Source: Escherichia coli (lineage in GTDB: Bacteria > Pseudomonadota > Gammaproteobacteria > Enterobacterales > Enterobacteriaceae). Taken from it: 64,000 nt of DNA. Where the stretch lies: NCBI RefSeq assembly GCF_044647545.1, contig NZ_CP172818.1; one strand, written 5' to 3'. Made by a program: the position numbers and the translations under genes. The notes below the pieces were generated by a model. The model made no database searches. It was not told the DNA's origin and saw only the letters and a list, made by a program, of their open reading frames with translations. Positions 1 through 64,000 of this stretch are shown here, one piece after another. Positions within the stretch are counted from its first letter, which is position 1; the number at the start of each line of letters is the position of its first letter.

Positions 1-237
1 GGTATTAAACAAAGCATGTCCAGAAAAGGCAATTGTCTGGATAATGCTGTGGTGGAGTGTTTCTTTGGAACCTTAAAGTCGGAGTGTTTTTATCTTGATG
101 AGTTCAGTAATATAAGCGAACTGAAGGATGCTGTTACGGAATATATTGAATACTACAACAGCAGAAGAATTAGCCTGAAATTAAAAAGTCTGACTCCAAT
201 TGAATATCGGAATCAGACCTATATGCCTCGTGTTTAA
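1..237 (+). CDS. insK: IS150 transposase OrfB (InsK-like), C-terminal part only
   Basis: ORF 16..237 (in frame from position 1) ...CFFGTLKSECFYLDEF...YYNSRRISLKLKSLTPIEYR, typical IS3-family OrfB C-terminus. Confidence 0.8.
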   Translation, partial: GIKQSMSRKGNCLDNAVVECFFGTLKSECFYLDEFSNISELKDAVTEYIEYYNSRRISLKLKSLTPIEYRNQTYMPRV

Positions 238-263
238 CTGTCCAACTTTTTGGGGTCAGTACA
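1..263 (+). mobile_element. IS150 (IS3 family), 3' portion truncated by window edge; right inverted repeat ends near 263
   Basis: Reverse complement of 216-263 reads TGTACTGACCCCAAAAAGTTGGACAGTTAAACACGAGGC, recalled as the IS150 terminal repeat; the upstream ORF translates as an IS3-family OrfB C-terminus. Confidence 0.8.
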
Positions 264-472
264 CACTTTGATTTATAGTCAGGTGGGGCTTTTCTCTGTC
301 TGCCTTTCGGTGAATACCTGAGACAAACAGTCTCAAGCACCCGTGGCTATTCTAGCTTAATAAGTTCGTTTCTTCTCCTTGATATAATCCTAAAAAAATC
401 TCATAAAATTAATATATGAGACAATCTTTATTCAGCAGAAGATTATTAAAGGTTGCTCTATTATTTAGCGAT

Positions 473-501
473 AAAAAAGCCTGCCAGATGGCAGGCTTTT
501 T
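473..501 (-). terminator. Probable rho-independent terminator downstream of glyS (hairpin flanked by A/T runs, possibly bidirectional)
   Basis: aaaaaagcctgccagatggcaggcttttt: GC-rich inverted repeat with U-run on the minus-strand transcript. Confidence 0.5.
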
Positions 502-514
502 AATAACGACGTTA

Positions 515-2584
515 TTACTGCAACAGCGAAATATCCGCAACTCGCAGGAATAATTCGCGCAGTTTCTCCAGCATGGTAAGACGGTTGATTCGCAATTCTT
601 TGTCATCAACCATGACCATCACTTTATCGAAGAAGGCATCAACCGGTTCACGCAGCTCAGCCAGTTCGACCAGCGCATCCTGGTAACGACCTTCAGCAAA
701 GTACGGCTCTAGCTTGTCACGTAGCACCACAACCTGCATCGCCAGTTTAATTTCTTCCGGCTCTTTCAGAGTAGAGGCATTCACGCGGTCGCTCAGCACT
801 TCGTCAGATTTCGCCAGAATGTTAGATACACGCTTGTTCGCCGCCGCCAGTGCTGCAGCTGCATCCAGGGTACGGAAGTGCGATACCGCTTTCATTCGGG
901 CATCGAAATCAGCCGGACGAGTCGGACGACGCGCCAGTACCGCCTGGATGGTGTCAACGGTGTAACCTTCGTCCTGATACCAGGCGCGGAAGCGACCGAG
1001 CATAAAGTCGATAACATCATCAACCACGTTGGCATTAGTCAGCTTATCGCCATACAGACGCACTGCTTCTTCGGTCAGGGTTTGCAGGTCAAGATTGAGG
1101 TTCTTCTCAACGATAATACGCAGCACGCCAAGTGCGGCACGACGCAACGCAAACGGGTCTTTGTCGCCTTTCGGATGCTGGCCGATACCGAAGATACCCG
1201 CCAGAGTATCCATCTTGTCAGCAATCGCCAGCGCACAGGCTACCGGGTTAGACGGCAGGTCATCACCGGCAAAGCGCGGCTGATACTGCTCGTTCAGCGC
1301 CACGGCAACATCTTCCGCTTCGCCATCGTGACGCGCGTAGTGCATCCCCATAACGCCCTGGGTGTCGGTGAACTCGAAGACCATGTTGGTCATCAGGTCG
1401 CACTTGGACAGCAGGCCCGCACGGGTTGCGTGGTTAACGTCAGCGCCAATCTGTTCAGCAATCCAGCCAGCCAGCGCCTGGATGCGGTCAGTTTTGTCGC
1501 GCAGTGTACCCAGCTGTTGCTGGAACAACACGGTTTGCAGGCGCGGCAGGTTATCTTCAAGACGTTTTTTACGGTCGGTATTGAAGAAGAACTCGGCATC
1601 CGCCAGACGTGGACGAACGACTTTCTCGTTACCGGAGATAATCTGCTGCGGATCTTTCGATTCGATGTTGGCAACGAAGATAAAGTTCGGCAGCAGTTTG
1701 CCGTCGTTCGCATACACCGGGAAGTATTTCTGGTCACCTTTCATGGTGTAAACCAGCGCTTCAGACGGCACCGCGAGGAATTTCTCTTCGAATTTTGCGG
1801 TCAGCACAACCGGCCATTCCACCAGCGAAGCGACTTCTTCCAACAGGCTTTCGCTTAAGTCAGCGTTACCGCCAATCTTACGCGCCGCTTCTTCGGCATC
1901 GGCTTTAATCTTCGCCTTACGTTCTTCGTAATCGGCGATGACTTTCCCGCGCTCACGCAGAATTTCCGGATACTGATCAGCATTGTCGATAGTGAATTCC
2001 GGCTCGCCCATAAAGCGGTGGCCGCGAATCACGCGATCGGACTGAATGCCCAGAATGGTAGCCGGAATAACTTTGTCGCCCAGCAGCAGGGTCACGGTGT
2101 GCACCGGACGCACGAAGTGCACGTCGCTTGCACCCCAACGCATCAGTTTCGGGATCGGCAGTTTCGCCAGCGAAGTCGCAACCATATTCGGCAGCAGTGC
2201 TTCGGTGCTTTCGCCCTTCACGTGGGCGCGATACAGCAGCCATTCACCTTTATCGGTAGTCAGACGCTCAGCCTGGTCAACGGTAATACCGCAACCACGC
2301 GCCCAGCCTTCTGCCGCTTTGCTCGGTTTGCCTTCAGCGTCGAACGCCTGAGCAATCGCCGGGCCGCGTTTTTCGATTTCACGATCCGGTTGCGCTTCCG
2401 CCAGGTTAGCTACTTTCAGCGCCAGACGACGCGGAGCAGCAAACCATTGAACGGTGCCGTGTGCGAGGCCAGCGTTATCCAGCTCCGCAGTAAAGTTCGC
2501 AGCAAAGGACTCAGCCAGGCTGCGCAGTGCTTTTGGTGGCAGCTCTTCAGTGCCGATTTCCACCAGAAAAGTTTTCTCAGACAT
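515..2584 (-). CDS. glyS: Glycine--tRNA ligase beta subunit
   Basis: 689-aa ORF matching GlyS as recalled; immediately downstream of glyQ on the same strand. Confidence 0.96.
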
Positions 2585-2593
2585 AGCCGCCTC

Positions 2594-3505
2594 TTACTTA
2601 TCTTTGTTGCACATCGGGAAGCCGAGGGCTTCACGGGAAGCGTAGTATGCTTCTGCCACTGCTTTGGTCAGGGTGCGAATGCGCAGAATATAGCGCTGAC
2701 GCTCGGTGACGGAGATGGCTTTACGCGCATCCAGCAGGTTGAAGCTGTGGGCGGCTTTCAGAATACGCTCGTAGGCTGGCAGCGGCAGCGGATTTTCCAG
2801 CGCCAGCAGCTGCTGCGCTTCTTTCTCGTACTGCTCAAAGCAGGTGAACAGGAAGTCCACATCCGCGTATTCGAAGTTGTAAGTGGACTGCTCCACTTCG
2901 TTCTGATGGAACACGTCGCCGTAGGTGGTTTTACCCAGCGGGCCGTCGCTCCAGACCAGGTCGTAAACGCTGTCTACGCCCTGAATGTACATTGCCAGAC
3001 GTTCCAGACCGTAGGTGATCTCGCCGGTAACCGGTTTACACTCCAGACCACCAACCTGCTGGAAGTAAGTGAACTGCGTCACTTCCATGCCGTTCAGCCA
3101 CACTTCCCAGCCCAGCCCCCAGGCACCCAGCGTCGGGTTTTCCCAGTTATCTTCCACGAAACGGATGTCGTGGATGGTCGGGTCCATGCCCAGCTCTTTC
3201 AGAGAACCAAGGTACAGCTCCTGAATATTGTCCGGCGATGGCTTAATGACCACCTGGAACTGATAGTAGTGCTGTAAACGGTTGGGGTTTTCGCCGTAGC
3301 GACCATCGGTCGGGCGACGAGAAGGCTGAACATAAGCAGCCGCCATCGGTTCTGGCCCCAGCGCGCGCAGACAGGTCATTGGGTGAGAGGTTCCCGCGCC
3401 GACTTCCATGTCCAATGGTTGAACAATGGTGCAGCCCTGGCGAGCCCAGTAATCCTGTAAGGTCAGGATCAAGCCCTGGAAGGTCCTGGTATCAAACTTT
3501 TGCAT
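2594..3505 (-). CDS. glyQ: Glycine--tRNA ligase alpha subunit
   Basis: 303-aa ORF matching GlyQ as recalled; 9-bp spacer to glyS. Confidence 0.96.
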
Positions 3506-3599
3506 ATTATTTCGTGCTGGATACGTGTGGATTTAAAGGAAGGGATCAGTATACCCGCTGGATGGAAGATATACAGTACGAAACGGGAAAAAGCAGGGC

Positions 3600-3908
3600 T
3601 TAACGCATGGAAAGATGCAAAAAATGGCCATCTGCGTCAAAAGAACAGACAAACTGCTCTTTACGGAAGGTATAACCGCGCATTTCGTAGCTCCCCTGAA
3701 ACTGTTCAAATGCGGTGACGTCGATTTTTTGCGCACCTGTATTATAGCGTTTTGCCGCCTGATCTTTGCATAGCCCTTCCATATTCAACGAACGCAGAGG
3801 ATCAACCTTTACCCGTTGTGCTTTCTGCACGGGTGGCGGTGTAGAACAACCCACTAGCGCCATAAGCACCATAAGCGCCATTGCCGGAAAGAAAGCGTTC
3901 ATCATCAT
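3600..3908 (-). CDS. ysaB: Small lipoprotein YsaB
   Basis: 102-aa ORF with hydrophobic signal and lipobox-like LVGC; position between glyQ and wecH. Confidence 0.75.
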   Translation of the reverse strand: MMMNAFFPAMALMVLMALVGCSTPPPVQKAQRVKVDPLRSLNMEGLCKDQAAKRYNTGAQKIDVTAFEQFQGSYEMRGYTFRKEQFVCSFDADGHFLHLSMR

Positions 3909-4082
3909 TAAATTACCGTCTGGTTTGCAGGTGAGTCTTATTATTTATATCGGTATAGTGGCTGATATCTTACGAATTTCCTTAAGCCTCTATAAGCTGT
4001 AGTGATAAAACTCAGATTATTCCAGTGCGCCAACCGAATGATTTATCGGTCAGACTTTTTTTAACCAGATACAGAGACACAG

Positions 4083-5078
4083 ATGCAGCCCAAAATTTAC
4101 TGGATTGATAACCTGCGAGGGATAGCGTGTTTAATGGTGGTGATGATTCACACCACTACCTGGTATGTGACCAATGCTCATAGTGTTAGCCCCGTCACAT
4201 GGGATATCGCCAATGTTCTGAATTCTGCCTCTCGTGTCAGCGTGCCGCTATTTTTCATGATTTCCGGCTATCTCTTTTTTGGCGTACGCAGCGCCCAGCC
4301 GCGCCATTTCTTGCGTATCGGCTTATGTCTGCTTTTTTATAGCGCAATCGCACTGCTCTACATTGCGCTATTTACCTCCATCAATGTAGAGATAGCGCTT
4401 AAAAACCTGCTGCAAAAGCCTGTTTTTTACCACTTATGGTTTTTCTTCGCGATTGCGGTGATTTATCTGGTTTCACCGCTGATTCAGGTGAAGAACGTCG
4501 GCGGAAAAATGTTGCTGGTGCTAATGGTGGTGATTGGTATCATCGCTAACCCAAACACCGTGCCGCAGAAAATCGACGGTTTTGAATGGCTGCCAATTAA
4601 CTTATATATCAATGGCGATACTTTTTACTACATCCTGTATGGCATGTTGGGCCGCGCTATAGGGATGATGGACACACAGCATAAAGCACTGTCGTGGGTG
4701 TGCGCCGCACTGTTTGCGACGGGGGTTTTTATTATCTCTCGCGGGACATTATATGAATTGCAGTGGCGCGGAAATTTTGCCGATACCTGGTATCTTTACT
4801 GTGGGCCGATGGTTTTTATCTGCGCAATCACGCTATTGACTCTGGTTAAAAACACGCTGGATACACACACTGTTCCCGGGCTTGGGCTGATATCACGCCA
4901 TTCTTTAGGTATATACGGGTTCCATGCATTGATTATCCATGCGCTGCGTACCCGGGGGATTGAGCTTAAAAACTGGCCAATACTCGATATTATTTGGATC
5001 TTTTGCGCGACGTTGGCAGCGAGTTTGTTACTTTCTATGCTGGTACAACAAATCGACAGAAACAGACTAGTGAGTTAA
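4083..5078 (+). CDS. wecH: Acyltransferase-3 family membrane protein (enterobacterial common antigen O-acetyltransferase WecH/YiaH)
   Basis: 331-aa polytopic membrane [23 protein letters not shown]... acyltransferase-3 signature. Confidence 0.85.
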
Positions 5079-5119
5079 ATAAAAGCCCGGTCACATTGGA
5101 CTGACCGGGCTTATGTGAA

Positions 5120-5560
5120 TTATTCGCTGTATTCTTCCTGGGTAACCTGTGTTTCTTTTGGTGGGTTTATTCCGGCATCACGAATATTCTTCTGCACCGC
5201 TACTGCACCAAACAAGCTTAAGAAGAAAGCCAGTCCATAAAAACCTTTCTCGCTGAGTAATAACGTCGCATTCCACAGACCTACCATCAGTAACGCAACA
5301 GAGATAATAAAGACAGTCAGGCAGGTCATATAATAAATGGAGGTGGTCGGTATGCCTTCATACTTGTCCCGAACGGTCTTTTGATAAGACGCCGCAGAAA
5401 ACAGTCCTAATACCAGTACGGCAAAATAATATCCTTTTTCATTTAACTGCATCTCTGCATTCCATAGCCCTAACAGATAGGTAACGATACCACCAACGAG
5501 AGCTATCCATGACACAATACTAAATGCCGGTGAATAGGTTGATATTTTGTTGTCCATCAC
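5120..5560 (-). CDS. yiaA: Inner membrane protein YiaA
   Basis: 146-aa ORF with internally duplicated hydrophobic pattern; paralogous to adjacent yiaB. Confidence 0.8.
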
Positions 5561-5602
5561 AGTATTCCTTTCATTCCTGAATGTGTAAGAGGTTTATGTT
5601 GC

Positions 5603-5986
5603 TCATGCCGAGCGAAACAAACGCATTTGACCAAACAAGCAGACAAAAAAGGCGATGGGATAAATCACCATTTCATAAGCATTGATAGGTGCGTTTAAAA
5701 CACCGATAAACAAGAGACCGATAGTGATTAACGCCAGCAACTGGCAGACGCGGATAAAAAAATCATCCAGTTGCCCGAGTTTTTCTGCGCGAAGATATGC
5801 ATAATTGCCAAAAGTTGCTGTCATTAACACGCCAAGAAAATAGCCTTTTCCACTTAACAATGGGCATGAGATCCATAGCCCAACCAGATAAACCAGCGCC
5901 CCGACAACAAATAATAGTTTTGCCACAGTCTTTGAGGTTTTCATAACGATCTCCATATCTACCAGCGATACATTACGAGTAACCAA
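5603..5986 (-). CDS. yiaB: Inner membrane protein YiaB (true start may be the internal Met near 5944)
   Basis: 127-aa ORF, hydrophobic, similar to YiaA. Confidence 0.75.
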   Translation of the reverse strand: MVTRNVSLVDMEIVMKTSKTVAKLLFVVGALVYLVGLWISCPLLSGKGYFLGVLMTATFGNYAYLRAEKLGQLDDFFIRVCQLLALITIGLLFIGVLNAPINAYEMVIYPIAFFVCLFGQMRLFRSA

Positions 5987-6112
5987 CGAAAGACAAAACT
6001 GAAAAATGCCATTAACAAATGATTTTCAGAATAAATTCATACTAAATATTAATTAATTACTGAGATATATAGATGTGAATTATCCCCCACCCGGTCAGGC
6101 AGGGGATAACGT

Positions 6113-7567
6113 TTACGCCATTAATGGCAGAAGTTGCTGATAGAGGCGACGGAACGTTTCTCGTCGTGGCTGATAAGCGGCATAACGCTGCGCATCTGGT
6201 AGATGCGACTGTTCTAACGGTAGCTGCGGCAACAACTCAATGAGCGATTTCTCTGGATTCGCCGCAATCTGCGCCAGCCTTGCTGCGCCCAGTGCTGGCC
6301 CCACATCCCCCCCCGTACGGTAATCGAGCTGCTGACCGCTGATATCCGCCAGCATCTGACGCCAGTACTCACTACGAGCCCCGCCACCAATCAGCGTAAC
6401 ACTTTGCGGTTTAATGCCGCAGGCATGTACGACATCCATGCCATCTGCCAGCGCATAACCCACGCCTTCCAGCACTGCTCGCGCCAGTTCATTAGCACCA
6501 TGTTGATGGGTCAAACCAAAGAAAACCCCCTTCGCCTGGGGATTGTTGTGTGGCGTACGTTCACCGGAAAGATAAGGCAGAAACCAGACAGGCTCGGTAC
6601 TTTCATCAGCCTGTTGAGCAGCCGCGATTAAAGCTGGAACATTGCTCAGACCGGTTAATTTTGCGGCCCAATCCAGGCAAGAAGCCGCACTCAGCATCAC
6701 AGACATTAAATGCCAACGCTGCGGGAGCGCATGGCAAAAGCTGTGTACGGCGCTTTCTGGCTTGCTTAAGAATCCTTCGCTGACAGCAAAATAGACCCCC
6801 GACGTCCCCAGCGATAACATTGCCTGATTAGCATCAACCATTCCCACACCAATCGCACCAGCTGCATTATCGCCACCGCCTGCGACAACAGGCACCGCCG
6901 CCATACCCCACGCTTTCGCAACTTCAGGTAGCAAAGCACCAGTAATTTCGCTGCCTTCGTATAATGCGGGCATCTGGTCACGAGATAAGTGGCAAGCCTG
7001 CAGCATGAGATCGCTCCAGTCACGCTTTGCGACATCCAGCCACATAGTGCCAGCTGCGTCAGACATATCGCTGGCAAACTCCCCCGTCATACGCAGACGC
7101 AAGTAATCTTTCGGTAATAATACTTTATCGATTTGACGGAATATCTCCGGCTCATGCCGCTGAACCCATAACAATTTAGGCGCAGTAAATCCGGGCATCA
7201 TCAGGTTGCCGGTAATCACCCGCGATTGCGGAACTCGCGCTTCCAGCAAAGTGCACTCTTGCGCACAGCGCCCGTCGTTCCACAAAATGGCAGGGCGTAA
7301 CACCCGTTGCTGAGTATCCAGTAAGGTTGCACCGTGCATCTGTCCGGCAATACCTAATGCTTTAACGTCTTGCAGAGAATGCTGAACGCCCAGAGCTTTC
7401 ATTGCGCGATCAGTTGCCTGCCACCACTGTTCCGGGTCTTGTTCCGACCAGAGTGGATGCGGGCGCGAAACGGTCAGCTTTTCCGTTTGCGCAGCAACCA
7501 CCTCACCCTGCTCATTGAGCAAAATAACTTTTACGCCCGAGGTGCCAAGATCTATCCCGATATACAT
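6113..7567 (-). CDS. xylB: Xylulokinase
   Basis: 484-aa FGGY-kinase ORF (MYIGIDLGTSGVK...), downstream of xylA. Confidence 0.95.
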   Translation of the reverse strand: MYIGIDLGTSGVKVILLNEQGEVVAAQTEKLTVSRPHPLWSEQDPEQWWQATDRAMKALGVQHSLQDVKALGIAGQMHGATLLDTQQRVLRPAILWNDGRCAQECTLLEARVPQSRVITGNLMMPGFTAPKLLWVQRHEPEIFRQIDKVLLPKDYLRLRMTGEFASDMSDAAGTMWLDVAKRDWSDLMLQACHLSRDQMPALYEGSEITGALLPEVAKAWGMAAVPVVAGGGDNAAGAIGVGMVDANQAMLSLGTSGVYFAVSEGFLSKPESAVHSFCHALPQRWHLMSVMLSAASCLDWAAKLTGLSNVPALIAAAQQADESTEPVWFLPYLSGERTPHNNPQAKGVFFGLTHQHGANELARAVLEGVGYALADGMDVVHACGIKPQSVTLIGGGARSEYWRQMLADISGQQLDYRTGGDVGPALGAARLAQIAANPEKSLIELLPQLPLEQSHLPDAQRYAAYQPRRETFRRLYQQLLPLMA

Positions 7568-7638
7568 ATCGATCGTTCCTTAAAAAAATGCCCGGTATCG
7601 CTACTGATAACCGGGCCAACGGACTGCACAGTTAGCCG

Positions 7639-8961
7639 TTATTTGTCGAACAGATAATGATTTACCAGATTTTCCAGTTGCTCCTGGCGACCACTCTGAT
7701 GCACCGGAGACAAATTATGTTCCTGAGCATATTTGGCTAAATCTGCCAGTGACATTTGGCCTTTCAGGATTTGCTGGCCTAATTCGCTATTCCAGCCGGA
7801 ATAACGCTGCGCGATGCGTTTATCCAGCTCGCCATCTTCAATCATGCGCGCTGCAATTTTCAGCGCCAACGCCATCGTATCCATCGCGCCGATATGACCG
7901 TAAAACAGATCATATTTATCAGTACTTTGACGACGTACTTTGGCATCGAAGTTCAGACCACCGGTGGTGAAACCGCCTGCTTTGAGAATTTCATACATCA
8001 CCAGCGCATTCTCTTCCACACTGTTCGGGAACTGGTCGGTGTCCCAGCCCAGTTGCGCATCGCCACGGTTGGCGTCGACAGAACCGAACAGGCCAAGCGC
8101 AATGGCGGTGGCTATTTCATGATGGAAAGAGTGACCTGCCAGCGTCGCGTGGTTAGCTTCAATATTCAGTTTAATCTCTTTTTCCAGACCAAACTGTTTC
8201 AGGAAGCCATAGACCGTCGCAGCATCGTAATCATATTGATGTTTGGTCGGTTCTTGCGGTTTCGGTTCGATAAGCAACGTCCCCTGGAAACCGATTTTAT
8301 GTTTATGCTCAACCACCATCTGCATAAAGCGGCCCAGCTGTTCACGCTCCTGACGCAAGTCGGTATTTAACAGCGTTTCGTAACCTTCACGACCGCCCCA
8401 CAGGACATAGTTTTCACCGCCCAATTTATGGGTTGCTTCCATCGCTGTAACAACTTGCGTTGCCGCCCAACTGAAGACTTCAGGATCTGGGTTCGTCGCC
8501 GCACCCGCGCCATAACGAGGGTTTGTAAAGCAGTTAGCGGTTCCCCACAGCAGCTTCACGCCGCTCTCTTCTTGCTTGCCTGCCAGGACATCAACCATTT
8601 GCGCAAAATTATTGATGTACTCTTTTAACGACGCGCCCTCAGGGGAAACATCCACATCGTGGAAGCAATAAAATGGCACATGTAACTTGTGGAAAAACTC
8701 AAATGCGACATCTGCTTTACGCTTCGCCAACGCCAGTGCCTCACCAGGCTGCTGCCACGGACGATTAAACGCCCCCACACCAAACATGTCCGCCCCGTTC
8801 CAGCAGAAGGTGTGCCAGTAGCAGGCGGCAAATCGCAAGTGCTCTTCCATACGCTTGCCCAACACCAGTTCGTCGGGATTGTAGTGACGGAATGCTAACG
8901 GGTTTGAGGATTTTGAGCCTTCATAACGAACGCGATCGAGCTGGTCAAAATAGGCTTGCAT
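7639..8961 (-). CDS. xylA: Xylose isomerase
   Basis: ORF 7639..8973; start set at [16 protein letters not shown] giving 440 aa. Confidence 0.95.
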
Positions 8962-9326
8962 ATTGAACTCCATAATCAGGTAATGCCGCGGGTGATGGAT
9001 GATGTCGTAATATTGGGCACTCCCTTTCAGTTGCTCAATTATGTTATTTCACACTGCTATTGAGATAATTCACAAGTGTGCGCTCGCTCGCAAAATAAAA
9101 TGGAATGATGAAACTGGGTAATTCCTCGAAGAGAAAAATGCAATAAGTACAATTGCGCAACAAAAGTAAGATCTCGGTCATAAATCAAGAAATAAACCAA
9201 AAATCGTAATCGAAAGATAAAAATCTGTAATTGTTTTCCCCTGTTTAGTTGCTAAAAATTGGTTACGTTTATCGCGGTGATTGTTACTTATTAAAGCTGT
9301 CCTCTAACTACAGAAGGCCCTACACC
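8962..9326. promoter_or_regulatory. Divergent xylA / xylF promoter region (expected XylR and CRP control sites)
   Basis: AT-rich 365-bp spacer between divergent xylAB and xylFGHR; individual binding sites not resolved by eye. Confidence 0.5.
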
Positions 9327-10319
9327 ATGAAAATAAAGAACATTCTACTCACCCTTTGCACCTCACTTCTGCTTACCAACGTTGCGGCTCACGCCAAAGA
9401 AGTCAAAATAGGTATGGCGATTGATGATCTCCGTCTTGAACGCTGGCAAAAAGATCGAGATATTTTTGTGAAAAAGGCAGAATCTCTCGGCGCGAAAGTA
9501 TTTGTACAGTCTGCAAATGGCAATGAAGAAACACAAATGTCGCAGATTGAAAACATGATTAACCGGGGTGTCGATGTTCTTGTCATTATTCCTTATAACG
9601 GTCAGGTATTAAGTAACGTTGTAAAAGAAGCCAAACAAGAAGGTATTAAAGTATTAGCTTACGACCGTATGATTAACGATGCGGATATCGATTTTTATAT
9701 TTCTTTCGATAACGAAAAAGTCGGTGAACTGCAGGCAAAAGCCCTGGTCGATATTGTTCCGCAAGGTAATTACTTCCTGATGGGCGGTTCGCCGGTAGAT
9801 AACAACGCCAAGCTGTTCCGCGCCGGGCAAATGAAAGTGTTACAACCTTACGTTGATTCCGGAAAAATTAAAGTCGTTGGTGACCAATGGGTTGATGGCT
9901 GGTTACCGGAAAACGCATTGAAAATTATGGAAAACGCGCTAACCGCCAATAATAACAAAATTGATGCTGTAGTTGCCTCAAACGATGCCACCGCAGGTGG
10001 GGCAATTCAGGCATTAAGCGCGCAAGGTTTATCAGGGAAAGTAGCAATTTCCGGCCAGGATGCGGATCTCGCAGGTATTAAACGTATTGCTGCCGGTACG
10101 CAAACTATGACGGTGTATAAACCTATTACGTTGTTGGCAAATACTGCCGCAGAAATTGCCGTTGAGTTGGGCAATGGTCAGGAACCAAAAGCAGATACCA
10201 CACTGAATAATGGCCTGAAAGATGTTCCCTCCCGCCTGCTGACACCGATCGATGTGAATAAAAACAACATCAAAGACACGGTAGTTAAAGACGGATTCCA
10301 CAAAGAGAGCGAGCTGTAA
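9327..10319 (+). CDS. xylF: D-xylose ABC transporter periplasmic binding protein
   Basis: Start set at MKIKNILLTLCTSLLLTNVAAHA (signal peptide), 330 aa. Confidence 0.95.
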   Translation: MKIKNILLTLCTSLLLTNVAAHAKEVKIGMAIDDLRLERWQKDRDIFVKKAESLGAKVFVQSANGNEETQMSQIENMINRGVDVLVIIPYNGQVLSNVVKEAKQEGIKVLAYDRMINDADIDFYISFDNEKVGELQAKALVDIVPQGNYFLMGGSPVDNNAKLFRAGQMKVLQPYVDSGKIKVVGDQWVDGWLPENALKIMENALTANNNKIDAVVASNDATAGGAIQALSAQGLSGKVAISGQDADLAGIKRIAAGTQTMTVYKPITLLANTAAEIAVELGNGQEPKADTTLNNGLKDVPSRLLTPIDVNKNNIKDTVVKDGFHKESEL

Positions 10320-10396
10320 GCGTTACGCCCCGGCGCAGAGCGGGGGCGTGATTTCTCTCCATGCCGCGTGAATGAATTGGCTTAGGTGGAGTCGTT

Positions 10397-11938
10397 ATGC
10401 CTTATCTACTTGAAATGAAGAACATTACCAAAACCTTCGGCAGTGTGAAGGCGATTGATAACGTCAGCTTGCGGTTGAATGCTGGCGAAATCGTCTCACT
10501 CTGTGGGGAAAATGGGTCTGGTAAATCAACGCTGATGAAAGTGCTGTGTGGTATTTATCCCCATGGCTCCTACGAAGGCGACATTATTTTTGCGGGAGAA
10601 GAGATTCAGGCGAGTCACATCCGCGATACCGAACGCAAAGGTATCGCCATCATTCACCAGGAATTGGCCCTGGTGAAAGAATTGACCGTACTGGAAAATA
10701 TTTTCCTGGGTAACGAAATAACCCACAATGGTATTATGGACTATGATCTGATGACGCTACGCTGTCAGAAGCTGCTCGCACAGGTCAGTTTATCCATTTC
10801 ACCTGATACCCGCGTTGGCGATTTAGGACTTGGGCAACAACAACTGGTTGAAATTGCCAAGGCACTTAATAAACAGGTGCGCTTGTTAATTCTCGATGAG
10901 CCGACAGCCTCATTAACTGAGCAGGAAACGTCGGTTTTACTGGATATTATTCGCGATCTACAACAGCACGGTATCGCCTGTATTTATATTTCGCACAAAC
11001 TCAACGAAGTCAAAGCGATTTCCGATACGATTTGCGTTATTCGCGACGGTCAGCACATTGGCACGCGTGATGCTGCTGGAATGAGTGAAGACGATATTAT
11101 CACCATGATGGTCGGGCGAGAGTTAACCGCGCTTTACCCTAATGAACCACATACCACCGGAGATGAAATATTACGTATTGAACATCTGACGGCATGGCAT
11201 CCGGTTAATCGTCATATTAAACGAGTTAATGATGTCTCGTTTTCCCTGAAACGTGGCGAAATACTGGGTATTGCCGGACTCGTTGGTGCCGGACGTACCG
11301 AGACTATTCAGTGCCTGTTTGGTGTGTGGCCCGGACAATGGGAAGGGAAAATTTATATTGACGGCAAACAGGTAGATATTCGTAACTGTCAGCAAGCCAT
11401 CGCCCAGGGGATTGCGATGGTACCCGAAGACAGAAAGCGCGACGGCATCGTTCCGGTAATGGCGGTTGGTAAAAATATTACCCTCGCCGCACTCAATAAA
11501 TTTACCGGCGGTATTAGCCAGCTTGATGACGCGGCAGAGCAAAAATGTATTCTGGAATCAATCCAGCAACTCAAAGTTAAAACGTCGTCCTCCGACCTTG
11601 CTATTGGACGTTTGAGCGGCGGCAATCAACAAAAAGCGATCCTCGCTCGCTGTCTGTTACTTAACCCGCGCATTCTCATTCTTGATGAACCCACCAGGGG
11701 TATCGATATTGGCGCGAAATACGAGATCTACAAATTAATTAACCAACTCGTCCAGCAGGGTATTGCCGTTATTGTCATCTCTTCCGAATTACCTGAAGTG
11801 CTCGGCCTTAGCGATCGTGTACTGGTGATGCATGAAGGGAAACTAAAAGCCAACCTGATAAATCATAACCTGACTCAGGAGCAGGTGATGGAAGCCGCAT
11901 TGAGGAGCGAACATCATGTCGAAAAGCAATCCGTCTGA
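10397..11938 (+). CDS. xylG: D-xylose ABC transporter ATP-binding protein
   Basis: 513-aa ORF with duplicated Walker A (GENGSGKST) and ABC signature motifs. Confidence 0.95.
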
Positions 11939-13097
11939 AGTGAAATTAGCCGTACCGACATCCGGTGGCTTTTCCGGGCTGAAATCACTGAATTTGCAGG
12001 TCTTCGTGATGATTGCAGCTATCATCGCAATCATGCTGTTCTTTACCTGGACCACCGATGGTGCCTACTTAAGCGCCCGTAACGTCTCCAACCTGTTACG
12101 CCAAACCGCGATTACCGGCATCCTCGCGGTAGGAATGGTGTTCGTCATAATTTCTGCTGAAATCAACCTTTCCGTCGGCTCAATGATGGGGCTGTTAGGT
12201 GGCGTCGCGGCGATTTGTGACGTCTGGCTAGGCTGGCCTTTGCCACTTACCATCATTGTGACTTTGGTTCTGGGACTGCTTCTCGGTGCCTGGAACGGAT
12301 GGTGGGTCGCGTACCGCAAAGTCCCTTCATTTATTGTCACCCTCGCGGGCATGTTGGCATTTCGCGGCATACTCATTGGCATCACCAACGGCACGACTGT
12401 TTCCCCCACCAGCGCCGCGATGTCACAAATCGGGCAAAGCTATCTACCCGCCAGCACCGGCTTCATCATTGGCGCGCTTGGCTTAATGGCTTTTGTTGGC
12501 TGGCAATGGCGCGGAAGAATGCGCCGTCAGGCTTTGGGTTTGCAGTCTCCGGCTTCTACCGCAGTAGTCGGTCGCCAGGCTTTAACCGCTATCATCGTAT
12601 TAGGCGCAATCTGGCTGTTGAATGATTACCGTGGCGTTCCCACTCCTGTTCTGCTGCTGACGTTGCTGTTACTCGGCGGAATGTTTATGGCAACGCGGAC
12701 GGCATTTGGACGACGCATTTATGCCATCGGCGGCAATCTGGAAGCAGCACGGCTCTCCGGGATTAACGTTGAACGCACCAAACTTGCCGTGTTCGCTATT
12801 AACGGATTAATGGTCGCCATCGCCGGATTAATCCTCAGTTCTCGACTTGGCGCTGGTTCACCTTCTGCGGGGAATATCGCCGAGCTGGACGCAATTGCCG
12901 CATGTGTGATTGGCGGCACCAGTCTGGCAGGCGGCGTCGGGAGCGTGGCTGGAGCGGTAATGGGGGCATTCATCATGGCTTCACTGGATAACGGCATGAG
13001 TATGATGGATGTACCGACCTTCTGGCAGTATATCGTTAAAGGTGCGATTCTGTTGCTGGCAGTATGGATGGACTCCGCAACCAAACGCCGTTCTTGA
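11916..13097 (+). CDS. xylH: D-xylose ABC transporter permease
   Basis: 393-aa polytopic membrane ORF; 23-nt overlap with xylG. Confidence 0.93.
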
Positions 13098-13174
13098 TTT
13101 TGATAAAAATTTTCTCAAAGCCGGTAACGTATTACCGGTTTTGAGTTTTTGCATGATTCAGCAGGAAAAGAACC

Positions 13175-14353
13175 ATGTTTACTAAACGTCACCGCATCAC
13201 ATTACTGTTCAATGCCAATAAAGCCTATGACCGGCAGGTAGTAGAAGGCGTAGGGGAATATTTACAGGCGTCACAATCGGAATGGGATATTTTCATTGAA
13301 GAAGATTTCCGCGCCCGCATTGATAAAATCAAGGACTGGTTAGGAGATGGCGTCATTGCCGACTTCGACGACAAACAAATCGAGCAAGCGCTAGCTGATG
13401 TCGACGTCCCCATTGTTGGGGTTGGTGGCTCGTATCACCTTGCCGAAAGTTACCCACCCGTTCATTACATTGCCACCGATAACTATGCGCTGGTTGAAAG
13501 CGCATTTTTGCATTTAAAAGAGAAAGGCGTTAACCGCTTTGCTTTTTATGGTCTTCCGGAATCAAGCGGTAAACGTTGGGCCACTGAACGCGAATATGCA
13601 TTTCGTCAGCTTGTCGCCGAAGAAAAGTATCGCGGAGTGGTTTATCAGGGGTTAGAAACCGCGCCAGAGAACTGGCAACACGCGCAAAATCGGCTGGCAG
13701 ACTGGCTACAAACGCTGCCACCGCAAACCGGGATTATTGCCGTTACTGACGCCCGGGCGCGGCATATTCTGCAAGTATGTGAACATCTACACATTCCCGT
13801 ACCGGAAAAATTATGCGTGATTGGCATCGATAACGAAGAACTGACCCGCTATCTTTCGCGCGTCGCTCTCTCTTCTGTCGCTCAGGGCGCACGGCAAATG
13901 GGCTATCAGGCGGCAAAACTGTTGCATCGATTATTAGATAAAGAAGAAATGCCGCTACAGCGGATTTTGGTCCCACCAGTTCGCGTCATTGAACGGCGCT
14001 CAACAGATTACCGCTCGCTGACCGATCCCGCCGTTATTCAGGCCATGCATTACATTCGTAATCACGCCTGTAAAGGGATTAAAGTGGATCAGGTACTGGA
14101 TGCGGTGGGCATATCACGCTCCAATCTTGAGAAGCGTTTTAAAGAAGAGGTGGGTGAAACCATCCATGCCATGATTCATGCCGAGAAGCTGGAGAAAGCG
14201 CGCAGTCTGCTGATTTCAACCACCTTGTCAATTAACGAGATATCGCAAATGTGCGGTTATCCATCGCTGCAATATTTCTACTCTGTTTTTAAAAAAGCAT
14301 ATGACACAACGCCAAAAGAGTATCGCGATGTAAATAGCGAGGTCATGTTGTAG
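13175..14353 (+). CDS. xylR: Xylose operon transcriptional activator (AraC family, periplasmic-binding-protein-like N-domain)
   Basis: 392-aa ORF ending with AraC-type HTH ...EISQMCGYPSLQYFYSVFKKAYDTTPKEYR. Confidence 0.93.
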   Translation: MFTKRHRITLLFNANKAYDRQVVEGVGEYLQASQSEWDIFIEEDFRARIDKIKDWLGDGVIADFDDKQIEQALADVDVPIVGVGGSYHLAESYPPVHYIATDNYALVESAFLHLKEKGVNRFAFYGLPESSGKRWATEREYAFRQLVAEEKYRGVVYQGLETAPENWQHAQNRLADWLQTLPPQTGIIAVTDARARHILQVCEHLHIPVPEKLCVIGIDNEELTRYLSRVALSSVAQGARQMGYQAAKLLHRLLDKEEMPLQRILVPPVRVIERRSTDYRSLTDPAVIQAMHYIRNHACKGIKVDQVLDAVGISRSNLEKRFKEEVGETIHAMIHAEKLEKARSLLISTTLSINEISQMCGYPSLQYFYSVFKKAYDTTPKEYRDVNSEVML

Positions 14354-14355
14354 CG

Positions 14356-14455
14356 ATGATGAGAATTATCGGCGTCGCATCAGGTAACTCAGCACAACCA
14401 CCTGATACGAGCAAAAGCCTTATCCGCCTGACAAGTCGGATAAGGCTCGAGGAAA
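14356..14455. repeat. REP-like extragenic palindromes between xylR and bax
   Basis: gccttatccgcctgacaagtcggataaggc forms a 10-bp perfect stem; a second imperfect palindrome lies upstream. Confidence 0.5.
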
Positions 14456-14460
14456 TGCAA

Positions 14461-15285
14461 TTACATATGCGCCGCGATTAACCGTTGGTTATCCTGGTAC
14501 ATTGCGAACAGGTAGTTGTTATAACTCTTCCCTTTGGTCGAGTAGCCCTTCAGCTTGTGAATCATCGCTGTGGCAGTCACTTCCTGATCCGCTTTACGCA
14601 GTTGTGCACGCGATTTACGGAACGAAGAGTAAGCCGGGTGCGTATTGAGGTTAGTGACATAGGCGCTCACCGATTCTTTGACAGAACTAAACTGTGAGTA
14701 CCCTTTCACTTTACCCGGCGCATTGGTACAACGTCCTTTCATGCATTTCATGCCGAACAGGTTGTTGTTGTTGCGCGCCAGCTTTGACGTTCCCCAACCG
14801 CTTTCTGCTGCAGCCATCGTCGCCACCATACTGGTAGGGATAATGTCTACGCGTTCAAGCAAGGTATTCCACGGGATTTTTCGCGTATTACCAGACCACT
14901 TCACCTTGTAGCGTTTGGCGATGTCTTTCAGACGCGCACGCTCAGCAGGTGACCATTGGCCCTGATACTGTTTTGAAATCAGCCAGTTACGTTCCGCAGT
15001 AATGGCCGCATTTTGGCTGGTAATGTAAGGCATTACAGTCCGGAGAAACGCCTTTTTCCTTGGTGTTCCGGAAGGGTATTTTCGCAAATCAGGAAGTGAA
15101 CTACTCTTTGCACTATTGCGAGAATACTCTTGTTTACTGCTTACCTGTTTATTACTAGCTTTAGTTAAGTGGGACTTTTGACTCGCTGTTGTTGTGTGCG
15201 TCTTCGCTAACACCTCACTCGAAAACACCAGAGTGAGTAACATAAGAATCATCGCCCCATATCGTCGTATGGGAGTCAAAATCAT
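14461..15285 (-). CDS. bax: Bax protein (putative glucosaminidase-like)
   Basis: 274-aa ORF with N-terminal signal-like segment; position between xylR and malS. Confidence 0.85.
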   Translation of the reverse strand: MILTPIRRYGAMILMLLTLVFSSEVLAKTHTTTASQKSHLTKASNKQVSSKQEYSRNSAKSSSLPDLRKYPSGTPRKKAFLRTVMPYITSQNAAITAERNWLISKQYQGQWSPAERARLKDIAKRYKVKWSGNTRKIPWNTLLERVDIIPTSMVATMAAAESGWGTSKLARNNNNLFGMKCMKGRCTNAPGKVKGYSQFSSVKESVSAYVTNLNTHPAYSSFRKSRAQLRKADQEVTATAMIHKLKGYSTKGKSYNNYLFAMYQDNQRLIAAHM

Positions 15286-15504
15286 CAGGTCTCCTGGTCG
15301 GATTTAATCATTCCAACACCTTATATTTTTTACAAATTTGAGAGTTGAATCTCAAATCATATCAAAAATAGCTGTCAAGAGCACCCCAAGGAATAGTCCA
15401 AATCTGAAACTATGTCACGAGTTAACGATTCAGATTGGCGCTAAATCGCAGAAAATGTGGGGTTTATCGCAAAATTCAGCCGTTTTTTGCGCGCGATCGC
15501 TCAC

Positions 15505-15545
15505 CCTTGCTTCTCATCCTGTGGACTTACCGCTCAGGGATGAGT
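15505..15545 (+). promoter_or_regulatory. Candidate MalT boxes in malS promoter region
   Basis: GGATGA-type hexamers (tcatcc at about 15509 on the other strand, ggatga at about 15538) about 60-100 bp upstream of malS; malS is a MalT-regulon gene. Confidence 0.35.
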
Positions 15546-15604
15546 TTTGTCTGGCTTATCGCTGGCAAACTGTCTGAAATCGCAGCAATAAGGACTCATT
15601 CGCC

Positions 15605-17635
15605 ATGAAACTCGCCGCCTGTTTTCTGACACTCCTTCCTGGCTTCGCCGTTGCCGCCAGCTGGACTTCTCCGGGGTTTCCCACCTTTAGCGAACAGGGG
15701 ACGGGAACATTTGTCAGCCACGCGCAGTTGCCCAAAGGTACGCGTCCACTAACGCTAAATTTTGACCAACAGTGCTGGCAGCCTGCGGATGCGATAAAAC
15801 TCAATCAGATGCTTTCCCTGCAACCTTGTAGCAACACGCCGCCTCAATGGCGATTGTTCAGGGACGGCGAATATACGCTGCAACTAGACACCCGCTCCGG
15901 TACACCAACATTGATGATTTCCATCCAGAACGCCGTCGAACCGGTAGCAAGCCTGGTCCGTGAATGCCCGAAATGGGATGGATTACCGCTCACACTGGAT
16001 GTCAGCGCCACTTTTCCGGAGGGAGCCGCCGTCCGGGATTATTACAGCCAGCAAATTGCGATAGTGAAGAACGGTCAAATAACGTTACAACCCGCTGCCA
16101 CCAGCAACGGTTTACTCCTGCTGGAACGGGCAGAAACTGACGCCTCTGCCCCTTTCGACTGGCATAACGCCACGGTTTACTTTGTGCTGACAGATCGTTT
16201 CGAAAACGGCGATCCCAGTAATGACCAGAGTTACGGACGTCATAAAGACGGTATGGCAGAAATTGGCACTTTTCACGGCGGCGATTTACGCGGCCTGACC
16301 AACAAACTGGATTACCTCCAGCAGCTGGGCGTCAATGCTTTATGGATAAGTGCCCCATTTGAGCAAATTCACGGCTGGGTCGGCGGCGGTACAAAAGGCG
16401 ATTTCCCGCATTATGCCTACCACGGTTATTACACACAGGACTGGACGAATCTTGATGCCAATATGGGCCGCGAAGCCGATCTACGGACACTGGTTGATAG
16501 CGCGCATCAGCGCGGTATTCGTATTCTCTTTGATGTCGTGATGAACCACACCGGTTATGCCACACTGGCGGATATGCAGGAGTATCAGTTTGGCGCGTTA
16601 TATCTTTCTGGTGACGAGCTGAAAAAAACGTTGGGTGAACGCTGGAGCGACTGGAAACCTGCCGCCGGGCAAACCTGGCATAGCTTTAACGATTACATTA
16701 ATTTCAGCGACAAAACAGGCTGGGATAAATGGTGGGGAAAAAACTGGATCAGAACCGATATCGGCGATTACGACAATCCTGGATTCGACGATCTCACTAT
16801 GTCGCTGGCCTTTTTGCCGGATATCAAAACCGAATCAACGACCGCTTCTGGTCTGCCGGTGTTCTATAAAAACAAAACGGATACCCACGCTAAAGTCATC
16901 GACGGCTTTACCCCTCGCGATTACTTAACCCACTGGTTAAGTCAGTGGGTTCGCGACTATGGGATTGATGGTTTTCGGGTCGACACCGCCAAACATGTTG
17001 AGTTGCCCGCCTGGCAGCAACTGAAAACCGAAGCCAGCGCCGCGCTTCGCGAATGGAAAAAAGCTAACTCCGACAAAGCATTAGATGACAAGCCTTTCTG
17101 GATGACCGGTGAAGCCTGGGGCCACGGCGTGATGCAAAGTGACTACTATCGCCACGGCTTCGATGCGATGATCAATTTCGATTATCAGGAGCAGGCGGCG
17201 AAAGCAGTCGATTGTTTTGCGCAGATGGATACGACCTGGCAGCAAATGGCGGAGAAATTGCAGGATTTCAACGTGTTGAGCTACCTCTCGTCGCATGATA
17301 CCCGCCTGTTCCGCGAAGGTGGTAATAAAGCAGCAGAGTTATTGTTATTAGCGCCAGGCGCGGTACAAATCTTTTATGGTGATGAATCCTCGCGTCCGTT
17401 CGGCCCCACCGGTTCGGATCCACTGCAAGGCACGCGTTCGGATATGAACTGGCAGGATGTTAGCGGCAAATCTGCCGCCAGCGTCGCGCACTGGCAGAAA
17501 ATCAGCCAGTTCCGCGCCCGCCATCCCGCAATTGGCGAGGGCAAACAAACGACACTTTCGCTGAAGCAGGGCTACGGCTTTGTTCGTGAGCATGGCGACG
17601 ATAAAGTGCTGGTCATCTGGGCTGGGCAACAGTGA
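15605..17635 (+). CDS. malS: Periplasmic alpha-amylase
   Basis: 676-aa ORF with signal peptide and glycoside hydrolase family 13 motifs (GIRILFDVVMNH, GFRVDTAKH). Confidence 0.95.
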   Translation: MKLAACFLTLLPGFAVAASWTSPGFPTFSEQGTGTFVSHAQLPKGTRPLTLNFDQQCWQPADAIKLNQMLSLQPCSNTPPQWRLFRDGEYTLQLDTRSGTPTLMISIQNAVEPVASLVRECPKWDGLPLTLDVSATFPEGAAVRDYYSQQIAIVKNGQITLQPAATSNGLLLLERAETDASAPFDWHNATVYFVLTDRFENGDPSNDQSYGRHKDGMAEIGTFHGGDLRGLTNKLDYLQQLGVNALWISAPFEQIHGWVGGGTKGDFPHYAYHGYYTQDWTNLDANMGREADLRTLVDSAHQRGIRILFDVVMNHTGYATLADMQEYQFGALYLSGDELKKTLGERWSDWKPAAGQTWHSFNDYINFSDKTGWDKWWGKNWIRTDIGDYDNPGFDDLTMSLAFLPDIKTESTTASGLPVFYKNKTDTHAKVIDGFTPRDYLTHWLSQWVRDYGIDGFRVDTAKHVELPAWQQLKTEASAALREWKKANSDKALDDKPFWMTGEAWGHGVMQSDYYRHGFDAMINFDYQEQAAKAVDCFAQMDTTWQQMAEKLQDFNVLSYLSSHDTRLFREGGNKAAELLLLAPGAVQIFYGDESSRPFGPTGSDPLQGTRSDMNWQDVSGKSAASVAHWQKISQFRARHPAIGEGKQTTLSLKQGYGFVREHGDDKVLVIWAGQQ

Positions 17636-17812
17636 CTTTTCCGGCTTCCCGTTCGTCAGTACCTCGGGAAGCCGCCAACCAGGATAAAATGTCAGCTCTA
17701 ATCAGCGTTGCAGGATAAAGCACTGCTCCCTCTTCAACAGAGCGATTTGCACCCCAGCAAATGTAGCGTTATTGTTACCTTCCTTGCTACAGAGTTCGAC
17801 AGATATCCCGCT

Positions 17813-19066
17813 ATGACATTCTCCCTTTTTGGTGACAAATTTACCCGCCACTCCGGCATTACGCTGCTGATGGAAGATCTGAACGACGGTTTACGCACGC
17901 CTGGCGCGATTATGCTCGGCGGCGGTAATCCAGCGCAGATCCCGGAAATGCAAGACTACTTCCAGACGCTACTGACCGACATGCTGGAAAGTGGCAAAGC
18001 GACTGATGCACTGTGCAATTACGACGGTCCACAGGGGAAAACGGAGCTACTCACACTGCTTGCCGGAATGCTGCGCGAGAAGTTGGGTTGGGATATCGAA
18101 CCACAGAATATTGCACTAACAAACGGCAGCCAGAGCGCGTTTTTCTACTTATTTAATCTGTTTGCCGGACGCCGTGCCGATGGTCGGGTCAAAAAAGTGC
18201 TGTTCCCGCTGGCACCTGAATATATTGGCTACGCTGACGCCGGACTGGAAGAAGATCTGTTTGTCTCTGCGCGTCCGAATATTGAACTGCTGCCGGAAGG
18301 CCAGTTTAAATACCACGTCGATTTTGAGCATCTGCATATTGGCGAAGAAACCGGGATGATTTGCGTCTCCCGGCCGACGAATCCAACAGGCAATGTGATT
18401 ACTGACGAAGAGTTGCTGAAGCTTGACGCGCTGGCGAATCAACACGGCATTCCGCTGGTGATTGATAACGCTTATGGCGTCCCGTTCCCGGGTATCATCT
18501 TCAGCGAAGCGCGCCCGCTGTGGAATCCGAATATTGTACTGTGCATGAGTCTTTCCAAGCTGGGACTACCGGGTTCGCGCTGCGGCATTATCATCGCCAA
18601 TGAAAAAATCATCACCGCAATCACCAACATGAACGGCATTATCAGCCTGGCGCCTGGCGGTATTGGTCCGGCGATAATGTGTGAAATGATTAAGCGTAAC
18701 GATCTGCTGCGCCTGTCTGAAACGGTTATCAAACCGTTTTATTACCAGCGTGTTCAGGAAACTATCGCCATCATTCGCCGCTATTTACCGGAAGATCGCT
18801 GCCTGATTCATAAACCGGAAGGAGCCATTTTCCTCTGGCTATGGTTTAAGGATTTGCCAATTACGACCGAGCAGCTCTACCAGCGCCTGAAAGCACGGGG
18901 CGTGCTGATGGTGCCGGGGCACAACTTCTTCCCAGGGCTGGATAAACCGTGGCCACATACACATCAATGTATGCGCATGAACTACGTGCCGGAGCCGGAT
19001 AAAATTGAGGCGGGGGTGAAGATTCTGGCGGAAGAGATAGAAAGAGCCTGGGCTGAAAGCCATTAA
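17813..19066 (+). CDS. avtA: Valine--pyruvate aminotransferase
   Basis: ORF 17708..19066; start set at MTFSLFGDKFTRHSGI giving 417 aa; aminotransferase class I fold. Confidence 0.9.
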   Translation: MTFSLFGDKFTRHSGITLLMEDLNDGLRTPGAIMLGGGNPAQIPEMQDYFQTLLTDMLESGKATDALCNYDGPQGKTELLTLLAGMLREKLGWDIEPQNIALTNGSQSAFFYLFNLFAGRRADGRVKKVLFPLAPEYIGYADAGLEEDLFVSARPNIELLPEGQFKYHVDFEHLHIGEETGMICVSRPTNPTGNVITDEELLKLDALANQHGIPLVIDNAYGVPFPGIIFSEARPLWNPNIVLCMSLSKLGLPGSRCGIIIANEKIITAITNMNGIISLAPGGIGPAIMCEMIKRNDLLRLSETVIKPFYYQRVQETIAIIRRYLPEDRCLIHKPEGAIFLWLWFKDLPITTEQLYQRLKARGVLMVPGHNFFPGLDKPWPHTHQCMRMNYVPEPDKIEAGVKILAEEIERAWAESH

Positions 19067-19104
19067 TACGCTATTCCGGCGTTGAGAAACGCCGGAAAAA
19101 CGTT

Positions 19105-19584
19105 TCAAACAGGCTGCTGCCGTAGCCGATGCCGCTGCACTTTCTCGACATCCATGCACTGCAACGCCTTTGTCGGGCAGGCTTCAACACAGGCCGGTCC
19201 CGTCGCCCGATGCCAGCACAGATCGCACTTAATCGCCCTCGCATTTTTGCGCGAAGAAACGACCTCCATCGCACCAAACGGGCAAGCCAGCATACAGCTT
19301 TTACAGCCAATGCAACGTGATTGTTCAACGAAAATATGCCCATGTTCGCGGCTTATCGCGTCAACAGGGCACACATTTGCGCACGGTGCATCTTCACACT
19401 GATGACAGGCTACTGCCGTGGTGTAAGTATGATCTTTAATGACACGAATACGCGAAATAAACTCACCGTGTGACAACGCAGCGCAATCCTGATTCTCCTG
19501 ATGCGACACTGCGCAAGCCACTTCACAGGTACGGCAACCGATACATTTCGTCGCATCCGCAATAATAAACCGGTTCATGATCAC
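19105..19584 (-). CDS. ysaA: 4Fe-4S ferredoxin-type protein YsaA
   Basis: 159-aa ORF with four CxxCxxCxxxCP-type cysteine clusters. Confidence 0.8.
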   Translation of the reverse strand: MIMNRFIIADATKCIGCRTCEVACAVSHQENQDCAALSHGEFISRIRVIKDHTYTTAVACHQCEDAPCANVCPVDAISREHGHIFVEQSRCIGCKSCMLACPFGAMEVVSSRKNARAIKCDLCWHRATGPACVEACPTKALQCMDVEKVQRHRLRQQPV

Positions 19585-19679
19585 TCCTTTGCACTAAAAC
19601 AGCAGAGTGCCAGAGAGCGCGTCTCTACTGCTTTGATCCAACGAAGGAAATGTTAAAGTTTTGGCACTTGTCCAAAGCG

Positions 19680-20528
19680 TTATGTGATCGCGCCCTGGTC
19701 GTCCCTGACAGTAAATCCCAGTTCATTAGAAATAGCCTGCGCGGTTTCACGCAGTGGTTTCAGGAGATTTTTCTCCCCCACCTGTTTCAGACGTGATGTC
19801 GAAAGCGAAATCGACACGGCGTACGGCACCCGCCCATGAATATCAAACACCGGAACAGCAATACAGGAGACGCCGAGTTCGTTTTCTTCTCTGTCCATCG
19901 CCGCTCCGCTTTCACGAATGTGCGCCAGTTCGTCGAACATCGCGGGCAGCTCGGTAATGGTATTGCGGGTTAACGGCTGGATCTCATGCTGATGGCTTTC
20001 CCAGTATGACTTCACGTAGTCCGGGTGACCAAACGCCATGTAGATCTTGCCCATTGCGGAACAGTAGAGCGGCATATGCTGGCCAATATAGGCACGGGTT
20101 CGCAGCATCCCGGTTGTGGGTTCCAGCTTATAAATCAAAATAGCGTGATCGTCTTCGCGGCTGGAGAAGTTAATAGTTTCACCAGTGGCGATGTTCAGTG
20201 CCTCAAGATGCGGAGCGGCGATATGAATGATATTCAGCGAAGACAGCGCCTTCTGCCCGACGGCAATAAATTTGGTGGTCAGGCGGTAACTCCCTGCGGC
20301 GGGCGCGGTGGTCACATAGCCGCAGGATTGTAATCCCTGCAATAAGCGATGGACGGTACTCTTATTTAAACCAGCCAGTTCCGAAAGATGCGCCAACGGA
20401 CAACCGTTTGGATAGTTGCTCAAAATCTCAATCAGCATCAACCCGCGAAACAGACTCTGGCTTCCGGCTGGACGCTCTTTTTCCTGCGCCATCTCGTTCT
20501 CTTTTTTTCCCATCACTTCTTTCCCCAT
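19680..20528 (-). CDS. yiaJ: IclR-family transcriptional repressor of the yiaK-sgbE operon
   Basis: 282-aa ORF with IclR-type HTH; divergent from yiaK. Confidence 0.9.
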   Translation of the reverse strand: MGKEVMGKKENEMAQEKERPAGSQSLFRGLMLIEILSNYPNGCPLAHLSELAGLNKSTVHRLLQGLQSCGYVTTAPAAGSYRLTTKFIAVGQKALSSLNIIHIAAPHLEALNIATGETINFSSREDDHAILIYKLEPTTGMLRTRAYIGQHMPLYCSAMGKIYMAFGHPDYVKSYWESHQHEIQPLTRNTITELPAMFDELAHIRESGAAMDREENELGVSCIAVPVFDIHGRVPYAVSISLSTSRLKQVGEKNLLKPLRETAQAISNELGFTVRDDQGAIT

Positions 20529-20728
20529 TTTGTCGCGTCCTGATGGTAGCGCAAAGTGTGCCGTAGTTCACGATCTCGACAGATAATTTATAACCACTTG
20601 ATTCTTAAGTTTTTTGAAATTCGTCAATCCGATTGCTTTGTTAAAAAGTGATCGATATATTTGAAATCAAGTTTCGCATATTGAAATTTTAAGCCAAAAA
20701 AGCGATCAAAAAAACAAGGAAACCTGGG

Positions 20729-21727
20729 ATGAAAGTGACATTTGAGCAGTTAAAAGCAGCCTTTAATCGGGTCTTAATTTCACGCGGCGTTGACAGCGAA
20801 ACGGCTGACGCCTGTGCAGAGATGTTCGCCCGCACCACCGAATCCGGCGTTTATTCTCACGGCGTTAATCGTTTCCCTCGTTTCATTCAACAACTGGAAA
20901 ACGGCGATATCATTCCTGATGCCCAACCCAAACGTATAACCAGCCTCGGCGCAATTGAACAGTGGGACGCTCAGCGTTCGATCGGTAACCTGACAGCGAA
21001 AAAGATGATGGATCGCGCCATTGAACTGGCTGCCGATCACGGTATTGGTCTGGTGGCACTACGTAATGCCAACCACTGGATGCGCGGCGGCAGCTACGGC
21101 TGGCAGGCGGCGGAAAAAGGCTATATTGGCATTTGCTGGACCAACTCCATCGCCGTAATGCCGCCGTGGGGCGCAAAAGAGTGTCGCATCGGCACCAACC
21201 CGCTGATCGTCGCCATTCCTTCTACCCCAATCACCATGGTCGATATGTCGATGTCGATGTTCTCTTACGGCATGTTAGAAGTTAACCGTCTGGCAGGCCG
21301 TCAGCTCCCGGTCGATGGTGGCTTTGATGATGAGGGCAATTTGACCAAAGAACCTGGCGTTATCGAGAAGAATCGCCGCATTTTGCCGATGGGCTACTGG
21401 AAAGGTTCTGGCATGTCGATTGTGCTGGATATGATCGCCACTCTCCTTTCCGACGGCGCATCGGTTGCCGAAGTCACCCAGGACAACAGCGACGAATACG
21501 GCGTTTCGCAAATCTTTATCGCCATCGAAGTGGATAAATTGATCGACGGCCCCACCCGCGATGCCAAGCTGCAACGCATCATGGATTACGTTACTACCGC
21601 TGAACGCGCTGACGAAAACCAGGCCATCCGCTTACCCGGCCACGAATTTACTACCCTGCTGGCCGAAAACCGCCGTAACGGCATCACTGTTGATGACAGC
21701 GTGTGGGCCAAAATCCAGGCGTTATGA
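20729..21727 (+). CDS. yiaK: 2,3-diketo-L-gulonate reductase
   Basis: 332-aa ORF, first gene of the operon. Confidence 0.92.
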
Positions 21728-21735
21728 GGAGATAA

Positions 21736-22206
<471 letters not shown>

Positions 22207-22323
22207 TCGAATAATCGTCTACGCCAGAACGCCTGGGTAATGTTATTGCTCTAACTATATTAATAATTTAGGTTGCTGCACATGCAACTTGAATTATGAC
22301 AGACATAGCCTCAAGGAATAGCT

Positions 22324-22797
22324 ATGAAAAAAATACTTGAAGCAATACTGGCGATTAATCTCGCCGTACTTTCCTGTATTGTGTTTATAAACATTATTTT
22401 AAGATATGGTTTTCAGACAAGCATTTTATCTGTAGATGAATTGTCACGTTATTTATTTGTCTGGTTAACATTTATTGGCGCGATTGTGGCTTTTATGGAT
22501 AACGCCCACGTTCAGGTCACCTTTCTGGTGGAGAAACTCTCCCCCGCATGGCAGCGACGAGTCGCTCTGGTTACCCATTCCTTAATCTTATTTATTTGTG
22601 GCGCACTGGCCTGGGGCGCAACGCTAAAAACAATTCAGGACTGGAGCGATTATTCACCGATCCTCGGTTTGCCCATCGGCCTGATGTATGCCGCTTGTCT
22701 GCCCACCAGCCTCGTTATCGCATTCTTTGAACTGCGTCATTTATATCAACTCATCACGCGTAGCAATTCTCTAACGTCGCCACCGCAAGGAGCTTAA
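22324..22797 (+). CDS. yiaM: TRAP transporter small permease (2,3-diketo-L-gulonate)
   Basis: 157-aa four-helix membrane ORF directly upstream of the large permease. Confidence 0.9.
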
Positions 22798-22799
22798 TC

Positions 22800-24077
22800 A
22801 TGGCTGTGCTGATTTTTCTGGGCTGTCTGTTGGGTGGTATTGCTATCGGTTTGCCTATTGCCTGGGCACTGTTGTTGTGCGGGGCGGCGTTAATGTTCTG
22901 GCTGGGCATGTTTGATGTCCAGATCATGGCACAAACGCTGGTGAACGGAGCCGACAGCTTCTCCCTGCTGGCGATTCCGTTCTTTGTGCTGGCGGGTGAA
23001 ATCATGAATGCGGGCGGCTTGTCAAAACGCATTGTTGACCTGCCGATGAAACTGGTGGGGCATAAACCAGGCGGGCTGGGCTACGTCGGCGTGCTGGCGG
23101 CTATGATTATGGCGAGCCTTTCTGGTTCTGCTGTTGCGGATACCGCCGCCGTTGCCGCGCTATTAGTGCCGATGATGCGCAGCGCTAACTACCCGGTCAA
23201 CCGTGCTGCGGGGCTGATTGCCTCTGGCGGCATTATCGCGCCAATTATTCCCCCTTCCATTCCGTTTATTATCTTCGGCGTTTCCAGCGGATTATCCATC
23301 AGCAAGCTGTTTATGGCGGGTGTTGCCCCAGGCATTATGATGGGCGCAACGCTGATGCTCACATGGTGGTGGCAGGCCAGTCGTCTTAATTTACCCCGTC
23401 AGCAAAAAGCAACGAAACGAGAAATCTGGCACTCTTTTGTTTCCGGTATCTGGGCGCTATTTCTTCCGGTCATTATTATTGGCGGCTTTCGCTCCGGTCT
23501 GTTTACCCCTACCGAAGCCGGGGCCGTTGCTGCTTTCTATGCGCTGTTTGTCGCCACAGTTATTTACCGTGAAATGACCTTCGCCACACTTTGGCATGTA
23601 CTCATTGGCGCGGCGAAAACCACCTCAGTGGTAATGTTTCTGGTGGCCTCGGCACAAGTTTCTGCCTGGCTGATTACCATTGCTGAACTGCCGATGATGG
23701 TTTCTGATTTACTGCAACCGTTGGTCGATTCACCGCGTCTGCTGTTTATCGTTATTATGCTGGCTATCCTGATTGTCGGCATGGTCATGGATTTAACGCC
23801 GACGGTGTTAATTCTTACTCCGGTATTAATGCCTTTAGTTAAAGAGGCAGGAATCGATCCGATTTATTTCGGTGTCATGTTTATCATTAACTGCTCAATC
23901 GGCTTAATTACACCGCCTATCGGTAATGTGCTTAACGTTATTTCAGGGGTGGCAAAACTCAAATTCGATGATGCAGTCAGAGGCGTTTTCCCTTACGTCC
24001 TGGTTTTATATTCATTATTAGTCGTATTTGTTTTTATTCCCGATCTCATCATCCTCCCTTTGAAATGGATTAATTAA
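22800..24077 (+). CDS. yiaN: TRAP transporter large permease
   Basis: 425-aa polytopic membrane ORF; 2-bp spacer after yiaM. Confidence 0.92.
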   Translation: MAVLIFLGCLLGGIAIGLPIAWALLLCGAALMFWLGMFDVQIMAQTLVNGADSFSLLAIPFFVLAGEIMNAGGLSKRIVDLPMKLVGHKPGGLGYVGVLAAMIMASLSGSAVADTAAVAALLVPMMRSANYPVNRAAGLIASGGIIAPIIPPSIPFIIFGVSSGLSISKLFMAGVAPGIMMGATLMLTWWWQASRLNLPRQQKATKREIWHSFVSGIWALFLPVIIIGGFRSGLFTPTEAGAVAAFYALFVATVIYREMTFATLWHVLIGAAKTTSVVMFLVASAQVSAWLITIAELPMMVSDLLQPLVDSPRLLFIVIMLAILIVGMVMDLTPTVLILTPVLMPLVKEAGIDPIYFGVMFIINCSIGLITPPIGNVLNVISGVAKLKFDDAVRGVFPYVLVLYSLLVVFVFIPDLIILPLKWIN

Positions 24078-24089
24078 AAGGAAAATATT

Positions 24090-25076
24090 ATGAAATTACG
24101 CTCTGTAACCTACGCATTATTCATTGCTGGCCTGGCTGCATTTAGTACATCTTCAATGGCGGCGCAATCTTTACGTTTCGGTTATGAAACCTCACAAACC
24201 GACTCGCAACATATTGCGGCGAAAAAATTCAATGATTTATTGCAGGAGAGAACCAAAGGCGAGCTGAAATTAAAACTGTTCCCGGACAGCACTCTCGGTA
24301 ACGCGCAGGCGATGATCAGCGGCGTACGTGGCGGCACCATCGATATGGAAATGTCCGGCTCGAATAACTTTGCCGGGTTATCACCAGTGATGAACTTGCT
24401 TGATGTCCCTTTCCTGTTCCGCGATACCGCTCACGCGCATAAAACGCTCGACGGCAAAGTCGGTGATGATCTGAAAGCCTCACTTGAAGGTAAAGGACTG
24501 AAAGTACTGGCCTACTGGGAAAACGGCTGGCGCGATGTCACCAACTCGCGCGCACCGGTTAAAACCCCCGCCGACCTGAAAGGGCTGAAAATCCGCACCA
24601 ACAATAGTCCGATGAATATCGCAGCATTCAAAGTCTTTGGCGCTAACCCGATCCCGATGCCGTTTGCCGAAGTCTATACCGGGCTGGAAACGCGCACTAT
24701 CGACGCTCAGGAACACCCGATCAACGTCGTCTGGTCAGCAAAATTTTTCGAAGTACAGAAGTACCTTTCTCTGACGCACCACGCCTATTCGCCACTTTTG
24801 GTGGTGATCAACAAAGCGAAGTTTGATGGCTTAAGCCCGGAATTCCAGCAGGCGCTGATCTCATCTGCGCAGGAAGCGGGTAACTACCAGCGCAAACTGG
24901 TTGCCGAAGATCAGCAAAAAATCATCGACGGCATGAAAGAAGCGGGCGTGGAAGTCATCACCGATCTCGACCGCAAAGCCTTTAGCGACGCACTGGGGAA
25001 TCAGGTTCGCGACATGTTTGTTAAAGATGTGCCGCAGGGAGCTGATCTGCTGAAAGCCGTGGATGAGGTGCAATAA
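24090..25076 (+). CDS. yiaO: TRAP transporter periplasmic solute-binding protein
   Basis: 328-aa ORF with signal peptide. Confidence 0.92.
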   Translation: MKLRSVTYALFIAGLAAFSTSSMAAQSLRFGYETSQTDSQHIAAKKFNDLLQERTKGELKLKLFPDSTLGNAQAMISGVRGGTIDMEMSGSNNFAGLSPVMNLLDVPFLFRDTAHAHKTLDGKVGDDLKASLEGKGLKVLAYWENGWRDVTNSRAPVKTPADLKGLKIRTNNSPMNIAAFKVFGANPIPMPFAEVYTGLETRTIDAQEHPINVVWSAKFFEVQKYLSLTHHAYSPLLVVINKAKFDGLSPEFQQALISSAQEAGNYQRKLVAEDQQKIIDGMKEAGVEVITDLDRKAFSDALGNQVRDMFVKDVPQGADLLKAVDEVQ

Positions 25077-25079
25077 ACC

Positions 25080-26576
25080 ATGACGCAATACTGGCTGGGG
25101 TTAGATTGTGGCGGTAGCTGGCTGAAAGCCGGGCTGTATGACCGCGAAGGCCGGGAGGCAGGCGTGCAGCGCCTGCCGCTGTGCGCATTAAGCCCGCAGC
25201 CAGGTTGGGCAGAGCGCGATATGGCAGAACTGTGGCAATGCTGCATGGCTATCATTCGCACCCTGCTTACTCATTCTGGTGTCAGCGGGGAACAAATTGT
25301 CGGTATCGGCATCTCCGCACAGGGAAAGGGCTTGTTTTTGCTGGATAAAAACGACAAGCCGCTCGGTAACGCCATTTTGTCCTCGGATCGCCGGGCGATG
25401 GAAATCGTTCGTCGCTGGCAGGAAGATGGCATCCCGGAAAAACTCTACCCGCTGACCCGACAAACCTTGTGGACCGGGCATCCGGTGTCGCTGTTACGCT
25501 GGCTGAAAGAGCACAAACCAGAACGCTACGCGCAAATTGGCTGCGTGATGATGACGCACGACTACCTGCGCTGGTGTTTAACCGGCGTCAAAGGTTGCGA
25601 AGAGAGCAATATTTCCGAGTCCAATCTCTACAACATGAGTCTTGAGGAATATGACCCGTGCCTCACCGACTGGCTGGGGATCGCTGAAATCAACCACGCC
25701 CTGCCGCCTGTTGTCGGATCTGCCGAAATCTGCGGGGAAATCACCGCTCAGACAGCCGCACTGACCGGTCTGAAAGCGGGTACGCCCATTGTCGGCGGCC
25801 TGTTTGATGTGGTTTCCACCGCACTCTGTGCCGGGATCGAAGACGAATTTACCCTTAATGCGGTGATGGGCACCTGGGCGGTGACCAGCGGCATAACCCG
25901 TGGTTTACGTGACGGTGAAGCGCATCCGTATGTCTATGGTCGCTACGTTAACGATGGTCAATTTATCGTTCACGAAGCCAGCCCCACCTCTTCCGGCAAC
26001 CTCGAATGGTTTACCGCACAGTGGGGAGAAATCTCGTTTGATGAGATTAACCAGGCCGTTGCCAGCTTGCCAAAGGCCGGGGGCGATCTCTTTTTCCTGC
26101 CGTTCCTGTACGGCAGCAACGCCGGACTCGAGATGACCAGCGGTTTCTACGGGATGCAGGCCATTCACACCCGCGCACACCTGTTGCAGGCCATTTATGA
26201 AGGCGTGGTGTTCAGCCATATGACCCATCTCAACCGGATGCGCGAACGTTTTACTGATGTGCACACCCTGCGCGTCACTGGCGGCCCGGCGCACTCCGAT
26301 GTCTGGATGCAAATGCTGGCGGACGTCAGCGGGCTGCGTATCGAACTGCCGCAGGTGGAAGAAACCGGCTGCTTTGGTGCGGCACTTGCCGCCCGCGTCG
26401 GCACCGGAGTTTATCGCGATTTCAGCGAAGCCCAACGTGATTTACAGCACCCGGTACGCACCCTGCAGCCGGATATGACCGCACATCAGCTTTACCAACA
26501 AAAATACCAACGTTATCAGCATCTCATTGCCGCACTTCAGGGCTTTCACGCCCGCATCAAGGAGCACACATTATGA
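25080..26576 (+). CDS. lyxK: L-xylulose/3-keto-L-gulonate kinase
   Basis: 498-aa FGGY-family kinase. Confidence 0.93.
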   Translation: MTQYWLGLDCGGSWLKAGLYDREGREAGVQRLPLCALSPQPGWAERDMAELWQCCMAIIRTLLTHSGVSGEQIVGIGISAQGKGLFLLDKNDKPLGNAILSSDRRAMEIVRRWQEDGIPEKLYPLTRQTLWTGHPVSLLRWLKEHKPERYAQIGCVMMTHDYLRWCLTGVKGCEESNISESNLYNMSLEEYDPCLTDWLGIAEINHALPPVVGSAEICGEITAQTAALTGLKAGTPIVGGLFDVVSTALCAGIEDEFTLNAVMGTWAVTSGITRGLRDGEAHPYVYGRYVNDGQFIVHEASPTSSGNLEWFTAQWGEISFDEINQAVASLPKAGGDLFFLPFLYGSNAGLEMTSGFYGMQAIHTRAHLLQAIYEGVVFSHMTHLNRMRERFTDVHTLRVTGGPAHSDVWMQMLADVSGLRIELPQVEETGCFGAALAARVGTGVYRDFSEAQRDLQHPVRTLQPDMTAHQLYQQKYQRYQHLIAALQGFHARIKEHTL

Positions 26577-27235
26577 GCCGACCACTTCTGCAACTGGCCC
26601 TCGACCACTCATCACTTGAAGACGCACAGCGCGACGTGACGCTGTTAAAAGACAGCGTCGATATCGTCGAAGCGGGCACCATTCTCTGCTTAAACGAAGG
26701 GCTTGGCGCAGTGAAAGCCTTGCGCGAACAGTGCCCGAACAAAATCATCGTCGCTGACTGGAAGGTCGCCGACGCGGGTGAAACGCTCGCGCAACAGGCG
26801 TTTGGCGCAGGCGCTAACTGGATGACCATCATCTGCGCCGCACCGCTCGCGACGGTGGAAAAAGGCCACGCGATGGCGCAACGCTGCGGTGGTGAAATTC
26901 AGATCGAGTTGTTCGGTAACTGGACGCTGGACGACGCCCGCGACTGGCATCGTATTGGCGTGCGGCAGGCCATTTATCATCGCGGTCGCGACGCGCAGGC
27001 CAGCGGGCAACAGTGGGGGGAGGCCGATCTGGCACGCATGAAGGCGCTTTCCGATATCGGCCTTGAGCTTTCCATTACCGGCGGTATTACTCCTGCTGAT
27101 CTGCCACTGTTTAAAGATATCCGCGTAAAGGCGTTTATTGCCGGACGGGCGCTGGCAGGCGCGGCAAATCCGGTGCAGGTGGCTGGCGATTTCCATGCAC
27201 AAATTGATGCCATCTGGGGAGGTGCGCGTGCGTAA
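26573..27235 (+). CDS. sgbH: 3-keto-L-gulonate-6-phosphate decarboxylase
   Basis: 220-aa ORF; ATGA start/stop overlap with lyxK. Confidence 0.93.
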
Positions 27236-28088
27236 TCATCCGTTAGGGATTTATGAAAAAGCGCTGGCGAAAGATCTCTCCTGGCCGGAGCGGCTGGTGC
27301 TGGCAAAAAGCTGTGGCTTTGATTTTGTCGAAATGTCGGTGGATGAAACCGACGAACGGCTCTCACGTCTTGACTGGAGCGCCGCACAACGTGCTTCGCT
27401 GGTCACTGCGATGATCGAAACGGGTGTTGCCATTCCGTCAATGTGCCTGTCTGCCCATCGTCGTTTTCCCTTTGGCAGCCGGGACGAGGCAGTGCGCGAA
27501 CGGGCGCGGGAAATCATGAGTAAAGCGATTCGCCTGGCGCGCGATCTCGGCATTCGCACCATCCAGCTGGCAGGTTATGACGTCTATTACGAAGACCACG
27601 ACGAAGGCACCCAACAACGTTTTGCTGAAGGGCTGGCGTGGGCAGTCGAACAGGCGGCGGCATCACAAGTCATGCTGGCGGTGGAGATTATGGATACCGC
27701 GTTTATGAACTCCATCAGCAAATGGAAAAAATGGGACGAGATGCTCGCCTCGCCGTGGTTCACCGTCTACCCGGACGTCGGCAACCTCAGCGCCTGGGGC
27801 AATGATGTTCCCGCCGAACTGAAACTGGGCATTGACCGTATCGCCGCGATCCACCTGAAAGACACCCTGCCAGTCACCGGGCAAAGCCCCGGACAGTTCC
27901 GTGATGTGCCGTTTGGCGAAGGCTGCGTCGATTTCGTTGGCATCTTCAAAACGCTGCATGAACTGAACTATCGCGGATCATTTCTGATTGAGATGTGGAC
28001 CGAAAAAGCCAAAGAGCCGGTGCTGGAGATTATTCAGGCGCGGCGCTGGATTGAAGCGCGTATGCAGGAGGCCGGATTTATATGTTAG
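27228..28088 (+). CDS. sgbU: L-xylulose-5-phosphate 3-epimerase
   Basis: ORF 27138..28088; start set at GTG 27228 giving [13 protein letters not shown]..., 286 aa; overlaps sgbH by 8 nt. Confidence 0.9.
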
Positions 28089-28777
28089 AGCAACTAAAAG
28101 CCGACGTGCTGGCGGCGAATCTGGCGCTTCCCGTTCATCATCTGGTGACGTTCACCTGGGGCAATGTCAGCGCGGTAGACGAAACGCGGCAATGGATGGT
28201 AATCAAACCTTCCGGCGTCGAGTACAACGTGATGACCGCCGACGATATGGTAGTGGTTGAGATAGCCACCGGTAAGGTGGTGGAAGGCAGAAAAAAACCC
28301 TCGTCCGACACGCCAACGCATCTGGCGCTTTACCGTCGCTATGCCGAAATTGGCGGTATTGTGCATACCCACTCGCGCCACGCCACCATCTGGTCGCAGG
28401 CCGGGCTGGATCTCCCCGCCTGGGGCACCACGCACGCTGATTACTTCTATGGTGCCATCCCCTGCACGCGACAGATGACCGCAGAGGAGATCAACGGCGA
28501 GTATGAATACCAGACCGGCGAAGTGATCATTAAAACCTTCGAAGAACGTGGGTTGAACCCGGCACAAATCCCGGCTGTACTGGTGCATTCTCACGGCCCG
28601 TTCGCCTGGGGAAAAAACGCCGCCGATGCGGTGCATAACGCCGTGGTGCTGGAAGAGTGCGCCTATATGGGCCTGTTCTCGCGCCAGCTTGCACCGCAGC
28701 TCCCTGCGATGCAAAACGAACTGCTGGATAAGCACTACCTGCGTAAACATGGGGCCAATGCCTATTACGGGCAGTAA
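28082..28777 (+). CDS. sgbE: L-ribulose-5-phosphate 4-epimerase
   Basis: 231-aa class II aldolase/epimerase ORF; 7-nt overlap with sgbU. Confidence 0.93.
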
Positions 28778-28807
28778 TCCCTCACGCCGGGGCTTCATTG
28801 CCCCGGC

Positions 28808-28915
28808 ACTACGAATTGATATGTTCCTTGCTGTAACGTCGCTTCCACGCAGCTGGCGTTAAGCCGGTGTGTTTGCGAAAAATCTGCCGGAAATAGCCGA
28901 CGTCATTAAACCGTA
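28808..28915 (-). pseudogene. AraC/XylS-family regulator C-terminal remnant (HTH fragment, frame interrupted upstream)
   Basis: Minus-strand translation ...LAVVGLFQAIRFNDVGYFRQIFRKHTGLTPAAWKRRYSKEHINS* fits the AraC C-terminal HTH pattern; an in-frame TGA lies just upstream. Confidence 0.35.
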
Positions 28916-29123
28916 TTGCCTGGAACAGGCCGACAACGGCGAGTCACTGCATAACCTGTGGCTGCCCGCCGATGCGCCATTTACGACATTTGAAGGTAAT
29001 GGATTGTTCCGCCATAAGATCTTAATCCAGGCACCGGGTTACCGGTATGAACAGAGCAATCCAGAGCAGCAACCGCTGTGGCATTACGACAGTGCGCCAG
29101 CCGCACCGACATCCACCGGTGAA

Positions 29124-29864
29124 TTAAAAACGCCAGCTCACCCCGGTGACAAAGGTAAAACTCTCATTACGATCAATCATCGGGCTGTCGGTAATCTCTT
29201 CCGGCAGCTCGCTGTATCCTGCGCTCGCCATCAATACGACGTGCTCTCCTATCGGGTATTTTGCCGTCAGGCTGACATAGGGCACCCAGGCATCCTGCGC
29301 GGAATAACTTGCCAGACCGCTACGACGGGACTCACTCTCTGAAATGCCATAGTAATAGTCACTGAAATTCTCGTCATAATAGAGAACGCCCAGCGCAGGT
29401 GTCAGCGACAGACGACCTATCTGCATTTTGTGGAATACCGATAGCTCCCCCACCCAGCCGTTGCTGTTATCCAGAACGTCCGCAGCTGCAGAGGCTTTCA
29501 CGGTTCCCCAACGCTCGTGGTGATACCAGGCAACCCCCGCCATAGCCGTACTATCACGCTTATCAAGCTGTTGCATGGCATAATCGTCATTATCGGTAGG
29601 GTCAAATTCCAGCGGCATCCAGGATGCGGTCAGGCTAAGTTCATTTTTTTCACTTTGCGACAGAATAAAACCTAACGTGGTCTGACGAACATAAAAAGTA
29701 TCACCTTCATAACTAATCAGCGGAATTGCCTTCGTATTTTCATTATAACCGCGATAAGGCGATTCATTATAAGCCGCACCAGCACCAATGGATAATTCAG
29801 AAGCAGTTGCGCTTGCCATAAAAGGCAACGCAAATAACGCCACAATATTGCGATTAATTAACAT
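29124..29864 (-). CDS. yiaT: Outer membrane protein (MipA/OmpV family)
   Basis: 246-aa ORF with signal peptide, beta-strand-like alternation and C-terminal F. Confidence 0.88.
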   Translation of the reverse strand: MLINRNIVALFALPFMASATASELSIGAGAAYNESPYRGYNENTKAIPLISYEGDTFYVRQTTLGFILSQSEKNELSLTASWMPLEFDPTDNDDYAMQQLDKRDSTAMAGVAWYHHERWGTVKASAAADVLDNSNGWVGELSVFHKMQIGRLSLTPALGVLYYDENFSDYYYGISESESRRSGLASYSAQDAWVPYVSLTAKYPIGEHVVLMASAGYSELPEEITDSPMIDRNESFTFVTGVSWRF

Positions 29865-29987
29865 GTCCGGTATTCCATTTTAAAATAAGATAAAAAAGAG
29901 TCGGCATAATAATGCTTACAATTTCTCCGGTGCAAGATTCATATTTATATAGTAATATATAAAATTATATATAATTGGGCTGTTGCG

Positions 29988-30962
29988 ATGACAAAATTAC
30001 AACTTAAGTACCGGGAGTTAAAAATTATCTCGGTAATCGCTGCCAGTGAAAATATCAGCCATGCCGCGACTGTACTTGGCATCGCACAGGCCAACGTCAG
30101 CAAATATCTTGCTGATTTTGAATCAAAAGTGGGTTTAAAAGTCTTTGACCGAACCACCCGGCAGCTGATGCTCACACCTTTTGGCACCGCGCTGTTACCG
30201 TACATCAACGACATGCTGGACAGAAACGAGCAACTTAATAATTTTATTGCAGATTATAAGCATGAGAAACGTGGTCGGGTCACCATCTACGCCCCAACCG
30301 GCATAATTACCTATTTATCCAAACATGTAATCGATAAAATTAAAGATATCGGTGATATCACCTTATCGCTAAAAACCTGCAATCTTGAGCGTAATGCCTT
30401 TTATGAAGGCGTCGAATTTCCTGATGATTGTGATGTTTTAATCAGCTACGCTCCACCAAAAGATGAATCGCTGGTTGCCAGTTTTATTACCCAATATGCC
30501 GTAACCGCTTATGCCAGCCAGCGCTATCTTGAGAAACATCCCATTAGCCGTCCTGACGAACTCGAACATCACTCCTGTATTTTGATCGACTCGATGATGA
30601 TCGACGACGCGAATATCTGGCGCTTCAACGTCGCCGGGAGTAAAGAGGTGCGGGATTATCGCGTGAAGGGAAATTACGTTTGCGACAACACGCAATCTGC
30701 GCTGGAGCTGGCACGAAATCACCTGGGGATTGTGTTTGCGCCAGACAAAAGTGTGCAGAGCGACCTGCAAGACGGCACGCTGGTGCCCTGCTTTCAGCAA
30801 CCCTATGAATGGTGGCTGGATCTGGTGGCTATCTTCCGTAAACGGGAATACCAGCCCTGGCGGGTCCAGTATGTGCTGGATGAAATGCTGCGTGAAATTC
30901 GCCACCAGCTTGCTCAGTCGCAGCAACTGCGGCCTGAACAAGCGGCGGAAAGCGAAGATTAA
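29988..30962 (+). CDS. yiaU: LysR-family transcriptional regulator
   Basis: 324-aa ORF with N-terminal LysR HTH; divergent-convergent with yiaT/yiaV. Confidence 0.9.
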
Positions 30963-32095
30963 TGATCGAGATAAAGGTAATGCACCCAGCTGGTCATGCG
31001 TAATAGCACTTTGCGCATCACCGAGACATGGCTGAAATGATCAGAGTAAACCGCCACCTGGGCGTAAATACCGTCTGGTAAAGCGCTCAAATCAGTGTGC
31101 TCATCCAGTTCAATGGTCGCGATAACGCCATCTGAACCCGGCGCTGTGTTTAACGTCTGTAAGGTGCCGGTCGACTGATAAGCTCCGCCGGGAACGGCTG
31201 GACTAATGGCTGCCAGCTTACCGCTGAATACCTTACCTGGCAGAGCATTAAACACCACTTCCGCATCGTCGCCAGGAGCCAGTCGCAGCAAGGAGTTCTG
31301 ACGGAACTGCGCCACGATTTGTCGTTTCTGATCGGGTATAAACACCATCACCGGACGTAGCGGCAGCGACGCGGCATAGGTACCCGGACGAATCAGTACC
31401 TGGGTCACATAACCATCGCTCGGCGCACGCACTATCGTCTGCTCAAGGTTATATTTTGCTTCCGCGAGCTGTGCTTTCAGGCTGGCGATTTGAGAATGTT
31501 CACCCAACACCAGGCTATCCAGCTGGCTCTGGATCTGTTTTTGTTCCGCCGCCGATGACTTCACGGAGGCTTCCTGCGCCAGATAATTTTGCCGCGCCAC
31601 ATCGATATCGCGTTCTGAAAACGGGTTTACTTTCGCCTGGCTGCCACGTGCGTAACGCTGATACTCTTTAGCGAATTTATCCCGCGTGGCCTTTGCCTGC
31701 TGAGTATTCGCCGCCATCTCATCTAACTCTGCGCCCAACGCCCGCTGTTTATGTTCTGCGGTAACGATATCCGCCATCAGCCGATCCACCCGCGCCTGAT
31801 AACGCGTCGGGTCCAGTCGAAATAGCACCTCACCTTTTTTAATCAGCGTATTTTTCTTATCCGTCACTTCAATCACCACACCAGTCACCTGTGGGACAAC
31901 AGGAATAGAAATAACCGCTTTTTGCGCTTTAAAGGTATACGGATGGTTATAGTTCATTAACAGAATTAGACCGCTGACAATAAATATGCCACCCAGGGCC
32001 GCTGTGGGAATGGTCCATTTATTTACAGGAATTTTGAAGATCTTAAACATTGCCCATGCAAAAGCCACATAGGTCAAAATAATCAGTAAATCCAT
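30959..32095 (-). CDS. yiaV: HlyD-family membrane fusion protein
   Basis: 378-aa ORF, N-terminal TM, coiled-coil middle; paralog of yibH. Confidence 0.9.
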
Positions 32096-32100
32096 AAGTA

Positions 32101-32326
32101 TTACTCGGCAGAAGAGGTCTTGATGTCGGCGAGCTGTTTCTCCAGCCCGGCAATACGCTGTTGTAGTTGCACAACGCCGGAGGAGTCATGGTTTTGCATT
32201 CCCCATCCCCGCTCCGGGCGGTAAAGCGTGGCCCAAATCCACAAAATGGCCAGATAACATGCAGCGTAAAAAGACTCACCCAACCAGCAACATGAATGGC
32301 GTCGGCATGAGGATGATTACGTTTTG
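32101..32326 (-). pseudogene. yiaW: yiaW (DUF3302 small membrane protein), C-terminal part, separated from its 5' part by IS1
   Basis: Translation ...[46 protein letters not shown] matches the YibI paralog; reading frame runs into the IS1 left end. Confidence 0.8.
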
Positions 32327-32351
32327 GTGATGCTGCCAACTTACTGATTTA

Positions 32352-32657
32352 GTGTATGATGGTGTTTTTGAGGTGCTCCAGTGGCTTCTGTTTCTATCAG
32401 CTGTCCCTCCTGTTCAGCTACTTGACGGGGTGGTGCGTAACGGCAAAAGCACCGCCGGACATCAGCGTTATCTCTGCTCTCACTGCCGTAAAACATGGCA
32501 ACTGCAGTTCACTTACACCGCTTCTCAACCCGGTACGCACCAGAAAATCATTGATATGGCCATGAATGGCGTTGGATGCCGGGCAACCGCCCGCATTATG
32601 GGCGTTGGCCTCAACGCGATTTTACGTCACTTAAAAAACTCAGGCCGCAGTCGGTAA
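32352..32657 (+). CDS. insA: IS1 InsA-like ORF (body in frame with ...[23 protein letters not shown]...; N-terminus out of frame with the canonical GTG start at 32381)
   Basis: ORF-track translation; canonical-looking start GTG 32381 [14 protein letters not shown] reaches TGA at 32423. Confidence 0.7.
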
Positions 32658-33079
32658 CCTCGCGCATACAGCCGGGCAGTGACGTCATCGTCTGCGCGGA
32701 AATGGACGAACAGTGGGGCTATGTCGGGGCTAAATCGCGCCAGCGCTGGCTGTTTTACGCGTATGACAGGCTCCGGAAGACGGTTGTTGCGCACGTATTC
32801 GGTGAACGCACTATGGCGACGCTGGGGCGTCTTATGAGCCTGCTGTCACCCTTTGACGTGGTGATATGGATGACGGATGGCTGGCCGCTGTATGAATCCC
32901 GCCTGAAGGGAAAGCTGCACGTAATCAGCAAGCGATATACGCAGCGAATTGAGCGGCATAACCTGAATCTGAGGCAGCACCTGGCACGGCTGGGACGGAA
33001 GTCGCTGTCGTTCTCAAAATCGGTGGAGCTGCATGACAAAGTCATCGGGCATTATCTGAACATAAAACACTATCAATAA
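32576..33079 (+). CDS. insB: IS1 InsB transposase frame
   Basis: 167-aa ORF ...[21 protein letters not shown]...[48 protein letters not shown]. Confidence 0.85.
32631..32641 (+). promoter_or_regulatory. IS1 programmed -1 ribosomal frameshift motif (A6C) joining insA and insB
   Basis: ttaaaaaactc at the insA/insB junction. Confidence 0.6.
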
Positions 33080-33094
33080 GTTGGAGTCATTACC

Positions 33095-33204
33095 TTACGT
33101 TTTTTAGCAATCAGGTAGGGAATATCATGTAAAATAATAATCCCATAGAATATCACCAGAAATACAAAAATAAGCACTCCCAGTGCAAAATAGTCCAGGA
33201 ACAT
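33095..33204 (-). pseudogene. yiaW: yiaW 5' part ([37 protein letters not shown]...), separated from the 3' part by IS1
   Basis: Reverse complement of 33104-33204 encodes the N-terminus homologous to YibI; joining the two parts minus one TSD copy restores a 109-codon frame. Confidence 0.8.
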
Positions 33205-33317
33205 ATTTCCCTCAAAGAATATAAAAAAGAACAATTAACGCATATTATGAAATGCCATGATGCAGTGCAACTTCCTTATTTATATAACGACATATTGTTT
33301 TTTATATACTTTCTGAA

Positions 33318-33530
33318 ATGTGCTGTCTGGTTTTTCAACAGGACGAGGTTTATCATATTGAAATAGTGGAACTATTGGCCAAACTAATGAATAACTCCAG
33401 TAAAACATCCACAGTACAGATTAAGCGTATTAAACCTTCAATTATCTACCGTTTATTGCTGATTGGCCTCGGATCACCAATGGTGATTTACGGCCTGGTT
33501 CGCCCGCTAACCATCGAAACGCGAGATTAA
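33318..33530 (+). CDS. Hypothetical small ORF with a C-terminal hydrophobic segment (possible small membrane protein)
   Basis: 70-aa ORF; internal Met gives a 47-aa peptide MNNSSKTSTVQIKRIKPSIIYRLLLIGLGSPMVIYGLV...; no recognisable homology. Confidence 0.2.
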   Translation: MCCLVFQQDEVYHIEIVELLAKLMNNSSKTSTVQIKRIKPSIIYRLLLIGLGSPMVIYGLVRPLTIETRD

Positions 33531-33638
33531 ACGCCCGGCAATACACGCCGGGCAGCTTCTGCCAGAAACGCACTTCTGTTGGCGTAGTCTGGGTTATTGC
33601 GCACGTAGGTTTAAAACGTAAATTGTAACAACGTGCGC

Positions 33639-33735
33639 TTTGTTTATGCCGGATGCGGCGTGTACCTTATCCGGCCTACGGTCAGGTTCCCGTAGGCATG
33701 ATAAGACGCGTAAGCGTCGCATCAGGCAATGAATA
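33639..33735. repeat. REP elements downstream of aldB
   Basis: gccggatgcggcgtgtaccttatccggcctacgg and gacgcgtaagcgtcgcatcaggc palindromes. Confidence 0.5.
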
Positions 33736-33758
33736 CCCAATGCGACCAGCTTCTTACA

Positions 33759-35297
33759 TCAGAACAGCCCCAACGGTTTATCCGAGTAGCTCACCAGCAG
33801 GCACTTGGTTTGCTGGTAATGCTCAAGCATCATCTTATGGGTTTCGCGTCCGATGCCCGACTGTTTGTAGCCGCCAAACGCCGCATGTGCCGGGTAAGCG
33901 TGATAACAGTTGGTCCACACGCGCCCGGCCTGAATGCCGCGCCCCATCTTATAGGCCAGATTACCGTTGCGGCTCCAGACACCCGCGCCCAGGCCATATT
34001 GCGTGTCGTTCGCCAGCTCCAGCGCCTCGTCCATCGTTTTGAAGGTGGTTACCGCCAGCACCGGACCAAAAATCTCCTCCTGGAACACGCGCATATTATT
34101 CTGACCAAACAAAATCGTCGGTTCGAGGTAGTAACCGTCTTTCAGTTCGCCTTCCAGCAGCTTGCGCCGCCCGCCGGTGAGCACGTCTGCGCCCTCTTTT
34201 TTACCAATATCAATGTAGTTGAGGATGGTTTCCAGTTGCCCGTGAGAAACCTGCGCCCCCATTTGCGTCACGCTGTCGAGCGGGTTACCGCTGCGAATGC
34301 TTTCGACACGGCGGATGGCGCGTTCCATAAAGCGTTCGTAGATAGACTCCTGCACTAAAGCACGGCTTGGACAGGTGCAAACTTCGCCCTGGTTAAAGGC
34401 AAACAGTGCAAAGCCTTCCAGCGCTTTATCGAAAAAGGCATCTTCTTCATCCATCACATCAGCAAAGAAGATATTTGGGGATTTGCCGCCCAGCTCCAGC
34501 GTCACCGGAATAATGTTTTGCGTGGCGTACTGCATAATTTGTTGGCCCACTTCCGTTGAGCCGGTAAACGCCACTTTGGCGATGCGTTTCGAGGTCGCCA
34601 GATATTCGCCAATTTCTCCGCCCGCACCGTTGACCACGTTCACCACGCCCGGCGGCAGTAAATCACCGACGATTTCCATTAGCAGCAGTACTGAGAGCGG
34701 GGTAAGACGTGCGGGTTTCAGCACCACACAGTTGCCCGCCGCCAGCGCGGGAGCCATTTTCCAGCTCGCCATCAGCAGCGGGAAGTTCCACGGAATAATC
34801 TGCCCCACCACGCCTAACGGTTCGTGGAAGTGATAAGCCACAGTTTCGCTATCCACTTCACTAATACCGCCTTCCTGCGCCCGAATACACGAGGCAAAAT
34901 AGCGAAAATGGTCAATCGCCAGCGGCACATCAGCAGCACTGGTTTCGCGAATGGGTTTGCCGTTATCCCAGGTTTCAGCGGTCGCTAACAGTTCGAGGTT
35001 CTGCTCCATCCGATCGGCAATCTTAAACAGAATCGCCGCGCGATCCTGCACCGAAGTATGCGCCCATTTATCTTTCACTTTGTGCGCAGCATCCAGCGCC
35101 AGATCGATGTCTCGTTTGCCCGAAGACGCCACTTCGCACAGCAGCTGTCCGGTCACCGGCGTCAGGTTCTGGTAATACTCGCCGTCGGCAGGGGCTACCC
35201 ATTCGCCGCCAATAAAGTTGTCGTAGCGGGCTTTTAACTTGAGGGGGAAACCATACTCGCCGGGCTTAATCTGTGCTGAAGGGGGATTATTGGTCAT
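33759..35297 (-). CDS. aldB: Aldehyde dehydrogenase B
   Basis: ORF 33759..35435; start set at [17 protein letters not shown] giving 512 aa. Confidence 0.93.
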
Positions 35298-35461
35298 GAT
35301 CGTCTCCTTGCGGTGTGAGGTATAACAAGGGTAGACGTGACTGGCGAAATCTTCGCCAGTCGATAACAGCTTTACGACGGCTATCACGAATTTACGGGCA
35401 AGGGTTACAGAGATAGTTGAAAAAGCGGCTGACAACTCGCCAGCCGTTGCGGGAATGATGA

Positions 35462-36613
35462 TTACATTGCGGCGCGATAAATCGCCACAATTTCTTCGTG
35501 AGTTGCCTGGATCGGGTTAGTAAAGCCACAGGCATCTTTCAGGGCATTAGTCGCCAGTACCGCGAAATCTTCTTCTTTCACGTTCAGGTCACGCAGGCCT
35601 GCCGGGATATCCACTTTCTTCGCCAGTTCACGGATGGCGTTAATGCAGGCTTCAGCACCTTCCGCGTCGTTTTTACCAGTCACGTTCACGCCCATTGCAG
35701 CGGCACAGTCACGCAGACGTGCTGCAGCGACTTTGCTATTGAATACCTGAACGTGTGGCAGCAGAACAGCATTACATACACCGTGTGGCAGGTTGTAGAA
35801 ACCGCCCAGCTGGTGCGCCATCGCATGAACATAACCCAGAGAAGCATTATTGAACGCCATACCGGCGAGGAACTGGGCATAAGCCATTGCTTCACGCGCT
35901 TTAGCATTGCTGCCATCTTCAACGGCTAACGGCAGATTTTCGGCAATCATGGTCACCGCTTTCAGTGCGCAAGCGTCAGTGATCGGCGTGGCGGCAATAG
36001 AAACATACGCTTCGATAGCGTGCGTTAAGGCATCCATACCCGTTGCGGCGGTCAGTGACTTCGGCATACCGATCATCAGAGAGGAGTCATTGACAGAAAG
36101 CAACGGAGTTACATGTTTATCAACAATCGCCATTTTGATATGACGCGCTTCGTCAGTGATGATGCAGAAACGGGTCATTTCAGAGGCCGTACCCGCCGTG
36201 GTATTGATGGCGATCATCGGCAGCTGCGGTTTTGCAGAGCGGTCAACGCCTTCGTAATCGCGAATATCGCCGCCATTGGCTGCCACCAGCGCAATACCTT
36301 TTGCGCAGTCGTGCGGAGAACCACCGCCTAAGGAGATCACGCTATCGCAATTATTTTCTTTAAGTAATTTCAAACCTGCGGCGACGTTTTCCGTGGTGGG
36401 GTTAGGTTGGGTGCCATCATAAATAACGCTAAAAATATTGCGTTCTTCCAGTGCTTTTTGCACATCACCCGCCATACCCAATTTCGTTAACATATTGTCG
36501 GTGACAATTAAGGTACGGGTAAATCCATAATCTGCCATCATATTCATTGCATCATTCAATGAATCAGCACCAATAACATTCACGGAAGGAATAAAAAAGG
36601 TTGAAGCTGCCAT
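35462..36613 (-). CDS. yiaY: Iron-containing alcohol dehydrogenase
   Basis: 383-aa ORF with Fe-ADH motifs ([16 protein letters not shown]). Confidence 0.9.
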
Positions 36614-36803
36614 AACACACTCCTGAAAGTGTAAAAAAGGGCGGGCAGCTTACTGAGGATTTTCATTTGAAAATATGATCAACATTACCGTTTATTAAAA
36701 TATTTTTAATAAAAAGCACGTTACATTCATCAAATAACGTGCCTTCTTAACATTAATAAGAAATTTTGTATTAATTCATATTTATTATGAATTAATCATT
36801 TCC

Positions 36804-38648
36804 TTATTTTTCCGGAAATAATAATGCGTCGCGCAATAAATGATCATTTCCACGACGACGCGTAAAGCCAATGCGGTCAAAATATTCCAGAATCTGAATT
36901 GCCAGCTTTCGGCCTACGCCTAAGCGATCGCGGAAATCCGCCGCGCAGGTTGAACCACACTCCTGATCGAGATCGCGGATCATATTGGCAAACTCGACAA
37001 TCCGATCGTTACGGTAATAACGATCTTTGACGATCGCGGTAATTATTCCTTGCTGCGCCGCCTGACGTAGCGTCAGACGCATTGCCTGCTCGTCGGTTCC
37101 CGTCTCTTTTGCCAGGTCTCGCACCCACCACGGTTCGTCACCAAACAGTGGCTCTGCTTTTTGCCAGATGGCCTGCTGCTCTTCGCTGAAGCCCGCTTTG
37201 TGATCCGGCAGATGCAGCCAGCCGTGATGACTGAGGATGTCACCGCTTTCACGCATCTTTTCAATCAGCAACAGTACCAGCGCTTCATCTTCCATTGGCA
37301 ACGCCATACGTCGCAGACGTTCGCGCCCAGGACCAGGTTCATCGCGATGTTTCTCATGATAAGTCGCTAATGTGTCGAGAATTTTCCGCTGCCAGCGGGC
37401 GGCAACTGGCGCATTCAACAAGCTGTAACCAGCCTGAATATAGCCAGGCTGTTGCAGCAGTTCGCGCATCCCTTCGCCGTTGAGCTGCCGTGCCCAGGCG
37501 AAATCCGCAAGGTTAACCGCGCCGCGTTCCAGATGAACAGATAACGCATCGGCATCGCTCTGCGCCCGTGCAAGAGACGCCAGCCATTGCAGATATTCCG
37601 GCTTACGCTTACCGCGACGCGGCGGGTTAAGCATCACCACACGCGCCCCCGCCAGCGTGTTGCGGGCCGAGATATCGCGCAGCACTATGCGATCGTTATC
37701 CGCCAGCCACAGCGGCGTGTCGAACACCAGCTCGGCAAGGTTATCTTCCAGCAGCGAAACGCGTCCCGTAACGTGGCTGGCGGCGTGGTGAATATGCAGT
37801 GGCTGCCACTGGGTCAGCGGTGTATGGGTTTGAAGCTCGACTATCACCCGCGTAAACGGCTCCGGCGGCACATCGGCAAGCAGCCAGTCGCCACGGTTAA
37901 TCTGCTCTTTTTCCGCATCACCCGCGATGTTAAGCGCGATACGCTGCCCGGCATGGGCAGTTTCTGTTGGCTGATTTTGCGCATGTAGCGCACGCACGCG
38001 CATCGGTTTATTTACACCAGTCAGCCAGATTGAATCGCCTACCTTCACTTCCCCGCTTAACGCCGTACCGGTGACGACCAGCCCGGCACCTTTTACGGTA
38101 AATGCGCGGTCGATCGCGAGGCGGAAACTATGTTGGCTGGCGTGTTCACGTTCTGGTAACTGAAGCAAATGCTCGCGCAGGGCATCAATTCCCCGACCTT
38201 CGGTTGCTGCGGTGATAAACAGTTTTGCCTCAGCAAAACCGTATTCCCGCAGCACCTCCTTTACCTGGCGTTCAACCTCATCAACACGCGCTTCGTCCAC
38301 GCGATCGGCTTTGGTCAGCGCCACTGTCAGCATCGGGTTACCGGTCAGCTGCAAAATCGCCAGATGCTCACGGGTCTGTGCCATCACGCCGTCATCGCAC
38401 GCCACCACCAACAGCGCGTGATCGATACCACCAACGCCCGCCAGCATGTTGGAAAGAAACTTTTCATGACCGGGAACGTCGATAAAACCCGGAACACGAC
38501 CATCCGGCTGCGGCCAGTAGGCATAGCCGAGATCGATGGTCATGCCGCGCTTTTTTTCTTCCGGCAGACGGTCGGCATTTACGCCAGTAATCGCCTGCAA
38601 TAAGGTTGTTTTGCCGTGGTCAACGTGTCCGGCAGTCGCAATAATCAT
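36804..38648 (-). CDS. selB: Selenocysteine-specific translation elongation factor
   Basis: 614-aa ORF starting [16 protein letters not shown] (GTPase G1 motif). Confidence 0.95.
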
Positions 38649-40036
38649 TTCAACAACATCTCCAAAAACCGTTGCTCATCTTCAAGGCAGCGTAAATCCA
38701 GCCACAATCGTCCGTCATAAATACGACCAATCACCGGCACTGGCAATTCACGCCAGCGGGCGGCTAATGACTCAAGGTGGCTACCGCGTCCATCATGGGG
38801 TGTAAACGTTAATGCCGCGCTCGGCAGGCGATCAACCGGCAGCGAACCACTGCCAATCTGCGAAAGACATGGCATAACCTGTACCGCAAACTCCGCGCCG
38901 TAATGTGCGGCAAGGGGAGCCTGTAAACGTTGTGCCTGGATTTGAATGACCTCTGCGCTGCGGGTAAGCAGGCGCAGGGTCGGTAATTTTTTACTCAGAG
39001 CTTCAGGGTGTAAATAAAGACGCAACGTGGCTTCCAGCGCCGCAAGGGTCATTTTATCCGCGCGTAATGCACGCTTCAGCGGGTGGCTTTGCAGTCGGGC
39101 GATCATCTCTTTTTTACCAACAATAATTCCTGCCTGCGGCCCGCCTAACAACTTGTCGCCGGAGAAGCTCACCAGACTGACGCCCGCCGCAATCAACTCC
39201 TGCGGCATTGGCTCTTTCGGCAAACCGTACTGGCTAAGATCGACCAGCGAGCCACTGCCTAAATCAGTCACTACGGGGACATCCAGCTCTTTGCCGAGCG
39301 CCACCAGTTCCGCTTCATCTATCGCTTTGGTGAATCCCTGAATGCTGTAGTTACTGGTATGTACTTTCATCAACAGCGCGGTATTTTCATTCACCGCCTG
39401 GCGATAATCATTAGCGTGCGTGCGGTTGGTGGTCCCCACTTCGTGTAGGGTGCAGCCTGCCTGACGCATAACATCGGGAATACGAAACGCGCCGCCAATC
39501 TCCACCAGTTCGCCGCGAGAAACCACCACCTCTTTCCCGCTGGCAGTGGCCGCCAACATCAATAACACCGCCGCCGCATTGTTATTAACGATACAGGCAT
39601 CTTCCGCCCCCGTAATACGGCACAGCAGCTGCGCCAGCGCCCGATCGCGATGTCCGCGTCCGGCGTCGTCCAGATCGTACTCGAGGGTCACTGGCGAACG
39701 CATAGCCTTCGTAACGGCTTCCACCGCGGCTTCCGCCTGTAAAGCTCGCCCAAGGTTGGTATGCAGCACGGTTCCCGTCAGGTTGATTACCGGACGCAGC
39801 GCGCTTTGCGCCTCTTTCGTCAACCGGGCATCGACTTCTTGCGCCCAGTTTTCACACCACGCGGGAAGCGTCTGGCTGTCTCGAATCACTTCTCGCGCTT
39901 CGTCAAGCATCTGACGCAGCAATTCCACCACGCGGGTGTGACCATAAGTATCACGCAAAGAAAGGAAGGAGCTATCGCGCAATAAGCGATCAATAGCCGG
40001 AAGTTGACTATAGAGGGAACGCGTTTCGGTTGTCAT
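38645..40036 (-). CDS. selA: L-seryl-tRNA(Sec) selenium transferase
   Basis: 463-aa ORF; 4-nt overlap with selB. Confidence 0.95.
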
Positions 40037-40133
40037 AGGAAACCTGGCTGATCAAGGCCCTCTCACACGGAGAAGGGCGTTTAACATAACCACGGATTGT
40101 AACGTGAGATGGGTCAGGAGGACATATCGCGCA

Positions 40134-40742
40134 TCAAGCCTTTGGCGGTTCGGTGCGAGCAAAACTTTCGCGGCTAAACAGGTTTTCGACCAGTTTGACT
40201 AAGTGTGGGCGGTCGACACACCAGCCTGGCGCAACGCGGCGGAAATTGAGATATCCGACGGCACAGGCAATGGCGATAGTCGCCAGATTGACCGTATCGG
40301 TTTTGAGCGTGCCATCGACCAGATATCCTTCCAGCACATCCAGACTGCGGTTGATTTTCTCCCGCTGGCGTAACAATTCATCTTCAGACTGCTGCGCCGC
40401 CGGACGCGCCTGTTCACGCACCGATACCAGCCCGGCATCCATAATGCCATCCGCCAGTGCCTCAATTTTGCGCACTCGCAACGACTCCAGCGGATCGCGC
40501 GGCAACATCGCCGGAGCGACATTCATTAATTCAATATATTCAGCGATGATCGCCGAATCAAACCAACATTCACCCTCTTCGGTCACCAGCACCGGCACTT
40601 TCCCTAACGGGTTAAATTGCGCCACGCCGTTGTCCGCGTTATAGGGCAGTTCATTAATAAATTCGAAAGTTATGCCCTTTTCTAACAACAGAATAGAAAG
40701 TTTGCGTACAAACGGGCTGGTGTAGCTACCGACGAGTTTCAT
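40134..40742 (-). CDS. yibF: Glutathione S-transferase-like protein
   Basis: 202-aa ORF with GST fold pattern. Confidence 0.88.
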
Positions 40743-40970
40743 GCCGAGTCCTTTGTGCGAGGAAAAATATCAGTATGGCCTGGTGATGGGAAAAAGGGCA
40801 GAAAATGTTGATGGTTTGTTACTTCCCAATAAATCACATATTTATCATGGTGATATAAATATTTTCCTAATTGTTCTTATCTGACAGATATCTCACTTAA
40901 GGCTTTCTTATAAATCTGTAGGGTTTCGCCTGTCAGCAGACAAATAACCCGATAAAACAAGGATGAGCAG

Positions 40971-43900
40971 ATGAGCGGAAAACCGGCGGCGCGTCAGGGC
41001 GACATGACGCAGTATGGCGGTAGCATTGTCCAGGGTTCAGCCGGGGTACGTATTGGTGCCCCCACCGGCGTGGCCTGTTCGGTGTGCCCCGGCGGAGTAA
41101 CGTCCGGCCATCCGGTCAATCCGCTGCTCGGTGCAAAGGTCCTTCCCGGCGAGACAGACATCGCCCTGCCCGGCCCGCTGCCGTTCATTCTCTCCCGCAC
41201 CTACAGCAGTTACCGGACAAAAACGCCCGCGCCGGTGGGGAGCCTCGGCCCCGGCTGGAAAATGCCTGCGGATATCCGCTTACAGCTGCGCGATAACACA
41301 CTGATACTCAGTGATAACGGCGGCAGAAGCCTGTATTTTGAGCACCTGTTTCCCGGTGAGGACGGTTACAGCCGCAGCGAGTCACTCTGGCTGGTGCGCG
41401 GCGGCGTGGCGAAACTGGATGAAGGTCACCGGCTGGCCGCACTCTGGCAGGCGCTGCCGGAAGAGCTTCGCCTGAGTCCGCATCGTTATCTGGCGACGAA
41501 CAGTCCACAGGGGCCGTGGTGGGTACTCGGCTGGTGTGAGCGGGTGCCGGAGGCGGATGAGGTGCTGCCTGCGCCGCTGCCGCCGTACCGGGTACTGACC
41601 GGGCTGGTGGACCGCTTCGGGCGCACACAGACGTTCCACCGTGAGGCTGGCGGCGAATTCAGCGGCGAAATCACCGGCGTGACGGATGGCGCAGGCCGTC
41701 ACTTCCGGCTGGTACTGACCACGCAGGCGCTGCGGGCAGAAGAGGCCCGGCAGAAGGCCATTTCCGGCGGGACGGAACCGTCCGCTTTTCCTGATACCCT
41801 GCCGGACTACACGGAATATGGCCGGGACAACGGTATCCGTCTGTCTGCCGTGTGGCTGACACACGACCCTGAATACCCGGAGAATTTACCTGCCGCGCCG
41901 CTGGTGCGCTATGGCTGGACGCCACGCGGCGAACTGGCGGTGGTGTATGACCGCAGCAATACACAGGTGCGCAGCTTTACTTACGATGATAAATACCGGG
42001 GCCGGATGGTGGCGCACCGTCACACGGGCCGGCCGGAAATCCGTTACCGTTACGACAGTGACGGGCGGGTGACAGAACAGCTAAACCCGGCAGGCTTAAG
42101 CTACACGTATCAGTATGAGAAAGACCGCATCACCATCACCGACAGCCTGGACCGCCGTGAAGTCCTGCATACCGCAGGCGAAGGCGGCCTGAAGCGGGTG
42201 GTGAAAAAGGAACACGCGGACGGCAGCGTCACGCAGAGTCAGTTTGACGCGGTGGGCAGGCTTAAGACACAGACGGATGCCGCAGGCCGGACAACAGAAT
42301 ACAGCCCGGATGTGGTGACGGGCCTCATCACGCGCATCACCACGCCGGATGGCAGGGCATCGGCGTTTTACTATAACCACCACAGCCAGTTAACGTCAGC
42401 CACCGGGCCTGACGGGCTGGAAATACGCCGGGAATATGATGAATCCGGCCGTCTGATTCAGGAAACCGCCCCTGACGGCGATATCACCCGCTACCGTTAT
42501 GATAATCCACACAGTGACTTCCCCTGCGCAACGGAAGATGCCACCGGCAGCCGGAAAACCATGACGTGGAGCCGTTACGGTCAGTTGCTGAGCTTCACCG
42601 ACTGTTCCGGCTACCAGACCCGTTATGACCATGACCGCTTCGGGCAGATGACGGCGGTGCACCGCGAGGAAGGCCTGAGCCAGTGCCGCGCATACGACAG
42701 CCGTGGACAGTTAATTGCCGTGAAAGACACGCAGGGCCATGAAACGCGGTATGAATACAACATCGCCGGTGACCTGACCGCCGTCATTGCCCCGGACGGC
42801 AGCAGAAACGGGACACAGTACGATGCGTGGGGAAAGGCCATCCGTACCACGCAGGGCGGGCTGACCCGCAGTATGGAATACGATGCTGCAGGACGGGTCA
42901 TCCGCCTGACAAACGAAAACGGCAGCCACACCACCTTCCGTTACGATGTACTCGACCGGCTGATACAGGAAACCGGCTTTGACGGCCGCACACAGCGTTA
43001 CCACCACGACCTGACCGGCAAACTTATCCGCAGCGAGGATGAGGGGCTGGTCACCCACTGGCACTATGACGAAGCAGACCGCATCACGCAGCGAACGGTG
43101 AATGGTGAAACCGCAGAACAGTGGCGGTACGACGAACGCGGCTGGCTGACACAAATCAGCCATCTCAGCGAAGGGCACCGGGTGACGGTGCATTACGGGT
43201 ATGATGAGAAAGGCCGCCTGACCGGTGAGCGCCAGACGGTGCATCATCCGCAGACGGAAGCACTGCTCTGGCAGCATGAGACCAGACATGCGTACAACGC
43301 GCAGGGGCTGGCGAACCGCTGTATACCGGACAACCTGCCCGCCGTGGAATGGCTGACTTATGGCAGTGGTTACCTGGCAGGGATGAAACTCGGCGACACA
43401 CCGCTGGTGGAGTACACCCGCGACCGCCTGCACCGGGAAACGCTGCGCAGCTTCGGCCGTTATGAACTCACCACCGCTTATACCCCTGCCGGGCAGTTAC
43501 AGAGCCAGCACCTGAACAGCCTGCAGTATGACCGCGATTACACCTGGAACGACAACGGCGAACTCATTCGCATCAGCAGCCCGCGCCAGACCCGGAGTTA
43601 CAGCTACAGCGACTCCGGCAGGCTGACCGGCGTTCACACCACCGCAGCGAACCTGGATATCCGCATCCCGTATGCCACGGACCCGGCAGGTAACCGCCTG
43701 CCCGACCCGGAGCTGCACCCGGACAGCACCCTCAGCATGTGGCCGGATAACCGTATCGCCCGTGACGCGCACTATCTTTACCGGTATGACCGTCACGGCA
43801 GGCTGACGGAGAAAACCGACCTCATCCCGGAAGGGGTTATCCGCACGGATGATGAGCGGACTCACCGGTACCATTACGACAGCCGGCACCGGCTGGTGCA

Positions 43901-44750
43901 CTACACGCGGACACAATATGCAGAGCCGCTGGTCGAAAGTCGCTATCTTTACGACCCGCTGGGCCGCAGGGTGGCAAAACGGGTGTGGCGGCGTGAACGG
44001 GACCTGACGGGCTGGATGTCGCTGTCACGGAAACCGGAAGTGACCTGGTACGGCTGGGACGGCGACCGCCTGACCACGATACAGAACGACAGAACCCGCA
44101 TCCAGACGGTTTATCAGCCGGGGAGCTTCACACCACTCATCAGGGTCGAAACCGCCACCGGTGAGCAGGCGAAAACGCAGCGCCGCAGCCTGGCGGATGC
44201 GCTTCAGCAGTCCGGCGGCGAAGACGGTGGCAGTGTGGTGTTCCCGCCGGTGCTGGTGCAGATGCTCGACCGGCTGGAAAGTGAAATCCTTACTGACCGG
44301 GTGAGTGAGGAAAGCCGCCGCTGGCTGGCATCGTGCGGCCTGACGGTGGCGCAGATGCAAAACCAGATGGACCCGGTGTACACGCCGGCGCGAAAAATCC
44401 ACCTGTACCACTGCGACCATCGCGGCCTGCCGCTGGCGCTTGTCAGCACGGAAGGGGCAACAGAATGGTGCGCAGAATACGATGAGTGGGGCAACCTGCT
44501 GAATGAAGAGAACCCGCACCAGCTGCAACAGCTTATCCGCCTGCCGGGTCAGCAGTATGATGAGGAGTCCGGCCTGTATTACAACCGCCACCGCTATTAT
44601 GACCCGCTGCAGGGGCGGTATATCACTCAGGATCCGATTGGGCTGAAGGGGGGATGGAATTTTTATCAGTATCCGTTGAATCCGATATCAGACATCGAGC
44701 CCCCTGGGTTTATCTATGTGGGAGGATGCAAAATCGGGGGCATGTACTAA
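40971..44750 (+). CDS. rhsA: Rhs-family polymorphic toxin core protein: N-terminal PAAR motif, YD repeats, Rhs core; very short 12-residue tail after an EPPGF motif
   Basis: 1259-aa ORF; N-terminus [26 protein letters not shown] (PAAR); many YD/YxYD repeats; ends ...[39 protein letters not shown]. Confidence 0.92.
44238..44686 (+). repeat. Rhs core 3'-end repeat, copy A (inside rhsA)
   Basis: About 450 bp near-identical to 46623-47069 at a constant offset of about 2384 bp. Confidence 0.9.
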
Positions 44751-45754
44751 TGGTCTTTGCGGCATATCAGCTGTGATGAGAGGTGCATAAGTTTTTCATA
44801 GACCGCATATGACGCCTTAATAACAATAAAATTAAAATATATTTTCAATAAAATCAATAGCCAAATAAAATAAATAAATAAATTTTCCCTGCACCTAGAA
44901 CGTGGAGAAAGTTAGTACATACTATGGATGCAATAGCATTGACATAATGGTGGGACGAATATTTTCACTTCGACTAATGTGGTAGATATCAGATTTGGAC
45001 GAAATATTTTAAGCAAAGATGAAAATAATTAAAATAAACAACGAATAAATACCACCCCATTAATAAACAATAGATAACCACGGGAAGGAAATAACAAACG
45101 GAAAAGGATCCGATGCCAGAGTTATCGGTAATATTAAAAAAAAAAATATAAATAAAATAAATAAATTTTATTTAGCACTCCCATTTTTTTTACACAACAT
45201 GGCCATAATAATAATTTTAAAATAATAATGACGGGAAAGAGAGAAAGAAGGTAAACTGTAAAAGGATTACAAAAATTTGGTCTACAAATACAGGTTATAG
45301 TAAAAAAATATTTTTTAGAATTTATTGTATCTTTTTTTTTTTACAACAACACAGGTCGCAGTGTAATTACAGAGATATTAAAATAATGCTCAAATTTATG
45401 AAGCAGTGAGGCAGAAGAATATACATATAAACGCTTCATTAAAACAAGTGGGTAATTTGGTTAAAAATAAACTAACATTGAATTACAATATATGTTAAAA
45501 TCAGGCAACCAAAAAGAAAAAATATAAAATATGATTAACAACAAGTCTTGTTGAAGGCACCATTCACTCAGACCAAATTGCTGGTGGGGTTTTTATTAGA
45601 AAATAGGCAAAAATGATGGGGTAATTCTGAATTTTGGCCACGGAAAATAAGTATGTAAGGATAATCAAACATCGTGTGCGCTGATGGCAGAGTAGGTGGA
45701 GGACTCCAGACAGTCAAACGATAAAAAAAGATAGCCTTTATGGAGGCTCCTGCA
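44751..45754. other. Extremely AT-rich block without ORFs of 60 aa or more between rhsA and yibA; contains A11 (45136-45146) and T11 (45332-45342) homopolymers
   Basis: Visibly low GC and low complexity; ORF track shows no ORF on either strand. Confidence 0.8.
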
Positions 45755-46597
45755 ATGTCAAATACATACCAGAAAAGAAAGGCAAGTAAAGAGTATGGTT
45801 TATATAATCAATGTAAGAAACTAAATGATGATGAATTATTTCGCTTACTTGATGATCACAATTCCTTGAAAAGGATTTCATCTGCCAGAGTATTACAGTT
45901 AAGAGGTGGGCAAGACGCTGTTAGATTGGTAATTGAGTTCTGCTCTGATAAAAATTATATCCGTAGAGATATCGGAGCATTTATACTCGGGCAAATAAAA
46001 ATTTGCAAAAAATGCGAAGATAATGTGTTTAATATTTTGAACAATATGGCATTGAATGATAAGAGCGCTTGCGTTCGAGCTACGGCAATCGAGTCAACGG
46101 CTCAGCGATGCAAGAAAAACCCAATTTATTCACCTAAAATAGTAGAACAATCTCAAATTACTGCTTTTGATAAATCGACTAATGTCAGACGTGCTACAGC
46201 ATTTGCTATTTCTGTTATCAATGATAAAGCAACAATTCCACTATTGATTAATCTGTTAAAAGATCCAAATGGAGATGTCAGAAACTGGGCCGCATTTGCA
46301 ATAAATATCAATAAATATGATAATAGTGATATTAGGGATTGTTTTGTGGAGATGCTTCAGGATAAAAATGAGGAAGTCCGTATTGAAGCAATAATCGGAC
46401 TTTCCTACAGAAAAGATAAAAGGGTTTTATCTGTTTTATGCGATGAGTTAAAAAAAAATACTGTTTATGATGATATCATTGAAGCTGCGGGTGAATTAGG
46501 TGATAAAACGCTACTTCCTGTTTTAGATACTATGTTGTACAAGTTTGATGACAATGAAATTATAACTTCCGCTATTGATAAGCTGAAGCGTTCATAG
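45755..46597 (+). CDS. yibA: HEAT-repeat protein YibA
   Basis: ORF 45740..46597; start set at MSNTYQKRKASKEYGLYNQ giving 280 aa; repeated helical-repeat pattern. Confidence 0.85.
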   Translation: MSNTYQKRKASKEYGLYNQCKKLNDDELFRLLDDHNSLKRISSARVLQLRGGQDAVRLVIEFCSDKNYIRRDIGAFILGQIKICKKCEDNVFNILNNMALNDKSACVRATAIESTAQRCKKNPIYSPKIVEQSQITAFDKSTNVRRATAFAISVINDKATIPLLINLLKDPNGDVRNWAAFAININKYDNSDIRDCFVEMLQDKNEEVRIEAIIGLSYRKDKRVLSVLCDELKKNTVYDDIIEAAGELGDKTLLPVLDTMLYKFDDNEIITSAIDKLKRS

Positions 46598-46622
46598 CGT
46601 GAGTTGCCTATGCACAGTGGGG

Positions 46623-64000: not shown

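Follow-up and report, generated by a model that had tools for sequence, protein, structure and literature searches.

The genes lyxK, sgbH, sgbU and sgbE lie end to end in a 64,000-nucleotide stretch of Escherichia coli DNA (the window), each start codon falling inside the preceding gene. Does this packing signal translational coupling across the four genes, and at which codon does sgbU begin? The locus is the 3' half of the yiaK-S operon of E. coli (yiaKLMNO-lyxK-sgbH-sgbU-sgbE). Positions 3741076-3754327 of K-12 MG1655 were collinear with the window at 97.3% identity, and the gene order yiaK-L-M-N-O-lyxK-sgbH-sgbU-sgbE, with the adjoining divergent plaR/yiaJ, was that of an orthologous yiaK-S locus. 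The K-12 operon (b3575-b3583) resembled the window in its genes, their order, the overlap spacings of -4, -8 and -7 and the GTG start of sgbU. At 94.4-98.7% nucleotide identity per gene, and with a few amino-acid differences, the window carries only an allelic variant of it. The allele is a rare one, found at 99% identity or more in only 60 of 4856 genomes.

The yiaK-S genes have been described as a single operon under PlaR/YiaJ repression (PMC6958661, PMC6237786). A scan for internal promoters or terminators dividing lyxK-sgbH-sgbU-sgbE gave counts inside the shuffle expectation, and an Rfam scan of positions 20000-30000 for known RNA elements returned a single sub-threshold chance match. The products of the four genes would be successive enzymes leading from 3-keto-L-gulonate or L-xylulose to D-xylulose-5-phosphate. 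SgbU matched TIGR00542 over the whole profile (1-279 of 279) with 518.7 bits for a cut-off of 272.15, and SgbE matched both NF009002 (508.7 bits for a cut-off of 386, full length) and TIGR00760 (440.7 for 389.1). For LyxK, general FGGY-kinase models alone gave matches, all of them below the equivalog cut-offs (the best was XylB TIGR01312, 256.3 against 380.25); its probable identity rests on 97.8% amino-acid identity to K-12 LyxK and on synteny with K-12 lyxK.

The original prediction had described overlaps of 4, 8 and 7 nt at the three junctions, and these proved exact to the base in the sequence, the list of open reading frames, the RefSeq PGAP annotation and the curated K-12 MG1655 record (Table 1). 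A RefSeq genome of 100% identity (PGAP) and K-12 MG1655 (b3580-b3583) are annotated with these same coordinates, which recurred in five more E. coli genomes of 92.6-95.5% identity. The end-to-start overlaps are real and already recorded in reference annotation, and they are an ordinary trait of compact bacterial operons. Their commonness was judged by published distributions: in most groups of prokaryotes, roughly 15% of gene pairs overlap in the same direction (PMC6728339), and the enriched spacings are precisely -4, -1 and -8 (PMC12548453). Overlaps being common and the spacings enriched, the pattern is therefore statistically unremarkable.

Table 1. Features of the lyxK-sgbH-sgbU-sgbE segment, in positions of the window (SD, Shine-Dalgarno sequence)
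Feature	Position	Strand	Details
lyxK (yiaP), L-xylulose/3-keto-L-gulonate kinase, 498 aa	25080-26576	+	ORF; RefSeq and K-12 annotation
SD of sgbH, AAGGAG	26559-26564	+	within lyxK 3' end, 8 nt ahead of ATG; anti-SD duplex -7.7 kcal/mol
lyxK/sgbH overlap, ATGA	26573-26576	+	spacing -4; lyxK TGA 26574-26576 over sgbH ATG 26573-26575
sgbH CDS	26573-27235	+	NF009831, 449.1 bits vs cut-off 294, profile 1-220 of 220; RefSeq and K-12 annotation
In-frame upstream sgbU extension (TTG 27138, ATG 27195, TTG 27204, ATG 27207, GTG 27222)	27138-27227	+	other frame is the SgbH C-terminus
SD of sgbU, GGGGAGGTG	27216-27224	+	core GGAGG 27218-27222; -12.6 kcal/mol; ends 5 nt before GTG
sgbH/sgbU overlap, GTGCGTAA	27228-27235	+	spacing -8; sgbH TAA 27233-27235 over in-frame GTG 27228
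sgbU (yiaR), L-xylulose-5-phosphate / L-ribulose-5-phosphate 3-epimerase, 286 aa, GTG start	27228-28088	+	TIGR00542; annotation
SD of sgbE, AGGAGG	28066-28071	+	within sgbU 3' end, 10 nt ahead of ATG; duplex -10.3 kcal/mol
sgbU/sgbE overlap, ATGTTAG	28082-28088	+	spacing -7; sgbU TAG 28086-28088 over sgbE ATG 28082
sgbE (yiaS), L-ribulose-5-phosphate 4-epimerase, 231 aa	28082-28777	+	NF009002; RefSeq and K-12 annotation

The middle overlap depends on the start of sgbU. The mechanical open reading frame begins at TTG 27138, in frame 90 nt upstream of GTG 27228, and would encode 316 aa compared to the 286 aa of the annotated protein. The GTG had been predicted as the true start, and the family profiles, the UlaE structure, the Shine-Dalgarno pairing, the homologous ATG codons and the PGAP and K-12 annotations all agreed with it. 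The alignments of NCBIfam TIGR00542 and NF009689 began at residue 32 of the extended frame, directly after the residue encoded by GTG 27228, and that of the UlaE structure PDB 3cqh (E=3.5e-107) also started from residue 32. The duplex ahead of this codon was the strongest of the operon; it is encoded by Trp-Gly-Gly codons at the SgbH C-terminus, and the tggggag motif at the sgbU start was conserved in essentially all of 80 species. The codon homologous to GTG 27228 was ATG in 75 of these species and GTG in the other five, and the 286-aa SgbU was present on at least 1000 contigs in a collection spanning some 15 billion sequences. The analysis upholds the reference start (GTG, 286 aa).

The segment from 27138 to 27227 is judged not to be translated as part of SgbU, in agreement with the prediction that this extension is probably not used. 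Production of SgbU wholly or partly in an N-terminally extended form, from TTG 27138 (316 aa), ATG 27195 (297 aa) or ATG 27207 (293 aa), is very improbable. Although no stop interrupts the frame from 27138 onward in the window strain or in K-12, the pairing ahead of TTG 27138 (-3.7 kcal/mol) was at background level (mean -3.0), and 4 of 10 other Escherichia alleles had an in-frame stop within the extension, downstream of the TTG. The codon ATG 27195 was present in 11 of the 11 Escherichia alleles examined, but its pairing reached -5.9 kcal/mol with an end 12 nt upstream; at ATG 27207, an extra codon of the window that K-12 and most alleles lack, it was +0.3, compared to the -12.6 at GTG 27228. 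Among the Escherichia alleles, 8-15 nucleotide changes in the extension altered 8-12 amino acids in this frame and 1-5 in the sgbH frame, the substitutions being nearly all non-synonymous in the former and mostly synonymous in the latter; the 90 nt evolve as non-coding in the sgbU frame. An upstream in-frame start was absent in 43 of the 80 species, and the extension was left uncovered by every family-profile and structure alignment, the UlaE crystal structure having no counterpart to it. Rare public gene calls do contain the 293-aa form (4 contigs) and the 297-aa form (8 contigs), one of these entries being WP_152931937.1, whereas the 316-aa form was absent from the same 15-billion-sequence collection. 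The extended SgbU from TTG 27138 is close to refuted: the 316-aa frame is a mechanical artefact, and the rare ATG-extended database entries of 293 and 297 aa are artefacts too.

A start only two codons earlier, at GTG 27222, would give 288 aa and a 14-nt overlap, and is even less credible. Both the window and K-12 have this codon in frame, but it is itself overlapped by the Shine-Dalgarno core GGAGG, so that the pairing would end at -1, an unusable spacing. In 7 of 10 other Escherichia alleles the codon at 27222 was GGC or another non-GTG codon, and the 288-aa sequence was absent from the protein collection. Taken one by one, TTG 27138, ATG 27195, TTG 27204, ATG 27207 and GTG 27222 were each ruled out as starts by Shine-Dalgarno strength or spacing and by conservation.

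With the start of sgbU placed at 27228, we propose the following model of expression. The four genes would be translated from a single polycistronic mRNA transcribed at the yiaK promoter, which PlaR/YiaJ represses. They are packed in such a way that each stop codon falls 4-8 nt beyond the next start, and the Shine-Dalgarno sequence of each downstream gene lies inside the coding region before it. A ribosome terminating at a junction would still be no more than a few nucleotides away from the following start codon and its Shine-Dalgarno sequence, and a substantial share of downstream initiation would therefore occur by termination-reinitiation. This would link the output of the four enzymes, and the strong Shine-Dalgarno sequences could add de novo initiation on top of reinitiation. 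The tight translational coupling that had been read into the overlaps is plausible on account of the spacing, but is not in itself visible in the sequence. All three spacings are short enough for reinitiation (PMC12548453, PMC6728339) and fall among the distances over which other E. coli pairs have proved coupled, and, as in known coupled pairs, the 3'-terminal part of the preceding gene contains a Shine-Dalgarno sequence at every junction. With the geometry, the Shine-Dalgarno sequences, the start site and the conserved tight spacing established, we infer a dependence of downstream on upstream translation. We are fairly confident that the locus is best explained as the yiaK-S 3' half with tight overlaps, embedded Shine-Dalgarno sequences, a GTG start at 27228 and probable coupled translation.

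Reinitiation is most efficient at spacings of -4 to +3, and coupling efficiency reportedly falls with overlaps longer than -4 (PMC12548453). Only lyxK/sgbH is in this optimal range; the other two junctions, at -8 and -7, lie beyond -4, an observation that speaks against coupling. A full-text literature search for ribosome-profiling, N-terminomics or translation experiments on these genes found none, and sgbU, sgbH, sgbE and lyxK had no entry in the supplements of the N-terminomics and Ribo-seq studies PMC13245402 and PMC11005335, which is consistent with repression of the operon in standard media.

The comparison of 80 species bears on whether the overlaps have any function. They could be neutral by-products of genome compaction and of start and stop codon turnover, each gene being initiated independently and no functional coupling taking place; we regard this as somewhat unlikely. 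The genome-wide distribution of overlap lengths has been reproduced by neutral simulations (PMC3887535), and the sgbH/sgbU geometry drifts between genera, the spacing being -8 in 21 of 80 species and -4, -1, +1, +2 or +4 in the remainder. In spite of this repeated remodelling, through at least five distinct geometries, the spacing lay outside -8 to +4 in none of the 80 species. The lyxK/sgbH spacing was -4 in 68 of 79 loci, with the AAGGAG of sgbH retained at the majority of loci from the 80 species, and the sgbU/sgbE spacing was -7 in 70 of 78 species, in the form ATG-YTA-G, which demands an otherwise rare NTA leucine codon. The junction pattern is conserved and not accidental. Experiments on native E. 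coli pairs with a spacing of -4 point both ways: coupling was shown for four of the five pairs tested, but the pair bioBF was initiated de novo and uncoupled (PMC6728339).

The strength of the ribosome-binding sites is likewise compatible with neutral overlaps. All three Shine-Dalgarno sequences are strong (Table 1), and the strong site owned by each downstream gene could support independent initiation. Coupling by the unfolding of an RNA that sequesters the ribosome-binding site was considered separately. The 90-nt RNAs around the junctions folded no better than their dinucleotide shuffles (z = +0.89, +0.89 and -0.14), and this mechanism was rejected for local structure. As no junction structure exceeded the shuffled controls, there is therefore no predicted barrier to independent initiation at the strong Shine-Dalgarno sequences.

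Coupled translation by termination-reinitiation, the reading we prefer, can be compared with known systems. In the pairs hyfHI, astDB and menDH, all with a spacing of -4, coupling by termination-reinitiation was established with premature-stop reporters (Huber et al. 2019, PMC6728339). Among the putatively coupled junctions of the window, lyxK/sgbH alone has this spacing, the other two being at -8 and -7. The L-ascorbate operon of E. coli contains in ulaD-ulaE-ulaF a paralogous decarboxylase, 3-epimerase and 4-epimerase in the same order as sgbH-sgbU-sgbE. The N-terminus of UlaE aligned with SgbU from GTG 27228, and the UlaD-terminal WG codons also precede the ulaE start, as at sgbH/sgbU. The two operons differ in their upstream genes, which encode a PTS transporter in ula and a TRAP transporter and a kinase in yiaK-S, and in the start of ulaE, which is ATG. 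Their junctions differ as well: ulaE/ulaF has a spacing of -1 compared to the -7 of sgbU/sgbE, and ulaD/ulaE has a gap of +9 instead of the -8 overlap, the lack of overlap in this paralogous operon being a point against coupling.

The value of these observations is mostly one of annotation hygiene, in that the reference sgbU start is upheld. If the coupling is true, the locus would bring one more example of pathway enzymes, as opposed to a protein complex, to the termination-reinitiation pairs, with the less-studied spacings of -7 and -8; such an addition would be incremental. A more speculative idea, which we consider improbable, is that the junction geometries are tuned, the weak GTG start, unusually strong Shine-Dalgarno sequence and -8 spacing at sgbU in Escherichia and the -7 ATG-YTA-G junction fixing the SgbH:SgbU:SgbE ratio. 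Such a fixed ratio would keep toxic L-pentulose phosphates from building up, and the remodelling of the junction between genera (-8, -4, -1, +1, +2) would then represent lineage-specific retuning. At the sgbU/sgbE junction, the rare leucine codon forced by ATG-YTA-G is codon 2 of sgbE.

The 1.9-kb stretch 26400-28300 was found in 4856 of 5426 complete E. coli genomes and showed 100% identity to E. coli FDAARGOS_497, where PGAP called lyxK, ulaD (corresponding to sgbH), sgbU and araD (corresponding to sgbE) at coordinates which, once converted, were exactly those of the window. The predicted overlaps of 4, 8 and 7 nt matched both the ORF list and the raw sequence to the nucleotide. The curated record of K-12 MG1655 (b3580-b3583: 3747084-3748580, 3748577-3749239, 3749232-3750092 and 3750086-3750781) and five more E. 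coli genomes with 92.6-95.5% identity displayed an identical geometry. All that is structural in the observation is already present in the K-12 reference annotation. The window and K-12 were collinear from ysaA to yiaW (97.3% identity). SgbH, SgbU and SgbE each exceeded the curated cut-off of its NCBIfam family; LyxK matched only generic FGGY-kinase models there, which leaves synteny and 97.8% identity to K-12 as the basis for its name. All four make up the distal part of the yiaKLMNO-lyxK-sgbHUE operon, a PlaR/YiaJ-repressed unit that has been implicated in the catabolism of L-ascorbate, L-lyxose and L-xylulose (PMC6958661, PMC6237786).

Genes, overlaps and candidate sgbU starts, with the Shine-Dalgarno (SD) duplex energy of each start
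Feature	Position	Strand	Length or SD energy	Remark
lyxK	25080-26576	+		ORF list and raw sequence
sgbH	26573-27235	+		ORF list and raw sequence
sgbU	open from TTG 27138, in-frame GTG 27228, end 28088	+		ORF list and raw sequence
sgbE	28082-28777	+		ORF list and raw sequence
lyxK/sgbH overlap	26573-26576	+	4 nt	ATGA
sgbH/sgbU overlap	27228-27235	+	8 nt	GTGCGTAA
sgbU/sgbE overlap	28082-28088	+	7 nt	ATGTTAG
Start TTG	27138		-3.7 kcal/mol
Start ATG	27195		-5.9 kcal/mol	pairing stops 12 nt 5' of ATG
Start TTG	27204		-1.9 kcal/mol
Start ATG	27207		+0.3 kcal/mol
Start GTG	27222		-7.2 kcal/mol	SD abuts codon
Start GTG	27228		-12.6 kcal/mol	SD GGGGAGGTG, ending 5 nt 5' of start; strongest of the operon

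Six independent lines place the sgbU start at GTG 27228, as originally predicted, and this call, taken together with the anatomy of the locus, is very nearly certain. The TIGR00542 and NF009689 profiles start at residue 32 of the 316-aa ORF opened by TTG 27138, the first residue past the GTG codon. The alignment with the crystal-structure sequence of the UlaE paralogue (3cqh) begins at the same residue, and the native UlaE N-terminus aligns with that of SgbU translated from GTG 27228. The duplex of the 16S anti-SD with the 20 nt 5' of each candidate start was scored against a baseline of mean -3.0 kcal/mol (n = 180 NTG triplets of the region). Among 80 species-level loci found with the SgbU protein as query, the homologous codon was ATG in 75 and GTG in five (Escherichia and one unclassified Enterobacteriaceae isolate). 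The preceding in-frame stop lay at most 90 nt 5' of this codon in 32 of the 80 loci, and in 43 there was no in-frame NTG between the two. Ten further alleles from Escherichia carried 8-15 nt differences in the 90 nt 5' of the GTG. Read in the extension frame, these gave 8-12 aa differences, a stop among them in four alleles, but only 1-5 in the sgbH frame; the first 90 nt 3' carried 1-4 nt differences and, in the sgbU frame, 0-1 aa differences. The coding signal in the sgbU frame therefore begins at 27228. In an exact-sequence look-up the 286-aa SgbU starting there occurred on at least 1000 contigs, and the 316-aa and 288-aa forms were absent; both reference annotations (PGAP and K-12) use this start. 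The SD energy of TTG 27138, the stops and the missing 316-aa form bear out the view that the extension is probably unused. A literature search and the supplements checked yielded no direct N-terminal or initiation-profiling evidence for SgbU.

ATG-extended calls at 27195-27227, of 293 aa (WP_152931937.1; 4 contigs) and 297 aa (8 contigs), exist in public databases for exactly the allele of the window. These rare calls probably arise from gene callers favouring ATG over GTG; the evidence on the start site indicates that the entries are mis-annotations. The GTG start (27228-27230) was seen in every Escherichia locus examined (E. coli, E. albertii and E. whittamii), and looks like a lineage-specific change from ATG, with an extended SD GGGGAGG alongside.

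The overlap pattern as such is ordinary. In most prokaryotic groups, about 15% of gene pairs overlap co-directionally (PMC6728339), 4-nt overlaps make up about 45% of the unidirectional ones (PMC3887535), and the three spacings that are enriched are -4, -1 and -8 (PMC12548453; negative values are overlaps). By start and stop codon logic, 8 nt is the minimum overlap possible in the relative frame of sgbH and sgbU. The existence of the overlaps is within chance; what lies beyond chance is the conservation of their tightness across genera. The lyxK/sgbH spacing was -4 in 68 of 79 species and that of sgbU/sgbE was -7 in 70 of 78 (-4 in seven, -16 in one). The -7 junction read ATG-YTA-G in almost all loci, so that the sgbU stop depends on an NTA leucine as sgbE codon 2. 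The sgbH/sgbU spacing took six values in the 80 species (-8 in 21, -4 in 6, -1 in 14, +1 in 14, +2 in 24 and +4 in one), and this junction was therefore repeatedly remodelled, though always inside a 12-nt range. Codons of the conserved Ile/Leu-Trp-Gly with which the decarboxylase ends supply the SD-like tggggag, which was near-invariant. The K-12 ula paralogues differ, with spacings of +9 and -1 as compared to -8 and -7 here.

The best-supported account is that of one polycistronic mRNA carrying the four genes, with reinitiation at the junctions. Terminating ribosomes would be released 4-8 nt from the next start codon, directly over the next SD, which would favour reinitiation and hence proportional synthesis of four consecutive enzymes. 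This would keep L-ribulose-5-phosphate and L-xylulose-5-phosphate from accumulating, a rationale based on the arabinose-sensitive araD mutants. On balance, we lean towards a meaningful share of downstream translation being coupled. Strict coupling is argued against by the three SDs, all strong enough for de novo initiation, and by reviews, which report a steeper loss of coupling with a growing overlap than with a growing gap (PMC12548453). Furthermore, local RNA folding at the three junctions was no better than in shuffled controls (z = +0.89, +0.89 and -0.14), so that nothing predicted suppresses independent initiation, the condition proposed for strict coupling in E. coli by Huber et al., who found one of five native -4 pairs uncoupled (PMC6728339).

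Within E. coli, alleles of the whole yiaK-S operon (20729-28777) diverge to an unusual depth. Identity over 26400-28300 reached at least 99% in only 60 genomes and was just 90-95% in 2339; over yiaN-yiaO (22800-24700) it was just 80-90% in 1054. The flanking malS-avtA control (16000-17900) was at 95-99% in 5256 of 5423 genomes and lower in a single one. The sgb segment was missing from about 570 E. coli genomes. This pattern points to a dispensable operon with old haplotypes or with recombination between species. The low dN as compared to dS (sgbH has 94.7% nt and 98.6% aa identity to K-12) indicates that purifying selection still acts on the genes.

A GC-rich hairpin (28786-28807, GCCGGGGC-TTCATT-GCCCCGGC) was visible 9 nt past the sgbE stop, with a z of -2.62 against shuffles for the 81-nt fold. 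As neither strand has a T-run after it, the hairpin does not qualify as a canonical intrinsic terminator; it may instead stabilise the 3' end, or be what remains of a terminator shared with the convergent AraC-family pseudogene. Its sub-threshold Rfam match to CRISPR-DR16 was judged to be chance. Window positions 20000-30000 matched no Rfam family, and counts of promoter-like and terminator-like sites were inside shuffle expectation.

Between sgbE and aldB (28778-33755) lies a hotspot of variable gene content, where the window has the K-12-like order, an AraC-gene remnant followed by yiaT, yiaU, yiaV and yiaW. Identity between FDAARGOS_497 and the window is 100% as far as 28912 and resumes in aldB; in between, FDAARGOS_497 carries instead an intact AraC-family regulator, an MFS transporter, a GH127 glycosidase, HicAB and a type I restriction gene. 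In UPEC 536 sgbE is directly followed by aldB, and in strain 7_33_80A a deletion runs from mid-sgbH into yiaT. A second match to the K-12 yiaV-yiaW segment (about 69% identity) lies at 50744-52252, presumably a paralogous pair of an HlyD-family membrane-fusion gene and a DUF3302 gene.

What the first reader, a model, noticed from the sequence alone, without database searches (positions are those of the whole stretch)
28808..28915. AraC-family regulator remnant between sgbE and yiaT
The minus strand encodes a textbook AraC C-terminal HTH tail (...FNDVGYFRQIFRKHTGLTPAAWKRRYSKEHINS*) but the frame is broken by a TGA just upstream. This looks like the relic of a regulator that once sat next to the L-lyxose/ascorbate-type operon. 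It may correspond to an annotated reference pseudogene, which I cannot confirm. The long plus-strand ORF 28869..29342 overlapping this region and yiaT is probably spurious.
Basis: seen in the sequence. Interest (0 to 1): 0.35.

Follow-up and report, generated by a model that had tools for sequence, protein, structure and literature searches.

The report
Known ysaC/ysaD deletion scar
The AraC-like tail is real but already known: it is E. coli pseudogene ysaC, one of two leftover pieces (with ysaD) of a three-gene plant-sugar cassette, deleted in about half of sequenced E. coli strains and not broken by a stop codon.

Summary
Window 28809-28910 (minus strand) encodes the last 33 residues and stop of a 271-aa AraC-family regulator.

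The TGA at 28944-28946 is not a nonsense mutation. AraC homology stops at a blunt deletion junction (J1, 28912|28913), and the sequence beyond it is the antisense of a 190-bp internal piece of a GH127 beta-L-arabinofuranosidase gene (28913-29102, plus strand). A second, 216-bp deletion between two GCCAGCC repeats (J2) joins that piece to the yiaT side.

Intact strains (E. coli B, RS571) and 20 other enterobacterial species carry sgbE | AraC <- -> GPH transporter -> GH127 | yiaT.

The K-12 reference record annotates the remnants as pseudogenes ysaC (b4648) and ysaD (b4649). 2,460 of 5,426 complete genomes carry the scar.

The "spurious" plus-strand ORF contains the ysaD relic in frame.

One oddity remains. 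This window's scar has the canonical junctions but the SNPs of an intact allele, unlike all 32 other scars read base by base. Together with garbled sequence elsewhere in the window, I think this most likely reflects a chimeric or templated assembly.

Verdict: ordinary, non-functional and already known.

The parts
28082..28777 (+). sgbE (L-ribulose-5-phosphate 4-epimerase), last gene of the yiaK-sgbE operon; left neighbour, intact
   Evidence: ORF list; annotation of colinear K-12 and RS571 loci
28786..28807 (.). GC-rich hairpin GCCGGGGC-TTCATT-GCCCCGGC between the convergent sgbE and AraC stop codons; spared by the deletion. It probably serves as a shared transcript end (inferred; no U-tract)
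   Evidence: RNA fold dG -20.6 kcal/mol, z -3.5, 0 of 200 shuffles as stable; identical in intact loci; a weak sub-threshold Rfam hit to a CRISPR repeat model is due to the palindrome
28809..28910 (-). ysaC' : last 33 codons plus stop (residues 239-271 of 271) of an AraC-family regulator; DNA homology to the intact gene runs 28808-28912
   Evidence: annotated pseudogene in K-12
28912..28913 (.). Junction J1: blunt join with 0 bp microhomology. 4,021 bp are missing: AraC codons 1-238, the 225-bp divergent promoter region, the whole GPH transporter gene, and GH127 codons 1-558
   Evidence: base-by-base alignment to E. coli B (L004) and RS571 (L002); the tail-to-fragment gap is 4,021 bp in 10 of 11 intact loci (4,022 in L011, where the alignment began at base 2 of the fragment) and 0 in all scars
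28913..29102 (+). ysaD' : internal fragment of a GH127 beta-L-arabinofuranosidase gene (residues 559-621 of 659, C-terminal domain); annotated in K-12 as 28914-29105 equivalent
   Evidence: 190/190 identical to RS571 GH127; Pfam Glyco_hydro127C E 2.6e-3
29096..29102 (.). Junction J2: the single remaining copy of GCCAGCC. In intact loci two copies 216 bp apart flank the last 39 GH127 codons and a REP-like intergenic element, so this was a microhomology-mediated deletion
   Evidence: L004 6184-6190 and 6400-6406
29103..29123 (.). last 21 bp of the original GH127-yiaT intergenic region
   Evidence: identical to L004 6407-6427 and to K-12
29124..29864 (-). yiaT (MipA/OmpV family outer-membrane protein); right neighbour, intact
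28869..29342 (+). 157-codon ORF that is not a gene: 15 codons antisense to ysaC, then the 63 ysaD relic codons in frame, then antisense of yiaT
   Evidence: the K-12 version is recorded as a called gene in only 10 short contigs

Best explanation
The feature is the left half of a two-piece deletion scar, known in E. coli K-12 as pseudogenes ysaC and ysaD. The ancestral enterobacterial arrangement was sgbE -> | <- AraC-family regulator | divergent promoter | GPH-family sugar:cation symporter -> GH127 beta-L-arabinofuranosidase -> | <- yiaT. I infer that this was a regulator-transporter-hydrolase module for taking up and splitting beta-L-arabinofuranosides from plant glycoproteins. One illegitimate 4,021-bp deletion (J1, no microhomology) removed everything from AraC codon 238 to GH127 codon 558. 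A second 216-bp deletion between two GCCAGCC repeats (J2) removed the GH127 3' end and a REP-like element. What remains is 33 AraC codons, 63 GH127 codons and the hairpin after sgbE. It has no start codon, no promoter and no complete domain, so it does nothing beyond leaving the sgbE 3' hairpin in place. The scar arose once, long ago, and is now carried by about 45% of sequenced E. coli. Separately, this window's copy carries the SNPs of an intact allele on the canonical junctions. I consider this most likely (about 0.65) a product of a chimeric or templated genome assembly rather than of biology.
For: Sequence and homology:
- 105/105 and 190/190 identity to intact RS571 genes.
- Pfam hits for both relics. 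The intact proteins show full AraC_binding+HTH_18, MFS_2/GPH, and GH127 catalytic, middle and C-terminal domains.
- The GH127 protein is close to solved beta-L-arabinofuranosidases: 4QJY E 6e-232 and HypBA1 3WKW E 1e-150, with the ExC and CACCPPN motifs aligned.

Annotation:
- NC_000913.3 lists ysaC b4648 and ysaD b4649 at the equivalent coordinates.
- PGAP marks both as partial pseudogenes.
- A strain table gives the order yiaS-ysaC...ysaD-yiaT.

The intact state is ancestral:
- The AraC+GPH+GH127 trio is present in 73 of 79 species-level loci.
- The full sgbU-sgbE|AraC|GPH-GH127|yiaT-yiaU context is present in 20 of them.

Distribution among 5,426 complete genomes:
- 2,460 carry the scar.
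- 2,313 carry tail and fragment apart, i.e. the cassette.
- 12 have a single partial match.
- 641 have no match.

Single old origin:
- All 32 other scars read base by base (7, 18 metagenome contigs, 7) share both junctions and differ from K-12 by 0-6 bases, yet by 20-30 from every intact allele.
- 17 fixed scar-specific changes all lie in the fragment and none in the tail (P = 0.0008).

Assembly doubt:
- The window equals RS571 (104 mismatches in 64 kb).
- It lacks all six large RS571-specific insertions.
- It is 100% K-12-identical in two RS571-absent segments (2,885 bp and 95 bp).
- RS571-type SNPs run to within 13 bp or less of K-12-type junctions.
- 295 small, G-biased deletions garble 44.6-45.6 and 47.6-49.3 kb.
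Against: - Nothing contradicts the identity of the relic.
- The substrate of the lost cassette is inferred from homology only. NCBIfam's best model for the hydrolase is 'aceric acid hydrolase', well below its cut-off (451 vs 950 bits), so the specificity could differ.
- Relaxed constraint on the scar is only a trend. Codon positions were 5:3:9 on the scar branch against 4:1:18 among intact alleles (Fisher p = 0.17).
- Against the assembly-artefact reading: the window also contains an IS1 in yiaW with a clean 9-bp duplication and a natural-looking third allele at 31988-33755, neither of which is K-12 or RS571. A simple 'K-12 template plus RS571 reads' model therefore does not explain everything. 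I have no reads to test it.
Confidence: 0.93

Rival explanations
1. One reading: a full-length regulator gene decayed in place, its frame interrupted by a TGA point mutation, with the rest of the gene still lying upstream in degraded form.
For: An in-frame TGA does lie 12 codons upstream of the F.
Against: AraC homology ends abruptly at 28912. The next 190 bp are 100% identical to GH127 codons 559-621 on the other strand. The intact gene reads ...SLTEVAALCG|FNDV whereas the window reads ...LAVVGLFQAIR|FNDV. Only 346 bp separate sgbE and yiaT, so there is no room for a 816-bp gene.
Confidence: 0.01
2. The window's scar is physically real as written: a strain with RS571-type sequence right up to both canonical junctions. 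This would need either an independent second occurrence of both deletions at the same nucleotides, or transfer of the junctions from a canonical-scar donor with crossovers within about 13 bp (left) and about 7 bp (right) of J1 and within about 6 bp of J2.
For: One RefSeq complete genome (Z1322HEC0006) shows the same phenomenon on a different background: canonical junctions with 0/105 and 0/190 differences from intact E. coli B, and B-type flanks. J2 has 7-bp microhomology and could recur. The region is a natural recombination patchwork. The window has features that no simple template explains, namely the IS1 in yiaW and a third allele at 31988-33755.
Against: J1 is blunt with no repeat, so exact recurrence is wildly improbable. 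Homologous exchange needs more than 7-13 bp. Every one of the 33 contigs read that carry this exact sgbE protein has the intact cassette. 2,459 of 2,460 genome scars are 92.8% identical or less to the window's, and all 32 scars read base by base are canonical. The same 'RS571 SNPs on K-12 structure' pattern recurs at the Fic and YadA-island sites 6 and 28 kb away. The window also contains clearly corrupted sequence.
Confidence: 0.25
3. The remnant has been co-opted: it encodes a small protein or an RNA (for example the 157-codon plus ORF, or an antisense or 3'-UTR RNA of sgbE or yiaT).
For: A stable hairpin; one promoter-like site at 29146-29173; an uninterrupted 157-codon ORF in window, K-12 and Z1322HEC0006.
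Against: Promoter and terminator counts are at shuffle expectation. No Rfam family reaches threshold. The ORF's K-12 version has 7 amino-acid changes in the 63 relic codons compared with intact alleles and is almost never called as a gene. The K-12 locus is used as a neutral site for reporter insertion.
Confidence: 0.03

Closest known systems
E. coli K-12 pseudogenes ysaC (b4648) and ysaD (b4649)
   Same: Same position between sgbE and yiaT, same strands, same lengths (102 nt and about 190 nt), and the same two junctions to the base.
   Different: Sequence is only 91.6% identical over the 346 bp (28 differences in the 295 bp of relic). The window's copy matches the intact RS571 allele instead.
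Intact AraC-family regulator next to sgbE (e.g. WP_000891828.1 in E. coli B, WP_022646253.1 in RS571)
   Same: The window's 33 codons are residues 239-271 of this 271-aa protein, 100% identical to the RS571 copy. The convergent arrangement with sgbE and the shared hairpin are the same.
   Different: The window lacks residues 1-238: the whole AraC_binding (cupin) domain, the first helix-turn-helix and most of the second.
GH127 beta-L-arabinofuranosidases (Bifidobacterium longum HypBA1, PDB 3WKW; the 4QJY enzyme)
   Same: The intact E. coli protein aligns end to end with both (E 1e-150 and 6e-232) and keeps the cysteine-rich active-site and zinc motifs. It has the same three Pfam domains.
   Different: No enzymology exists for the E. 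coli protein. The genetic context differs: a GPH symporter and an AraC regulator, rather than the ABC transporter cluster described for B. longum (PMC7263609 abstract). In this window only 63 non-catalytic residues survive.
araC / araBAD-type sugar-responsive activators
   Same: The intact protein has the AraC domain order (cupin ligand domain plus C-terminal double HTH). Its best NCBIfam match is AraC itself, and it is divergently transcribed from the genes it presumably controls.
   Different: The score is far below the AraC equivalog cut-off (59.9 vs 208 bits), so it is not an AraC ortholog. Its ligand and operator are unknown.

Membership tests
AraC/XylS-family transcriptional regulator (as a gene remnant) | C-terminal ~100-aa DNA-binding domain with two helix-turn-helix motifs (Pfam HTH_18 / HTH_AraC) | tested here: inconclusive
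   Only profile positions 56-80 of 80 are present (E 1.1e-4, below the gathering score because of length). Homology is proven instead by 105/105 nt identity to the intact gene. So it derives from this family but does not contain the domain.
AraC/XylS-family transcriptional regulator (as a gene remnant) | N-terminal ligand-binding/dimerisation domain and an intact reading frame with a start codon | tested here: not met
   Residues 1-238 are deleted at J1. The intact ortholog has AraC_binding at residues 26-132.
K-12 pseudogene pair ysaC/ysaD | Located between sgbE and yiaT with junctions J1 and J2 at the same nucleotides | tested here: met
   Ungapped colinearity with K-12 across 28778-29123; NC_000913.3 annotation.
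K-12 pseudogene pair ysaC/ysaD | Belongs to the canonical scar haplotype lineage (0-6 differences from K-12 over the 295-bp relic: 105-bp tail plus 190-bp fragment) | tested here: not met
   28 differences from K-12 and 0 from intact RS571. All 32 other scars examined are canonical.
Glycoside hydrolase family 127 (for 28913-29102) | Catalytic (alpha/alpha)6 domain with Cys nucleophile and Zn site; middle and C-terminal beta-sandwich domains | tested here: not met
   Only residues 559-621 (part of the C-terminal domain) remain. The Pfam Glyco_hydro127C match is partial, E 2.6e-3. The catalytic domain (residues 12-427 in the intact protein) is deleted.
Microhomology-mediated deletion | Short direct repeat at both ends of the lost segment, with one copy retained | tested here: met
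   J2: GCCAGCC at L004 6184-6190 and 6400-6406, with one copy in the scar. J1 does not meet this feature (0 bp shared).

The most novel reading that the evidence does not exclude
The scar in this window (and in strain Z1322HEC0006) is physically real. That would mean the two canonical deletion junctions have moved onto intact-type allelic backgrounds without carrying a single flanking SNP, or the same 4,021-bp blunt deletion has recurred. Either case would imply an unrecognised, precise process, such as conversion of large heterologies independent of neighbouring mismatches, or a site-specific excision of the AraC-GPH-GH127 module.
Probability: 0.12. Interest if true: 0.55.

Novelty: already known. 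Interest (0 to 1): 0.13.

Why it matters
As biology it matters little. ysaC and ysaD are catalogued K-12 pseudogenes, and the K-12 site is used as a neutral integration locus.

Three modest points of value:
- The relic marks a common presence/absence polymorphism (about 45% scar, about 43% cassette) of a probable beta-L-arabinofuranoside utilisation module. Published surveys find its GH127 gene to be clade-dependent and, in one study, associated with epithelial invasion (10.1101/2021.10.19.464957; PMC11879602). Knowing the exact junctions gives a simple PCR or k-mer marker for the two states.
- The 190-bp ysaD piece is enclosed by two heterologies and accumulates private changes, while the ysaC tail does not. 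This is a small natural illustration of how structural differences isolate DNA from recombination.
- The mismatch between junctions and SNPs, together with the garbled rhs/ISAs1 segments, warns that this window's assembly may be chimeric. Other findings from the same window should be read with that in mind.

Tried and rejected
- Looking for other assemblies with the window-type scar through the exact product of ORF 28869-29342 found nothing. The control showed that the K-12 version is recorded in only 10 short contigs and the Z1322HEC0006 version in none, so this test carries no information.
- Trying to identify the source assembly through the window's YiaV protein failed because the protein is ubiquitous (70,198 blocks).
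- Searching for a complete genome matching the non-RS571 middle segment 29103-33755 or the 18-kb neighbourhood gave none better than 99.0% (in pieces) and 98.2%.
- A simple 'K-12 MG1655 template' model was considered and only partly fits. 31988-33755, the IS1 in yiaW, and two ~115-bp K-12-specific REP-like segments that the window lacks do not follow K-12.
- Codon-position and synonymous/non-synonymous tests for relaxed constraint on the scar branch were not significant (p = 0.17 and 0.50).
- Promoter and terminator scans and Rfam gave nothing above background.
- Repeats that could explain a recurrent J1 were looked for by eye in the breakpoint sequences and none was found.

Full report
**1. 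What is in the sequence**

sgbE ends at 28777 and yiaT, on the minus strand, ends at 29124, leaving 346 bp between them. On the minus strand this interval reads Q*LAVVGLFQAIRFNDVGYFRQIFRKHTGLTPAAWKRRYSKEHINS*. The 33 residues from FNDV to the stop (28809-28910) match the end of the AraC-type DNA-binding domain: Pfam HTH_18 positions 56-80 of 80 (E 1.1e-4) and HTH_AraC (E 1.3e-4).

**2. What it really is**

A megablast of the 346 bp against 5,426 complete E. coli genomes split them into two classes:
- 2,460 genomes match the whole interval.
- About 2,313 match it in two separate places: bases 27-135 at the 3' end of an intact 'AraC family transcriptional regulator', and bases 136-325 inside a 'glycoside hydrolase family 127 protein' gene.

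In E. coli B the order is sgbE -> | <- AraC-family gene (271 aa) | GPH/MFS transporter (466 aa) -> GH127 (659 aa) -> | <- yiaT. RS571 has the same cassette, but a HicBA/restriction island replaces yiaT-yiaW.

Base-by-base alignment gives the following.
- AraC homology runs 28808-28912 (residues 239-271).
- At 28912|28913 there is a blunt junction (J1) with no shared bases.
- J1 removed 4,021 bp: AraC codons 1-238, the 225-bp divergent intergenic region, the whole transporter gene and GH127 codons 1-558.
- 28913-29102 is GH127 codons 559-621 on the plus strand.
- At 29096-29102 a single GCCAGCC remains where intact loci have two copies 216 bp apart (J2). This deletion removed the last 39 GH127 codons and a REP-like element.
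- The last 21 bp before yiaT are original intergenic sequence.

It follows that the TGA at 28944-28946 lies in the antisense of the GH127 fragment and is not a mutation of the regulator. The intact protein reads ...SLTEVAALCG|FNDV at that point.

**3. Already known**

- NC_000913.3 annotates pseudogene ysaC (b4648, 102 nt, minus) and pseudogene ysaD (b4649, 192 nt, plus) between sgbE and yiaT.
- PGAP marks them as a partial AraC-family regulator and a partial hypothetical protein.
- A published strain table uses 'yiaS-ysaC:...::ysaD-yiaT' as a chromosomal insertion site for a reporter (PMC12361893).

**4. What was lost**

- The regulator has AraC_binding plus HTH_18 domains. Its best NCBIfam match is AraC, but far below the equivalog cut-off.
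- The transporter is a glycoside-pentoside-hexuronide:cation symporter, YagG-like.
- The hydrolase has all three GH127 domains. It aligns end to end with solved beta-L-arabinofuranosidases (4QJY, E 6e-232; HypBA1 3WKW, E 1e-150), with the ExC and CACCPPN motifs conserved in the printed alignment.

I infer, from homology only, a module that imports a beta-L-arabinofuranoside and releases L-arabinose under control of the divergent activator.

In one genome per species, 73 of 79 loci that encode a relative of the regulator keep the trio together. Twenty loci (Enterobacter, Lelliottia, Citrobacter, Huaxiibacter and Pseudocitrobacter) keep the whole sgbU-sgbE|AraC|GPH-GH127|yiaT-yiaU arrangement, with the AraC and sgbE ends 9-15 bp apart. 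The intact state is therefore ancestral and the scar is derived.

Published surveys already note GH127 as a variable, clade-dependent E. coli gene. One study links it to invasiveness.

**5. Age and origin of the scar**

Over the 295 relic bases, the canonical scar differs by 0-6 bases among the 32 sequences I read: 7 genome loci, 18 metagenome contigs found with a J1-spanning pattern and 7 more loci. It differs by 20-30 bases from every intact allele. Intact alleles differ from each other by at most 15.

Seventeen changes are fixed in scars and absent from all intact alleles.
- They fall 5:3:9 on codon positions, with 7 non-synonymous. Intact alleles show 4:1:18. This is a trend towards lost constraint, but it is not significant (p = 0.17).
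- All 17 lie in the GH127 fragment and none in the AraC tail (P = 0.0008).

I read this as follows. The tail is contiguous with sgbE and can still be homogenised by recombination. The fragment, bounded by J1 and J2, is isolated. Between K-12 and E. coli B the immediate flanks differ by about 0.5% while the relic differs by 8.5%. The scar branch (23 differences from the intact consensus) is nearly as long as the distance from E. coli to E. whittamii in the same segment (30-31). So the deletion happened once, and long ago.

**6. The oddity of this window**

The window's scar has the canonical junctions, yet it has 0/105 and 0/190 differences from the intact RS571 genes and 28 differences from K-12. 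No complete genome has a full-length scar more than 96.2% identical to it. The single 96.2% case, Z1322HEC0006, is itself a scar carrying the exact SNPs of the intact E. coli B allele.

Across the whole window:
- The sequence equals RS571 (104 mismatches, against 1,852 to K-12).
- It lacks every large RS571-specific insertion: the cassette, the HicBA/RM island, a Fic gene, an IS1 in yiaY, an ISAs1 and a 6.5-kb YadA-like island.
- Two segments that RS571 lacks (29103-31987 and 57389-57483) are 100% K-12-identical.
- RS571-type SNPs run to within 13 bp or less of the K-12-type junctions.
- All 33 contigs read that encode this exact sgbE protein carry the intact cassette.
- 44.6-45.6 kb and 47.6-49.3 kb are RS571 sequence with 295 small, G-biased deletions, which is a quality artefact.

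A blunt junction cannot plausibly recur, and homologous exchange cannot plausibly occur within 7-13 bp. I therefore favour a chimeric or templated assembly, with structure from a K-12-like source and bases from an RS571-like strain, at about 0.65.

This is not proven. The window also has an IS1 in yiaW with a clean 9-bp duplication and a third allele at 31988-33755, which that model does not predict.

**7. Function and verdict**

I found no evidence for any present function of the relic.
- Promoter-like and terminator-like sites are at shuffle expectation.
- No RNA family reaches threshold.
- The only structured element is the hairpin at 28786-28807 between the convergent stops. It is also present in intact loci and was spared by the deletion.

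The finding is a correct sighting of a known pseudogene with an incorrect mechanism. The regulator was truncated by a large deletion, not by a stop codon, and its neighbour on the other strand is the second piece of the same scar.

Noticed in passing
window 44600-45600 and 47600-49300: Very AT-rich (22-30% GC) stretches with no ORF of 80 aa or more between 47341 and 49284 and, for ~47.7-49.0 kb, no megablast hit in 5,426 complete E. coli genomes. A sensitive alignment shows RS571's rhs-tip/ISAs1 sequence with 295 small deletions (mostly 1-3 nt; deleted bases G 261, T 122, C 111, A 59), while 45.6-47.6 kb between them is a perfect match. This looks like corrupted consensus sequence.
   Followed up: partly
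window 253-28912, 29097-31987, 33756-39845, 57389-57483: The window is a mosaic. It is about 100% RS571-like almost everywhere, but exactly K-12-identical in two segments that RS571 lacks, and it is missing six RS571-specific insertions (cassette, HicBA/RM island, Fic at ~35410, IS1 in yiaY, ISAs1, 6.5-kb YadA-like island). No complete genome matches 20000-38000 better than 98.2%.
   Followed up: partly
window 32326-33094: IS1 inserted in yiaW with a 9-bp target duplication TTACGTTTT. It is absent from K-12 and, with yiaW itself, from RS571. A few other strains have IS1 in yiaW.
   Followed up: partly
L003 (NZ_CP148573.1, strain Z1322HEC0006) 2531-2825: The only one of 2,460 scar-bearing complete genomes whose scar has intact-type SNPs (identical to E. 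coli B's intact genes) on the canonical junctions, with B-type flanks. It is the same anomaly as the window, on a different background.
   Followed up: partly
L005 (strain 119) 1734-2691 and L006 (strain C9) 5864-8626: Other decay routes at the same locus. In strain 119 the cassette is intact but the whole yiaK-sgbE operon is gone, leaving a yiaJ remnant abutting the AraC gene. In C9 an IS1 has removed most of the transporter gene, GH127, yiaT and part of yiaU.
   Followed up: no
L004 6308-6427 (E. coli B), absent from window: The GH127-yiaT intergenic region of intact strains contains REP-like palindromic sequence (GCCTGATGCGACGCTT...GTCTTATCAGGC). Most of it was removed by the J2 deletion.
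   Followed up: no
window 1-252: The window starts inside an IS150 copy in the K-12 orientation. RS571 has IS150 at the same boundary but annotated on the opposite strand.
   Followed up: no
L124 11093-13073 (ENA metagenome contig): An otherwise intact cassette in which GH127 is called as two genes (402 + 277 aa). This could be an independent frameshift inactivation or a sequencing error.
   Followed up: no

Follow-up and report, generated by a model that had tools for sequence, protein, structure and literature searches.

Insertion sequences of the IS1 family are ~768 bp long and are bounded by a left (IRL, ~30 bp) and a right (IRR, ~28 bp) inverted repeat, starting with GGTGATGCTGCC... / GGTAATGACTCC...; a -1 frameshift at an A6C motif, which joins insA to insB', yields the InsAB' transposase, and immobile IS1 copies were shown experimentally to be mobilised in trans (PMC12903888). 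The target duplications of IS1 mostly measure 9 bp, within a range of 8–10; lengths of 6, 9 and 10 bp were reported in one study (PMC3861542). Inactivation of a gene by IS1 with formation of a 9-bp duplication is textbook biology, and IS1 alleles of yiaW itself have already been published. An IS1 at nt 263 of the 324-nt yiaW rose in three of six macrophage-exposed populations of the E. coli K-12 strain MC4100 and not in the controls (PMC3861542), and no phagosome phenotype was found for a yiaW::aph mutant (PMC5495878).

The locus described here is located in a 64-kb stretch of E. coli DNA (64,000 nucleotides, hereafter the window). It shares the gene, the element and the 9-bp duplication with the yiaW::IS1 alleles of MC4100 (Miskinyte et al. 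2013, PMC3861542; Proenca et al. 2017, PMC5495878). In contrast to these alleles, which lie at nt 263/324 of the gene in a laboratory line, the insertion in the window is found at nt 102–110 in a natural isolate and is accompanied by extra lesions in the gene as well as in the IS. The element has the same terminal inverted repeats, insA / A6C / insB' layout and 9-bp duplication as the known IS1 of E. coli and Shigella (IS1A/IS1R type), but the latter is 768 bp long and autonomous, whereas the window copy is 769 bp long and, owing to a private extra T, predicted to be non-autonomous. It is very probable that we are dealing with a non-K-12 E. coli in which an IS1A-type insertion knocked out yiaW, both the IS1 and yiaW carry further lesions, and yiaV is probably silenced. 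Coordinates of the features are collected in Table 1.

Table 1. Features of the yiaW/IS1 locus in window coordinates.
Feature	Position	Strand	Remarks
IS1A-like insertion sequence	32326..33094	+	769 bp; both canonical ends found once each
IRL, ~30 bp	32326..32355	+	carries promoter-like CTGCCA-16-TATGAT at 32333-32360
Truncated insA	32381..32425	+	GTG start, 14 codons, then TGA; stop created by 1-nt T insertion
insB' open frame	32576..33079	+	167 codons from first ATG; Ser-to-Arg at 32770 (T to G)
A6C programmed -1 frameshift motif TTAAAAAAC	32631..32639	+	intact; read directly from sequence
IRR, ~28 bp	33067..33094	+	canonical right end
Target-site duplication, left copy TTACGTTTT	32317..32325	.	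abuts IS1 left end
Target-site duplication, right copy TTACGTTTT	33095..33103	.	yiaW nt 102-110
yiaW 5' fragment (truncated ORF)	33073..33204	-	YiaW residues 1-36 plus 7 IS1-encoded residues (KVMTPTY), 43 aa
yiaW 3' fragment	32101..32325	-	T5-to-T4 frameshift, +CGG, AT-to-GA near stop
yiaV, HlyD-family membrane-fusion-like protein	30959..32095	-	intact; downstream gene of yiaWV operon
Candidate native yiaWV promoter TGGCCA-18-TATGAT	33352..33381	-	AT-rich upstream region; consensus match only
Weak candidate IS1/flank hybrid outward promoter TTGGCA-18-CATCCT	32310..32339	-	-35 in IRL, -10 in yiaW; 8/12 positions, below scan threshold

The element is the sole IS, and hence the single IS1 copy, in the window. 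Its left end reads GGTGATGCTGCCAACTTACTGAT... at 32326 and its right end ...ATCAATAAGTTGGAGTCATTACC at 33094; these form imperfect terminal inverted repeats with 15 of the 23 first positions complementary, and the IRL has no differences from the other IS1 copies compared. The genes insA and insB' follow each other on the + strand, i.e. in the orientation opposite to that of yiaW and yiaV (- strand). In the alignment to 13 E. coli IS1 copies, seven copies from RefSeq belonging to the IS1A family differ from the window copy at only 5–6 positions of 768 (99.3% identity), so the element is of IS1A type. Its length, ends, identity, target duplication and insA / A6C / insB' layout all place it in the IS1 family. 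The substitutions at 32468, 32588, 32616 and 32770 are counted relative to what we take to be the IS1 sequence. Those at 32468 and 32616 occur in none of the 13 compared copies, and that at 32588 in two of them; these changes may have arisen in place or have come with a variant donor copy. In a collection of 15 billion proteins, the exact 167-aa InsB' sequence is recorded for a single contig.

The additional base pair of the element (769 vs 768 bp) is accounted for by an extra T at 32421/32422, which converts ACTGAC to ACTTGAC. The copy from strain MSB1_9I taken for comparison yields an intact InsA of 91 aa. None of the 13 aligned IS1 copies, each 768 bp long, has the extra T. A 60-nt query centred on the inserted base was run against 5,426 complete E. 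coli genomes, where it hit at least 59,279 IS1 places; none of them matched exactly, and the best reached 59/60. The extra T thus seems to be private to this copy or this genome. Since insA terminates upstream of the A6C motif, the motif, being beyond the reach of insA, is useless in this copy, and the element is predicted to lack both products, the InsA repressor and the InsAB' transposase. The loss of the insA frame that opens at GTG removes autonomy and leaves the assignment to the IS1 family unaffected. As the ends are intact, the element could be mobile, but only if another IS1 supplies transposase in trans. The original prediction described a complete 768-bp IS1 inside yiaW; the full-length element in yiaW was indeed found, while its length and its coding integrity have to be corrected (769 bp, with a frameshift that brings a stop after codon 14 of insA).

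The 9-bp direct repeat expected from the earlier reading is intact at both ends of the element. TTACGTTTT occurs exactly twice in 64 kb, once abutting each IS1 end, and a chance match at the second end has a probability of 4^-9, about 4e-6. Both copies map to one site in K-12 (positions 2320–2328 of the locus L004). Because the repeats abut both ends and the flanks map to the same nine K-12 bases, the structure is best read as a simple IS1 transposition with a 9-bp duplication and not as an assembly join or a recombination between two copies. A composite transposon or a product of IS1–IS1 recombination was likewise considered and rejected, since the window contains one copy only and the repeats on its two sides agree. 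Elsewhere at the yiaW locus IS1 duplications are 9 or 8 bp long.

That the interrupted gene is yiaW, as had been proposed, is confirmed by the alignment of both flanks to the K-12 gene: 33204–33095 is 97% identical to nt 1–110 of yiaW and 32325–32101 matches nt 102–324, with the break point inside codon 37. The gene lies upstream of yiaV and next to aldB, and orthologues in the same position carry PF11742 (DUF3302). The suggested homology to yibI also holds, the repaired YiaW being 74% identical in amino acids to the YibI of the window (E = 5e-61). The uninterrupted 109-codon frame that removal of IS1 was expected to restore is, however, not there. Excision of IS1 together with one repeat leaves 326 nt instead of 327, which is not a multiple of 3, and no intact frame of ~107–108 codons is obtained. 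The missing nucleotide corresponds to a deletion in a run of five T (T5 to T4; A-run 32243–32246 on the + strand) at codon ~61 of yiaW. In addition, CGG is inserted in frame at about 32177–32181, next to a change of AT to GA. The first 180 nt of the restored gene are identical to the intact allele of strain 2017.06.04CC; comparison with K-12 yiaW gives the same picture of indels with more substitutions. Read from its ATG, the restored frame would run for 127 codons into yiaV, with residues 62–127 out of the YiaW frame. The frameshift may have arisen before or after the arrival of IS1.

Neither the repaired 108-aa nor the frameshifted 127-aa product of yiaW was found among 15 billion proteins. 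For the 3' fragment there is no match above 97.8% in the 5,426 complete E. coli genomes, and the best full-length matches span 274 nt against 276 nt of the query, which fits a five-T run and the lack of CGG in these genomes. Judged by its sequence, yiaW appears to be a pseudogene twice over, through the IS1 and through the frameshift. The proposed inactivation of the gene by IS1 is borne out as well: only a stub of 43 aa is encoded, which keeps the first transmembrane helix. This stub is present in RefSeq as WP_400165086.1 ("DUF3302 domain-containing protein [Escherichia coli]") and is known from one contig only. The window contains a second pair with the same two-gene arrangement of DUF3302 and HlyD-like proteins, yibI-yibH (51881–52243 and 50742–51878), in which yibH is about 70% identical to yiaV at the DNA level. 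Unlike yiaWV, the yibIH pair is intact and may therefore substitute for the lost genes.

The downstream gene, yiaV, starts with an ATG 5 nt from the stop codon of yiaW, is 99.8% identical to K-12 and encodes exactly the protein of a very common allele. For the yiaWV pair a single standard promoter-like site was found, located upstream of yiaW. As 778 bp of untranslated antisense DNA lie between this candidate promoter and yiaV, it seems probable, with moderate confidence, that yiaV is largely silenced by polarity. IS1 is classically described as polar in both orientations. The promoter-like site within the IRL (32333–32360, + strand) is directed away from yiaV, and the standard promoter scan detected none facing yiaV from the IS1 end. 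The intact state of yiaV would also be compatible with a gene that is still expressed, with an insertion of young age or with a later import of a tract identical to K-12. In K-12 that had evolved with macrophages and carried IS1 at a different position of yiaW, transcripts of the yiaW region went up and not down; the promoter behind the raised signal could not be named by the authors (PMC5495878).

The yiaW region was found to be hit by IS1 repeatedly. Our search of the complete genomes retrieved 13 in which one place covered 80% or more of the query as well as further genomes with IS1 abutting yiaW. It detects IS1 in the orientation of the query only, so that these counts are lower bounds; because the search is blind to the opposite orientation, the orientation shared by the retrieved elements is an ascertainment artefact. 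In the 13 other E. coli genomes mapped, IS1 junctions occupy 12 distinct sites within about 560 bp. Strains E70, BDSF8-3, B25FEP and ECSD228 carry simple insertions in the yiaW region with 9-bp duplications, and MSB1_9I carries one with 8 bp. In D72, T16R, ET881, PEC1003, PSS-04 and 2017.06.04CC the other side of IS1 is yiaL, yiaM or yiaN, there is no target duplication, and the genes in between are therefore missing; we interpret these six as adjacent deletions mediated by IS1, with end points in yiaW or yiaV. Three different IS1 isoforms landed at one and the same site, GGGAATATC (position 2343 of the K-12 locus L004): one event is a simple insertion, and in the other two the site marks the end of a deletion adjacent to IS1 that extends from yiaM or yiaL. 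The insertion in the window falls in the same ~560-bp region as the other natural events, but none of the 13 shares its junction and all 13 elements are 768 bp long. The closest case is D72, where the IS1 end lies 2 bp from the window junction and a deletion is found on the other side. In window coordinates, the recurrent target, i.e. the AT-rich 5' part of yiaW and its upstream spacer, corresponds to 33050–33450.

The sequence of events that fits these observations best would be the following. In a divergent, poorly sampled lineage an IS1A-type element would have transposed into codon 37 of yiaW, at the edge of an AT-rich stretch, leaving the usual 9-bp target duplication. YiaW, a small inner-membrane protein with DUF3302, would have been cut to the 43-residue stub, and yiaV would have been parted from its promoter by the 778 bp of untranslated antisense DNA and probably silenced by transcriptional polarity. 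The locus would now be a decaying remnant, with a private stop in insA as well as a -1 frameshift and a 3-nt insertion in the 3' fragment of yiaW. One may argue instead that an intact 768-bp IS1 recently entered an otherwise intact yiaW and that both single-T changes are sequencing or assembly errors. Both lesions are indeed single-T length changes, one of them within a homopolymer, assemblies are difficult to polish at IS copies, and yiaV is still perfect. We nevertheless regard errors as an unlikely explanation. The 46 other CDS of the window, which total 46,842 bp and include 157 homopolymers of five or more bases, contain no frame-disrupting indels relative to K-12, 45 of them being gapless and ysaB having one in-frame 9-nt gap, which suggests that both 1-nt indels are probably real. 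Against such a clean background of 46.8 kb and 157 runs, two errors within 1.1 kb would be a striking coincidence. Moreover, the change in insA is a conversion of a single T to TT and not a miscounted homopolymer, and the 3-nt insertion and the dinucleotide change in yiaW are atypical of errors.

A different fate of yiaV can be envisaged, in which the left end of IS1 acts as a mobile promoter so that yiaV is uncoupled from yiaW rather than silenced. The hybrid sequence TTGGCA-18-CATCCT spans the junction between IRL and the flank and faces yiaV, yiaV is intact, and hybrid promoters at IS1 ends were reportedly documented by Prentki et al. in 1986. This hybrid, however, agrees at only 8 of 12 positions, has a poor -10 element and fails the standard scan; the transposase promoter of IS1 faces away from yiaV, and yiaV would lose its translational coupling to yiaW. 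We therefore hold such activation to be highly improbable and polarity to be the better reading of the locus. Finally, the insertion may be viewed as an adaptive, selected knock-out of yiaWV (e.g. providing resistance to phagocytic predators) and not as a neutral hit in a preferred target. The parallel rise of IS1 insertions in yiaW in three of six macrophage-exposed populations speaks for selection, as do at least 13 natural genomes with IS1 insertions or IS1-adjacent deletions ending in or next to yiaW. Yet the yiaW::aph mutant lacked a phagosome phenotype, yiaW is undisrupted in more than 99% of genomes, and a single site hit three times by three isoforms looks like a target hot spot. The region is also AT-rich, with 28–34% GC in the 5' part of yiaW and the upstream spacer. 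IS1 prefers AT-rich DNA. The excess over uniform IS1 placement, roughly estimated from the counts, is only about six-fold and could be explained by this preference, which leaves selection as a minority possibility. That this particular insertion was selected appears improbable to us, and we give equally little credence to the wider proposal that natural E. coli lose yiaWV convergently under selection and that the 5' third of yiaW, where independent events end in at least 13 genomes besides this one, is more than an AT-rich landing pad. If true, such convergent loss would parallel the alleles from macrophage-exposed populations and point to a role of YiaWV in encounters with phagocytes. That yiaW is targeted time and again offers a mildly interesting clue to the function of the uncharacterised YiaWV.

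The intact duplication had been taken as a sign of a relatively recent insertion. At ~2% lineage divergence, 0.36 changes are expected in the 18 bp of the two copies, which would stay unchanged ~70% of the time; for this reason the duplication is of little use for dating and has almost no dating power. If anything, the disabling mutations, which affect both the IS1 and yiaW, point to a resident, decaying insertion, and the argument for a recent event does not hold. Accelerated decay of yiaW as judged by substitution counts was considered too and rejected: the 97.8% of the 3' fragment equals the background of the lineage (97.8% for aldB–yiaY). Because the level of substitutions is that of the background, only the indels are informative on the decay of yiaW.

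The genes of the window are 94–100% identical to those of MG1655. Over xylA–yiaW the best complete genomes reach 98.9% (phylogroup D/F-type, e.g. IAI39, CE10 and SMS-3-5-type strains), and over aldB–yiaY the best complete genome reaches 97.8% only. The K-12 background implied by the original prediction is incompatible with these values, which suggest a divergent, poorly sampled lineage. In agreement with that prediction, the insertion is absent from MG1655, whose 324-nt yiaW is intact and free of IS1, but for this background MG1655 is not the comparison that matters. Shigella, suggested as a source by the IS1 and the pseudogenes, was considered and rejected: the 64 kb contain one IS only, 46 other genes are intact, and RefSeq assigns the 43-aa product to E. 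coli. Over 33205–36700 and 8000–32325 of the window, the distance to every one of the 5,426 complete E. coli genomes in RefSeq is unusually large. The relatives of the IAI39, CE10 and SMS-3-5 type carry a ~4.2-kb GH127/MFS insert that the window is without.

Near-identity to MG1655 is confined to a tract of 2.7 kb comprising yiaT, yiaU and most of yiaV. This ~2.7-kb tract (about 29150–31990) has 0–1 differences to MG1655, and its flanks are diverged by 3–8%. It looks like a recombination import. The right edge of the tract lies 100–300 bp from the IS1 insertion. The import may post-date the insertion, and this may explain why an intact yiaV is found beside a decayed IS1 and yiaW.

The insertion had also been put forward as a strain marker. 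The exact left junction has no single-piece match in the 5,426 complete E. coli genomes and no exact match in the GTDB species representatives or the JGI metagenome contigs; for the right junction, the nearest match in the same 5,426 genomes is D72, with an offset of 2 bp. As a marker, the insertion is specific at the level of the junction sequence only: since yiaW is often hit by IS1 at neighbouring sites, a size shift in PCR alone is insufficient. The value of the locus lies mainly in strain typing and in the corrections made here, namely that the IS1 is dead, the pseudogene is doubly broken, the background is non-K-12 and the duplication is of no use for judging age.

Several other features of the window may be mentioned. 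A small ORF with a hydrophobic core (33318–33530, + strand) is situated between yiaW and aldB; in other genomes RefSeq lists it as a hypothetical protein of 47 aa (WP_001066080.1 or WP_001341754.1), and in MG1655 it is unannotated. The Rfam scan gave no match at the yiaW/IS1 locus. Its only match at gathering score in the window is the sok antitoxin RNA (RF01794, 69.5 bits) at 246–342 on the - strand, which is the position of sokA in K-12. In the region 40971–50300 the rhsA ORF (1259 aa) ends ~35 residues after the PxxxxDPxGL core motif and is followed by a yibA-like HEAT-repeat gene and orphan rhs C-terminal fragments (46639–47148 and 49285–49758); the tip of rhsA and the downstream genes differ from those of K-12.

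Follow-up and report, generated by a model that had tools for sequence, protein, structure and literature searches.

InsA, the first product of the insertion sequence IS1, is a repressor and an inhibitor of transposition. It shares its N-terminus with the transposase InsAB′, which arises by a −1 slip at the A6C motif during translation of insA, in roughly 1–2% of translation events as judged from reporter measurements (PMC12903888). The N-terminus, composed of a zinc finger and an HTH, is needed to bind the IS ends, according to PMC12903888, which cites Ohta et al. 2004. The IS1 transposase is mainly cis-acting, and other copies are mobilised efficiently only on its overproduction; in chromosomal assays, mobilisation of a distant copy in trans is ~25-fold below self-mobilisation even with a constitutive source of InsAB′ (PMC12903888, PMC12428005). 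Non-consensus IS1 copies were moved only with overproduced InsAB′; those of K-12 (IS1B, IS1C, IS1D and IS1F) are resident elements with intact ends that do not move by themselves and need overproduced InsAB′ in trans (PMC12428005, PMC12903888).

The window analysed here, a 64-kb stretch of an Escherichia coli genome, carries a single IS1 copy, as determined by a left-end search. Judged from its sequence, this copy is best described as a putatively non-autonomous, frameshift-inactivated IS1A-type element in a decaying yiaW locus. The lesion is one extra T near the start of insA, and we place the probability that it is a genuine single-base insertion, abolishing both InsA and InsAB′ from this copy, at about 80%.

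The IS1 element and the yiaW locus

Inserted within yiaW (encoding a DUF3302 protein), just upstream of yiaV, is an element of 769 bp that shares 99.6% identity over its full length with many copies of the IS1A family. The gene context was established by comparison with E. coli IAI39 and RM9088. The element, its ends and the two parts of the interrupted gene are as follows.

32326..33094, + strand: IS1 element (IS1A-like), 769 bp, the canonical 768 bp plus one T
32326..32348, + strand: left inverted repeat (IRL), exact match to GGTGATGCTGCCAACTTACTGAT, with no differences from K-12 IS1A
33072..33094, + strand: right inverted repeat (IRR); the differences from K-12 IS1A are all internal
32317..32325, unstranded: left copy of the 9-bp target-site duplication TTACGTTTT, read directly and by empty-site comparison
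33095..33103, unstranded: right copy of the 9-bp target-site duplication TTACGTTTT, read directly and by empty-site comparison
33095..33204, − strand: yiaW 5′ fragment (DUF3302), interrupted by IS1; ORF MFLDYFALGV...IAKKR running into the IS1 end
32101..32325, − strand: yiaW 3′ fragment, with a 1-bp deletion and an in-frame 3-bp insertion of its own; in the alignment, two reading frames are needed for the YiaW sequence

Differences from K-12 IS1A fall at IS positions 97, 143, 263, 291 and 445, and both ends are identical in the alignment. The empty site in IAI39 and RM9088 contains one copy of TTACGTTTT, that of IAI39 aligns to both IS1 flanks with a 9-bp overlap, and once IS1 is removed the window is colinear with the uninterrupted locus of the two strains. 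The direct repeat, the ends and the 9-bp duplication in yiaW are what a simple IS1 insertion typically leaves. Members of the IS1 family measure about 768 bp, end in imperfect inverted repeats of roughly 23 bp and duplicate 8–9 bp of their target. In each structural feature examined (length, inverted repeats, target duplication, insA/A6C/insB′ layout and Pfam domains) the element belongs to this family; the only family trait that it lacks among those tested is an insA frame running unbroken from its GTG.

The insertion presumably inactivates yiaW. IS1 insertions are polar, and an effect of this one on yiaV is likely on that basis. The 5′ fragment of yiaW remains colinear with the gene in IAI39 and RM9088, and the 3′ remnant has two changes: a frame-shifting deletion of A5 to A4 at 32243–32246, located 180 bp away from the extra T, and, at about 32175–32177, an insertion of 3 bp that keeps the frame. 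A 34-mer carrying the A5-to-A4 deletion matched none of the 5,426 complete E. coli genomes. YiaV and SelB of the window are common alleles that also occur in unrelated contexts, with an intact yiaW or a different locus structure.

Other E. coli strains have acquired IS1 in the 5′ part of yiaW independently and repeatedly, at different positions and in the same orientation. The IS1 copies adjoining yiaW in those strains (L001, 1849–2616; L021, 1501–2268; L022, 1501–2268; and L023) are all 768 bp long with the canonical ACTGAC. Several strains with IS1 at yiaW have lost the region from yiaW back to yiaM or yiaL, losses that look like IS1-mediated adjacent deletion. A right-hand IS1/yiaW junction in common with several complete genomes was considered and set aside: the insertion points differ, and deletions beside them frequently reach into the yia operon, so that these are independent events. 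Between yiaW and aldB, a 12-bp insertion (33550–33561) and a 2-bp deletion (33663) relative to IAI39 and RM9088 are found in repeat-like (REP-type) sequence.

Across the whole window, the nearest complete E. coli genomes (IAI39, CE10, SMS-3-5 and RM9088) are only about 98–99% identical, with gene-by-gene identity forming a mosaic from 94.5% to 100%. A Shigella origin, with which many IS1 copies would be expected, is disfavoured: having one IS in 64 kb and 44 intact genes, the window resembles ordinary E. coli. Three blocks of IAI39 are missing from the window: an AraC-regulator/MFS/GH127 block between araD (sgbE) and yiaT (window 28912–29102), a Fic gene between aldB and yiaY (about 35410), and a DUF3251 gene with a YadA-like adhesin between yibL and lldP (57388–57484). 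An Rhs element at 40971–50284 comprises a main ORF of 1259 aa with an unusual C-terminal end, orphan Rhs C-terminal fragments downstream of it (46639–47148 and 49285–49758), a HEAT-repeat-like ORF (45740–46597) and AT-rich filler; the exact 1259-aa protein has no record in a collection of 15 billion proteins.

The interrupted insA frame

The coding features of the element, read from its left end, are these.

32381..32425, + strand: truncated insA frame, GTG start, 14 codons and then TGA (from the translation; the start corresponds to insA1 of K-12)
32422..32423, + strand: TT instead of a single T (1-bp insertion, T duplicated), the cause of the frameshift; alignment column 97
32424..32657, + strand: rest of insA (codons 15–91 plus TAA), in the +1 frame relative to the start codon; ORF 32352..32657 contains DGVVRNGK...NSGRSR
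32633..32639, + strand: A6C motif (AAAAAAC), the normal programmed −1 frameshift site for InsAB′, intact; read directly (cacttaaaaaactcagg), role as in PMC12903888
32576..33079, + strand: insB′ frame (DDE catalytic domain), open; 167-aa ORF matching Pfam DDE_Tnp_IS1 over its full length (E = 2.3e-78)

The canonical start of insA is the GTG at 32381, which is IS position 56; insA1 (b0022) of K-12 IS1A begins at this offset too. From it, the frame is ended after codon 14 by an in-frame TGA at 32423–32425, and the normal insA stop, TAA at 32655–57, is reached in the +1 frame. When MAFFT is used to align it to K-12 IS1A and to two IS1A-like copies (from the E. coli E308 chromosome and plasmid p1506-1), the window copy reads ACTTGAC against ACTGAC in 3/3 references. 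The difference is one inserted base, in column 97, and it is ambiguous whether the first or the second T at 32422/32423 is the addition. When one T is removed in silico, a 768-bp element encoding the full 91-aa InsA is obtained. Since the region matches IS1 at 99.6% over 769 bp, this pattern did not arise by chance. The first-pass annotation of the locus had read the frame from GTG 32381 as stopping at the TGA at 32423 after 14 residues, which is accurate to the base; its placing of the remainder of InsA in the +1 frame is borne out from 32424 to the TAA, and the single extra T near 32422 that it proposed as the cause is confirmed by the alignment and by the restoration of InsA on its deletion.

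With the T removed, InsA matches both of its Pfam domains over their full length, Zn_ribbon_InsA (1.3e-21) and HTH_Tnp_IS1 (5.8e-30). The ORF in the +1 frame retains a complete HTH_Tnp_IS1 and only positions 15–35 of the 35 in Zn_ribbon_InsA. Absent from products begun in the new frame are Cys8 and Cys11, the zinc ribbon's first CxxC pair.

The expected consequences follow the layout of the element. Duplication of the T of ACT in insA codon 15, turning ACTGAC into ACTTGAC in an otherwise ordinary IS1A-type element, would halt ribosomes from the normal GTG after 14 residues, so that no full InsA would be made. No transposase would be expected either, because InsAB′ is made only by ribosomes that are already translating insA and slip by −1 at the A6C motif, and these would stop after codon 14. 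The claim of the earlier annotation that this copy can make neither normal InsA nor InsAB′ is thus supported by the shift of insA after codon 14, from which the loss of protein would follow. With its inverted repeats, A6C motif and DDE frame intact, the element would persist as a non-autonomous substrate, movable only by the transposase of another IS1. Since neither end is damaged, rescue in trans should in principle be possible, and it is expected to be rare; to suppose that the copy may be immobile unless complemented in trans, as had been proposed, is reasonable.

Rarity and origin of the extra T

Distribution of the variant was examined with a 34-base query centred on it; as megablast requires an exact 28-base word, only T-carrying copies can match. 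It matched none of 5,426 complete E. coli genomes and none of 72,556 plasmids, and the exact pattern also had 0 matches in GTDB representative genomes and metagenome contigs. As a positive control, the canonical 33-mer was found at no fewer than 56,463 places in 4,278 genomes. Given 0 variant matches against at least 56,463 canonical places, the extra T looks like a derived state private to the window copy, and not an isoform; the question that had accompanied the annotation, whether reference IS1 isoforms carry the same base, is answered in that none of those searched do. Patterns for the IS1/yiaW junction and for the variants had 0 matches in GTDB representatives, metagenome contigs and complete E. 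coli genomes, and exact-protein look-ups for plausible frameshifted InsA products, the InsB ORF, the YiaW fragments and the Rhs ORF returned no records. By these searches the extra-T allele is unreplicated, a second independent assembly of the same insertion having been found in none of the collections searched.

This lack of replication is one of several points in favour of a sequencing, assembly or polishing error, in which case the true element would be an intact 768-bp IS1. Repeats are hard to polish, their reads mapping to several places, and they are often closed with low-coverage finishing reads. The private homopolymer indel in yiaW (A5 to A4), only 180 bp away, would fit a locally poor stretch beside a repeat, and the window's three indels with an effect on a reading frame are clustered no more than about 250 bp from the left IS1 junction. 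Set against this is the cleanness of the remainder of the window: all 44 of the CDSs common to the window and IAI39 (45,150 bp) are full length and free of frame-disrupting indels, and a 23-kb block aligns with one gap, so that random indel error is rare. The rule of three puts the rate of indel errors under about 7e-5 per base, and for the 769-bp element this means an expectation of fewer than about 0.05 errors. Reads mis-mapped from other IS1 copies would pull the consensus toward the canonical sequence and would not create a novel base, TT is no long homopolymer, and the same copy has two transition substitutions, unlike typical indel-type errors. The only other frameshifting indel found is the private one in the yiaW remnant, so that the frameshifts are confined to DNA that was already inactivated, as real decay predicts. 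Two frameshifts within about 1.1 kb of inactivated DNA, together with two substitutions in the IS copy, would fit the relaxed selection predicted for an old dead locus. We therefore regard an error as unlikely and favour a genuine insertion.

A genuine insertion need not silence the element if the new stop were recoded. The +1 site with which ACT-TGA-C can be compared is that of prfB (RF2), CTT-TGA-C, where an in-frame TGA-C is combined with a CTT slippery codon and an SD-like AGGGGG three nt upstream (PMC12421855). A pause at the weak UGA-C, followed either by a +1 shift on ACU_U in the manner of prfB or by reinitiation at GTG 32430/32433, would yield some InsA and InsAB′ or a truncated form. 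In the window copy TGA is followed by C (TGAC, 32423–32426), the weak-termination context of prfB (PMC12421855), slippage by +1 at ACU-U would give back precisely the wild-type InsA, with GAC as the first +1-frame codon as in prfB, and beyond the stop GTG occurs twice in frame, 5 and 8 nt downstream. The resemblance is superficial. In place of the CTT_T slippery site just before the stop is ACT_T, which would re-pair poorly in the +1 frame. On CUU, tRNA-Thr is expected to re-pair poorly from codon–anticodon pairing. The SD-like AGGGGG three nt upstream of the slippery codon is absent, as is any SD-like purine run, the upstream sequence being pyrimidine-rich (TCCCTCCTGTTCAGCT; upstream 20 nt, TGTCCCTCCTGTTCAGCTAC). 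Nor is the interrupted frame conserved in homologues: the arrangement was found in 0 other IS1 copies searched, against at least 56,463 uninterrupted places. Products reinitiated at Val17/18 would be without C8 and C11 of the zinc ribbon, and InsAB′ would require two rare events in series.

A programmed +1 ribosomal frameshift site is accordingly rejected on motif and conservation, the change in the window being a frameshift mutation, and functional recoding of any kind is highly improbable here. Equally improbable is the weaker proposal that ACU-UGA-C might permit low +1 slippage or termination–reinitiation, leaving the copy a hypomorph that needs a +1 and then a −1 shift for transposase; if true, ribosomal recoding at a weak stop would here be rescuing a mutation in part, in a naturally occurring case.

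Relation to other IS1 copies

Apart from the extra T, the element differs from the commonest IS1A-like variant (transposase WP_103215986.1) by two transitions only. It has 1 insertion and 2 substitutions relative to the E308 and p1506 copies, and 1 insertion and 4 substitutions relative to K-12 IS1A. The two transitions are listed below.

32468, + strand: C to T, synonymous (Arg codon), uncommon, found at 144 places in 132 genomes (alignment)
32616, + strand: A to G, giving T79A in InsA (HTH region, LNAILRHL) and H14R in the insB frame, rare (alignment)

A 34-mer carrying the A-to-G change at 32616 had 0 matches in 5,426 genomes. Intact InsA with T79A was found in three Logan contigs only, in a plasmid-like context and with the canonical ACTGAC. 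As the IS1 background of these contigs is otherwise different from that of the window copy, T79A appears from sequence comparison to have arisen more than once. In one of them (SRR13998246, 3038 bp, plasmid-like), the intact T79A IS1 adjoins genes for a HigB-like toxin and an HTH antitoxin.

The first-pass annotation had also taken the copy for a diverged isoform on the strength of several substitutions. A diverged isoform is ruled out by the 99.6% identity to the commonest variant, with 2 substitutions. Of the examples given, YAYDRLRK is the common form, the Ser of K-12 being the minority state, and LNAILRHL does mark a rare change, T79A.

With the IS1A family (K-12 IS1A and IS1E, and the WP_103215986.1 variant) the window copy shares its length to within 1 bp, the inverted repeats, the 9-bp target duplication, the insA/insB′ layout, the A6C −1 frameshift motif and the DDE domain; it departs from the family in the extra T in insA codon 15, T79A and one synonymous change. 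The non-consensus copies of K-12, namely IS1B, IS1C, IS1D and IS1F, differ from it in that their frames stay open and the changes they bear are missense, such as L81F in the HTH, whereas the window copy has a frameshift that would remove the proteins; its T79A also lies nearby in the HTH. The copy can also be compared with IS pseudogenes, frameshifted transposase genes that genome annotation flags routinely, which likewise combine a single-base indel in a transposase gene with a fixed old insertion and a decaying host gene. Nothing of substance separates the window copy from these, its allele being absent from the collections searched.

Transposase genes broken by a frameshift turn up routinely, and the window copy, a dead or crippled element of the ordinary kind, fits known biology and shows no new mechanism. 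For method, the case illustrates how a variant private to one copy of a multicopy repeat can be checked: a short query that forces the search word across the variant screens it against tens of thousands of copies. The insA/insAB′ of the window copy is to be annotated as a frameshifted pseudogene, and the element should be counted as non-autonomous in estimates of the active IS1 load of the genome. Beyond annotation the finding has little importance; the private T, T79A and the yiaW lesions together provide a lineage marker for the strain.

What the first reader, a model, noticed from the sequence alone, without database searches (positions are those of the whole stretch)
33318..33530. Unannotated-looking small ORF with a hydrophobic C-terminal segment upstream of aldB
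A 70-aa ORF (internal start gives 47 aa) encodes ...IKRIKPSIIYRLLLIGLGSPMVIYGLVRPLTIETRD, which resembles a single-pass small membrane protein. It lies between the IS1-disrupted yiaW and REP elements. It may be a genuine small protein or a chance frame.
Basis: seen in the sequence. Interest (0 to 1): 0.25.

Follow-up and report, generated by a model that had tools for sequence, protein, structure and literature searches.

The report
Deletion-shortened relic of a membrane-protein gene
The small ORF is real but is neither a chance frame nor a dedicated small-protein gene: it is what remains of a conserved 104-residue membrane-protein gene after an in-frame 171-bp deletion, and in E. coli it now drifts almost neutrally, so it is most likely an ordinary decaying gene remnant.

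Summary
The ORF is present as described (33318-33530, + strand, 70 aa). The only conserved start is the internal ATG at 33387, which gives 47 aa. ORF length alone is not significant.

Homology settles its origin. At the same position (divergent from yiaW, convergent with aldB), E. whittamii, Escherichia sp. E1V33, Citrobacter amalonaticus, Franconibacter and 28 of 5426 complete E. coli genomes carry an intact 103-104-aa gene. It is modelled as a two-helix membrane hairpin. It belongs to an uncharacterised family with 256 cluster representatives and no Pfam or NCBIfam model.

The window's 47-aa ORF equals residues 1-38 plus 96-104 of that protein. Fifty-seven codons were lost between two imperfect 15-bp direct repeats.

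- **Full-length alleles:** purifying selection, dN/dS 0.09-0.17.
- **Deleted E. coli alleles:** dN/dS about 0.69, with 12 nonsynonymous and 6 synonymous segregating sites. This fits neutrality and rejects 0.10-0.15. The neighbours yiaV, yiaW and aldB give 0.01-0.05.
- **Other lineages:** the gene has been destroyed in at least two further ways.

No expression data could be obtained. The verdict is a gene relic, probably non-functional. RefSeq already lists it as a hypothetical protein, but K-12 MG1655 does not annotate it. Interest is low.

The parts
33387..33530 (+). 47-codon ORF plus stop: the in-frame deletion allele (residues 1-38 and 96-104) of an ancestral 104-aa membrane-protein gene.
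   Evidence: The MNN.. ATG start is shared by all 19 alleles that retain the 5' end; Escherichia sp. MOD1-EC7003 has lost it by deletion.
33318..33386 (+). 23-codon N-terminal extension that produces the 70-aa reading. It is not part of the ancestral gene.
   Evidence: The ATG is replaced by GTG, or followed by in-frame stops, in several E. coli strains. In C. amalonaticus an in-frame stop lies just upstream of the shared MNN start. The ATG lies within the spacer of the published yiaWV promoter.
33375..33377 (+). TTG used by PGAP as an alternative start, giving the 51-aa model WP_001296793.1.
33489..33503 (+). Deletion junction, TAC GGC CTG GTT CGC (Y35 G L V R39). It is the hybrid of two imperfect 15-bp direct repeats that lie 171 bp apart in full-length alleles.
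   Evidence: Full-length alleles read TACGGxCTGGTTTGC at codons 35-39 and TACAGCCTGGTyCGC at codons 92-96.
33441..33500 (+). Hydrophobic segment IIYRLLLIGLGSPMVIYGLV. It corresponds to most of helix 1 (residues 17-44) of the ancestral protein.
   Evidence: Kyte-Doolittle mean 1.71. AlphaFold2 model of the full-length protein has helices 17-44 and 59-95, pLDDT 87.
33532..33554 (.). G+C-rich hairpin (GCCCGGC..GCCGGGC) directly after the stop codon. It looks like a terminator on the minus strand and may be a shared terminator for the convergent aldB and ancestral gene.
   Evidence: The same sequence follows the full-length E. coli alleles and is lost in K-12-type alleles (12 bases missing plus substitutions).
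33301..33329 (-). Published yiaWV promoter CAGACA-17-TATAAA, with -35 at 33329..33324 and -10 at 33306..33301. The spacer also carries an H-NS site in that study.
   Evidence: PMC3946193, with the motif located by reading the sequence.
33094..33204 (-). 5' fragment of yiaW, the divergent neighbour, cut off by IS1.
32326..33093 (.). IS1 insertion in yiaW with a 9-bp target-site duplication.
33598..33769 (.). REP-type repeats between the ORF and the aldB stop codon.
   Evidence: Sub-threshold naRNA4 (RF02564) matches.

Best explanation
The ORF is a gene remnant. The ancestor of Escherichia, Citrobacter and Franconibacter carried a roughly 104-codon gene convergent with aldB. It encodes a small inner-membrane protein modelled as a two-helix hairpin with a conserved short loop (WN motif) and a GLW.YS.FRP motif. 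Its biochemical function is unknown.

In the lineage leading to most E. coli and Shigella, 171 bp (57 codons) were lost between two imperfect 15-bp direct repeats (YGLVC / YSLVR). I infer the cause to be replication slippage or short-homology recombination. Because the deletion is a multiple of three, the frame stayed open. That left 47 codons: the N-terminal tail, most of helix 1 and the last nine residues.

This loss removed the end of helix 1, the conserved loop and almost all of helix 2, and it lifted protein-level selection. The remnant now accumulates amino-acid changes at close to the neutral rate. In most E. coli it has also lost the hairpin that followed the stop codon.

- **Shown:** synteny, homology, the deletion and its repeats, and the contrast in dN/dS.
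- **Inferred:** the deletion mechanism, and that the remnant has no function.
For: **Orthology and synteny**
- Intact 104-aa ORFs occupy the same position in E. whittamii (L006), Escherichia sp. E1V33 (L004) and C. amalonaticus (L007). The E. coli sequence matches only residues 1-38 and 96-104.
- A 103-aa Franconibacter homologue (47% identical to the Citrobacter-type family representative) is also convergent with aldB.
- Only 28 of 5426 complete E. coli genomes keep the 171-bp segment, with an annotated 104-aa CDS. About 3793 carry the deleted allele.

**The deletion**
- blastn aligns spacer positions 285-299 twice. The repeats TACGGxCTGGTTTGC and TACAGCCTGGTyCGC flank the missing 171 bp.

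**The ancestral gene is a real family**
- A profile search gives 256 representatives at E<=1e-3 and 66 at E<=1e-10, mostly 95-125 aa and matched end to end.
- The AlphaFold2 model has pLDDT 87.

**Selection**
- Full-length alleles give dN/dS 0.09-0.17.
- Deleted alleles give pN 0.053, pS 0.077 and dN/dS 0.69, against a +1-frame control of 0.71. In the same genomes yiaV gives 0.033, yiaW 0.046 and aldB 0.009.
- Segregating sites are 12 nonsynonymous to 6 synonymous. This fits dN/dS = 1 (P=0.28) and rejects 0.10-0.15 (P=1e-4 to 2e-3).
- Rare variants place charged residues inside the hydrophobic segment: G29E, G36D and L37R.

**Independent decay elsewhere**
- Escherichia sp. MOD1-EC7003 has lost the 5' part.
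- Among the 270 E. coli genomes with only a partial match, the four sampled retain about 38 bp of the 3' end next to hicB. In the one inspected (L096), GH127 and MFS genes lie where yiaVW would be.
- The hairpin after the stop codon is lost in K-12-type alleles.

**Translation signals**
- I see no Shine-Dalgarno-like sequence before the ATG in Escherichia, whereas Citrobacter has AGGA about 7 nt upstream.
- The promoter scan finds no sigma-70-like site on the + strand.
Against: - The frame is intact in all nine E. coli haplotypes examined, and PGAP still calls it a gene. However, only 4.3% of single-base changes create a stop codon, so only 0.1-0.4 nonsense hits per lineage are expected at the observed divergence. 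Intactness is therefore weak evidence.
- Codons 11-29 (QIKRIKPSIIYRLLLIGLG) carry only one common nonsynonymous polymorphism. This could reflect residual constraint, or simply small numbers.
- dN/dS of 0.69 rests on 47 codons and 8-9 haplotypes. It cannot exclude weak selection.
- The full-length Escherichia alleles also lack an obvious Shine-Dalgarno sequence yet are under selection, so its absence says little.
- No transcription or translation data could be consulted.
Confidence: 0.8

Rival explanations
1. The 47-aa product is still made and works as a single-pass small inner-membrane protein. It would be a mini-protein born by internal deletion of a two-helix protein, retained or given a new function as a modulator of a larger membrane protein, like other E. 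coli proteins of 50 aa or fewer.
For: - The frame is open, with an ATG start shared by all alleles that retain the 5' end.
- It has a credible transmembrane segment (Kyte-Doolittle 1.71) and a positively charged N-terminus, KRIK.
- Codons 11-29 show little variation.
- PGAP predicts it in most carriers.
- The deletion allele is nearly fixed where the locus exists: about 3793 genomes against 28.
Against: - dN/dS is 0.69 and does not differ from an off-frame control or from neutrality. Neighbouring genes and the full-length allele are strongly constrained.
- Eight of 47 residues differ between K-12 and O145:H28.
- Rare variants put charged residues inside the transmembrane segment.
- No Shine-Dalgarno-like sequence and no + strand promoter-like site were found.
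- The locus is absent or destroyed in roughly 1600 of 5426 E. coli genomes.
- No paper in the held library mentions it.
Confidence: 0.12
2. The DNA persists because it is regulatory or structural. It would serve as part of the yiaWV promoter and H-NS-bound spacer, or of the aldB 3' region, and the ORF would be incidental.
For: - An RpoD SELEX peak, an H-NS site and the yiaWV promoter map to this spacer (PMC3946193).
- A hairpin that looks like a terminator on the minus strand overlaps the ORF's stop codon.
Against: - The mapped promoter lies upstream of the 47-aa ORF (33301-33329), not inside it.
- The ORF region is among the more variable parts of the spacer: 22 variable columns in 146 nt.
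- The hairpin has been lost in most E. coli.
- No Rfam family matches the ORF itself.
- This reading is compatible with the relic explanation rather than an alternative to it.
Confidence: 0.05
3. It is a chance open frame in AT-rich intergenic DNA.
For: 47% of shuffles of the spacer contain an ATG-ORF of at least 47 aa, and 11% contain one of at least 70 aa.
Against: The frame is collinear with the two ends of a conserved 104-aa gene at the same position, 84-87% identical over residues 1-38 and identical over the last nine. That gene is under purifying selection in other species.
Confidence: 0.02
4. It is a type I toxin-like small hydrophobic peptide.
For: The size and hydrophobic segment resemble such toxins. 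A hicAB module sits next to the locus in some strains.
Against: - It is a single copy.
- No antisense or sRNA family matches it.
- Its origin from a 104-aa gene is demonstrated.
- hicAB is a type II system inserted independently.
- PADLOC and toxin libraries were not searched.
Confidence: 0.01

Closest known systems
Full-length 104-aa hypothetical membrane protein (RefSeq WP_001064341.1 and WP_001064340.1 in rare E. coli; 104 aa in Citrobacter amalonaticus and C. farmeri; 103 aa in Franconibacter)
   Same: It occupies the same chromosomal position, convergent with aldB. It uses the same start codon. Residues 1-38 are 84-87% identical to the Escherichia full-length proteins (61% to Citrobacter), and residues 96-104 are identical to the Escherichia proteins.
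   Different: The window's allele lacks residues 39-95: the end of helix 1, the conserved WN loop and almost all of helix 2. It has lost the purifying selection seen on the full-length gene.
Validated E. coli small membrane proteins of 50 aa or fewer, found by conservation screens and initiation-site ribosome profiling
   Same: The length (47 aa), a single predicted transmembrane segment with a basic N-terminus, an intergenic location and the absence of annotation in K-12 all match.
   Different: Those proteins were validated by tagging or ribosome profiling, and many were picked for cross-species conservation (from my own knowledge). This ORF has no expression evidence that I could find and evolves nearly neutrally.
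Annotated K-12 gene remnants such as ysaC and ysaD, a few kb away
   Same: They too are short leftovers of larger genes in the same chromosomal neighbourhood.
   Different: Those are annotated pseudogenes (fragments of larger genes, as I recall). This remnant retains both the original start and the original stop in frame, so it reads as a complete small gene.
Pfam DUF3566 (the name UniRef gives to the Franconibacter daqui member)
   Same: Only the database label on one family member links them.
   Different: hmmscan of that protein and of other members against Pfam-A at E<=10 returned no DUF3566 match. The label is not supported here.

Membership tests
Uncharacterised ~104-aa two-helix membrane-protein family (WP_001064341.1-like) | Orthologous position, convergent with aldB, and sequence homology | tested here: met
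   tblastn and blastn against syntenic loci in E. whittamii, Escherichia sp. E1V33, C. amalonaticus and full-length E. coli. Franconibacter synteny is shown.
Uncharacterised ~104-aa two-helix membrane-protein family (WP_001064341.1-like) | Complete architecture: helix 1 (17-44), the conserved WN loop, helix 2 (59-95) and the GLW.YS.FRP motif | tested here: not met
   Residues 39-95 are deleted in the window's allele. Only RP.. of the C-terminal motif remains.
Uncharacterised ~104-aa two-helix membrane-protein family (WP_001064341.1-like) | Purifying selection on the protein sequence | tested here: not met
   dN/dS is 0.69 for deleted alleles against 0.09-0.17 for full-length alleles.
Functional bacterial small membrane proteins (50 aa or fewer) | A predicted single transmembrane helix | tested here: met
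   Kyte-Doolittle 19-residue maximum of 1.71 over IIYRLLLIGLGSPMVIYGL.
Functional bacterial small membrane proteins (50 aa or fewer) | The reading frame is conserved under selection across related genomes | tested here: not met
   The frame is open but evolves near-neutrally. The off-frame control gives the same dN/dS.
Functional bacterial small membrane proteins (50 aa or fewer) | Own promoter and ribosome-binding site | tested here: inconclusive
   No + strand sigma-70-like site was found, and I see no Shine-Dalgarno-like motif in the sequence. The selected full-length Escherichia alleles also lack an obvious Shine-Dalgarno sequence.
Functional bacterial small membrane proteins (50 aa or fewer) | Evidence of translation (ribosome profiling, tagging or mass spectrometry) | not testable with these tools
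   The held supplement of the ribosome-profiling preprint is truncated. Other supplements or papers are not held.
Type I toxin-antitoxin toxins | A cognate antisense or overlapping sRNA, and toxicity on expression | not tested
   Only an Rfam scan was run, and it found nothing over the ORF. No toxicity or antisense data were available.
Pfam DUF3566 | A match to the Pfam model | tested here: not met
   No DUF3566 hit at E<=10 for the family members scanned.

The most novel reading that the evidence does not exclude
The 47-aa product is translated and has been retained or co-opted as a single-pass membrane mini-protein. That would make it a documented case of a small protein born by in-frame internal deletion of a two-helix membrane protein. 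The ancestral and derived alleles still segregate within E. coli (28 full-length against about 3800 deleted), so the two forms could be compared directly.
Probability: 0.1. Interest if true: 0.45.

Novelty: new member of a known kind. Interest (0 to 1): 0.17.

Why it matters
Its main value is as a clean annotation lesson. An ORF that looks like a typical small membrane protein, and that PGAP annotates in thousands of RefSeq E. coli genomes, turns out to be an in-frame deletion remnant under no detectable protein-level selection. It should be flagged as a probable pseudogene rather than pursued as a new small protein.

Two smaller points may be useful.
- The ancestral gene defines an uncharacterised family of roughly 100-aa two-helix membrane proteins. 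The family has 256 cluster representatives and no Pfam or NCBIfam model.
- E. coli still carries both the intact and the deleted allele. This natural pair could be used to ask what the intact protein does.

Tried and rejected
- **Rfam scan of 32900-34000 at E<=10.** It found only sub-threshold REP/naRNA4 matches downstream. Nothing matched the ORF, so an RNA-gene reading was dropped.
- **Pfam and NCBIfam scans of the 47-aa protein, the 104-aa protein and 30 family members.** No family matched. The UniRef label 'DUF3566' was not reproduced.
- **PDB sequence profile search and Foldseek against PDB.** No meaningful match (best E 0.4 and 2.7). The afdb50 library was unavailable.
- **Genomic context of distant homologues.** Their neighbours are unrelated, so context gives no functional hint.
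- **Expression evidence.** The held supplement of the Stringer et al. preprint is sorted by coordinate and truncated, so finding nothing there is uninformative. The Weaver and Meydan preprints have no held supplements. The published versions are not held. A full-text search for the peptide and its WP accessions found nothing.
- **ysaE.** I first suspected the ORF might be the named small protein ysaE. MG1655 annotates nothing between yiaW and aldB, so this is not supported.
- **Pantoea PqiB-like hit (E=0.87).** I treat it as probable chance similarity and did not use it.
- **Coverage of Escherichia species.** The state of the locus in E. albertii, E. fergusonii, E. marmotae and E. ruysiae is therefore unknown.

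Full report
**1. The observation**

The ORF exists exactly as described: window 33318..33530, + strand, ATG start, 70 aa. An internal ATG at 33387 gives the 47-aa product MNNSSKTSTVQIKRIKPSIIYRLLLIGLGSPMVIYGLVRPLTIETRD. The hydrophobic stretch is real, with a best 19-residue Kyte-Doolittle mean of 1.71 over IIYRLLLIGLGSPMVIYGL.

The surroundings are also as stated.
- yiaV lies at 30959-32095 on the minus strand.
- yiaW is split by a 768-bp IS1 (32326-33093) with a 9-bp target duplication.
- REP-type repeats lie at 33598-33769 (sub-threshold naRNA4 matches).
- aldB is on the minus strand and ends at 33759.

The ORF is therefore divergent from yiaW and convergent with aldB. It lies past aldB's 3' end, not upstream of aldB in the gene sense.

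Length alone does not make the ORF significant. 47% of shuffles of the 554-bp spacer contain an ATG-ORF of at least 47 aa, and 11% contain one of at least 70 aa.

**2. Annotation status**

The region matches 4842 of 5426 complete E. coli genomes, best at about 97% identity. PGAP annotates a 'hypothetical protein' there in most carriers. Examples are the 47-aa WP_001066080.1 in DH5alpha and ATCC 8739 and the 51-aa TTG-start WP_001296793.1, with other start choices elsewhere.

O157:H7 and O145:H28 records carry no call at this position. The MG1655 reference has no feature between yiaW (b3587) and aldB (b3588).

The exact 47-aa, 51-aa and 70-aa sequences are all in the protein collection. All are named hypothetical or 'membrane protein', and all come from E. 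coli and Shigella. A word-based protein search found relatives only in Escherichia, with no Pfam domain.

**3. What it really is**

I fetched loci around yiaW orthologues from one genome per species and searched them with the ORF. E. whittamii (L006) and Escherichia sp. E1V33 (L004) contain the first 61 residues of the 70-aa reading. They then carry extra sequence. The spacer's positions 285-299 align twice, on either side of that extra DNA.

Citrobacter amalonaticus (L007) has a 104-aa ORF at the same position. Searching with it shows intact 104-aa ORFs in L006 and L004. E. coli matches only residues 1-38.

Laid side by side:
- **Full-length:** MNN..VIYGLV-CGILGMFGYDQVRWNDTVIHGLLALPAGLLAGLSVSVFLTVLIGTIACFGLWLYSLV-RPLTIETRD
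- **Window / K-12:** MNN..VIYGLV-RPLTIETRD

Exactly 171 bp (57 codons) are missing. The break lies between two imperfect 15-bp direct repeats: TACGGxCTGGTTTGC (codons 35-39, YGLVC) and TACAGCCTGGTyCGC (codons 92-96, YSLVR). This is the signature of slippage or short-homology recombination, which is my inference. Because the loss is a multiple of three, the original start and stop remain in frame. That is why the remnant reads as a tidy small gene.

**4. The true start**

The ATG of MNN.. (window 33387) is present in all 19 alleles that retain the 5' end, from Escherichia to Citrobacter. Escherichia sp. MOD1-EC7003 has lost it by deletion.

The ATG of the 70-aa reading (33318) is GTG in many E. 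coli. In O157, O145 and EBJ003-type strains, in-frame stop codons lie between it and the MNN start. In Citrobacter an in-frame stop lies just upstream of the MNN start.

That ATG also lies in the 17-nt spacer of the yiaWV promoter CAGACA-17-TATAAA reported from RpoD genomic SELEX, in a spacer that also binds H-NS (PMC3946193). I located the motif at 33329..33324 and 33306..33301 on the minus strand from the sequence. The 70-aa version is therefore an artefact of an open upstream frame.

**5. The ancestral gene is real and conserved**

A profile of four full-length sequences (A2) was searched against 1.84 billion cluster representatives. It found 256 proteins at E<=1e-3 and 66 at E<=1e-10. Most are 95-125 aa and match end to end.

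Their alignment shows conserved motifs: R[IL]..G.[IF][YF]KL...GL, FG...V.WN, and GLW.YS.FRP. Named members are all 'hypothetical' or 'inner membrane protein', from Citrobacter amalonaticus, C. farmeri and C. telavivensis, Franconibacter, and Rahnella.

In Franconibacter the 103-aa homologue is again convergent with aldB, although yiaVW are absent. More distant homologues have unrelated neighbours.

No Pfam or NCBIfam model matches. That includes DUF3566, a label UniRef attaches to one member. The PDB gives no sequence or fold match.

AlphaFold2 with a 103-sequence alignment gives a confident model (pLDDT 87). It has two long helices, 17-44 and 59-95, joined by the conserved loop, forming a two-helix membrane hairpin. 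The E. coli deletion removes the end of helix 1, the loop and almost all of helix 2.

**6. Distribution within E. coli**

| State of the locus | Complete genomes (of 5426) |
|---|---|
| Full-length allele (171-bp segment present, annotated 104-aa CDS such as WP_001064341.1 or WP_001064340.1) | 28 |
| Deleted allele, match covering at least 80% of the query | about 3793 |
| Partial match only | 270 |
| No match at megablast sensitivity | about 1360 |

The four partial-match genomes that were sampled keep about 38 bp of the ORF's 3' end abutting a hicB gene. In the one inspected (L096), GH127 and MFS genes lie where yiaVW would be.

In another Escherichia lineage (MOD1-EC7003, L005) a different deletion removed the promoter, the start and about 72 codons. 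The gene has therefore been lost in at least three independent ways in the genus.

**7. Selection**

I ran Nei-Gojobori counts on eight E. coli haplotypes carrying the deleted allele.

| Sequence | pN | pS | dN/dS |
|---|---|---|---|
| 47-codon ORF | 0.053 | 0.077 | 0.69 |
| Same DNA, +1 frame (control) | 0.050 | 0.070 | 0.71 |
| Same DNA, +2 frame (control) | 0.071 | 0.028 | 2.6 |
| yiaV, same genomes | 0.0027 | 0.078 | 0.033 |
| yiaW, same genomes | 0.0049 | 0.099 | 0.046 |
| aldB (last 426 codons), same genomes | 0.0010 | 0.106 | 0.009 |

Among nine haplotypes there are 12 nonsynonymous, 6 synonymous and 2 ambiguous segregating sites. That fits dN/dS = 1 (P=0.28) and rejects 0.15 and 0.10 (P=0.002 and 1e-4).

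The full-length alleles give dN/dS of 0.09-0.17 between E. coli, E. whittamii, E1V33 and Citrobacter. This includes the 47 codons that E. coli retained.

K-12 and O145:H28 differ at 8 of 47 residues, while their YiaW proteins are nearly identical. Rare variants in the protein collection put charged residues inside the hydrophobic segment: G29E, G36D and L37R.

That the frame is still open is expected. Only 4.3% of single-base changes create a stop, which gives 0.1-0.4 expected nonsense hits per lineage at 2-6% divergence.

**8. Expression signals**

The consensus scan finds no + strand sigma-70-like site in 33050-33800. I see no Shine-Dalgarno-like motif in the 20 nt before the ATG in Escherichia, whereas Citrobacter has AGGA about 7 nt upstream. 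The full-length Escherichia alleles share this lack, so it is weak evidence.

A 7-bp G+C hairpin directly follows the stop codon in the window (33532-33554; -18.8 kcal/mol in context, z -2.6). It scores as terminator-like on the minus strand. The same sequence follows the full-length E. coli alleles. In K-12-type alleles 12 bases are missing and there are substitutions, which destroys the hairpin. The window thus combines the deleted ORF with the ancestral 3' hairpin, which looks like an intermediate stage of decay.

I could obtain no ribosome-profiling or transcription-start data for the locus. No paper in the library mentions the peptide or its accessions.

**9. Conclusion**

The ORF is an in-frame deletion allele of a conserved but uncharacterised two-helix membrane-protein gene. 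It is nearly fixed in E. coli and Shigella and evolves close to neutrally. I consider it a decaying remnant with no function (confidence about 0.8).

The main rival is a still-translated single-pass mini-protein. I put this at about 0.1. The points in its favour are the conserved start, the low variation in codons 11-29 and the lack of expression data.

The finding is ordinary gene decay. It is useful mainly as an annotation caution and as a pointer to an undescribed small membrane-protein family.

Noticed in passing
window 32326-33093: A 768-bp IS1 is inserted in yiaW with a 9-bp target-site duplication. The best E. coli matches to the spacer are only about 97% identical. Together these suggest a Shigella-like or IS-rich strain that is not in the E. 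coli collection.
   Followed up: partly
window 33532-33554: The hairpin GCCCGGC-N7-GCCGGGC directly after the ORF's stop codon is identical to the sequence after the full-length E. coli alleles. In K-12-type alleles it is destroyed (12 bases missing plus substitutions). It may be a bidirectional terminator shared by aldB and the ancestral gene.
   Followed up: partly
window 33501-33503 (codon 39); L087, L088, L090, L093: Deleted alleles come in two junction types: ..GTT CGC CCG (R39) and ..GTT TGC CCG (C39). Either the deletion happened twice with different crossover points in the same 15-bp repeat, or one C/T change followed a single event.
   Followed up: no
L084:1391-2003; L096:2530-3142: A hicAB type II toxin-antitoxin pair is inserted between the ORF and aldB in some E. 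coli. The HicB CDS overlaps the last bases of the ORF. In L096 only about 38 bp of the ORF's 3' end remain, and GH127 and MFS genes lie where yiaVW would be.
   Followed up: partly
L005:2744-2896 (Escherichia sp. MOD1-EC7003): An independent deletion removes the promoter region, the start codon and about 72 codons of the same gene. Only the last 32 codons remain.
   Followed up: partly
alignments A3 and A4; proteins P0082-P0225: This is a family of roughly 95-125-aa two-helix membrane proteins with a WN loop and a GLW.YS.FRP motif. It has 256 cluster representatives at E<=1e-3 and no Pfam, NCBIfam or PDB match. It appears undescribed.
   Followed up: partly
L068:1051-2715 (Pantoea sp. MAG): A 554-aa PqiB-like gene is divergent from yiaW and has no pqiA-like ORF upstream. 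Its N-terminus (MENNAETTPVNKIKR..) resembles the start of the Citrobacter 104-aa protein (MNNAETSSTVSLKRIK..). This may be chance, or a shared 5' end.
   Followed up: no
window 33301-33329, minus strand: The published yiaWV promoter (CAGACA-17-TATAAA, in an H-NS-bound spacer; PMC3946193) maps here and spans the ATG of the 70-aa reading.
   Followed up: partly
window 33205-33386; spacer positions 91-180: The stretch between the yiaW leader and the MNN start is the most polymorphic substitution-only part of the spacer: 23 variable columns in 90 nt among 11 haplotypes. Only the indel-affected hairpin region just after the stop codon (17 variable columns in 30 nt) is denser. The whole region differs by up to 8.5% between E. 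coli strains, which is unusually high for this species.
   Followed up: no

Follow-up and report, generated by a model that had tools for sequence, protein, structure and literature searches.

The rhs locus

The window, i.e. the complete stretch of Escherichia coli DNA analysed here, is 64 kb long and has the gene order glyS-xyl-yiaJ..O-yiaTUV-IS1-aldB-yiaY-selBA-yibF-rhs-yibA-orphan modules-yibHI-mtlADR-lldPRD-trmL-cysE. The rhs gene and its adjacent neighbours are located as follows.

40971-44750, + strand: Rhs open reading frame, translated into 1259 residues
40971-44708, + strand: RHS element core protein, the YD-repeat shell (residues 1-1246, NCBIfam NF041261 RHS_core)
40134-40742, - strand: yibF, a glutathione S-transferase and divergent upstream neighbour (Pfam GST domains, annotation in relatives and K-12)
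45740-46597, + strand: yibA, a HEAT-repeat protein and conserved member of the rhsA element (Pfam HEAT_2, annotation in relatives and K-12)

The protein matches the RHS_core equivalog NF041261 over its full length with 2627 bits (cut-off 2000), with residues 1-1246 covering positions 1-1260 of the 1261 positions of the model. Profile searches located 13 RHS_repeat stretches and an Rhs_assc_core at residues 1170-1246. The locus is that of K-12 MG1655 RhsA (b3593; RhsA-D 'RHS element core protein' family), where the gene is also preceded by selB-selA-yibF and followed by yibA and, further downstream, by yibH, yibI and mtlA. The RHS_core equivalog match is a further shared feature, and residues 1-100 of the two proteins are identical. 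K-12 RhsA differs in its length of 1377 residues and in its own toxin tip, whereas the window copy is of the RhsB-type tip lineage, shifts frame at codon 1243 and runs into degenerate DNA.

Neither vgrG nor any other type VI secretion system (T6SS) gene is present in the 64-kb window. The gene content thus confirms what the initial annotation had stated on this point. A longer, hidden N-terminus of the Rhs protein was considered and ruled out. An in-frame stop lies five codons upstream of Met1, the spacer between yibF and rhs comprises 228 bp with 38% GC, and inspection of stop codon and spacer revealed no coding potential. The gene yibF occupies the position at which vgrG stands in vgrG-linked rhs loci.

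A single PAAR repeat at the N-terminus

The N-terminal region of the Rhs protein is divided as follows.

40971-41111, + strand: N-terminal fragment, residues 1-47, proposed equivalent of Tse5-NT (partial PAAR matches, conservation, same position as Tse5 M1-K47)
40974-41057, + strand: single PAAR repeat, residues 2-29
41058-41111, + strand: linker with the conserved ACSxCPGG motif, residues 30-47
41109-41135, + strand: putative N-terminal autocleavage site H47|P48, PVNPLLGAK (alignment to the start of Tse5 chain B, 8cp6_B)
41106-41339, + strand: DUF6531, the N-terminal plug of the Rhs shell, residues 46-123 (Pfam PF20148, 66 bits)

The initial annotation had described this N-terminus as PAAR-type on the basis of a peptide that corresponds to residues 4-29 (40980-41057), and had suggested a profile search for a PAAR fold. 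This search was half successful, as the match is partial and stays below both thresholds. Pfam PAAR_motif (PF05488) scores 16.8-18.3 bits (E 0.003-0.008) against a gathering score of 27 and NCBIfam T6SS_PAAR_dom (NF033420) scores 16.4 bits (E 0.0075) against a cut-off of 124. Comparison with solved PAAR proteins gave E-values of 9e-4 for 9rce_c and 0.011 for 4jiv_D. Residues 2-29 fall on the last repeat of the Pfam and NCBIfam models as well as of the solved PAARs 9rce_c, 4jiv_D, 4jiw_D and 8gra_J. The aligned part covers positions 51-69 of 70 or 68-94 of 94 in the profiles and residues 67/71-93/98 in the solved PAARs.

Related Rhs proteins place the repeat more precisely. Some rarer relatives have 60 extra N-terminal residues, which results in three repeats and a full PAAR domain, and with 64-139 bits these proteins exceed the threshold of Pfam PAAR_motif. 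In one three-repeat relative, residues 61-207 run collinear with the window protein (51% identity, E 3e-45). Met1 of the window protein aligns to residue 61 and its residues 2-29 correspond to repeat 3 of that relative. Relatives with 50-77% identity show strong conservation of the N-terminus, and Arg8, Asp11, Ile19, Gly22, Val26 and Gly29 do not vary among relatives with identities as low as 50%.

Every single profile match is below threshold and the N-terminus is rich in Gly and Ala, so that the PAAR-like string might be regarded as a chance match. Four independent models or structures, however, put the same residues on the same repeat, and the key residues stay the same throughout a wide family. 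The collinearity with the three-repeat relatives and this conservation already refute a coincidence, whose probability is close to nil. Because all of the weak matches place residues 2-29 at the last PAAR repeat, the likeness to PAAR is evidently beyond chance although each score is weak. The relation to PAAR that was claimed initially is thus borne out by profiles, structures and three-repeat relatives.

The opposite reading is that of a complete PAAR domain, which, like that of canonical PAAR-Rhs effectors, would cap the VgrG trimer alone. In its favour, the sequence contains both the letters P-A-A-R themselves and the strand pattern GD..GG..GS..V.IG, and several papers loosely use the terms 'PAAR domain' or 'PAAR motif'. 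The pattern (G)KPAARxGDxxxxGGxIxxGSxxVxIG is shared with the canonical PAARs V. cholerae VCA0105 (4jiv) and E. coli c1882 (4jiw) and with three-repeat PAAR-Rhs proteins. In those proteins, however, three repeats (~90 residues) form one cone, whereas the window protein has one repeat with 29 residues in front of the linker. Canonical PAARs bind metal through the His or Cys of a GDxxxHGG-type motif. In the window protein this residue is replaced: the His of SalCis10 (GDTTSHGGSI) aligns with Tyr15, and the family consensus at this position is Lys. Together with the sub-threshold scores, the restriction of the match to the last repeat and the 60 additional residues of relatives with a real PAAR, this makes a complete domain very improbable, and the domain searches already contradict it.

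Judged by its sequence, the N-terminus is one PAAR repeat of ~28 residues, about a third of the PAAR cone, and not a PAAR domain. The description as PAAR-type therefore holds for the repeat and fails for the domain. Structure prediction with AlphaFold2 for residues 1-145, based on a 20-sequence alignment, yielded no confident fold (mean pLDDT 52, residues 1-83 below 50). Residues 2-29 repeated three times in one artificial chain reached a pLDDT of 34; this model is uninformative and does not support a composite cone.

Probable correspondence to the N-terminal fragment of Tse5

The best solved homologue of the Rhs protein is Tse5 from P. aeruginosa (PA2684, an H1-T6SS Rhs effector; 8cp6, E 5e-126). 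Residues 48-146 align to residues 1-96 of the Tse5 chain 8cp6_B, so that residue 48 corresponds to the first residue of this chain. In Tse5, a 47-residue N-terminal fragment is cut off at K47|P48, as mapped experimentally, and this fragment (Tse5-NT) is required for export by VgrG1c and the T6SS (PMC10684867). Tse5 residues 30-47 lie inside the shell and are anchored by the DUF6531 plug, and residues 1-29 are flexible and disordered in the structure (PMC10684867). The fragment has also been named a 'cryptic PAAR-like domain' (PMC7376260).

The window protein has the same architecture. A fragment of ~47 residues ends at a putative x|PVNPxLGxK site and is followed by the DUF6531 plug. Pro48, Val49, Asn50, Pro51, Gly54, Ala55 and Lys56 are invariant across 20 relatives. 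By analogy with Tse5, autocleavage would occur at H47|P48. The YD-repeat shell and the C-terminal aspartyl-protease plug belong to the overall architecture of both proteins. In both, the N-terminal fragment is the only element in front of the shell, and transmembrane helices and an Eag chaperone are absent. vgrG1c adjoins tse5 in the same way as vgrG adjoins rhs in many relatives of the window protein.

There are also differences. The letters P-A-A-R themselves do not occur in Tse5-NT (PMC9637101), and a phmmer search with the window N-terminus did not detect the Tse5-NT chain. Hence, the equivalence of the two fragments rests on position and architecture and not on identity within residues 1-47. 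Furthermore, Tse5 has a pore-forming toxin and is encoded beside its VgrG, neither of which applies to the window copy.

The Eag-dependent Rhs effectors with a prePAAR motif (P. protegens RhsA, 7q97; Photorhabdus Rhs1, 7pq5; Serratia RhsA) share AARxxD at the extreme N-terminus. They also have an Rhs shell with N- and C-terminal cleavage and are VgrG-dependent T6SS cargo. In these proteins AARxxDxxxH is followed by transmembrane helices and a near-complete PAAR domain, and a DUF1795 chaperone gene is present. None of this is found for the window protein. The His of the motif is replaced by Tyr, Pfam prePAAR_I gave no match on the N-terminus, and residues 1-47 contain no hydrophobic helix and no further PAAR sequence. 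No DUF1795 (Eag) gene adjoins rhs in the window, since the upstream gene is yibF. In the vgrG-linked relatives vgrG and rhs are separated by 0-142 bp, too little for a chaperone gene to fit in between. RhsB of A. citrulli is of the Eag/prePAAR type as well and is thus of a different type from the window protein.

Proposed export in trans and loss of the toxin

The one-repeat family is closely associated with vgrG. In 33 of 70 one-repeat Rhs loci from other species, a vgrG gene on the same strand ends 0-142 bp upstream of rhs; six of these genes were confirmed as VgrG with Pfam. Within E. coli, a vgrG-rhs junction whose N-terminal tag differs from that of the window protein at 3 of 47 residues is present in 2698 of 5426 complete genomes. 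A second Escherichia N-terminal type is linked to vgrG in 2840 of the 5426. This linkage is far above chance.

The T6SS and vgrG content was read in close relatives, which serve as proxies for the source genome outside the window. An ST648 relative is 100% identical to the window over selB-selA-yibF. At aspV (dnaQ-aspV) it encodes a full cluster of T6SS structural genes, and at yncH an intact vgrG, which is 97.7% identical to the vgrG paired with the N-terminus that differs at 3 of 47 residues. Here IS elements stand in the place of the main cluster's vgrG operon, so that this T6SS may or may not be active. With a T6SS and vgrG elsewhere on the chromosome, the rhsA locus would be a 'neighbourless' effector locus that is served in trans. 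That an E. coli Rhs protein bearing a PAAR motif at its N-terminus can be T6SS cargo far from T6SS genes is already known from the literature. PMC6730261, which summarises Ma et al. 2017, counts 'neighbourless' Rhs proteins with a PAAR motif among the T6SS effectors of E. coli, and the rhsA-locus gene Z5014 is one of them. An in-silico study of EHEC leaves open which VgrG carries the rhsA/B/C clade, if there is one that does.

The initial annotation was right to take the PAAR resemblance as a mark of loading onto the T6SS spike. It had left open how, or whether, the protein is exported. This question is largely answered by the vgrG linkage, the T6SS and vgrG of the ST648 relative and the published neighbourless effectors.

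An action of Rhs independent of a T6SS is improbable. The protein would then be an intracellular toxin-antitoxin-like module or would act in the envelope or leave by another export route, possibly via the HlyD-family proteins YibH and YiaV. At one time, K-12 RhsA was associated with the export of capsule. Two HlyD-family genes are present in the window (50742-51878 and 30959-32095). Salmonella Rhs elements are reported as type II TA-like modules (PMC7043789). The vgrG linkage of the family speaks against this reading. As alternative exporters, yibH and yiaV were rejected: both are conserved fixtures of the backbone on the opposite strand, are also present in K-12 and have no tie to rhs. A signal peptide or lipobox at GVACS was likewise rejected by eye, as the N-terminus lacks a signal-peptide-like hydrophobic core and the residue at position -3 of VACS would be Gly, which is the wrong residue.

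The 3' end of the gene decides what this particular copy could deliver. Two features are relevant.

44699, + strand: insertion of one G (+1 frameshift) in codon 1243 (comparison with intact and near-identical relatives)
44751-45600, + strand: degenerate remnant of the toxin tip and immunity gene (RhsB-type C-terminus and yhhH), GC 28.5%, stops in all frames

The additional G changes the motif at the boundary of core and toxin from DIDPLGL to DIEPPGF. In the shifted frame the protein loses its second catalytic Asp, its cleavage motif and all of the toxin domain, and a stop codon follows 16 codons on (44748-44750). The first Asp is retained (QDPIGL, residue 1221). An aspartyl-protease plug with a PxxxxDPxGL boundary, a toxin tip and an immunity gene are thus not found together in the window. 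At the sequence level the gene is disarmed: it has no toxin to export and cannot currently act as an effector. The frameshift and the absent toxin had been missed in the initial annotation. In strain CLSC36, an intact RhsB-type gene of 1411 residues, together with yhhH, is present at the rhsA locus.

It is quite conceivable, although rather below even chances, that the N-terminal tag is a relic without present function and that the gene is a pseudogene of a selfish Rhs element, in decay, devoid of a toxin and with a product that is not exported. The destroyed DPLGL motif and the 850 bp of degenerate DNA behind it fit this reading. The copy of the ST648 relative is annotated as frameshifted as well, at a different site. 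K-12 lacks a T6SS at aspV (PMC6730261) and still keeps the gene with the same N-terminus, so that retention does not require an active T6SS. On the other hand, the core of 1246 residues including the N-terminus is undamaged, and its sequence equals or nearly equals that of functional alleles, as illustrated by CLSC36. Possibly, the degenerate stretch is an artefact of the sequence, and the frameshift could then be spurious too. Moreover, a relic would concern only the window copy and is compatible with export at the level of the family.

Most likely, the N-terminus is a Tse5-type fragment that is loaded in trans by a T6SS and VgrG, here in a disarmed copy. The first 47 residues would represent the short N-terminal fragment of a Tse5-type T6SS Rhs effector and not a full PAAR domain. 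Residues 2-29 are homologous to the third blade of the PAAR cone. The linker with ACSxCPGG would run into the Rhs shell and be fixed there by the DUF6531 plug, as its counterpart in Tse5 is, and H47|P48 would mark the position of N-terminal autocleavage. In analogy to Tse5-NT, the repeat, which is exposed, would attach the ~140-kDa Rhs cage to the VgrG spike, and the T6SS would then fire the cage into neighbouring cells. Machinery and VgrG would be encoded elsewhere on the chromosome, as at dnaQ-aspV and yncH in the closest complete relative. In this genome the +1 frameshift and the decay of the downstream toxin/immunity DNA leave nothing to deliver. Sequence homologies, architecture, vgrG linkage in relatives and the T6SS and vgrG of a close relative are what the analysis demonstrates, whereas cleavage at H47|P48, direct binding of VgrG by the repeat and the choice of VgrG are inferred.

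In itself the finding makes little difference; the motif and the role of these proteins as T6SS cargo were already in the literature, and the gene in this window is disarmed. What it usefully corrects is the size of the tag, which amounts to one third of a PAAR domain, as is typical for a broad Rhs family linked to vgrG. In annotation, a lack of neighbouring T6SS genes should not be taken to mean that a protein is not a T6SS effector. The family is a convenient place to study how a repeat of 29 residues could dock a 140-kDa cage on a three-fold symmetric spike. A bolder and rather unlikely proposal is that a single repeat, one blade of three, is the normal state in this large vgrG-linked family without an adjoining PAAR or chaperone gene and loads the spike by an undescribed geometry. 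For example, one blade might sit on one face of the VgrG tip, where it would accompany or replace a PAAR cap, or a composite cap might be assembled from three Rhs N-termini. Such a geometry would set the number of Rhs cages per spike.

Downstream of yibA, the window contains further Rhs-derived genes.

46639-47148, + strand: orphan Rhs core fragment, yibJ-like (Pfam RHS PF03527, 59 bits; 'partial RHS protein' in relatives)
49285-50284, + strand: orphan toxin/immunity module (Pfam; same genes annotated in relatives)
49285-49758, + strand: Rhs tip with a Tlde1 domain (Pfam Tlde1_dom, 33 bits)
49763-50284, + strand: Imm57 immunity protein (Pfam Imm57, 151 bits)

Tlde1 is a family known from T6SS effectors.

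The rhs gene and its N-terminal PAAR repeat

The gene is located at the E. coli rhsA locus (selB-selA-yibF / rhs / yibA ... yibH-yibI-mtlA), in a backbone that matches ST648-type (phylogroup F-like) genomes at 100% identity over 4.1 kb. Its product scores 2627 bits against the NCBIfam equivalog 'RHS element core protein' (cut-off 2000), contains 13 RHS-repeat stretches and is identical to K-12 RhsA in residues 1–100. Domain searches identified two further features within the reading frame:

40971–44750, +, rhs open reading frame, 1259 amino acids
41106–41339, +, DUF6531, residues 46–123, read as the plug
residues 1170–1246, +, Rhs-associated core domain

An in-frame stop is present five codons upstream of the gene, and the spacer to the divergent yibF comprises 228 bp with 38% GC. 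Thus, the protein does not extend further at its N-terminus than annotated.

The initial annotation described this N-terminus as PAAR-type. The likeness is real, as residues 2–29 match the last repeat of PAAR profiles and structures, but the profile scores remain below their thresholds. Pfam PAAR_motif yields 16.8–18.3 bits (threshold 27), with residues 2–20 aligned to profile positions 51–69 of 70. NCBIfam T6SS_PAAR_dom yields 16.4 bits (threshold 124), with residues 2–29 aligned to positions 68–94 of 94. Among solved structures, residues 2–29 match just the last PAAR repeat of 9rce_c (E 9e-4), 4jiv_D, 4jiw_D and 8gra_J. A full PAAR domain was rejected because of the sub-threshold profiles and the alignment to the last repeat alone; as judged from the sequence, the N-terminus is one PAAR repeat. 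The canonical histidine of GDxxxHGG is replaced by Tyr in the rhs protein and by Lys in the consensus of its relatives.

When 1.84 billion representative proteins were searched with residues 1–130, 473 relatives were retrieved. The majority of the best 150 of these start exactly like the window protein and share its single PAAR repeat and its P-V-N-P-x-L-G-A-K motif (residues 47–52). About seven of the same 150 possess some 60 additional N-terminal residues, which form two more repeats, and all three long-N-terminus relatives that were scanned pass Pfam PAAR_motif (64–139 bits). The window protein aligns collinearly with residues 61–207 of one three-repeat relative (51% identity, E 3e-45), which places its Met1 at the start of the third repeat. 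In an alignment of 20 one-repeat relatives (50–77% identity), there is no variation at R8, D11, I19, G22, V26, G29, G33 or the PVNP..GAK site, and ACSxCP is almost fully conserved. This conservation pattern indicates that the N-terminal tag (residues 1–47) is under selection.

Comparison with Tse5

The P. aeruginosa T6SS Rhs effector Tse5 (8cp6, E 5e-126) is the best solved homologue of the rhs protein; in the alignment, rhs residue 48 falls on residue 1 of the Tse5 shell chain. Cleavage of Tse5 occurs at K47/P48, and export requires the resulting 47-residue N-terminal fragment. In Tse5 the DUF6531 plug keeps residues 30–47 within the shell, residues 1–29 are disordered and export proceeds via the VgrG1c spike of the H1-T6SS (PMC10684867). 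Other authors named the Tse5 fragment a 'cryptic PAAR-like domain' (PMC7376260). Since the layout of the window protein matches that of Tse5 residue for residue, 40971–41111 is read as a Tse5-NT-type loading fragment that would bind VgrG, H47/P48 is the probable cleavage site and DUF6531 would act as the plug. AlphaFold2 gave pLDDT values below 50 for residues 1–83 in a model of residues 1–145, and a pLDDT of 34 for an artificial three-copy tag. As predictions, both runs are neutral toward any docking geometry.

An E. coli T6SS review summarising Ma et al. 2017 (PMC6730261) counts 'neighbourless' PAAR-motif Rhs proteins among the T6SS effectors; Rhs-CT1, CT3 and CT5 are antagonistic effectors by experiment and Rhs-CT3 is ClpV2-dependent. 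The rhsA locus of EDL933 encodes Rhs-CT5 as Z5014 (PMC7216683). An in-silico study of EHEC raises the question which VgrG, if any, carries the rhsA/B/C clade. In light of this literature, both the observation of a PAAR-motif Rhs and the question of its export were already known.

Linkage to vgrG and to T6SS clusters

The initial annotation noted no T6SS gene in the window and left export as a question. The search for T6SS genes confirmed their absence across the 64 kb. A one-genome-per-species scan collected 80 loci from Enterobacterales and Comamonadaceae; ORFs were called and a VgrG HMM was built from the matches. Upstream sequence of 700 bp or more was available for 70 one-repeat loci; in 33 of them vgrG lies directly 5' of rhs on the same strand, ending 0–142 bp away. 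No gene lies between vgrG and rhs in these 33 loci, so there is neither an Eag chaperone nor a separate PAAR gene at this position. Six of the 33 upstream ORFs were verified as VgrG (Phage_GPD, Phage_base_V, Gp5_trimer_C).

Four short contigs with E. coli-like vgrG-rhs (L006, L013, L033, L076) are filed as Lentisphaerae, Oscillospiraceae, Collinsella and Propionibacteriaceae MAGs and likely reflect binning contamination. Two database proteins (P0122 and P0135) have a VgrG N-terminus (MSTGLRFTLEVDG...) joined straight to the Rhs plug region; these probably arose by deletion fusion or mis-assembly of adjoining vgrG and rhs genes.

Within E. coli, 2698 of 5426 complete genomes have a vgrG-rhs junction in which the N-terminal tag differs at 3 of 47 residues; the one example examined lies at yncH/rhsE. 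A second tag variant (…MTRKGLD…) is vgrG-linked in 2840 of the 5426. The ST648 relative, a near-identical complete genome, has a complete T6SS structural cluster adjoining dnaQ-aspV (hcp, vasL, tssM, tssA, vasI, tssH, dotU, tssK, tssJ, tagH, tssG, tssF, tssE, tssC, tssB, hcp). After the second hcp, IS3/IS256 elements occupy the expected position of the vgrG operon (NZ_CP008697.1, 1516–3848). Its yncH locus has an intact vgrG that shares 97.7% identity with the vgrG partner of the near-identical tag. There, ISAs1 copies follow vgrG in place of an rhs gene (contig L090, 24093–29904). In the ST648 lineage, IS activity has uncoupled the spikes from their Rhs cargo. K-12, with a tag no different from that of the window, lacks this T6SS cluster (genome comparison; PMC6730261).

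The initial observation is confirmed and its interpretation is partly supported: it stands as far as a PAAR-related N-terminus and the association of such motifs with T6SS spike loading are concerned, with one repeat in place of a PAAR domain. The tag is read as the single PAAR repeat of a Tse5-type T6SS Rhs effector family, probably loaded on VgrG, with machinery encoded in trans.

Frameshift and eroded DNA in the window copy

An extra G at 44699 sets the window rhs apart from the intact gene of strain CLSC36 (1411 aa) and from the ST648 genome. It changes DIDPLGL at the core/toxin boundary to DIEPPGF and leads to a stop at 44748–44750, so that the product lacks the toxin, the cleavage motif and the second catalytic Asp. 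The window's own rhs gene is disarmed. The following features lie downstream:

44751–45600, eroded toxin region (850 bp), corresponding to the RhsB-type tip and yhhH of relatives; 28.5% GC, stops in every frame
47813–49028, second eroded stretch, corresponding to the ISAs1 region of relatives; 23.6% GC, stops in all frames
49285–50284, orphan pair of a Tlde1-domain Rhs tip and an Imm57 immunity protein, both intact

The eroded stretches are 71–80% identical to relatives and densely interrupted by single-base indels, often losses of G or C; their flanks are virtually identical to relatives. For 44751–45600, identity is just 77–80% with 12–14% gap columns, and no complete E. coli genome gives a match better than 73% identity over 55% of its length. 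Neither eroded version is present in these genomes. The deposited sequence could contain an artefact here; alternatively, the stretches could be an unusual, decayed allele that was imported. In the former case, the frameshift at 44699 may be an artefact too. The orphan pair could be re-armed via recombination with the rhs core gene.

The window differs from ST648 at further positions. It lacks a Fic-family gene in the aldB/yiaY interval (~35410) and a ~5.8-kb block with a YadA-like autotransporter in the yibL/lldP interval (~57388–57484). At 29103–33497 it resembles K-12 in carrying yiaT (MipA), yiaU (LysR), yiaV (HlyD-family) and an IS1 transposase. In the ST648 genome, otherwise identical, their place is taken by an AraC regulator, an MFS transporter, a GH127 hydrolase, hicAB and a type I restriction gene.

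Follow-up and report, generated by a model that had tools for sequence, protein, structure and literature searches.

At the rhsA locus of this Escherichia coli genome, the main rhs gene, as assembled, reads as a full-length protein that ends in an altered motif and a 12-residue tail. In the window (the whole 64,000-nucleotide stretch of DNA that was analysed; contig NZ_CP172818.1 of RefSeq assembly GCF_044647545.1), this ending appears to be produced by one inserted base at the edge of a garbled patch, and a second garbled patch lies between two orphan rhs fragments further downstream. Uncorrected noisy sequence in the assembly, of non-biological origin, is very probably the best explanation of both patches. 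We observe directly that the frame is shifted, which tip underlies the garbled sequence, how far the patches extend and what errors they contain, and that other genomes lack them; from the pattern of the errors we infer a technical cause, and the technology involved.

The main rhs ORF occupies positions 40971–44750 on the plus strand and encodes 1259 amino acids, with its TAA stop codon at 44748–44750. The surrounding gene order (selB-selA-yibF, rhs, yibA ... yibH-yibI-mtlA) is that of the rhsA locus. The Rhs core, consisting of a DUF6531 N-terminal region, YD/RHS repeats and an RHS-associated core (40971–44698, plus strand), is intact and in frame. Residues 1–1246 match positions 1–1260 of the 1261 positions in the NCBIfam profile RHS_core (NF041261), with 2627 bits against a cutoff of 2000, and the core is therefore complete up to the motif. 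NCBIfam Rhs_assc_core and YD_repeat also match this ORF, as do the Pfam families RHS_repeat (12 times), RHS and DUF6531. The long YD/RHS-repeat core that characterizes Rhs / YD-repeat polymorphic toxins is present in the main ORF. An alignment spanning this core (window 38300–44830) shows 99.5% nucleotide identity to the rhsB gene (WP_022646258.1) of NZ_CP123059.1. Downstream, the yibA gene, encoding a HEAT-repeat protein (45740–46597, plus strand), is intact and clean (NCBIfam PRK09687, 463 bits).

The end of the core carries two DPxGL-type motifs. The first (DPIGL, aa 1221–1225, 44631–44645, plus strand) is undamaged, and 17 residues separate it from the second motif downstream. At the second, the sequence-only reading had described an altered motif followed by a tail of 12 residues, and the DNA does read this way: the 10-residue motif segment spans aa 1238–1247 (nt 44682–44711), and the tail follows at 44712–44747, ending with the stop (44712–44750 in all, plus strand). 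Alignment to L001, the related locus of the closest genome, shows how this reading arises. Where NZ_CP123059.1 has GAC ATC GAC CCC CTG GGT TTA (DIDPLGL), the window has GAC ATC GAG CCC CCT GGG TTT (DIEPPGF; 44691–44711, plus strand), the DIDPLGL codons being broken by an inserted G at 44699. Since this one extra G shifts the frame inside these codons, EPPGF reads on alignment as a +1 frameshift through DIDPLGL and not as a substituted motif. With G44699 taken out, the second motif becomes DPLGL again, and the next frame of the window past the motif, out of frame with the 12-residue tail, gives the start of a common RhsB-type DUF4329 tip, the same as in NZ_CP123059.1.

As written, the main ORF thus reads as a protein that has neither a toxin domain nor the catalytic aspartate of the second DPLGL motif: past the motif, it contains just 12 out-of-frame residues in place of an in-frame C-terminal toxin domain. 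The importance of this aspartate for autoproteolysis, which had been assumed beforehand, is sound, as the aspartate of the second DPxGL motif is catalytic in Rhs1 of P. laumondii, where a D1338N substitution abolishes autocleavage of the C terminus (PMC8636562). The same study describes the two-motif arrangement, with its 17-residue spacing, at the end of the RHS-associated core (PMC8636562). The proposal that the window holds a toxin-less allele, perhaps lacking a cleavage site, therefore holds for the ORF as written, but this does not appear to be an allele, as the DPLGL codons are intact out of frame.

The most literal reading of the ORF would be a functional allele, in which a divergent EPPGF motif is followed by a minimal 12-residue tip, the protein serving either as a cargo-less plug or cage, or as a substrate for tip replacement by recombination with the orphan fragments. 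The ORF is indeed open for 1259 codons, its core is complete according to the RHS_core model, and further downstream there are orphan tips attached to homologous core ends. However, EPPGF and the tail are the exact out-of-frame reading of a known motif and tip, separated from it by one inserted base, and remnants of a toxin and an immunity gene follow directly. The catalytic aspartate would be lost (PMC8636562), an identical product is absent from the public protein collection, and the junction occurs in no complete E. coli genome. We consider this reading extremely improbable; the frameshift alignment effectively refutes it.

It had been suggested that correcting a single base could restore a long tip, and removal of G44699 does restore the start of the tip, but the restored frame stops at 44788–44790. 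Only 20 more correct residues are gained before a 3-base deletion (at ~44765), substitutions and this stop are encountered. After the inserted G, 65 bases agree with the NZ_CP123059.1 locus until the next difference is reached, and about 180 further differences are spread downstream of the G across the tip and yhhH. Because of these further differences, the frameshift appears as the leading edge of a 0.9-kb corrupted stretch and not as a lone single-base error.

This stretch, corrupted patch 1, covers 904 bases (44699–45602, plus strand) and contains a garbled RhsB-type C-terminal toxin domain (DUF4329) and yhhH. Aligned to L001 6400–7214, it matches 660 of the 815 reference bases, with 60 substitutions, 50 insertion events (184 bases) and 67 deletion events (95 bases), which corresponds to 0.42 errors per reference base. 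Between 44750 and 45740, no ORF of at least 60 aa was found on either strand. Remnants of the toxin can nevertheless be traced from 44701 to 45135 (plus strand) by tblastn of the NZ_CP123059.1 tip against the window and by three-frame translation, as peptides that hop between frames with stops among them (TAYDAL..NKINSQ, EKVS.Y, IDNHGKEITNGKG, RV.GN). The intact tip of the NZ_CP123059.1 ortholog belongs to Pfam DUF4329 (PF14220, E = 2.9e-39); this score is the ortholog's, the window itself holding only the garbled DNA copy with its 660 of 815 reference bases matched.

Its immunity gene, yhhH, has fared similarly. Remnants located by tblastn of the NZ_CP123059.1 YhhH and by DNA alignment (45302–45650, plus strand) include KKIFFR, NIKIM, NLVKNK and LVEGTIHSDQIAGGVF, followed by a clean GKNDGVILNFGHGK and the stop; the last ~30 codons alone are clean. 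A cognate immunity gene can thus still be recognised, although numerous indels and stops interrupt it. In addition, patch 1 contains an internal duplication (45053–45310, plus strand), in which local alignments place a ~105-bp reference segment (L001 ~6808–6913), comprising the end of the toxin and the start of yhhH, twice in tandem. The two copies (45053–45143 and 45198–45310) have different sets of errors. The first contains a 42-base exact match (45068–45109, corresponding to L001 6831–6872), while the second is much noisier. Such a duplicated segment with independent errors is what would be expected of mis-joined noisy reads.

Patch 2 (47718–49215, plus strand) lies between the two orphan rhs fragments and consists of a garbled spacer and an ISAs1 (H-repeat) transposase gene. 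Aligned to L001 9332–11281, it has 1406 matches, 55 substitutions, 22 insertion events and 253 deletion events (489 bases), so that 1950 reference bases have shrunk to 1498, with 0.30 errors per reference base. The GC content has dropped to 0.275, compared with 0.366 in the reference, with a local minimum of 0.16. One low-complexity ORF of 75 aa (48610–48837) is the only ORF of at least 60 aa that survives here. That ISAs1 and the non-coding spacer are garbled in the same way as the toxin and its immunity gene points to a process indifferent to gene function.

The kinds of errors in the two patches are informative as well. Indel events outnumber substitutions in both (117 versus 60 in patch 1, and 275 versus 55 in patch 2). 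Natural divergence is expected to show the reverse. The deletions in patch 2 are base-specific and strand-asymmetric, removing 57% of the G, 36% of the C, 17% of the T and 7% of the A bases of the reference (G versus C, p = 4e-8; T versus A, p = 6e-8). The same tendency is visible in patch 1, where the deleted fractions are 25% for G, 13% for C, 8% for T and 5% for A. Such a strand-asymmetric spectrum of G deletions is not expected of natural decay or recombination, nor of any hypermutation mechanism known to us. A diversity-generating retroelement was considered and rejected: these elements substitute adenines, while in the patches A is the base least often lost, and most events are indels.

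One could also imagine that the AT-rich accessory DNA of this rhs element underwent a real, localised hypermutation with G-biased deletions. Both patches do fall in low-GC accessory DNA of a single rhs element, and each has a start or an end near an IS boundary or a repeated rhs core end. Accessory DNA next to them with the same AT content is untouched, however, other genomes show no intermediates, and we know of no mechanism that produces such a spectrum, which makes hypermutation highly implausible. Equally hard to credit is the corresponding biological scenario, in which the patches are real and a strand-biased G-deletion process recently erased the main Rhs toxin–immunity module together with the neighbouring ISAs1 but spared DNA only a few bases away, so that a cargo-less cage devoid of its catalytic aspartate would result.

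The sequence surrounding the patches is nearly free of such differences. Over the stretches of the window that can be aligned to NZ_CP123059.1, excluding the two patches and an 18-base block at 44660–44677, there are 3 mismatches and 0 gaps in 26,384 bases. Further stretches aligned to this genome are 100% identical over 2,954, 2,520 and 4,098 bases, and others are 99.8–99.9% identical, gaps being very rare throughout. When the alignment of 38300–51546 to L001 is binned per 100 bases, all bins with more than 3 differences fall within 44600–45600 or 47700–49300; beyond the patches themselves, they reflect the 44660–44677 block and a small number of mismatches that follow patch 2 within 30 bases. 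Between the patches (45600–47700), every 100-base bin has at most 3 differences from L001. Neither AT-richness nor repeats alone explain where the patches lie. Equally AT-rich DNA in yibA (45800–46600) and at 50000–50400 is clean, by which AT-richness as the sole cause was rejected. Repetitiveness as the sole cause was rejected in turn, as the IS1 copy at 32323–33094 is clean and the RhsB tip with yhhH is mostly single-copy (a median of 1 place per genome, and single-copy in most genomes).

The 18-base block deserves separate mention. At 44660–44677, the window encodes NFYQYPLNP, as do orphan fragment 1 and the RhsA of K-12, whereas the main gene of the closest genomes, such as NZ_CP123059.1, encodes NLYGYQLNP. 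This small difference looks real; its origin could lie in gene conversion among the repeats of the core end, or in a collapse of repeats during assembly beside patch 1. The same block accounts for the outcome of a search for an identical natural allele: with the corrected junction as query, the best match reached 98.1%, and the difference lay in the NFYQYP / NLYGYQ block. The exact core–tip junction of the window was found in none of the complete E. coli genomes (best 98.1%).

Other genomes hold the intact counterpart of patch 1 in abundance and the garbled forms not at all. At least 80% of the length of the clean tip with yhhH is covered in 2,683 complete E. coli genomes, and the identity reaches at least 95% in 2,732 of the 3,007 genomes with a match. 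At the rhsA locus, an Rhs protein with an RhsB-type DUF4329 tip, together with YhhH, is annotated in 30 of 30 records among the matches listed. For the patches themselves, 5,426 complete E. coli genomes were searched with a distant BLAST of each patch, and garbled forms were found in 0 of them. The best match to patch 1 in this set has ~71% identity over 53% of the query, and the best match to patch 2 has ~73% identity over 73% of the query. On this basis we rejected a natural donor as the source of the divergence, nothing in the 5,426 genomes exceeding these ~71–73% identities over 53–73% of the query. Intermediates of a decay of the patches were likewise absent from these 5,426 genomes. An exact 41-mer from patch 1 had zero matches in metagenome contigs and GTDB representative genomes, and the exact 1259-aa product is not on record in the public protein and gene-position collection.

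These searches bear on the most serious biological alternative, a real pseudogenisation, in which the main rhs gene is frameshifted and its tip and immunity gene have decayed or, at minimum, the G insertion is real. The result would be a 1259-aa Rhs cage devoid of cargo and of the second catalytic aspartate, or no useful product. Such an outcome would fit the habits of rhs loci, which gather pseudogenes and truncated fragments (two orphans are present here), and several incomplete RHS and transposase genes are annotated as pseudogenes in related genomes. The 65 clean bases that follow G44699 mean, moreover, that the insertion could in principle be a genuine, separate mutation. Yet a divergence of ~30–40% over 0.9 kb and 1.5 kb, between flanks of 99.9–100% identity to a strain whose copies are intact, needs a very long time or a donor lineage, and such a donor is absent from the 5,426 genomes. 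Indel-dominated, strand-asymmetric and G-specific deletions, along with a duplicated segment whose copies carry independent errors, are unlike natural decay, and the same pattern is seen in an ISAs1 copy and in spacer DNA. We therefore regard pseudogenisation as unlikely, though less so than the other biological readings.

Corruption of the assembly would account for what is seen on each of these points: the patches have sharp bounds with near-identical flanks, their error spectrum is unnatural, and they are absent from independent assemblies. The events may then be reconstructed as follows. The main rhs gene of this strain would be of the ordinary, widespread form: its tip would be RhsB-type (DUF4329), with yhhH and, after it, yibA downstream. 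Beginning at the second DPLGL motif, 44699–45602 would consist of low-quality, uncorrected sequence, as would the ~1.5 kb at 47718–49215. The likeliest source would be a raw or very-low-coverage noisy long read that bridged or filled the region, or an equivalent non-biological corruption. Within patch 1, the inserted G44699 would be the first error, shifting the frame in the DIDPLGL codons and thereby creating EPPGF, the 12-residue nonsense tail and the stop. If the technical cause is right, the real protein would be ~1411 aa long, would have both DPxGL motifs and cleave itself normally, and its DUF4329 toxin would be neutralised by YhhH.

The two orphan rhs fragments lie on either side of patch 2. 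Orphan fragment 1 (46639–47148, plus strand) consists of an intact end of the RHS-associated core (RHS_core positions 1111–1261) with a short, truncated tip, and its counterpart is annotated as an incomplete RHS pseudogene in a related genome. Orphan fragment 2 (49285–49758, plus strand) is intact, starts right at a DPLGL-containing motif and has a Tlde1-type tip. It is followed by an intact Imm57 immunity gene (49763–50284, plus strand), and the region of orphan 2 and Imm57 is 99.83% identical to L001 11268–13612. In a related genome, RefSeq annotates these genes as a tlde1 domain-containing protein and an Imm57 family immunity protein. The sequence-only reading had stated that both orphans keep the canonical motif, and DPLGL is indeed encoded at 47080–47094 and at 49306–49320. 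Because orphan 2 has no full core upstream, expression of its toxin would need recombination with the main gene.

Elsewhere in the window, several differences from NZ_CP123059.1 were noted. The yiaT-yiaU-yiaV-yiaW region (28912–33756) is ~98.3% identical to K-12-like genomes and forms an insert of another type between flanks close to NZ_CP123059.1, which carries a different island at the counterpart position (an AraC regulator, an MFS transporter, GH127, HicAB and a type I restriction enzyme). Near yiaW/yiaV, this region contains the clean IS1 (32323–33094), which is 99.2% identical to the IS1A reference with 1 gap; the compared genome G6/7 has its IS1 in yiaU instead. At ~35410, between aldB and yiaY, a Fic family protein gene of ~1.37 kb that is present in NZ_CP123059.1 is absent from the window, leaving a clean junction. 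Between yibL and lldP, the window has ~96 bases (57388–57484) where NZ_CP123059.1 has ~6 kb, comprising a 4.8-kb gene for a YadA-like adhesin and an upstream pseudogene. Finally, yiaV/yiaW (30961–32325) and yibH/yibI (50742–52345) are paralogous pairs, each encoding an HlyD-family protein and a DUF3302 protein, with ~70% DNA identity.

For users of this assembly, the practical consequence is that 44699–45602 and 47718–49215 are unreliable, and that gene, pseudogene or motif calls inside them are not to be interpreted biologically. This applies to the truncation of the Rhs protein as well as to the apparent loss of yhhH and of the ISAs1 transposase. If the allele were real, it would provide a naturally cargo-less Rhs lacking the cleavage aspartate, and thereby a natural experiment on the loading and opening of the Rhs cage.

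The closest known counterpart of the locus is that of E. coli M25631H (NZ_CP123059.1), which encodes an intact Rhs of 1411 aa and YhhH (WP_022646258.1 / WP_022646259.1), compared with the 1259 aa of the window. Both share the arrangement selB-selA-yibF, rhs, yhhH, yibA, orphan, ISAs1, orphan-Tlde1, Imm57 and yibH, and a strain named ST648 is among the other genomes with the locus layout of the window. In M25631H, the tip ends in RVHGNM and is followed by yhhH and then yibA, while the window has the extra G44699 and the ~180 further differences. By this comparison, the underlying gene appears to encode an ordinary E. coli Rhs protein that has an RhsB-type DUF4329 tip and is accompanied by YhhH.

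The RhsA of K-12 (b3593) resembles the window up to the motif and differs from it thereafter. It is encoded at the same chromosomal locus, with yibA downstream, its core alignment (window 38787–44683) is ~97% identical, and the 12 residues just before the motif are identical to those of the window. At 1377 aa, it is 118 aa longer than the 1259-aa ORF, which bears out the earlier statement that reference RhsA proteins are over 100 residues longer. Its tip (DPLGLEVFPRPFPL..., ~135 aa) is unrelated to the tip remnants of the window, and no alignment extends beyond the motif. The K-12 RhsA tip was consequently rejected as the identity of the post-motif region, which lacks meaningful similarity to it and is of the RhsB type. 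The label rhsA fits the locus but does not describe the tip, which is of the RhsB type (DUF4329/YhhH).

With Rhs1 of P. laumondii and its TcC-type aspartyl autoproteolysis (PMC8636562), the window shares the succession of DPIGL, 17 residues and DPLGL codons. Cleavage of Rhs1 has been shown by experiment, whereas the protein of the window is known from its sequence, and its called frame reads EPPGF. As for the patches, they resemble uncorrected noisy long reads in an otherwise polished assembly, with an abrupt, indel-dominated error of 30–42% beside flanks of high identity. The change in length of patch 2 from 1950 to 1498 bases and the duplicated segment with independent errors add to this likeness. 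Early raw nanopore reads had an error rate of 38.2% (PMC4691839), which is of the same order as the 30–42% in the patches of the window; the figure given there is an overall rate for raw reads, and the G-biased deletion signature seen here is not documented in that study.

What the first reader, a model, noticed from the sequence alone, without database searches (positions are those of the whole stretch)
44751..45754. Extremely AT-rich non-coding block between rhsA and yibA
About 1 kb of visibly very low GC with no ORF of 60 aa or more on either strand, A11 and T11 homopolymers and short AAAT-type tandems. It sits where an Rhs tip and immunity gene would be expected. It could be an eroded toxin/immunity cassette, an H-NS-silenced horizontally acquired spacer, or a source of promoters for yibA. 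The homopolymers are potential slipped-strand hotspots. The composition is sharply different from the flanking GC-rich Rhs core.
Basis: seen in the sequence. Interest (0 to 1): 0.5.

Follow-up and report, generated by a model that had tools for sequence, protein, structure and literature searches.

The report
Garbled copy of Rhs toxin-immunity cassette
The AT-rich "non-coding" kilobase is a badly corrupted copy of a well-known Rhs toxin tip and its immunity gene yhhH, and the kind of damage points to a fault in the sequence record rather than to biology.

Summary
Window 44751-45754 has GC 0.305 (interior about 0.26), no ORF of 50 aa or more, A11 and T11 runs and an (AAAT)5 tandem.

It is not a spacer. 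It is colinear with the C-terminal toxin tip (Pfam DUF4329 / Tox-JAB-2) of the main Rhs gene plus the immunity gene yhhH (Imm-NTF2-2).

The window is otherwise almost clonal with ST648-type E. coli: 100% over 8.9 kb and 99.997% over 28.6 kb to FDAARGOS_497. All of those strains carry the cassette intact.

In the window, about 765 bp (44781-45545) differ by 62 substitutions (17 transitions, 45 transversions) and about 280-320 indel positions. Base loss is base- and strand-specific (G > C, T > A). A roughly 165-bp junction segment is present twice as two independently noisy copies. A +1 G insertion breaks the Rhs frame at the DPxGL motif.

A second block (47700-49202, ISAs1 region) is damaged the same way. 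The equally AT-rich yibA between them is perfect.

Natural alleles of this cassette differ by 16 substitutions (14 transitions) and no indels. No public collection holds any block-specific k-mer.

Most likely this is a technical artefact of the record over a known cassette. Interest is low.

The parts
40971..44750 (+). Main Rhs gene of the rhsA-locus element (between yibF and yibA). As written it is a truncated 1259-aa ORF. The reference protein is 1411 aa and ends in a DUF4329 toxin tip.
   Evidence: ORF list. Identical to FDAARGOS_497 rhsB-type gene up to about 44640. Pfam architecture of the intact relatives is DUF6531, RHS repeats, RHS core, DUF4329.
44640..44660 (+). Patch of 8 mismatches to the ST648 reference. 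It changes the core end from GWNLYGYQLNP to [11 protein letters not shown], the version found at the orphan core ends near 47040 and 49260 in the same window.
   Evidence: Alignments. Real genomes with this combination exist at 98.5% identity.
44699..44699 (+). +1 G insertion (CATCGA-CCCCC becomes CATCGAGCCCCC) inside the codons of the DPLGL cleavage motif. It shifts the frame so the ORF reads [19 protein letters not shown] and stops at 44750.
   Evidence: None of 5,426 complete E. coli genomes carries it.
44697..45140 (+). Remnant of the toxin tip (DUF4329 / Tox-JAB-2). It is identical to the reference as far as about 44764-44780, then scrambled.
   Evidence: tblastn E=6e-17 with stops and frame changes. 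Intact tip is PF14220, E=1e-39. Colinear DNA alignment.
44781..45545 (+). Scrambled core of the finding, compared with the near-clonal reference: 62 substitutions (17 ts / 45 tv), about 280-320 indel positions, GC 0.34 falling to 0.26, and preferential loss of G.
45065..45232 (+). First noisy copy of the tip-stop / yhhH-start junction (reference L001 about 2495-2690). Contains the A11 run at 45136.
   Evidence: 68% identical to reference, 60% to copy 2.
45233..45400 (+). Second noisy copy of the same junction, head-to-tail with the first. Contains the T11 run at 45332, derived from reference TTTGTTTGTTTTT by loss of two G's.
   Evidence: 70% identical to reference.
45277..45650 (+). Remnant of the immunity gene yhhH (Imm-NTF2-2). 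The 5' two-thirds are scrambled. From 45548 to the stop (GGCCACGGAAAATAA, 45636-45650) it is identical to the reference apart from one small lesion near 45598.
   Evidence: tblastn E=2e-14. Intact YhhH is PF15631, E=5e-25. Coordinates.
45651..45754 (+). Native yhhH-yibA spacer with the yibA ribosome-binding site (GGAGG at 45742). Identical to the reference.
45755..46597 (+). yibA, an intact 280-aa HEAT-repeat protein. It is as AT-rich as the native cassette (GC 0.34) and a perfect match to the reference, so it serves as an internal control.
   Evidence: NCBIfam NF007244, E=2e-139. Control stretch 45560-47000 has 2 differences in 1441 bases.
47700..49202 (+). Second scrambled block with the same signature. 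It is a degraded copy of the AT-rich DNA and ISAs1 transposase of the reference (L005 14240-16176): 498 deleted, 63 inserted and 78 substituted positions, with G lost at 53%.
   Evidence: Absent from all complete E. coli genomes.

Best explanation
The block marks the position of two known genes: the C-terminal toxin domain of the main Rhs protein (DUF4329 / Tox-JAB-2) and its cognate immunity gene yhhH (Imm-NTF2-2). They lie in the ST648-type arrangement rhs - yhhH - yibA.

In the window these genes appear as a corrupted rendition of the normal sequence:
- one extra G sits in the DPxGL motif;
- about 765 bp follow in which roughly a third of the G's and an eighth of the C's and T's are missing, with A-rich stretches inserted;
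- about 165 bp around the gene junction are written twice, as two independently noisy copies.

As written, the DNA encodes nothing.

The most likely cause is technical. One possibility is a stretch taken from one or a few uncorrected single-molecule reads, with an unmerged overlap, that polishing could not repair. Some other corruption of the record is also possible. Under this explanation the real chromosome most probably carries the ordinary intact cassette.

Shown here: the homology, the colinearity, the singleton status, the error spectrum and the second block.
Inferred: the technical origin, and the exact pipeline step that produced it.
For: 1. Near-clonal relatives have the intact cassette.
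- The window is 100.0% identical over 8.9 kb and 99.997% over 28.6 kb to FDAARGOS_497 and other ST648-type genomes.
- Every related locus inspected has DUF4329-Rhs plus Imm-NTF2-2 upstream of the identical YibA.
- At that background divergence about 0.03 differences are expected in 765 bp. More than 340 are seen.

2. The spectrum is unlike natural change.
- Block 1 has 62 substitutions (17 ts / 45 tv) and 280-320 indel positions.
- The natural ST648 and K-12 alleles of the same DNA differ by 16 substitutions (14 ts / 2 tv) and 0 indels in 969 bp.

3. Base loss is base- and strand-specific, in the same order in both blocks.
- Block 2: G 53%, C 33%, T 16%, A 6.5%.
- Block 1: G 32%, C 13%, T 12%, A 6%.

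4. A second block 2 kb away (47700-49202) shows the same damage over an unrelated element, ISAs1.
- yibA lies between them with the same native GC and has 2 differences in 1441 bases.

5. The two junction copies are each closer to the reference (68-70%) than to each other (60%). This is what an unmerged overlap of two noisy sequences gives.

6. Singleton status.
- No match in 5,426 complete E. coli genomes.
- Three block-specific 24-mers are absent from the large collections: two block-1 24-mers from the 100,044-species genome collection, and one block-1 and one block-2 24-mer from the JGI metagenomes.
- The truncated Rhs protein is not on record.

7. Homopolymers of 8 or more occur almost only in the two blocks, and they derive from dropped interrupting bases.
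Against: - I could not identify the source record, its sequencing method or its reads, so the artefact is inferred, not demonstrated.
- Differences reach about 30-40% of columns and are patchy, with perfect runs of up to 40-52 bases. That is more, and less uniform, than a typical raw long read.
- The rest of the window is of excellent quality.
- yibA and the long Rhs core repeat are not affected, so simple explanations such as low coverage of AT-rich DNA or collapsed repeats do not predict which stretches are damaged.
- The 8-mismatch patch at 44640-44660 also occurs in real genomes, so not every difference in the region is noise.
Confidence: 0.75

Rival explanations
1. The block is real DNA. 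In this one isolate the toxin/immunity cassette and the nearby ISAs1 region were hit by a localised, strand-specific hypermutation or error-prone resynthesis, for example repair or copying through a low-fidelity intermediate. That left a dead, AT-shifted remnant. The Rhs protein would be a toxin-less shell and the cell would lack YhhH immunity.
For: - The sequence is what the window shows.
- Boundaries are sharp, and the damage covers exactly the toxic and mobile modules.
- The +1 frameshift at DPxGL would independently inactivate the toxin.
- Loss of a toxin together with its immunity gene is selectively permissible.
Against: - No known bacterial process deletes half the G's of one strand over 1.5 kb while leaving 28 kb of flanking DNA with a single difference.
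- The spectrum is opposite to natural variation in the same DNA.
- It is a singleton among more than 5,400 genomes and all other collections searched.
- The two junction copies carry independent changes.
Confidence: 0.17
2. The block is a natural, anciently diverged and decayed allele of the rhsB-tip/yhhH module. It was imported by recombination from an unsampled donor, such as an orphan module of another lineage or species, with crossover points inside the tip and inside yhhH.
For: - Rhs tips and immunity genes are known to be exchanged by recombination with orphan modules. This rests on established knowledge and on PMC3482391.
- The flanks return to perfect identity, as after a double crossover.
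- The core-end patch at 44640-44660 looks like gene conversion.
Against: - No donor-like sequence exists in 5,426 E. coli genomes, 100,044 species representatives or the JGI metagenomes.
- Block 2 reads as 'reference minus 25% of its bases': 91% of the remaining bases match. That is not what saturated divergence looks like.
- Transversions outnumber transitions and indels outnumber substitutions.
- A non-functional 750-bp relic would not be expected to keep its length and colinearity for the time that about 30% divergence needs.
Confidence: 0.04
3. The block is a functional AT-rich regulatory spacer, either an H-NS-bound silencer or a promoter island driving yibA.
For: - It has very low GC.
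- AT-rich horizontally acquired DNA is a typical H-NS target (established knowledge).
- yibA follows directly.
Against: - Promoter-like sites number 6, against 6.1 +/- 2.1 in shuffles.
- There is no Rfam match.
- The block is homologous along its whole length to two protein-coding genes.
- It is not conserved in any other genome.
- The 210 bp next to yibA are simply the native sequence found in all relatives.
Confidence: 0.02

Closest known systems
Rhs polymorphic toxin tip Tox-JAB-2 (Pfam DUF4329) with its immunity protein Imm-NTF2-2 (YhhH), as in E. coli rhsB-yhhH
   Same: - Same position: directly after the Rhs core's DPxGL motif and before yibA.
- Colinear DNA.
- Residual protein similarity, E=6e-17 for the tip and E=2e-14 for YhhH.
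- The first ~80 bp of the tip and the last ~100 bp of yhhH, with the ~105-bp spacer that follows it, are identical to the ST648 allele.
- The toxin/immunity pairing is described in PMC3482391.
   Different: - No open reading frame survives.
- There is a frameshift at DPxGL.
- About 765 bp are scrambled and GC is lowered from 0.34 to 0.26.
- The junction is duplicated.
Ordinary bacterial pseudogenes, including decayed orphan Rhs tip/immunity modules
   Same: - Homologous to functional genes but full of stops and frameshifts.
- Located in an Rhs element that also holds truncated core fragments and orphan modules.
   Different: - Natural decay gives mostly substitutions with a transition excess and is shared by related strains.
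- Here indels outnumber substitutions about 5:1, transversions dominate, loss is strand-specific, and the nearest relatives differ elsewhere by about 1 in 28,000 bases.
Low-quality patches in genome assemblies (unpolished long-read gap fills, unmerged overlaps)
   Same: - Indel-dominated, strand-asymmetric errors and homopolymer artefacts.
- Sharp switches between perfect and very poor sequence.
- A head-to-tail duplication with independent errors.
- Several patches close together.
- Singleton status.
   Different: - The error level is higher and more patchy than I would expect from a single modern long read.
- The technical origin could not be verified because the source record and its reads are not available.

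Membership tests
Rhs C-terminal toxin / immunity cassette (Tox-JAB-2 + Imm-NTF2-2) | Variable toxin domain in frame after the PxxxxDPxGL motif of the Rhs core | tested here: not met
   The motif's DNA is present, but a +1 G at 44699 shifts the frame and the ORF stops at 44750.
Rhs C-terminal toxin / immunity cassette (Tox-JAB-2 + Imm-NTF2-2) | C-terminal domain matches DUF4329 / Tox-JAB-2 | tested here: inconclusive
   The intact relative matches PF14220 at E=1e-39. The window retains only fragmentary similarity across frames with stops (tblastn E=6e-17). Descent is shown, but a domain is not.
Rhs C-terminal toxin / immunity cassette (Tox-JAB-2 + Imm-NTF2-2) | Small immunity ORF immediately downstream, overlapping the toxin stop | tested here: not met
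   The reference has yhhH (127 aa, PF15631, E=5e-25). The window has no ORF there, only remnants at E=2e-14.
Evolutionarily eroded pseudogene | Change spectrum like natural mutation (substitutions outnumber indels, transitions outnumber transversions, roughly strand-symmetric) | tested here: not met
   62 substitutions (17 ts / 45 tv) against 280-320 indel positions. G is lost 1.6-2.4 times more often than C. Natural baseline: 14 ts / 2 tv and 0 indels.
Evolutionarily eroded pseudogene | Divergence of the relic in keeping with divergence of the surrounding genome, and shared by related strains | tested here: not met
   Flanks are 99.997-100% identical to strains with the intact cassette. The block is absent from all collections searched.
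AT-rich regulatory or H-NS-silenced spacer, or promoter island | Excess of promoter-like sites over composition-matched expectation | tested here: not met
   6 sites, against 6.1 +/- 2.1 in dinucleotide shuffles.
AT-rich regulatory or H-NS-silenced spacer, or promoter island | H-NS occupancy or transcription starts in vivo | not testable with these tools
   No ChIP or RNA data for the source strain.
Sequence-record / assembly artefact | Not reproduced in any independent sequence of the same or related strains | tested here: met
Sequence-record / assembly artefact | Error-like signature: indel-dominated, strand-specific, homopolymer-creating, several patches, duplicated overlap with independent errors | tested here: met
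Sequence-record / assembly artefact | Raw reads or re-sequencing contradict the assembled sequence | not testable with these tools
   The source record and its reads are unknown.

The most novel reading that the evidence does not exclude
The two blocks are real. They would record a localised, strand-specific mutational catastrophe that preferentially removes G (and C) and expands A/T runs. It would have hit the toxin/immunity cassette and the neighbouring IS element in one otherwise clonal ST648-type isolate. A possible cause is resynthesis of these segments by a very low-fidelity polymerase or reverse transcriptase followed by gene conversion.
Probability: 0.04. Interest if true: 0.8.

Novelty: not a real feature. 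Interest (0 to 1): 0.1.

Why it matters
For biology, very little. The underlying locus is the well-described Rhs toxin tip (Tox-JAB-2 / DUF4329) with its Imm-NTF2-2 immunity gene, upstream of the HEAT-repeat gene yibA.

It matters as a caution. A striking AT-rich "non-coding" kilobase with long homopolymers can be a corrupted rendering of two ordinary genes. Taken at face value it would give three false calls: a truncated Rhs, a missing immunity gene and a new intergenic element.

Only if the sequence were confirmed by re-sequencing would it become interesting. It would then be evidence for an unknown, highly localised, G-deleting mutational process.

Tried and rejected
- **Structured RNA:** an Rfam scan of 44000-50000 at a permissive threshold gave only a chance-level snoRNA hit (E=0.34).
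- **Promoter island for yibA:** site counts equal the shuffle expectation.
- **Different species or deep lineage:** I suspected this at first because the top hits were only about 97.5% identical. That came from ranking by coverage of an IS1 copy. A clean housekeeping query gave 100% identity to ST648-type strains.
- **Garbled consensus of two known alleles (ST648-type and K-12-type rhsA loci):** only about 1% of block 12-mers occur in the K-12-type locus, and there is no significant alignment to its tip.
- **Finding the source assembly or a sibling:**
  - the exact truncated Rhs protein is not on record;
  - ten places carrying the exact YibA protein all have the intact cassette; L006 looked different only because its gene list was incomplete;
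  - four k-mer scans of the large collections found nothing.
- **Low coverage of AT-rich DNA, or collapsed repeats, as the specific technical cause:** not convincing. yibA has the same native GC and the 3.7-kb Rhs core is a longer repeat, yet both are perfect.
- **Technical note:** locus L004 never reached the script machine and was re-fetched as L005.

Full report
**Observation**

The block is as described.
- The long Rhs ORF (40971-44750, 1259 aa) ends at 44750 and the yibA ATG is at 45755.
- GC between them is 0.305, with 200-bp windows down to 0.24. The Rhs core is about 0.63 and the window mean is 0.503.
- There is no ORF of 50 aa or more.
- There are A11 (45136) and T11 (45332) runs and an (AAAT)5 tandem at 44863-44883.
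- Rfam finds nothing.
- Sigma-70-like sites are no more frequent than in composition-matched shuffles: 6 against 6.1 +/- 2.1.

**What the block is homologous to**

- A search of 5,426 complete E. coli genomes found no genome holding the block as a whole. Its 3' half matches the end of an rhsB-type gene plus yhhH at about 84%.
- In E. coli FDAARGOS_497 the order is rhs (1411 aa), then yhhH (127 aa, overlapping the rhs stop), then a 104-bp spacer, then yibA.
- Alignment shows the window is colinear with this arrangement over its whole length.
- Translated comparison recovers the toxin tip (E=6e-17) and YhhH (E=2e-14), but across several frames and through many stop codons.
- The intact tip is Pfam DUF4329 (E=1e-39) and the intact YhhH is Imm-NTF2-2 (E=5e-25).
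- Zhang et al. 2012 describe DUF4329 as the Tox-JAB-2 toxin domain, with Imm-NTF2-2 as its cognate immunity family. They list HEAT-repeat proteins such as YibA as another immunity class (PMC3482391).
- A later in-silico paper calls DUF4329 an RNase domain, citing other work (PMC7216683).

**Why this is not ordinary erosion**

- A clean housekeeping stretch of the window (xylG to avtA, 8.9 kb) is 100.0% identical to FDAARGOS_497 and other ST648-type genomes.
- Across 28.6 kb the window differs from FDAARGOS_497 by a single gap.
- All these relatives carry the intact cassette. So do all ten loci that encode the exact same YibA protein.
- Differences are concentrated in two blocks: about 44781-45545 (the finding) and 47700-49202.
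- The stretch between them includes yibA, whose native GC (0.337) equals that of the native cassette (0.34-0.37). It has 2 differences in 1441 bases.
- The second block is a degraded copy of AT-rich DNA plus the ISAs1 transposase of the reference. It has 498 deleted, 63 inserted and 78 substituted positions, and GC falls from 0.37 to 0.26.

**Spectrum of the changes**

- Block 1 has 62 substitutions (17 transitions, 45 transversions; GC-to-AT 35, AT-to-GC 8).
- It also has 280-320 indel positions, depending on trimming.
- Base loss is base- and strand-specific and follows the same order in both blocks:
  - block 2: G 53%, C 33%, T 16%, A 6.5%;
  - block 1: G 32%, C 13%, T 12%, A 6%.
- The T11 run is the reference TTTGTTTGTTTTT without its two G's. 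The A11 run comes from an A7 run next to a T-run.
- Runs of 8 or more occur almost only inside the two blocks, and none occurs in the reference cassette.
- Natural baseline with the same aligner: the ST648 allele and the K-12 rhsB-yhhH locus differ by 16 substitutions (14 transitions, 2 transversions) and no indels over 969 bp.
- The window's changes are therefore about 10,000-fold too many for the background divergence, and of the wrong kind for natural mutation.

**Further details**

- About 165 bp around the rhs-stop / yhhH-start junction appear twice, head to tail (45065-45232 and 45233-45400).
- Each copy is closer to the reference (68% and 70%) than to the other copy (60%). They are two independent noisy versions of one template, as when two poor sequences overlap but are not merged.
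- About 80 bp upstream of the scrambled part, a +1 G inside the DPLGL codons shifts the Rhs frame. No complete genome has it, and all matches to this stretch stop at window 44764.
- An 8-mismatch patch at 44640-44660 changes the core end to the NFYQYPLNP version seen at the orphan core ends in the same window. That combination does occur in real genomes (98.5% identity), so it may be genuine gene conversion.
- The last 210 bp before yibA hold the yhhH 3' end, the spacer and the ribosome-binding site. They are native apart from one small lesion near 45598.

**Singleton status**

- Neither block exists in any of the 5,426 complete E. coli genomes.
- The three block-specific 24-mers tested are absent from the large collections. 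Two block-1 24-mers are absent from the 100,044-species genome collection. One block-1 and one block-2 24-mer are absent from the JGI metagenomes.
- The truncated Rhs protein is not on record.
- The blocks are not a mixture of known alleles. About 1% of their 12-mers occur in the K-12-type rhsA locus, against 8-10% in the ST648 locus.

**Interpretation**

- The best-supported reading (about 0.75) is a non-biological corruption of a known cassette in the sequence record.
- One candidate cause is a stretch derived from one or a few uncorrected single-molecule reads, joined with an unmerged overlap and too divergent for short-read polishing to repair. That would also explain the abrupt switches between perfect and very poor sequence.
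- This step is inferred. I could not find the source record or its reads.
- The error level (30-40% of columns, patchy) is higher than I would expect from a modern raw read.
- Simple low-coverage or repeat arguments do not predict why yibA and the Rhs core are clean.
- The main rival (about 0.17) is that the DNA is real, and that this isolate suffered a localised, strand-specific, G-deleting mutational event over the toxin/immunity and IS modules. No known bacterial process does this.
- Import of an anciently decayed allele from an unsampled donor (about 0.04) and a functional AT-rich regulatory spacer (about 0.02) are poorly supported.

**How the intact system works (established knowledge, not tested here)**

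- The Rhs YD-repeat shell encloses the C-terminal toxin.
- The toxin is released by autoproteolysis at the DPxGL motif and delivered to neighbouring bacteria.
- YhhH protects the producer.
- As written in the window, the shell would end at the motif, and neither toxin nor immunity protein could be made.

**Verdict**

- The feature as a non-coding AT-rich element is most likely not real.
- Interest is low unless re-sequencing confirms the sequence.

Noticed in passing
window 47700-49202: A second scrambled block with the same signature as the finding. It is a degraded copy of AT-rich DNA plus the ISAs1 transposase of the reference: 498 deletions, G lost at 53%, GC 0.37 falling to 0.26, and new A13 and T9 runs. 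It has the lowest GC in the window.
   Followed up: yes
window 47100-47600: Sporadic single-base indels and mismatches relative to the near-identical reference. They break the 100-aa hypothetical ORF annotated there (L005 13778-14080) into 54-aa and 41-aa pieces. This suggests low-level damage extends beyond the two heavy blocks.
   Followed up: partly
window 44640-44660, compared with about 47040 and about 49260: An 8-mismatch patch gives the main Rhs gene the core end [11 protein letters not shown], as in the two orphan core fragments of the same element. The ST648 version is GWNLYGYQLNP. This could be gene conversion between core ends or mis-correction with paralogous reads. Real genomes with this combination exist.
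   Followed up: partly
window 29102-33756: The window carries yiaT-yiaW plus an IS1 copy here (32326-33094), 99.2-99.35% identical to a K-12-like strain. The otherwise identical FDAARGOS_497 has a different gene set (AraC regulator, MFS transporter, GH127, HicAB, type I restriction enzyme, Fic). This is a strain-variable island next to aldB.
   Followed up: no
window 46639-47148 and about 49352-50285: Orphan Rhs modules downstream of yibA. One is a core-end fragment with its own short tip. The other is a Tlde1-domain protein followed by an Imm57 immunity gene, named from the annotation of the matching reference. Both are intact and near-identical to the reference.
   Followed up: no
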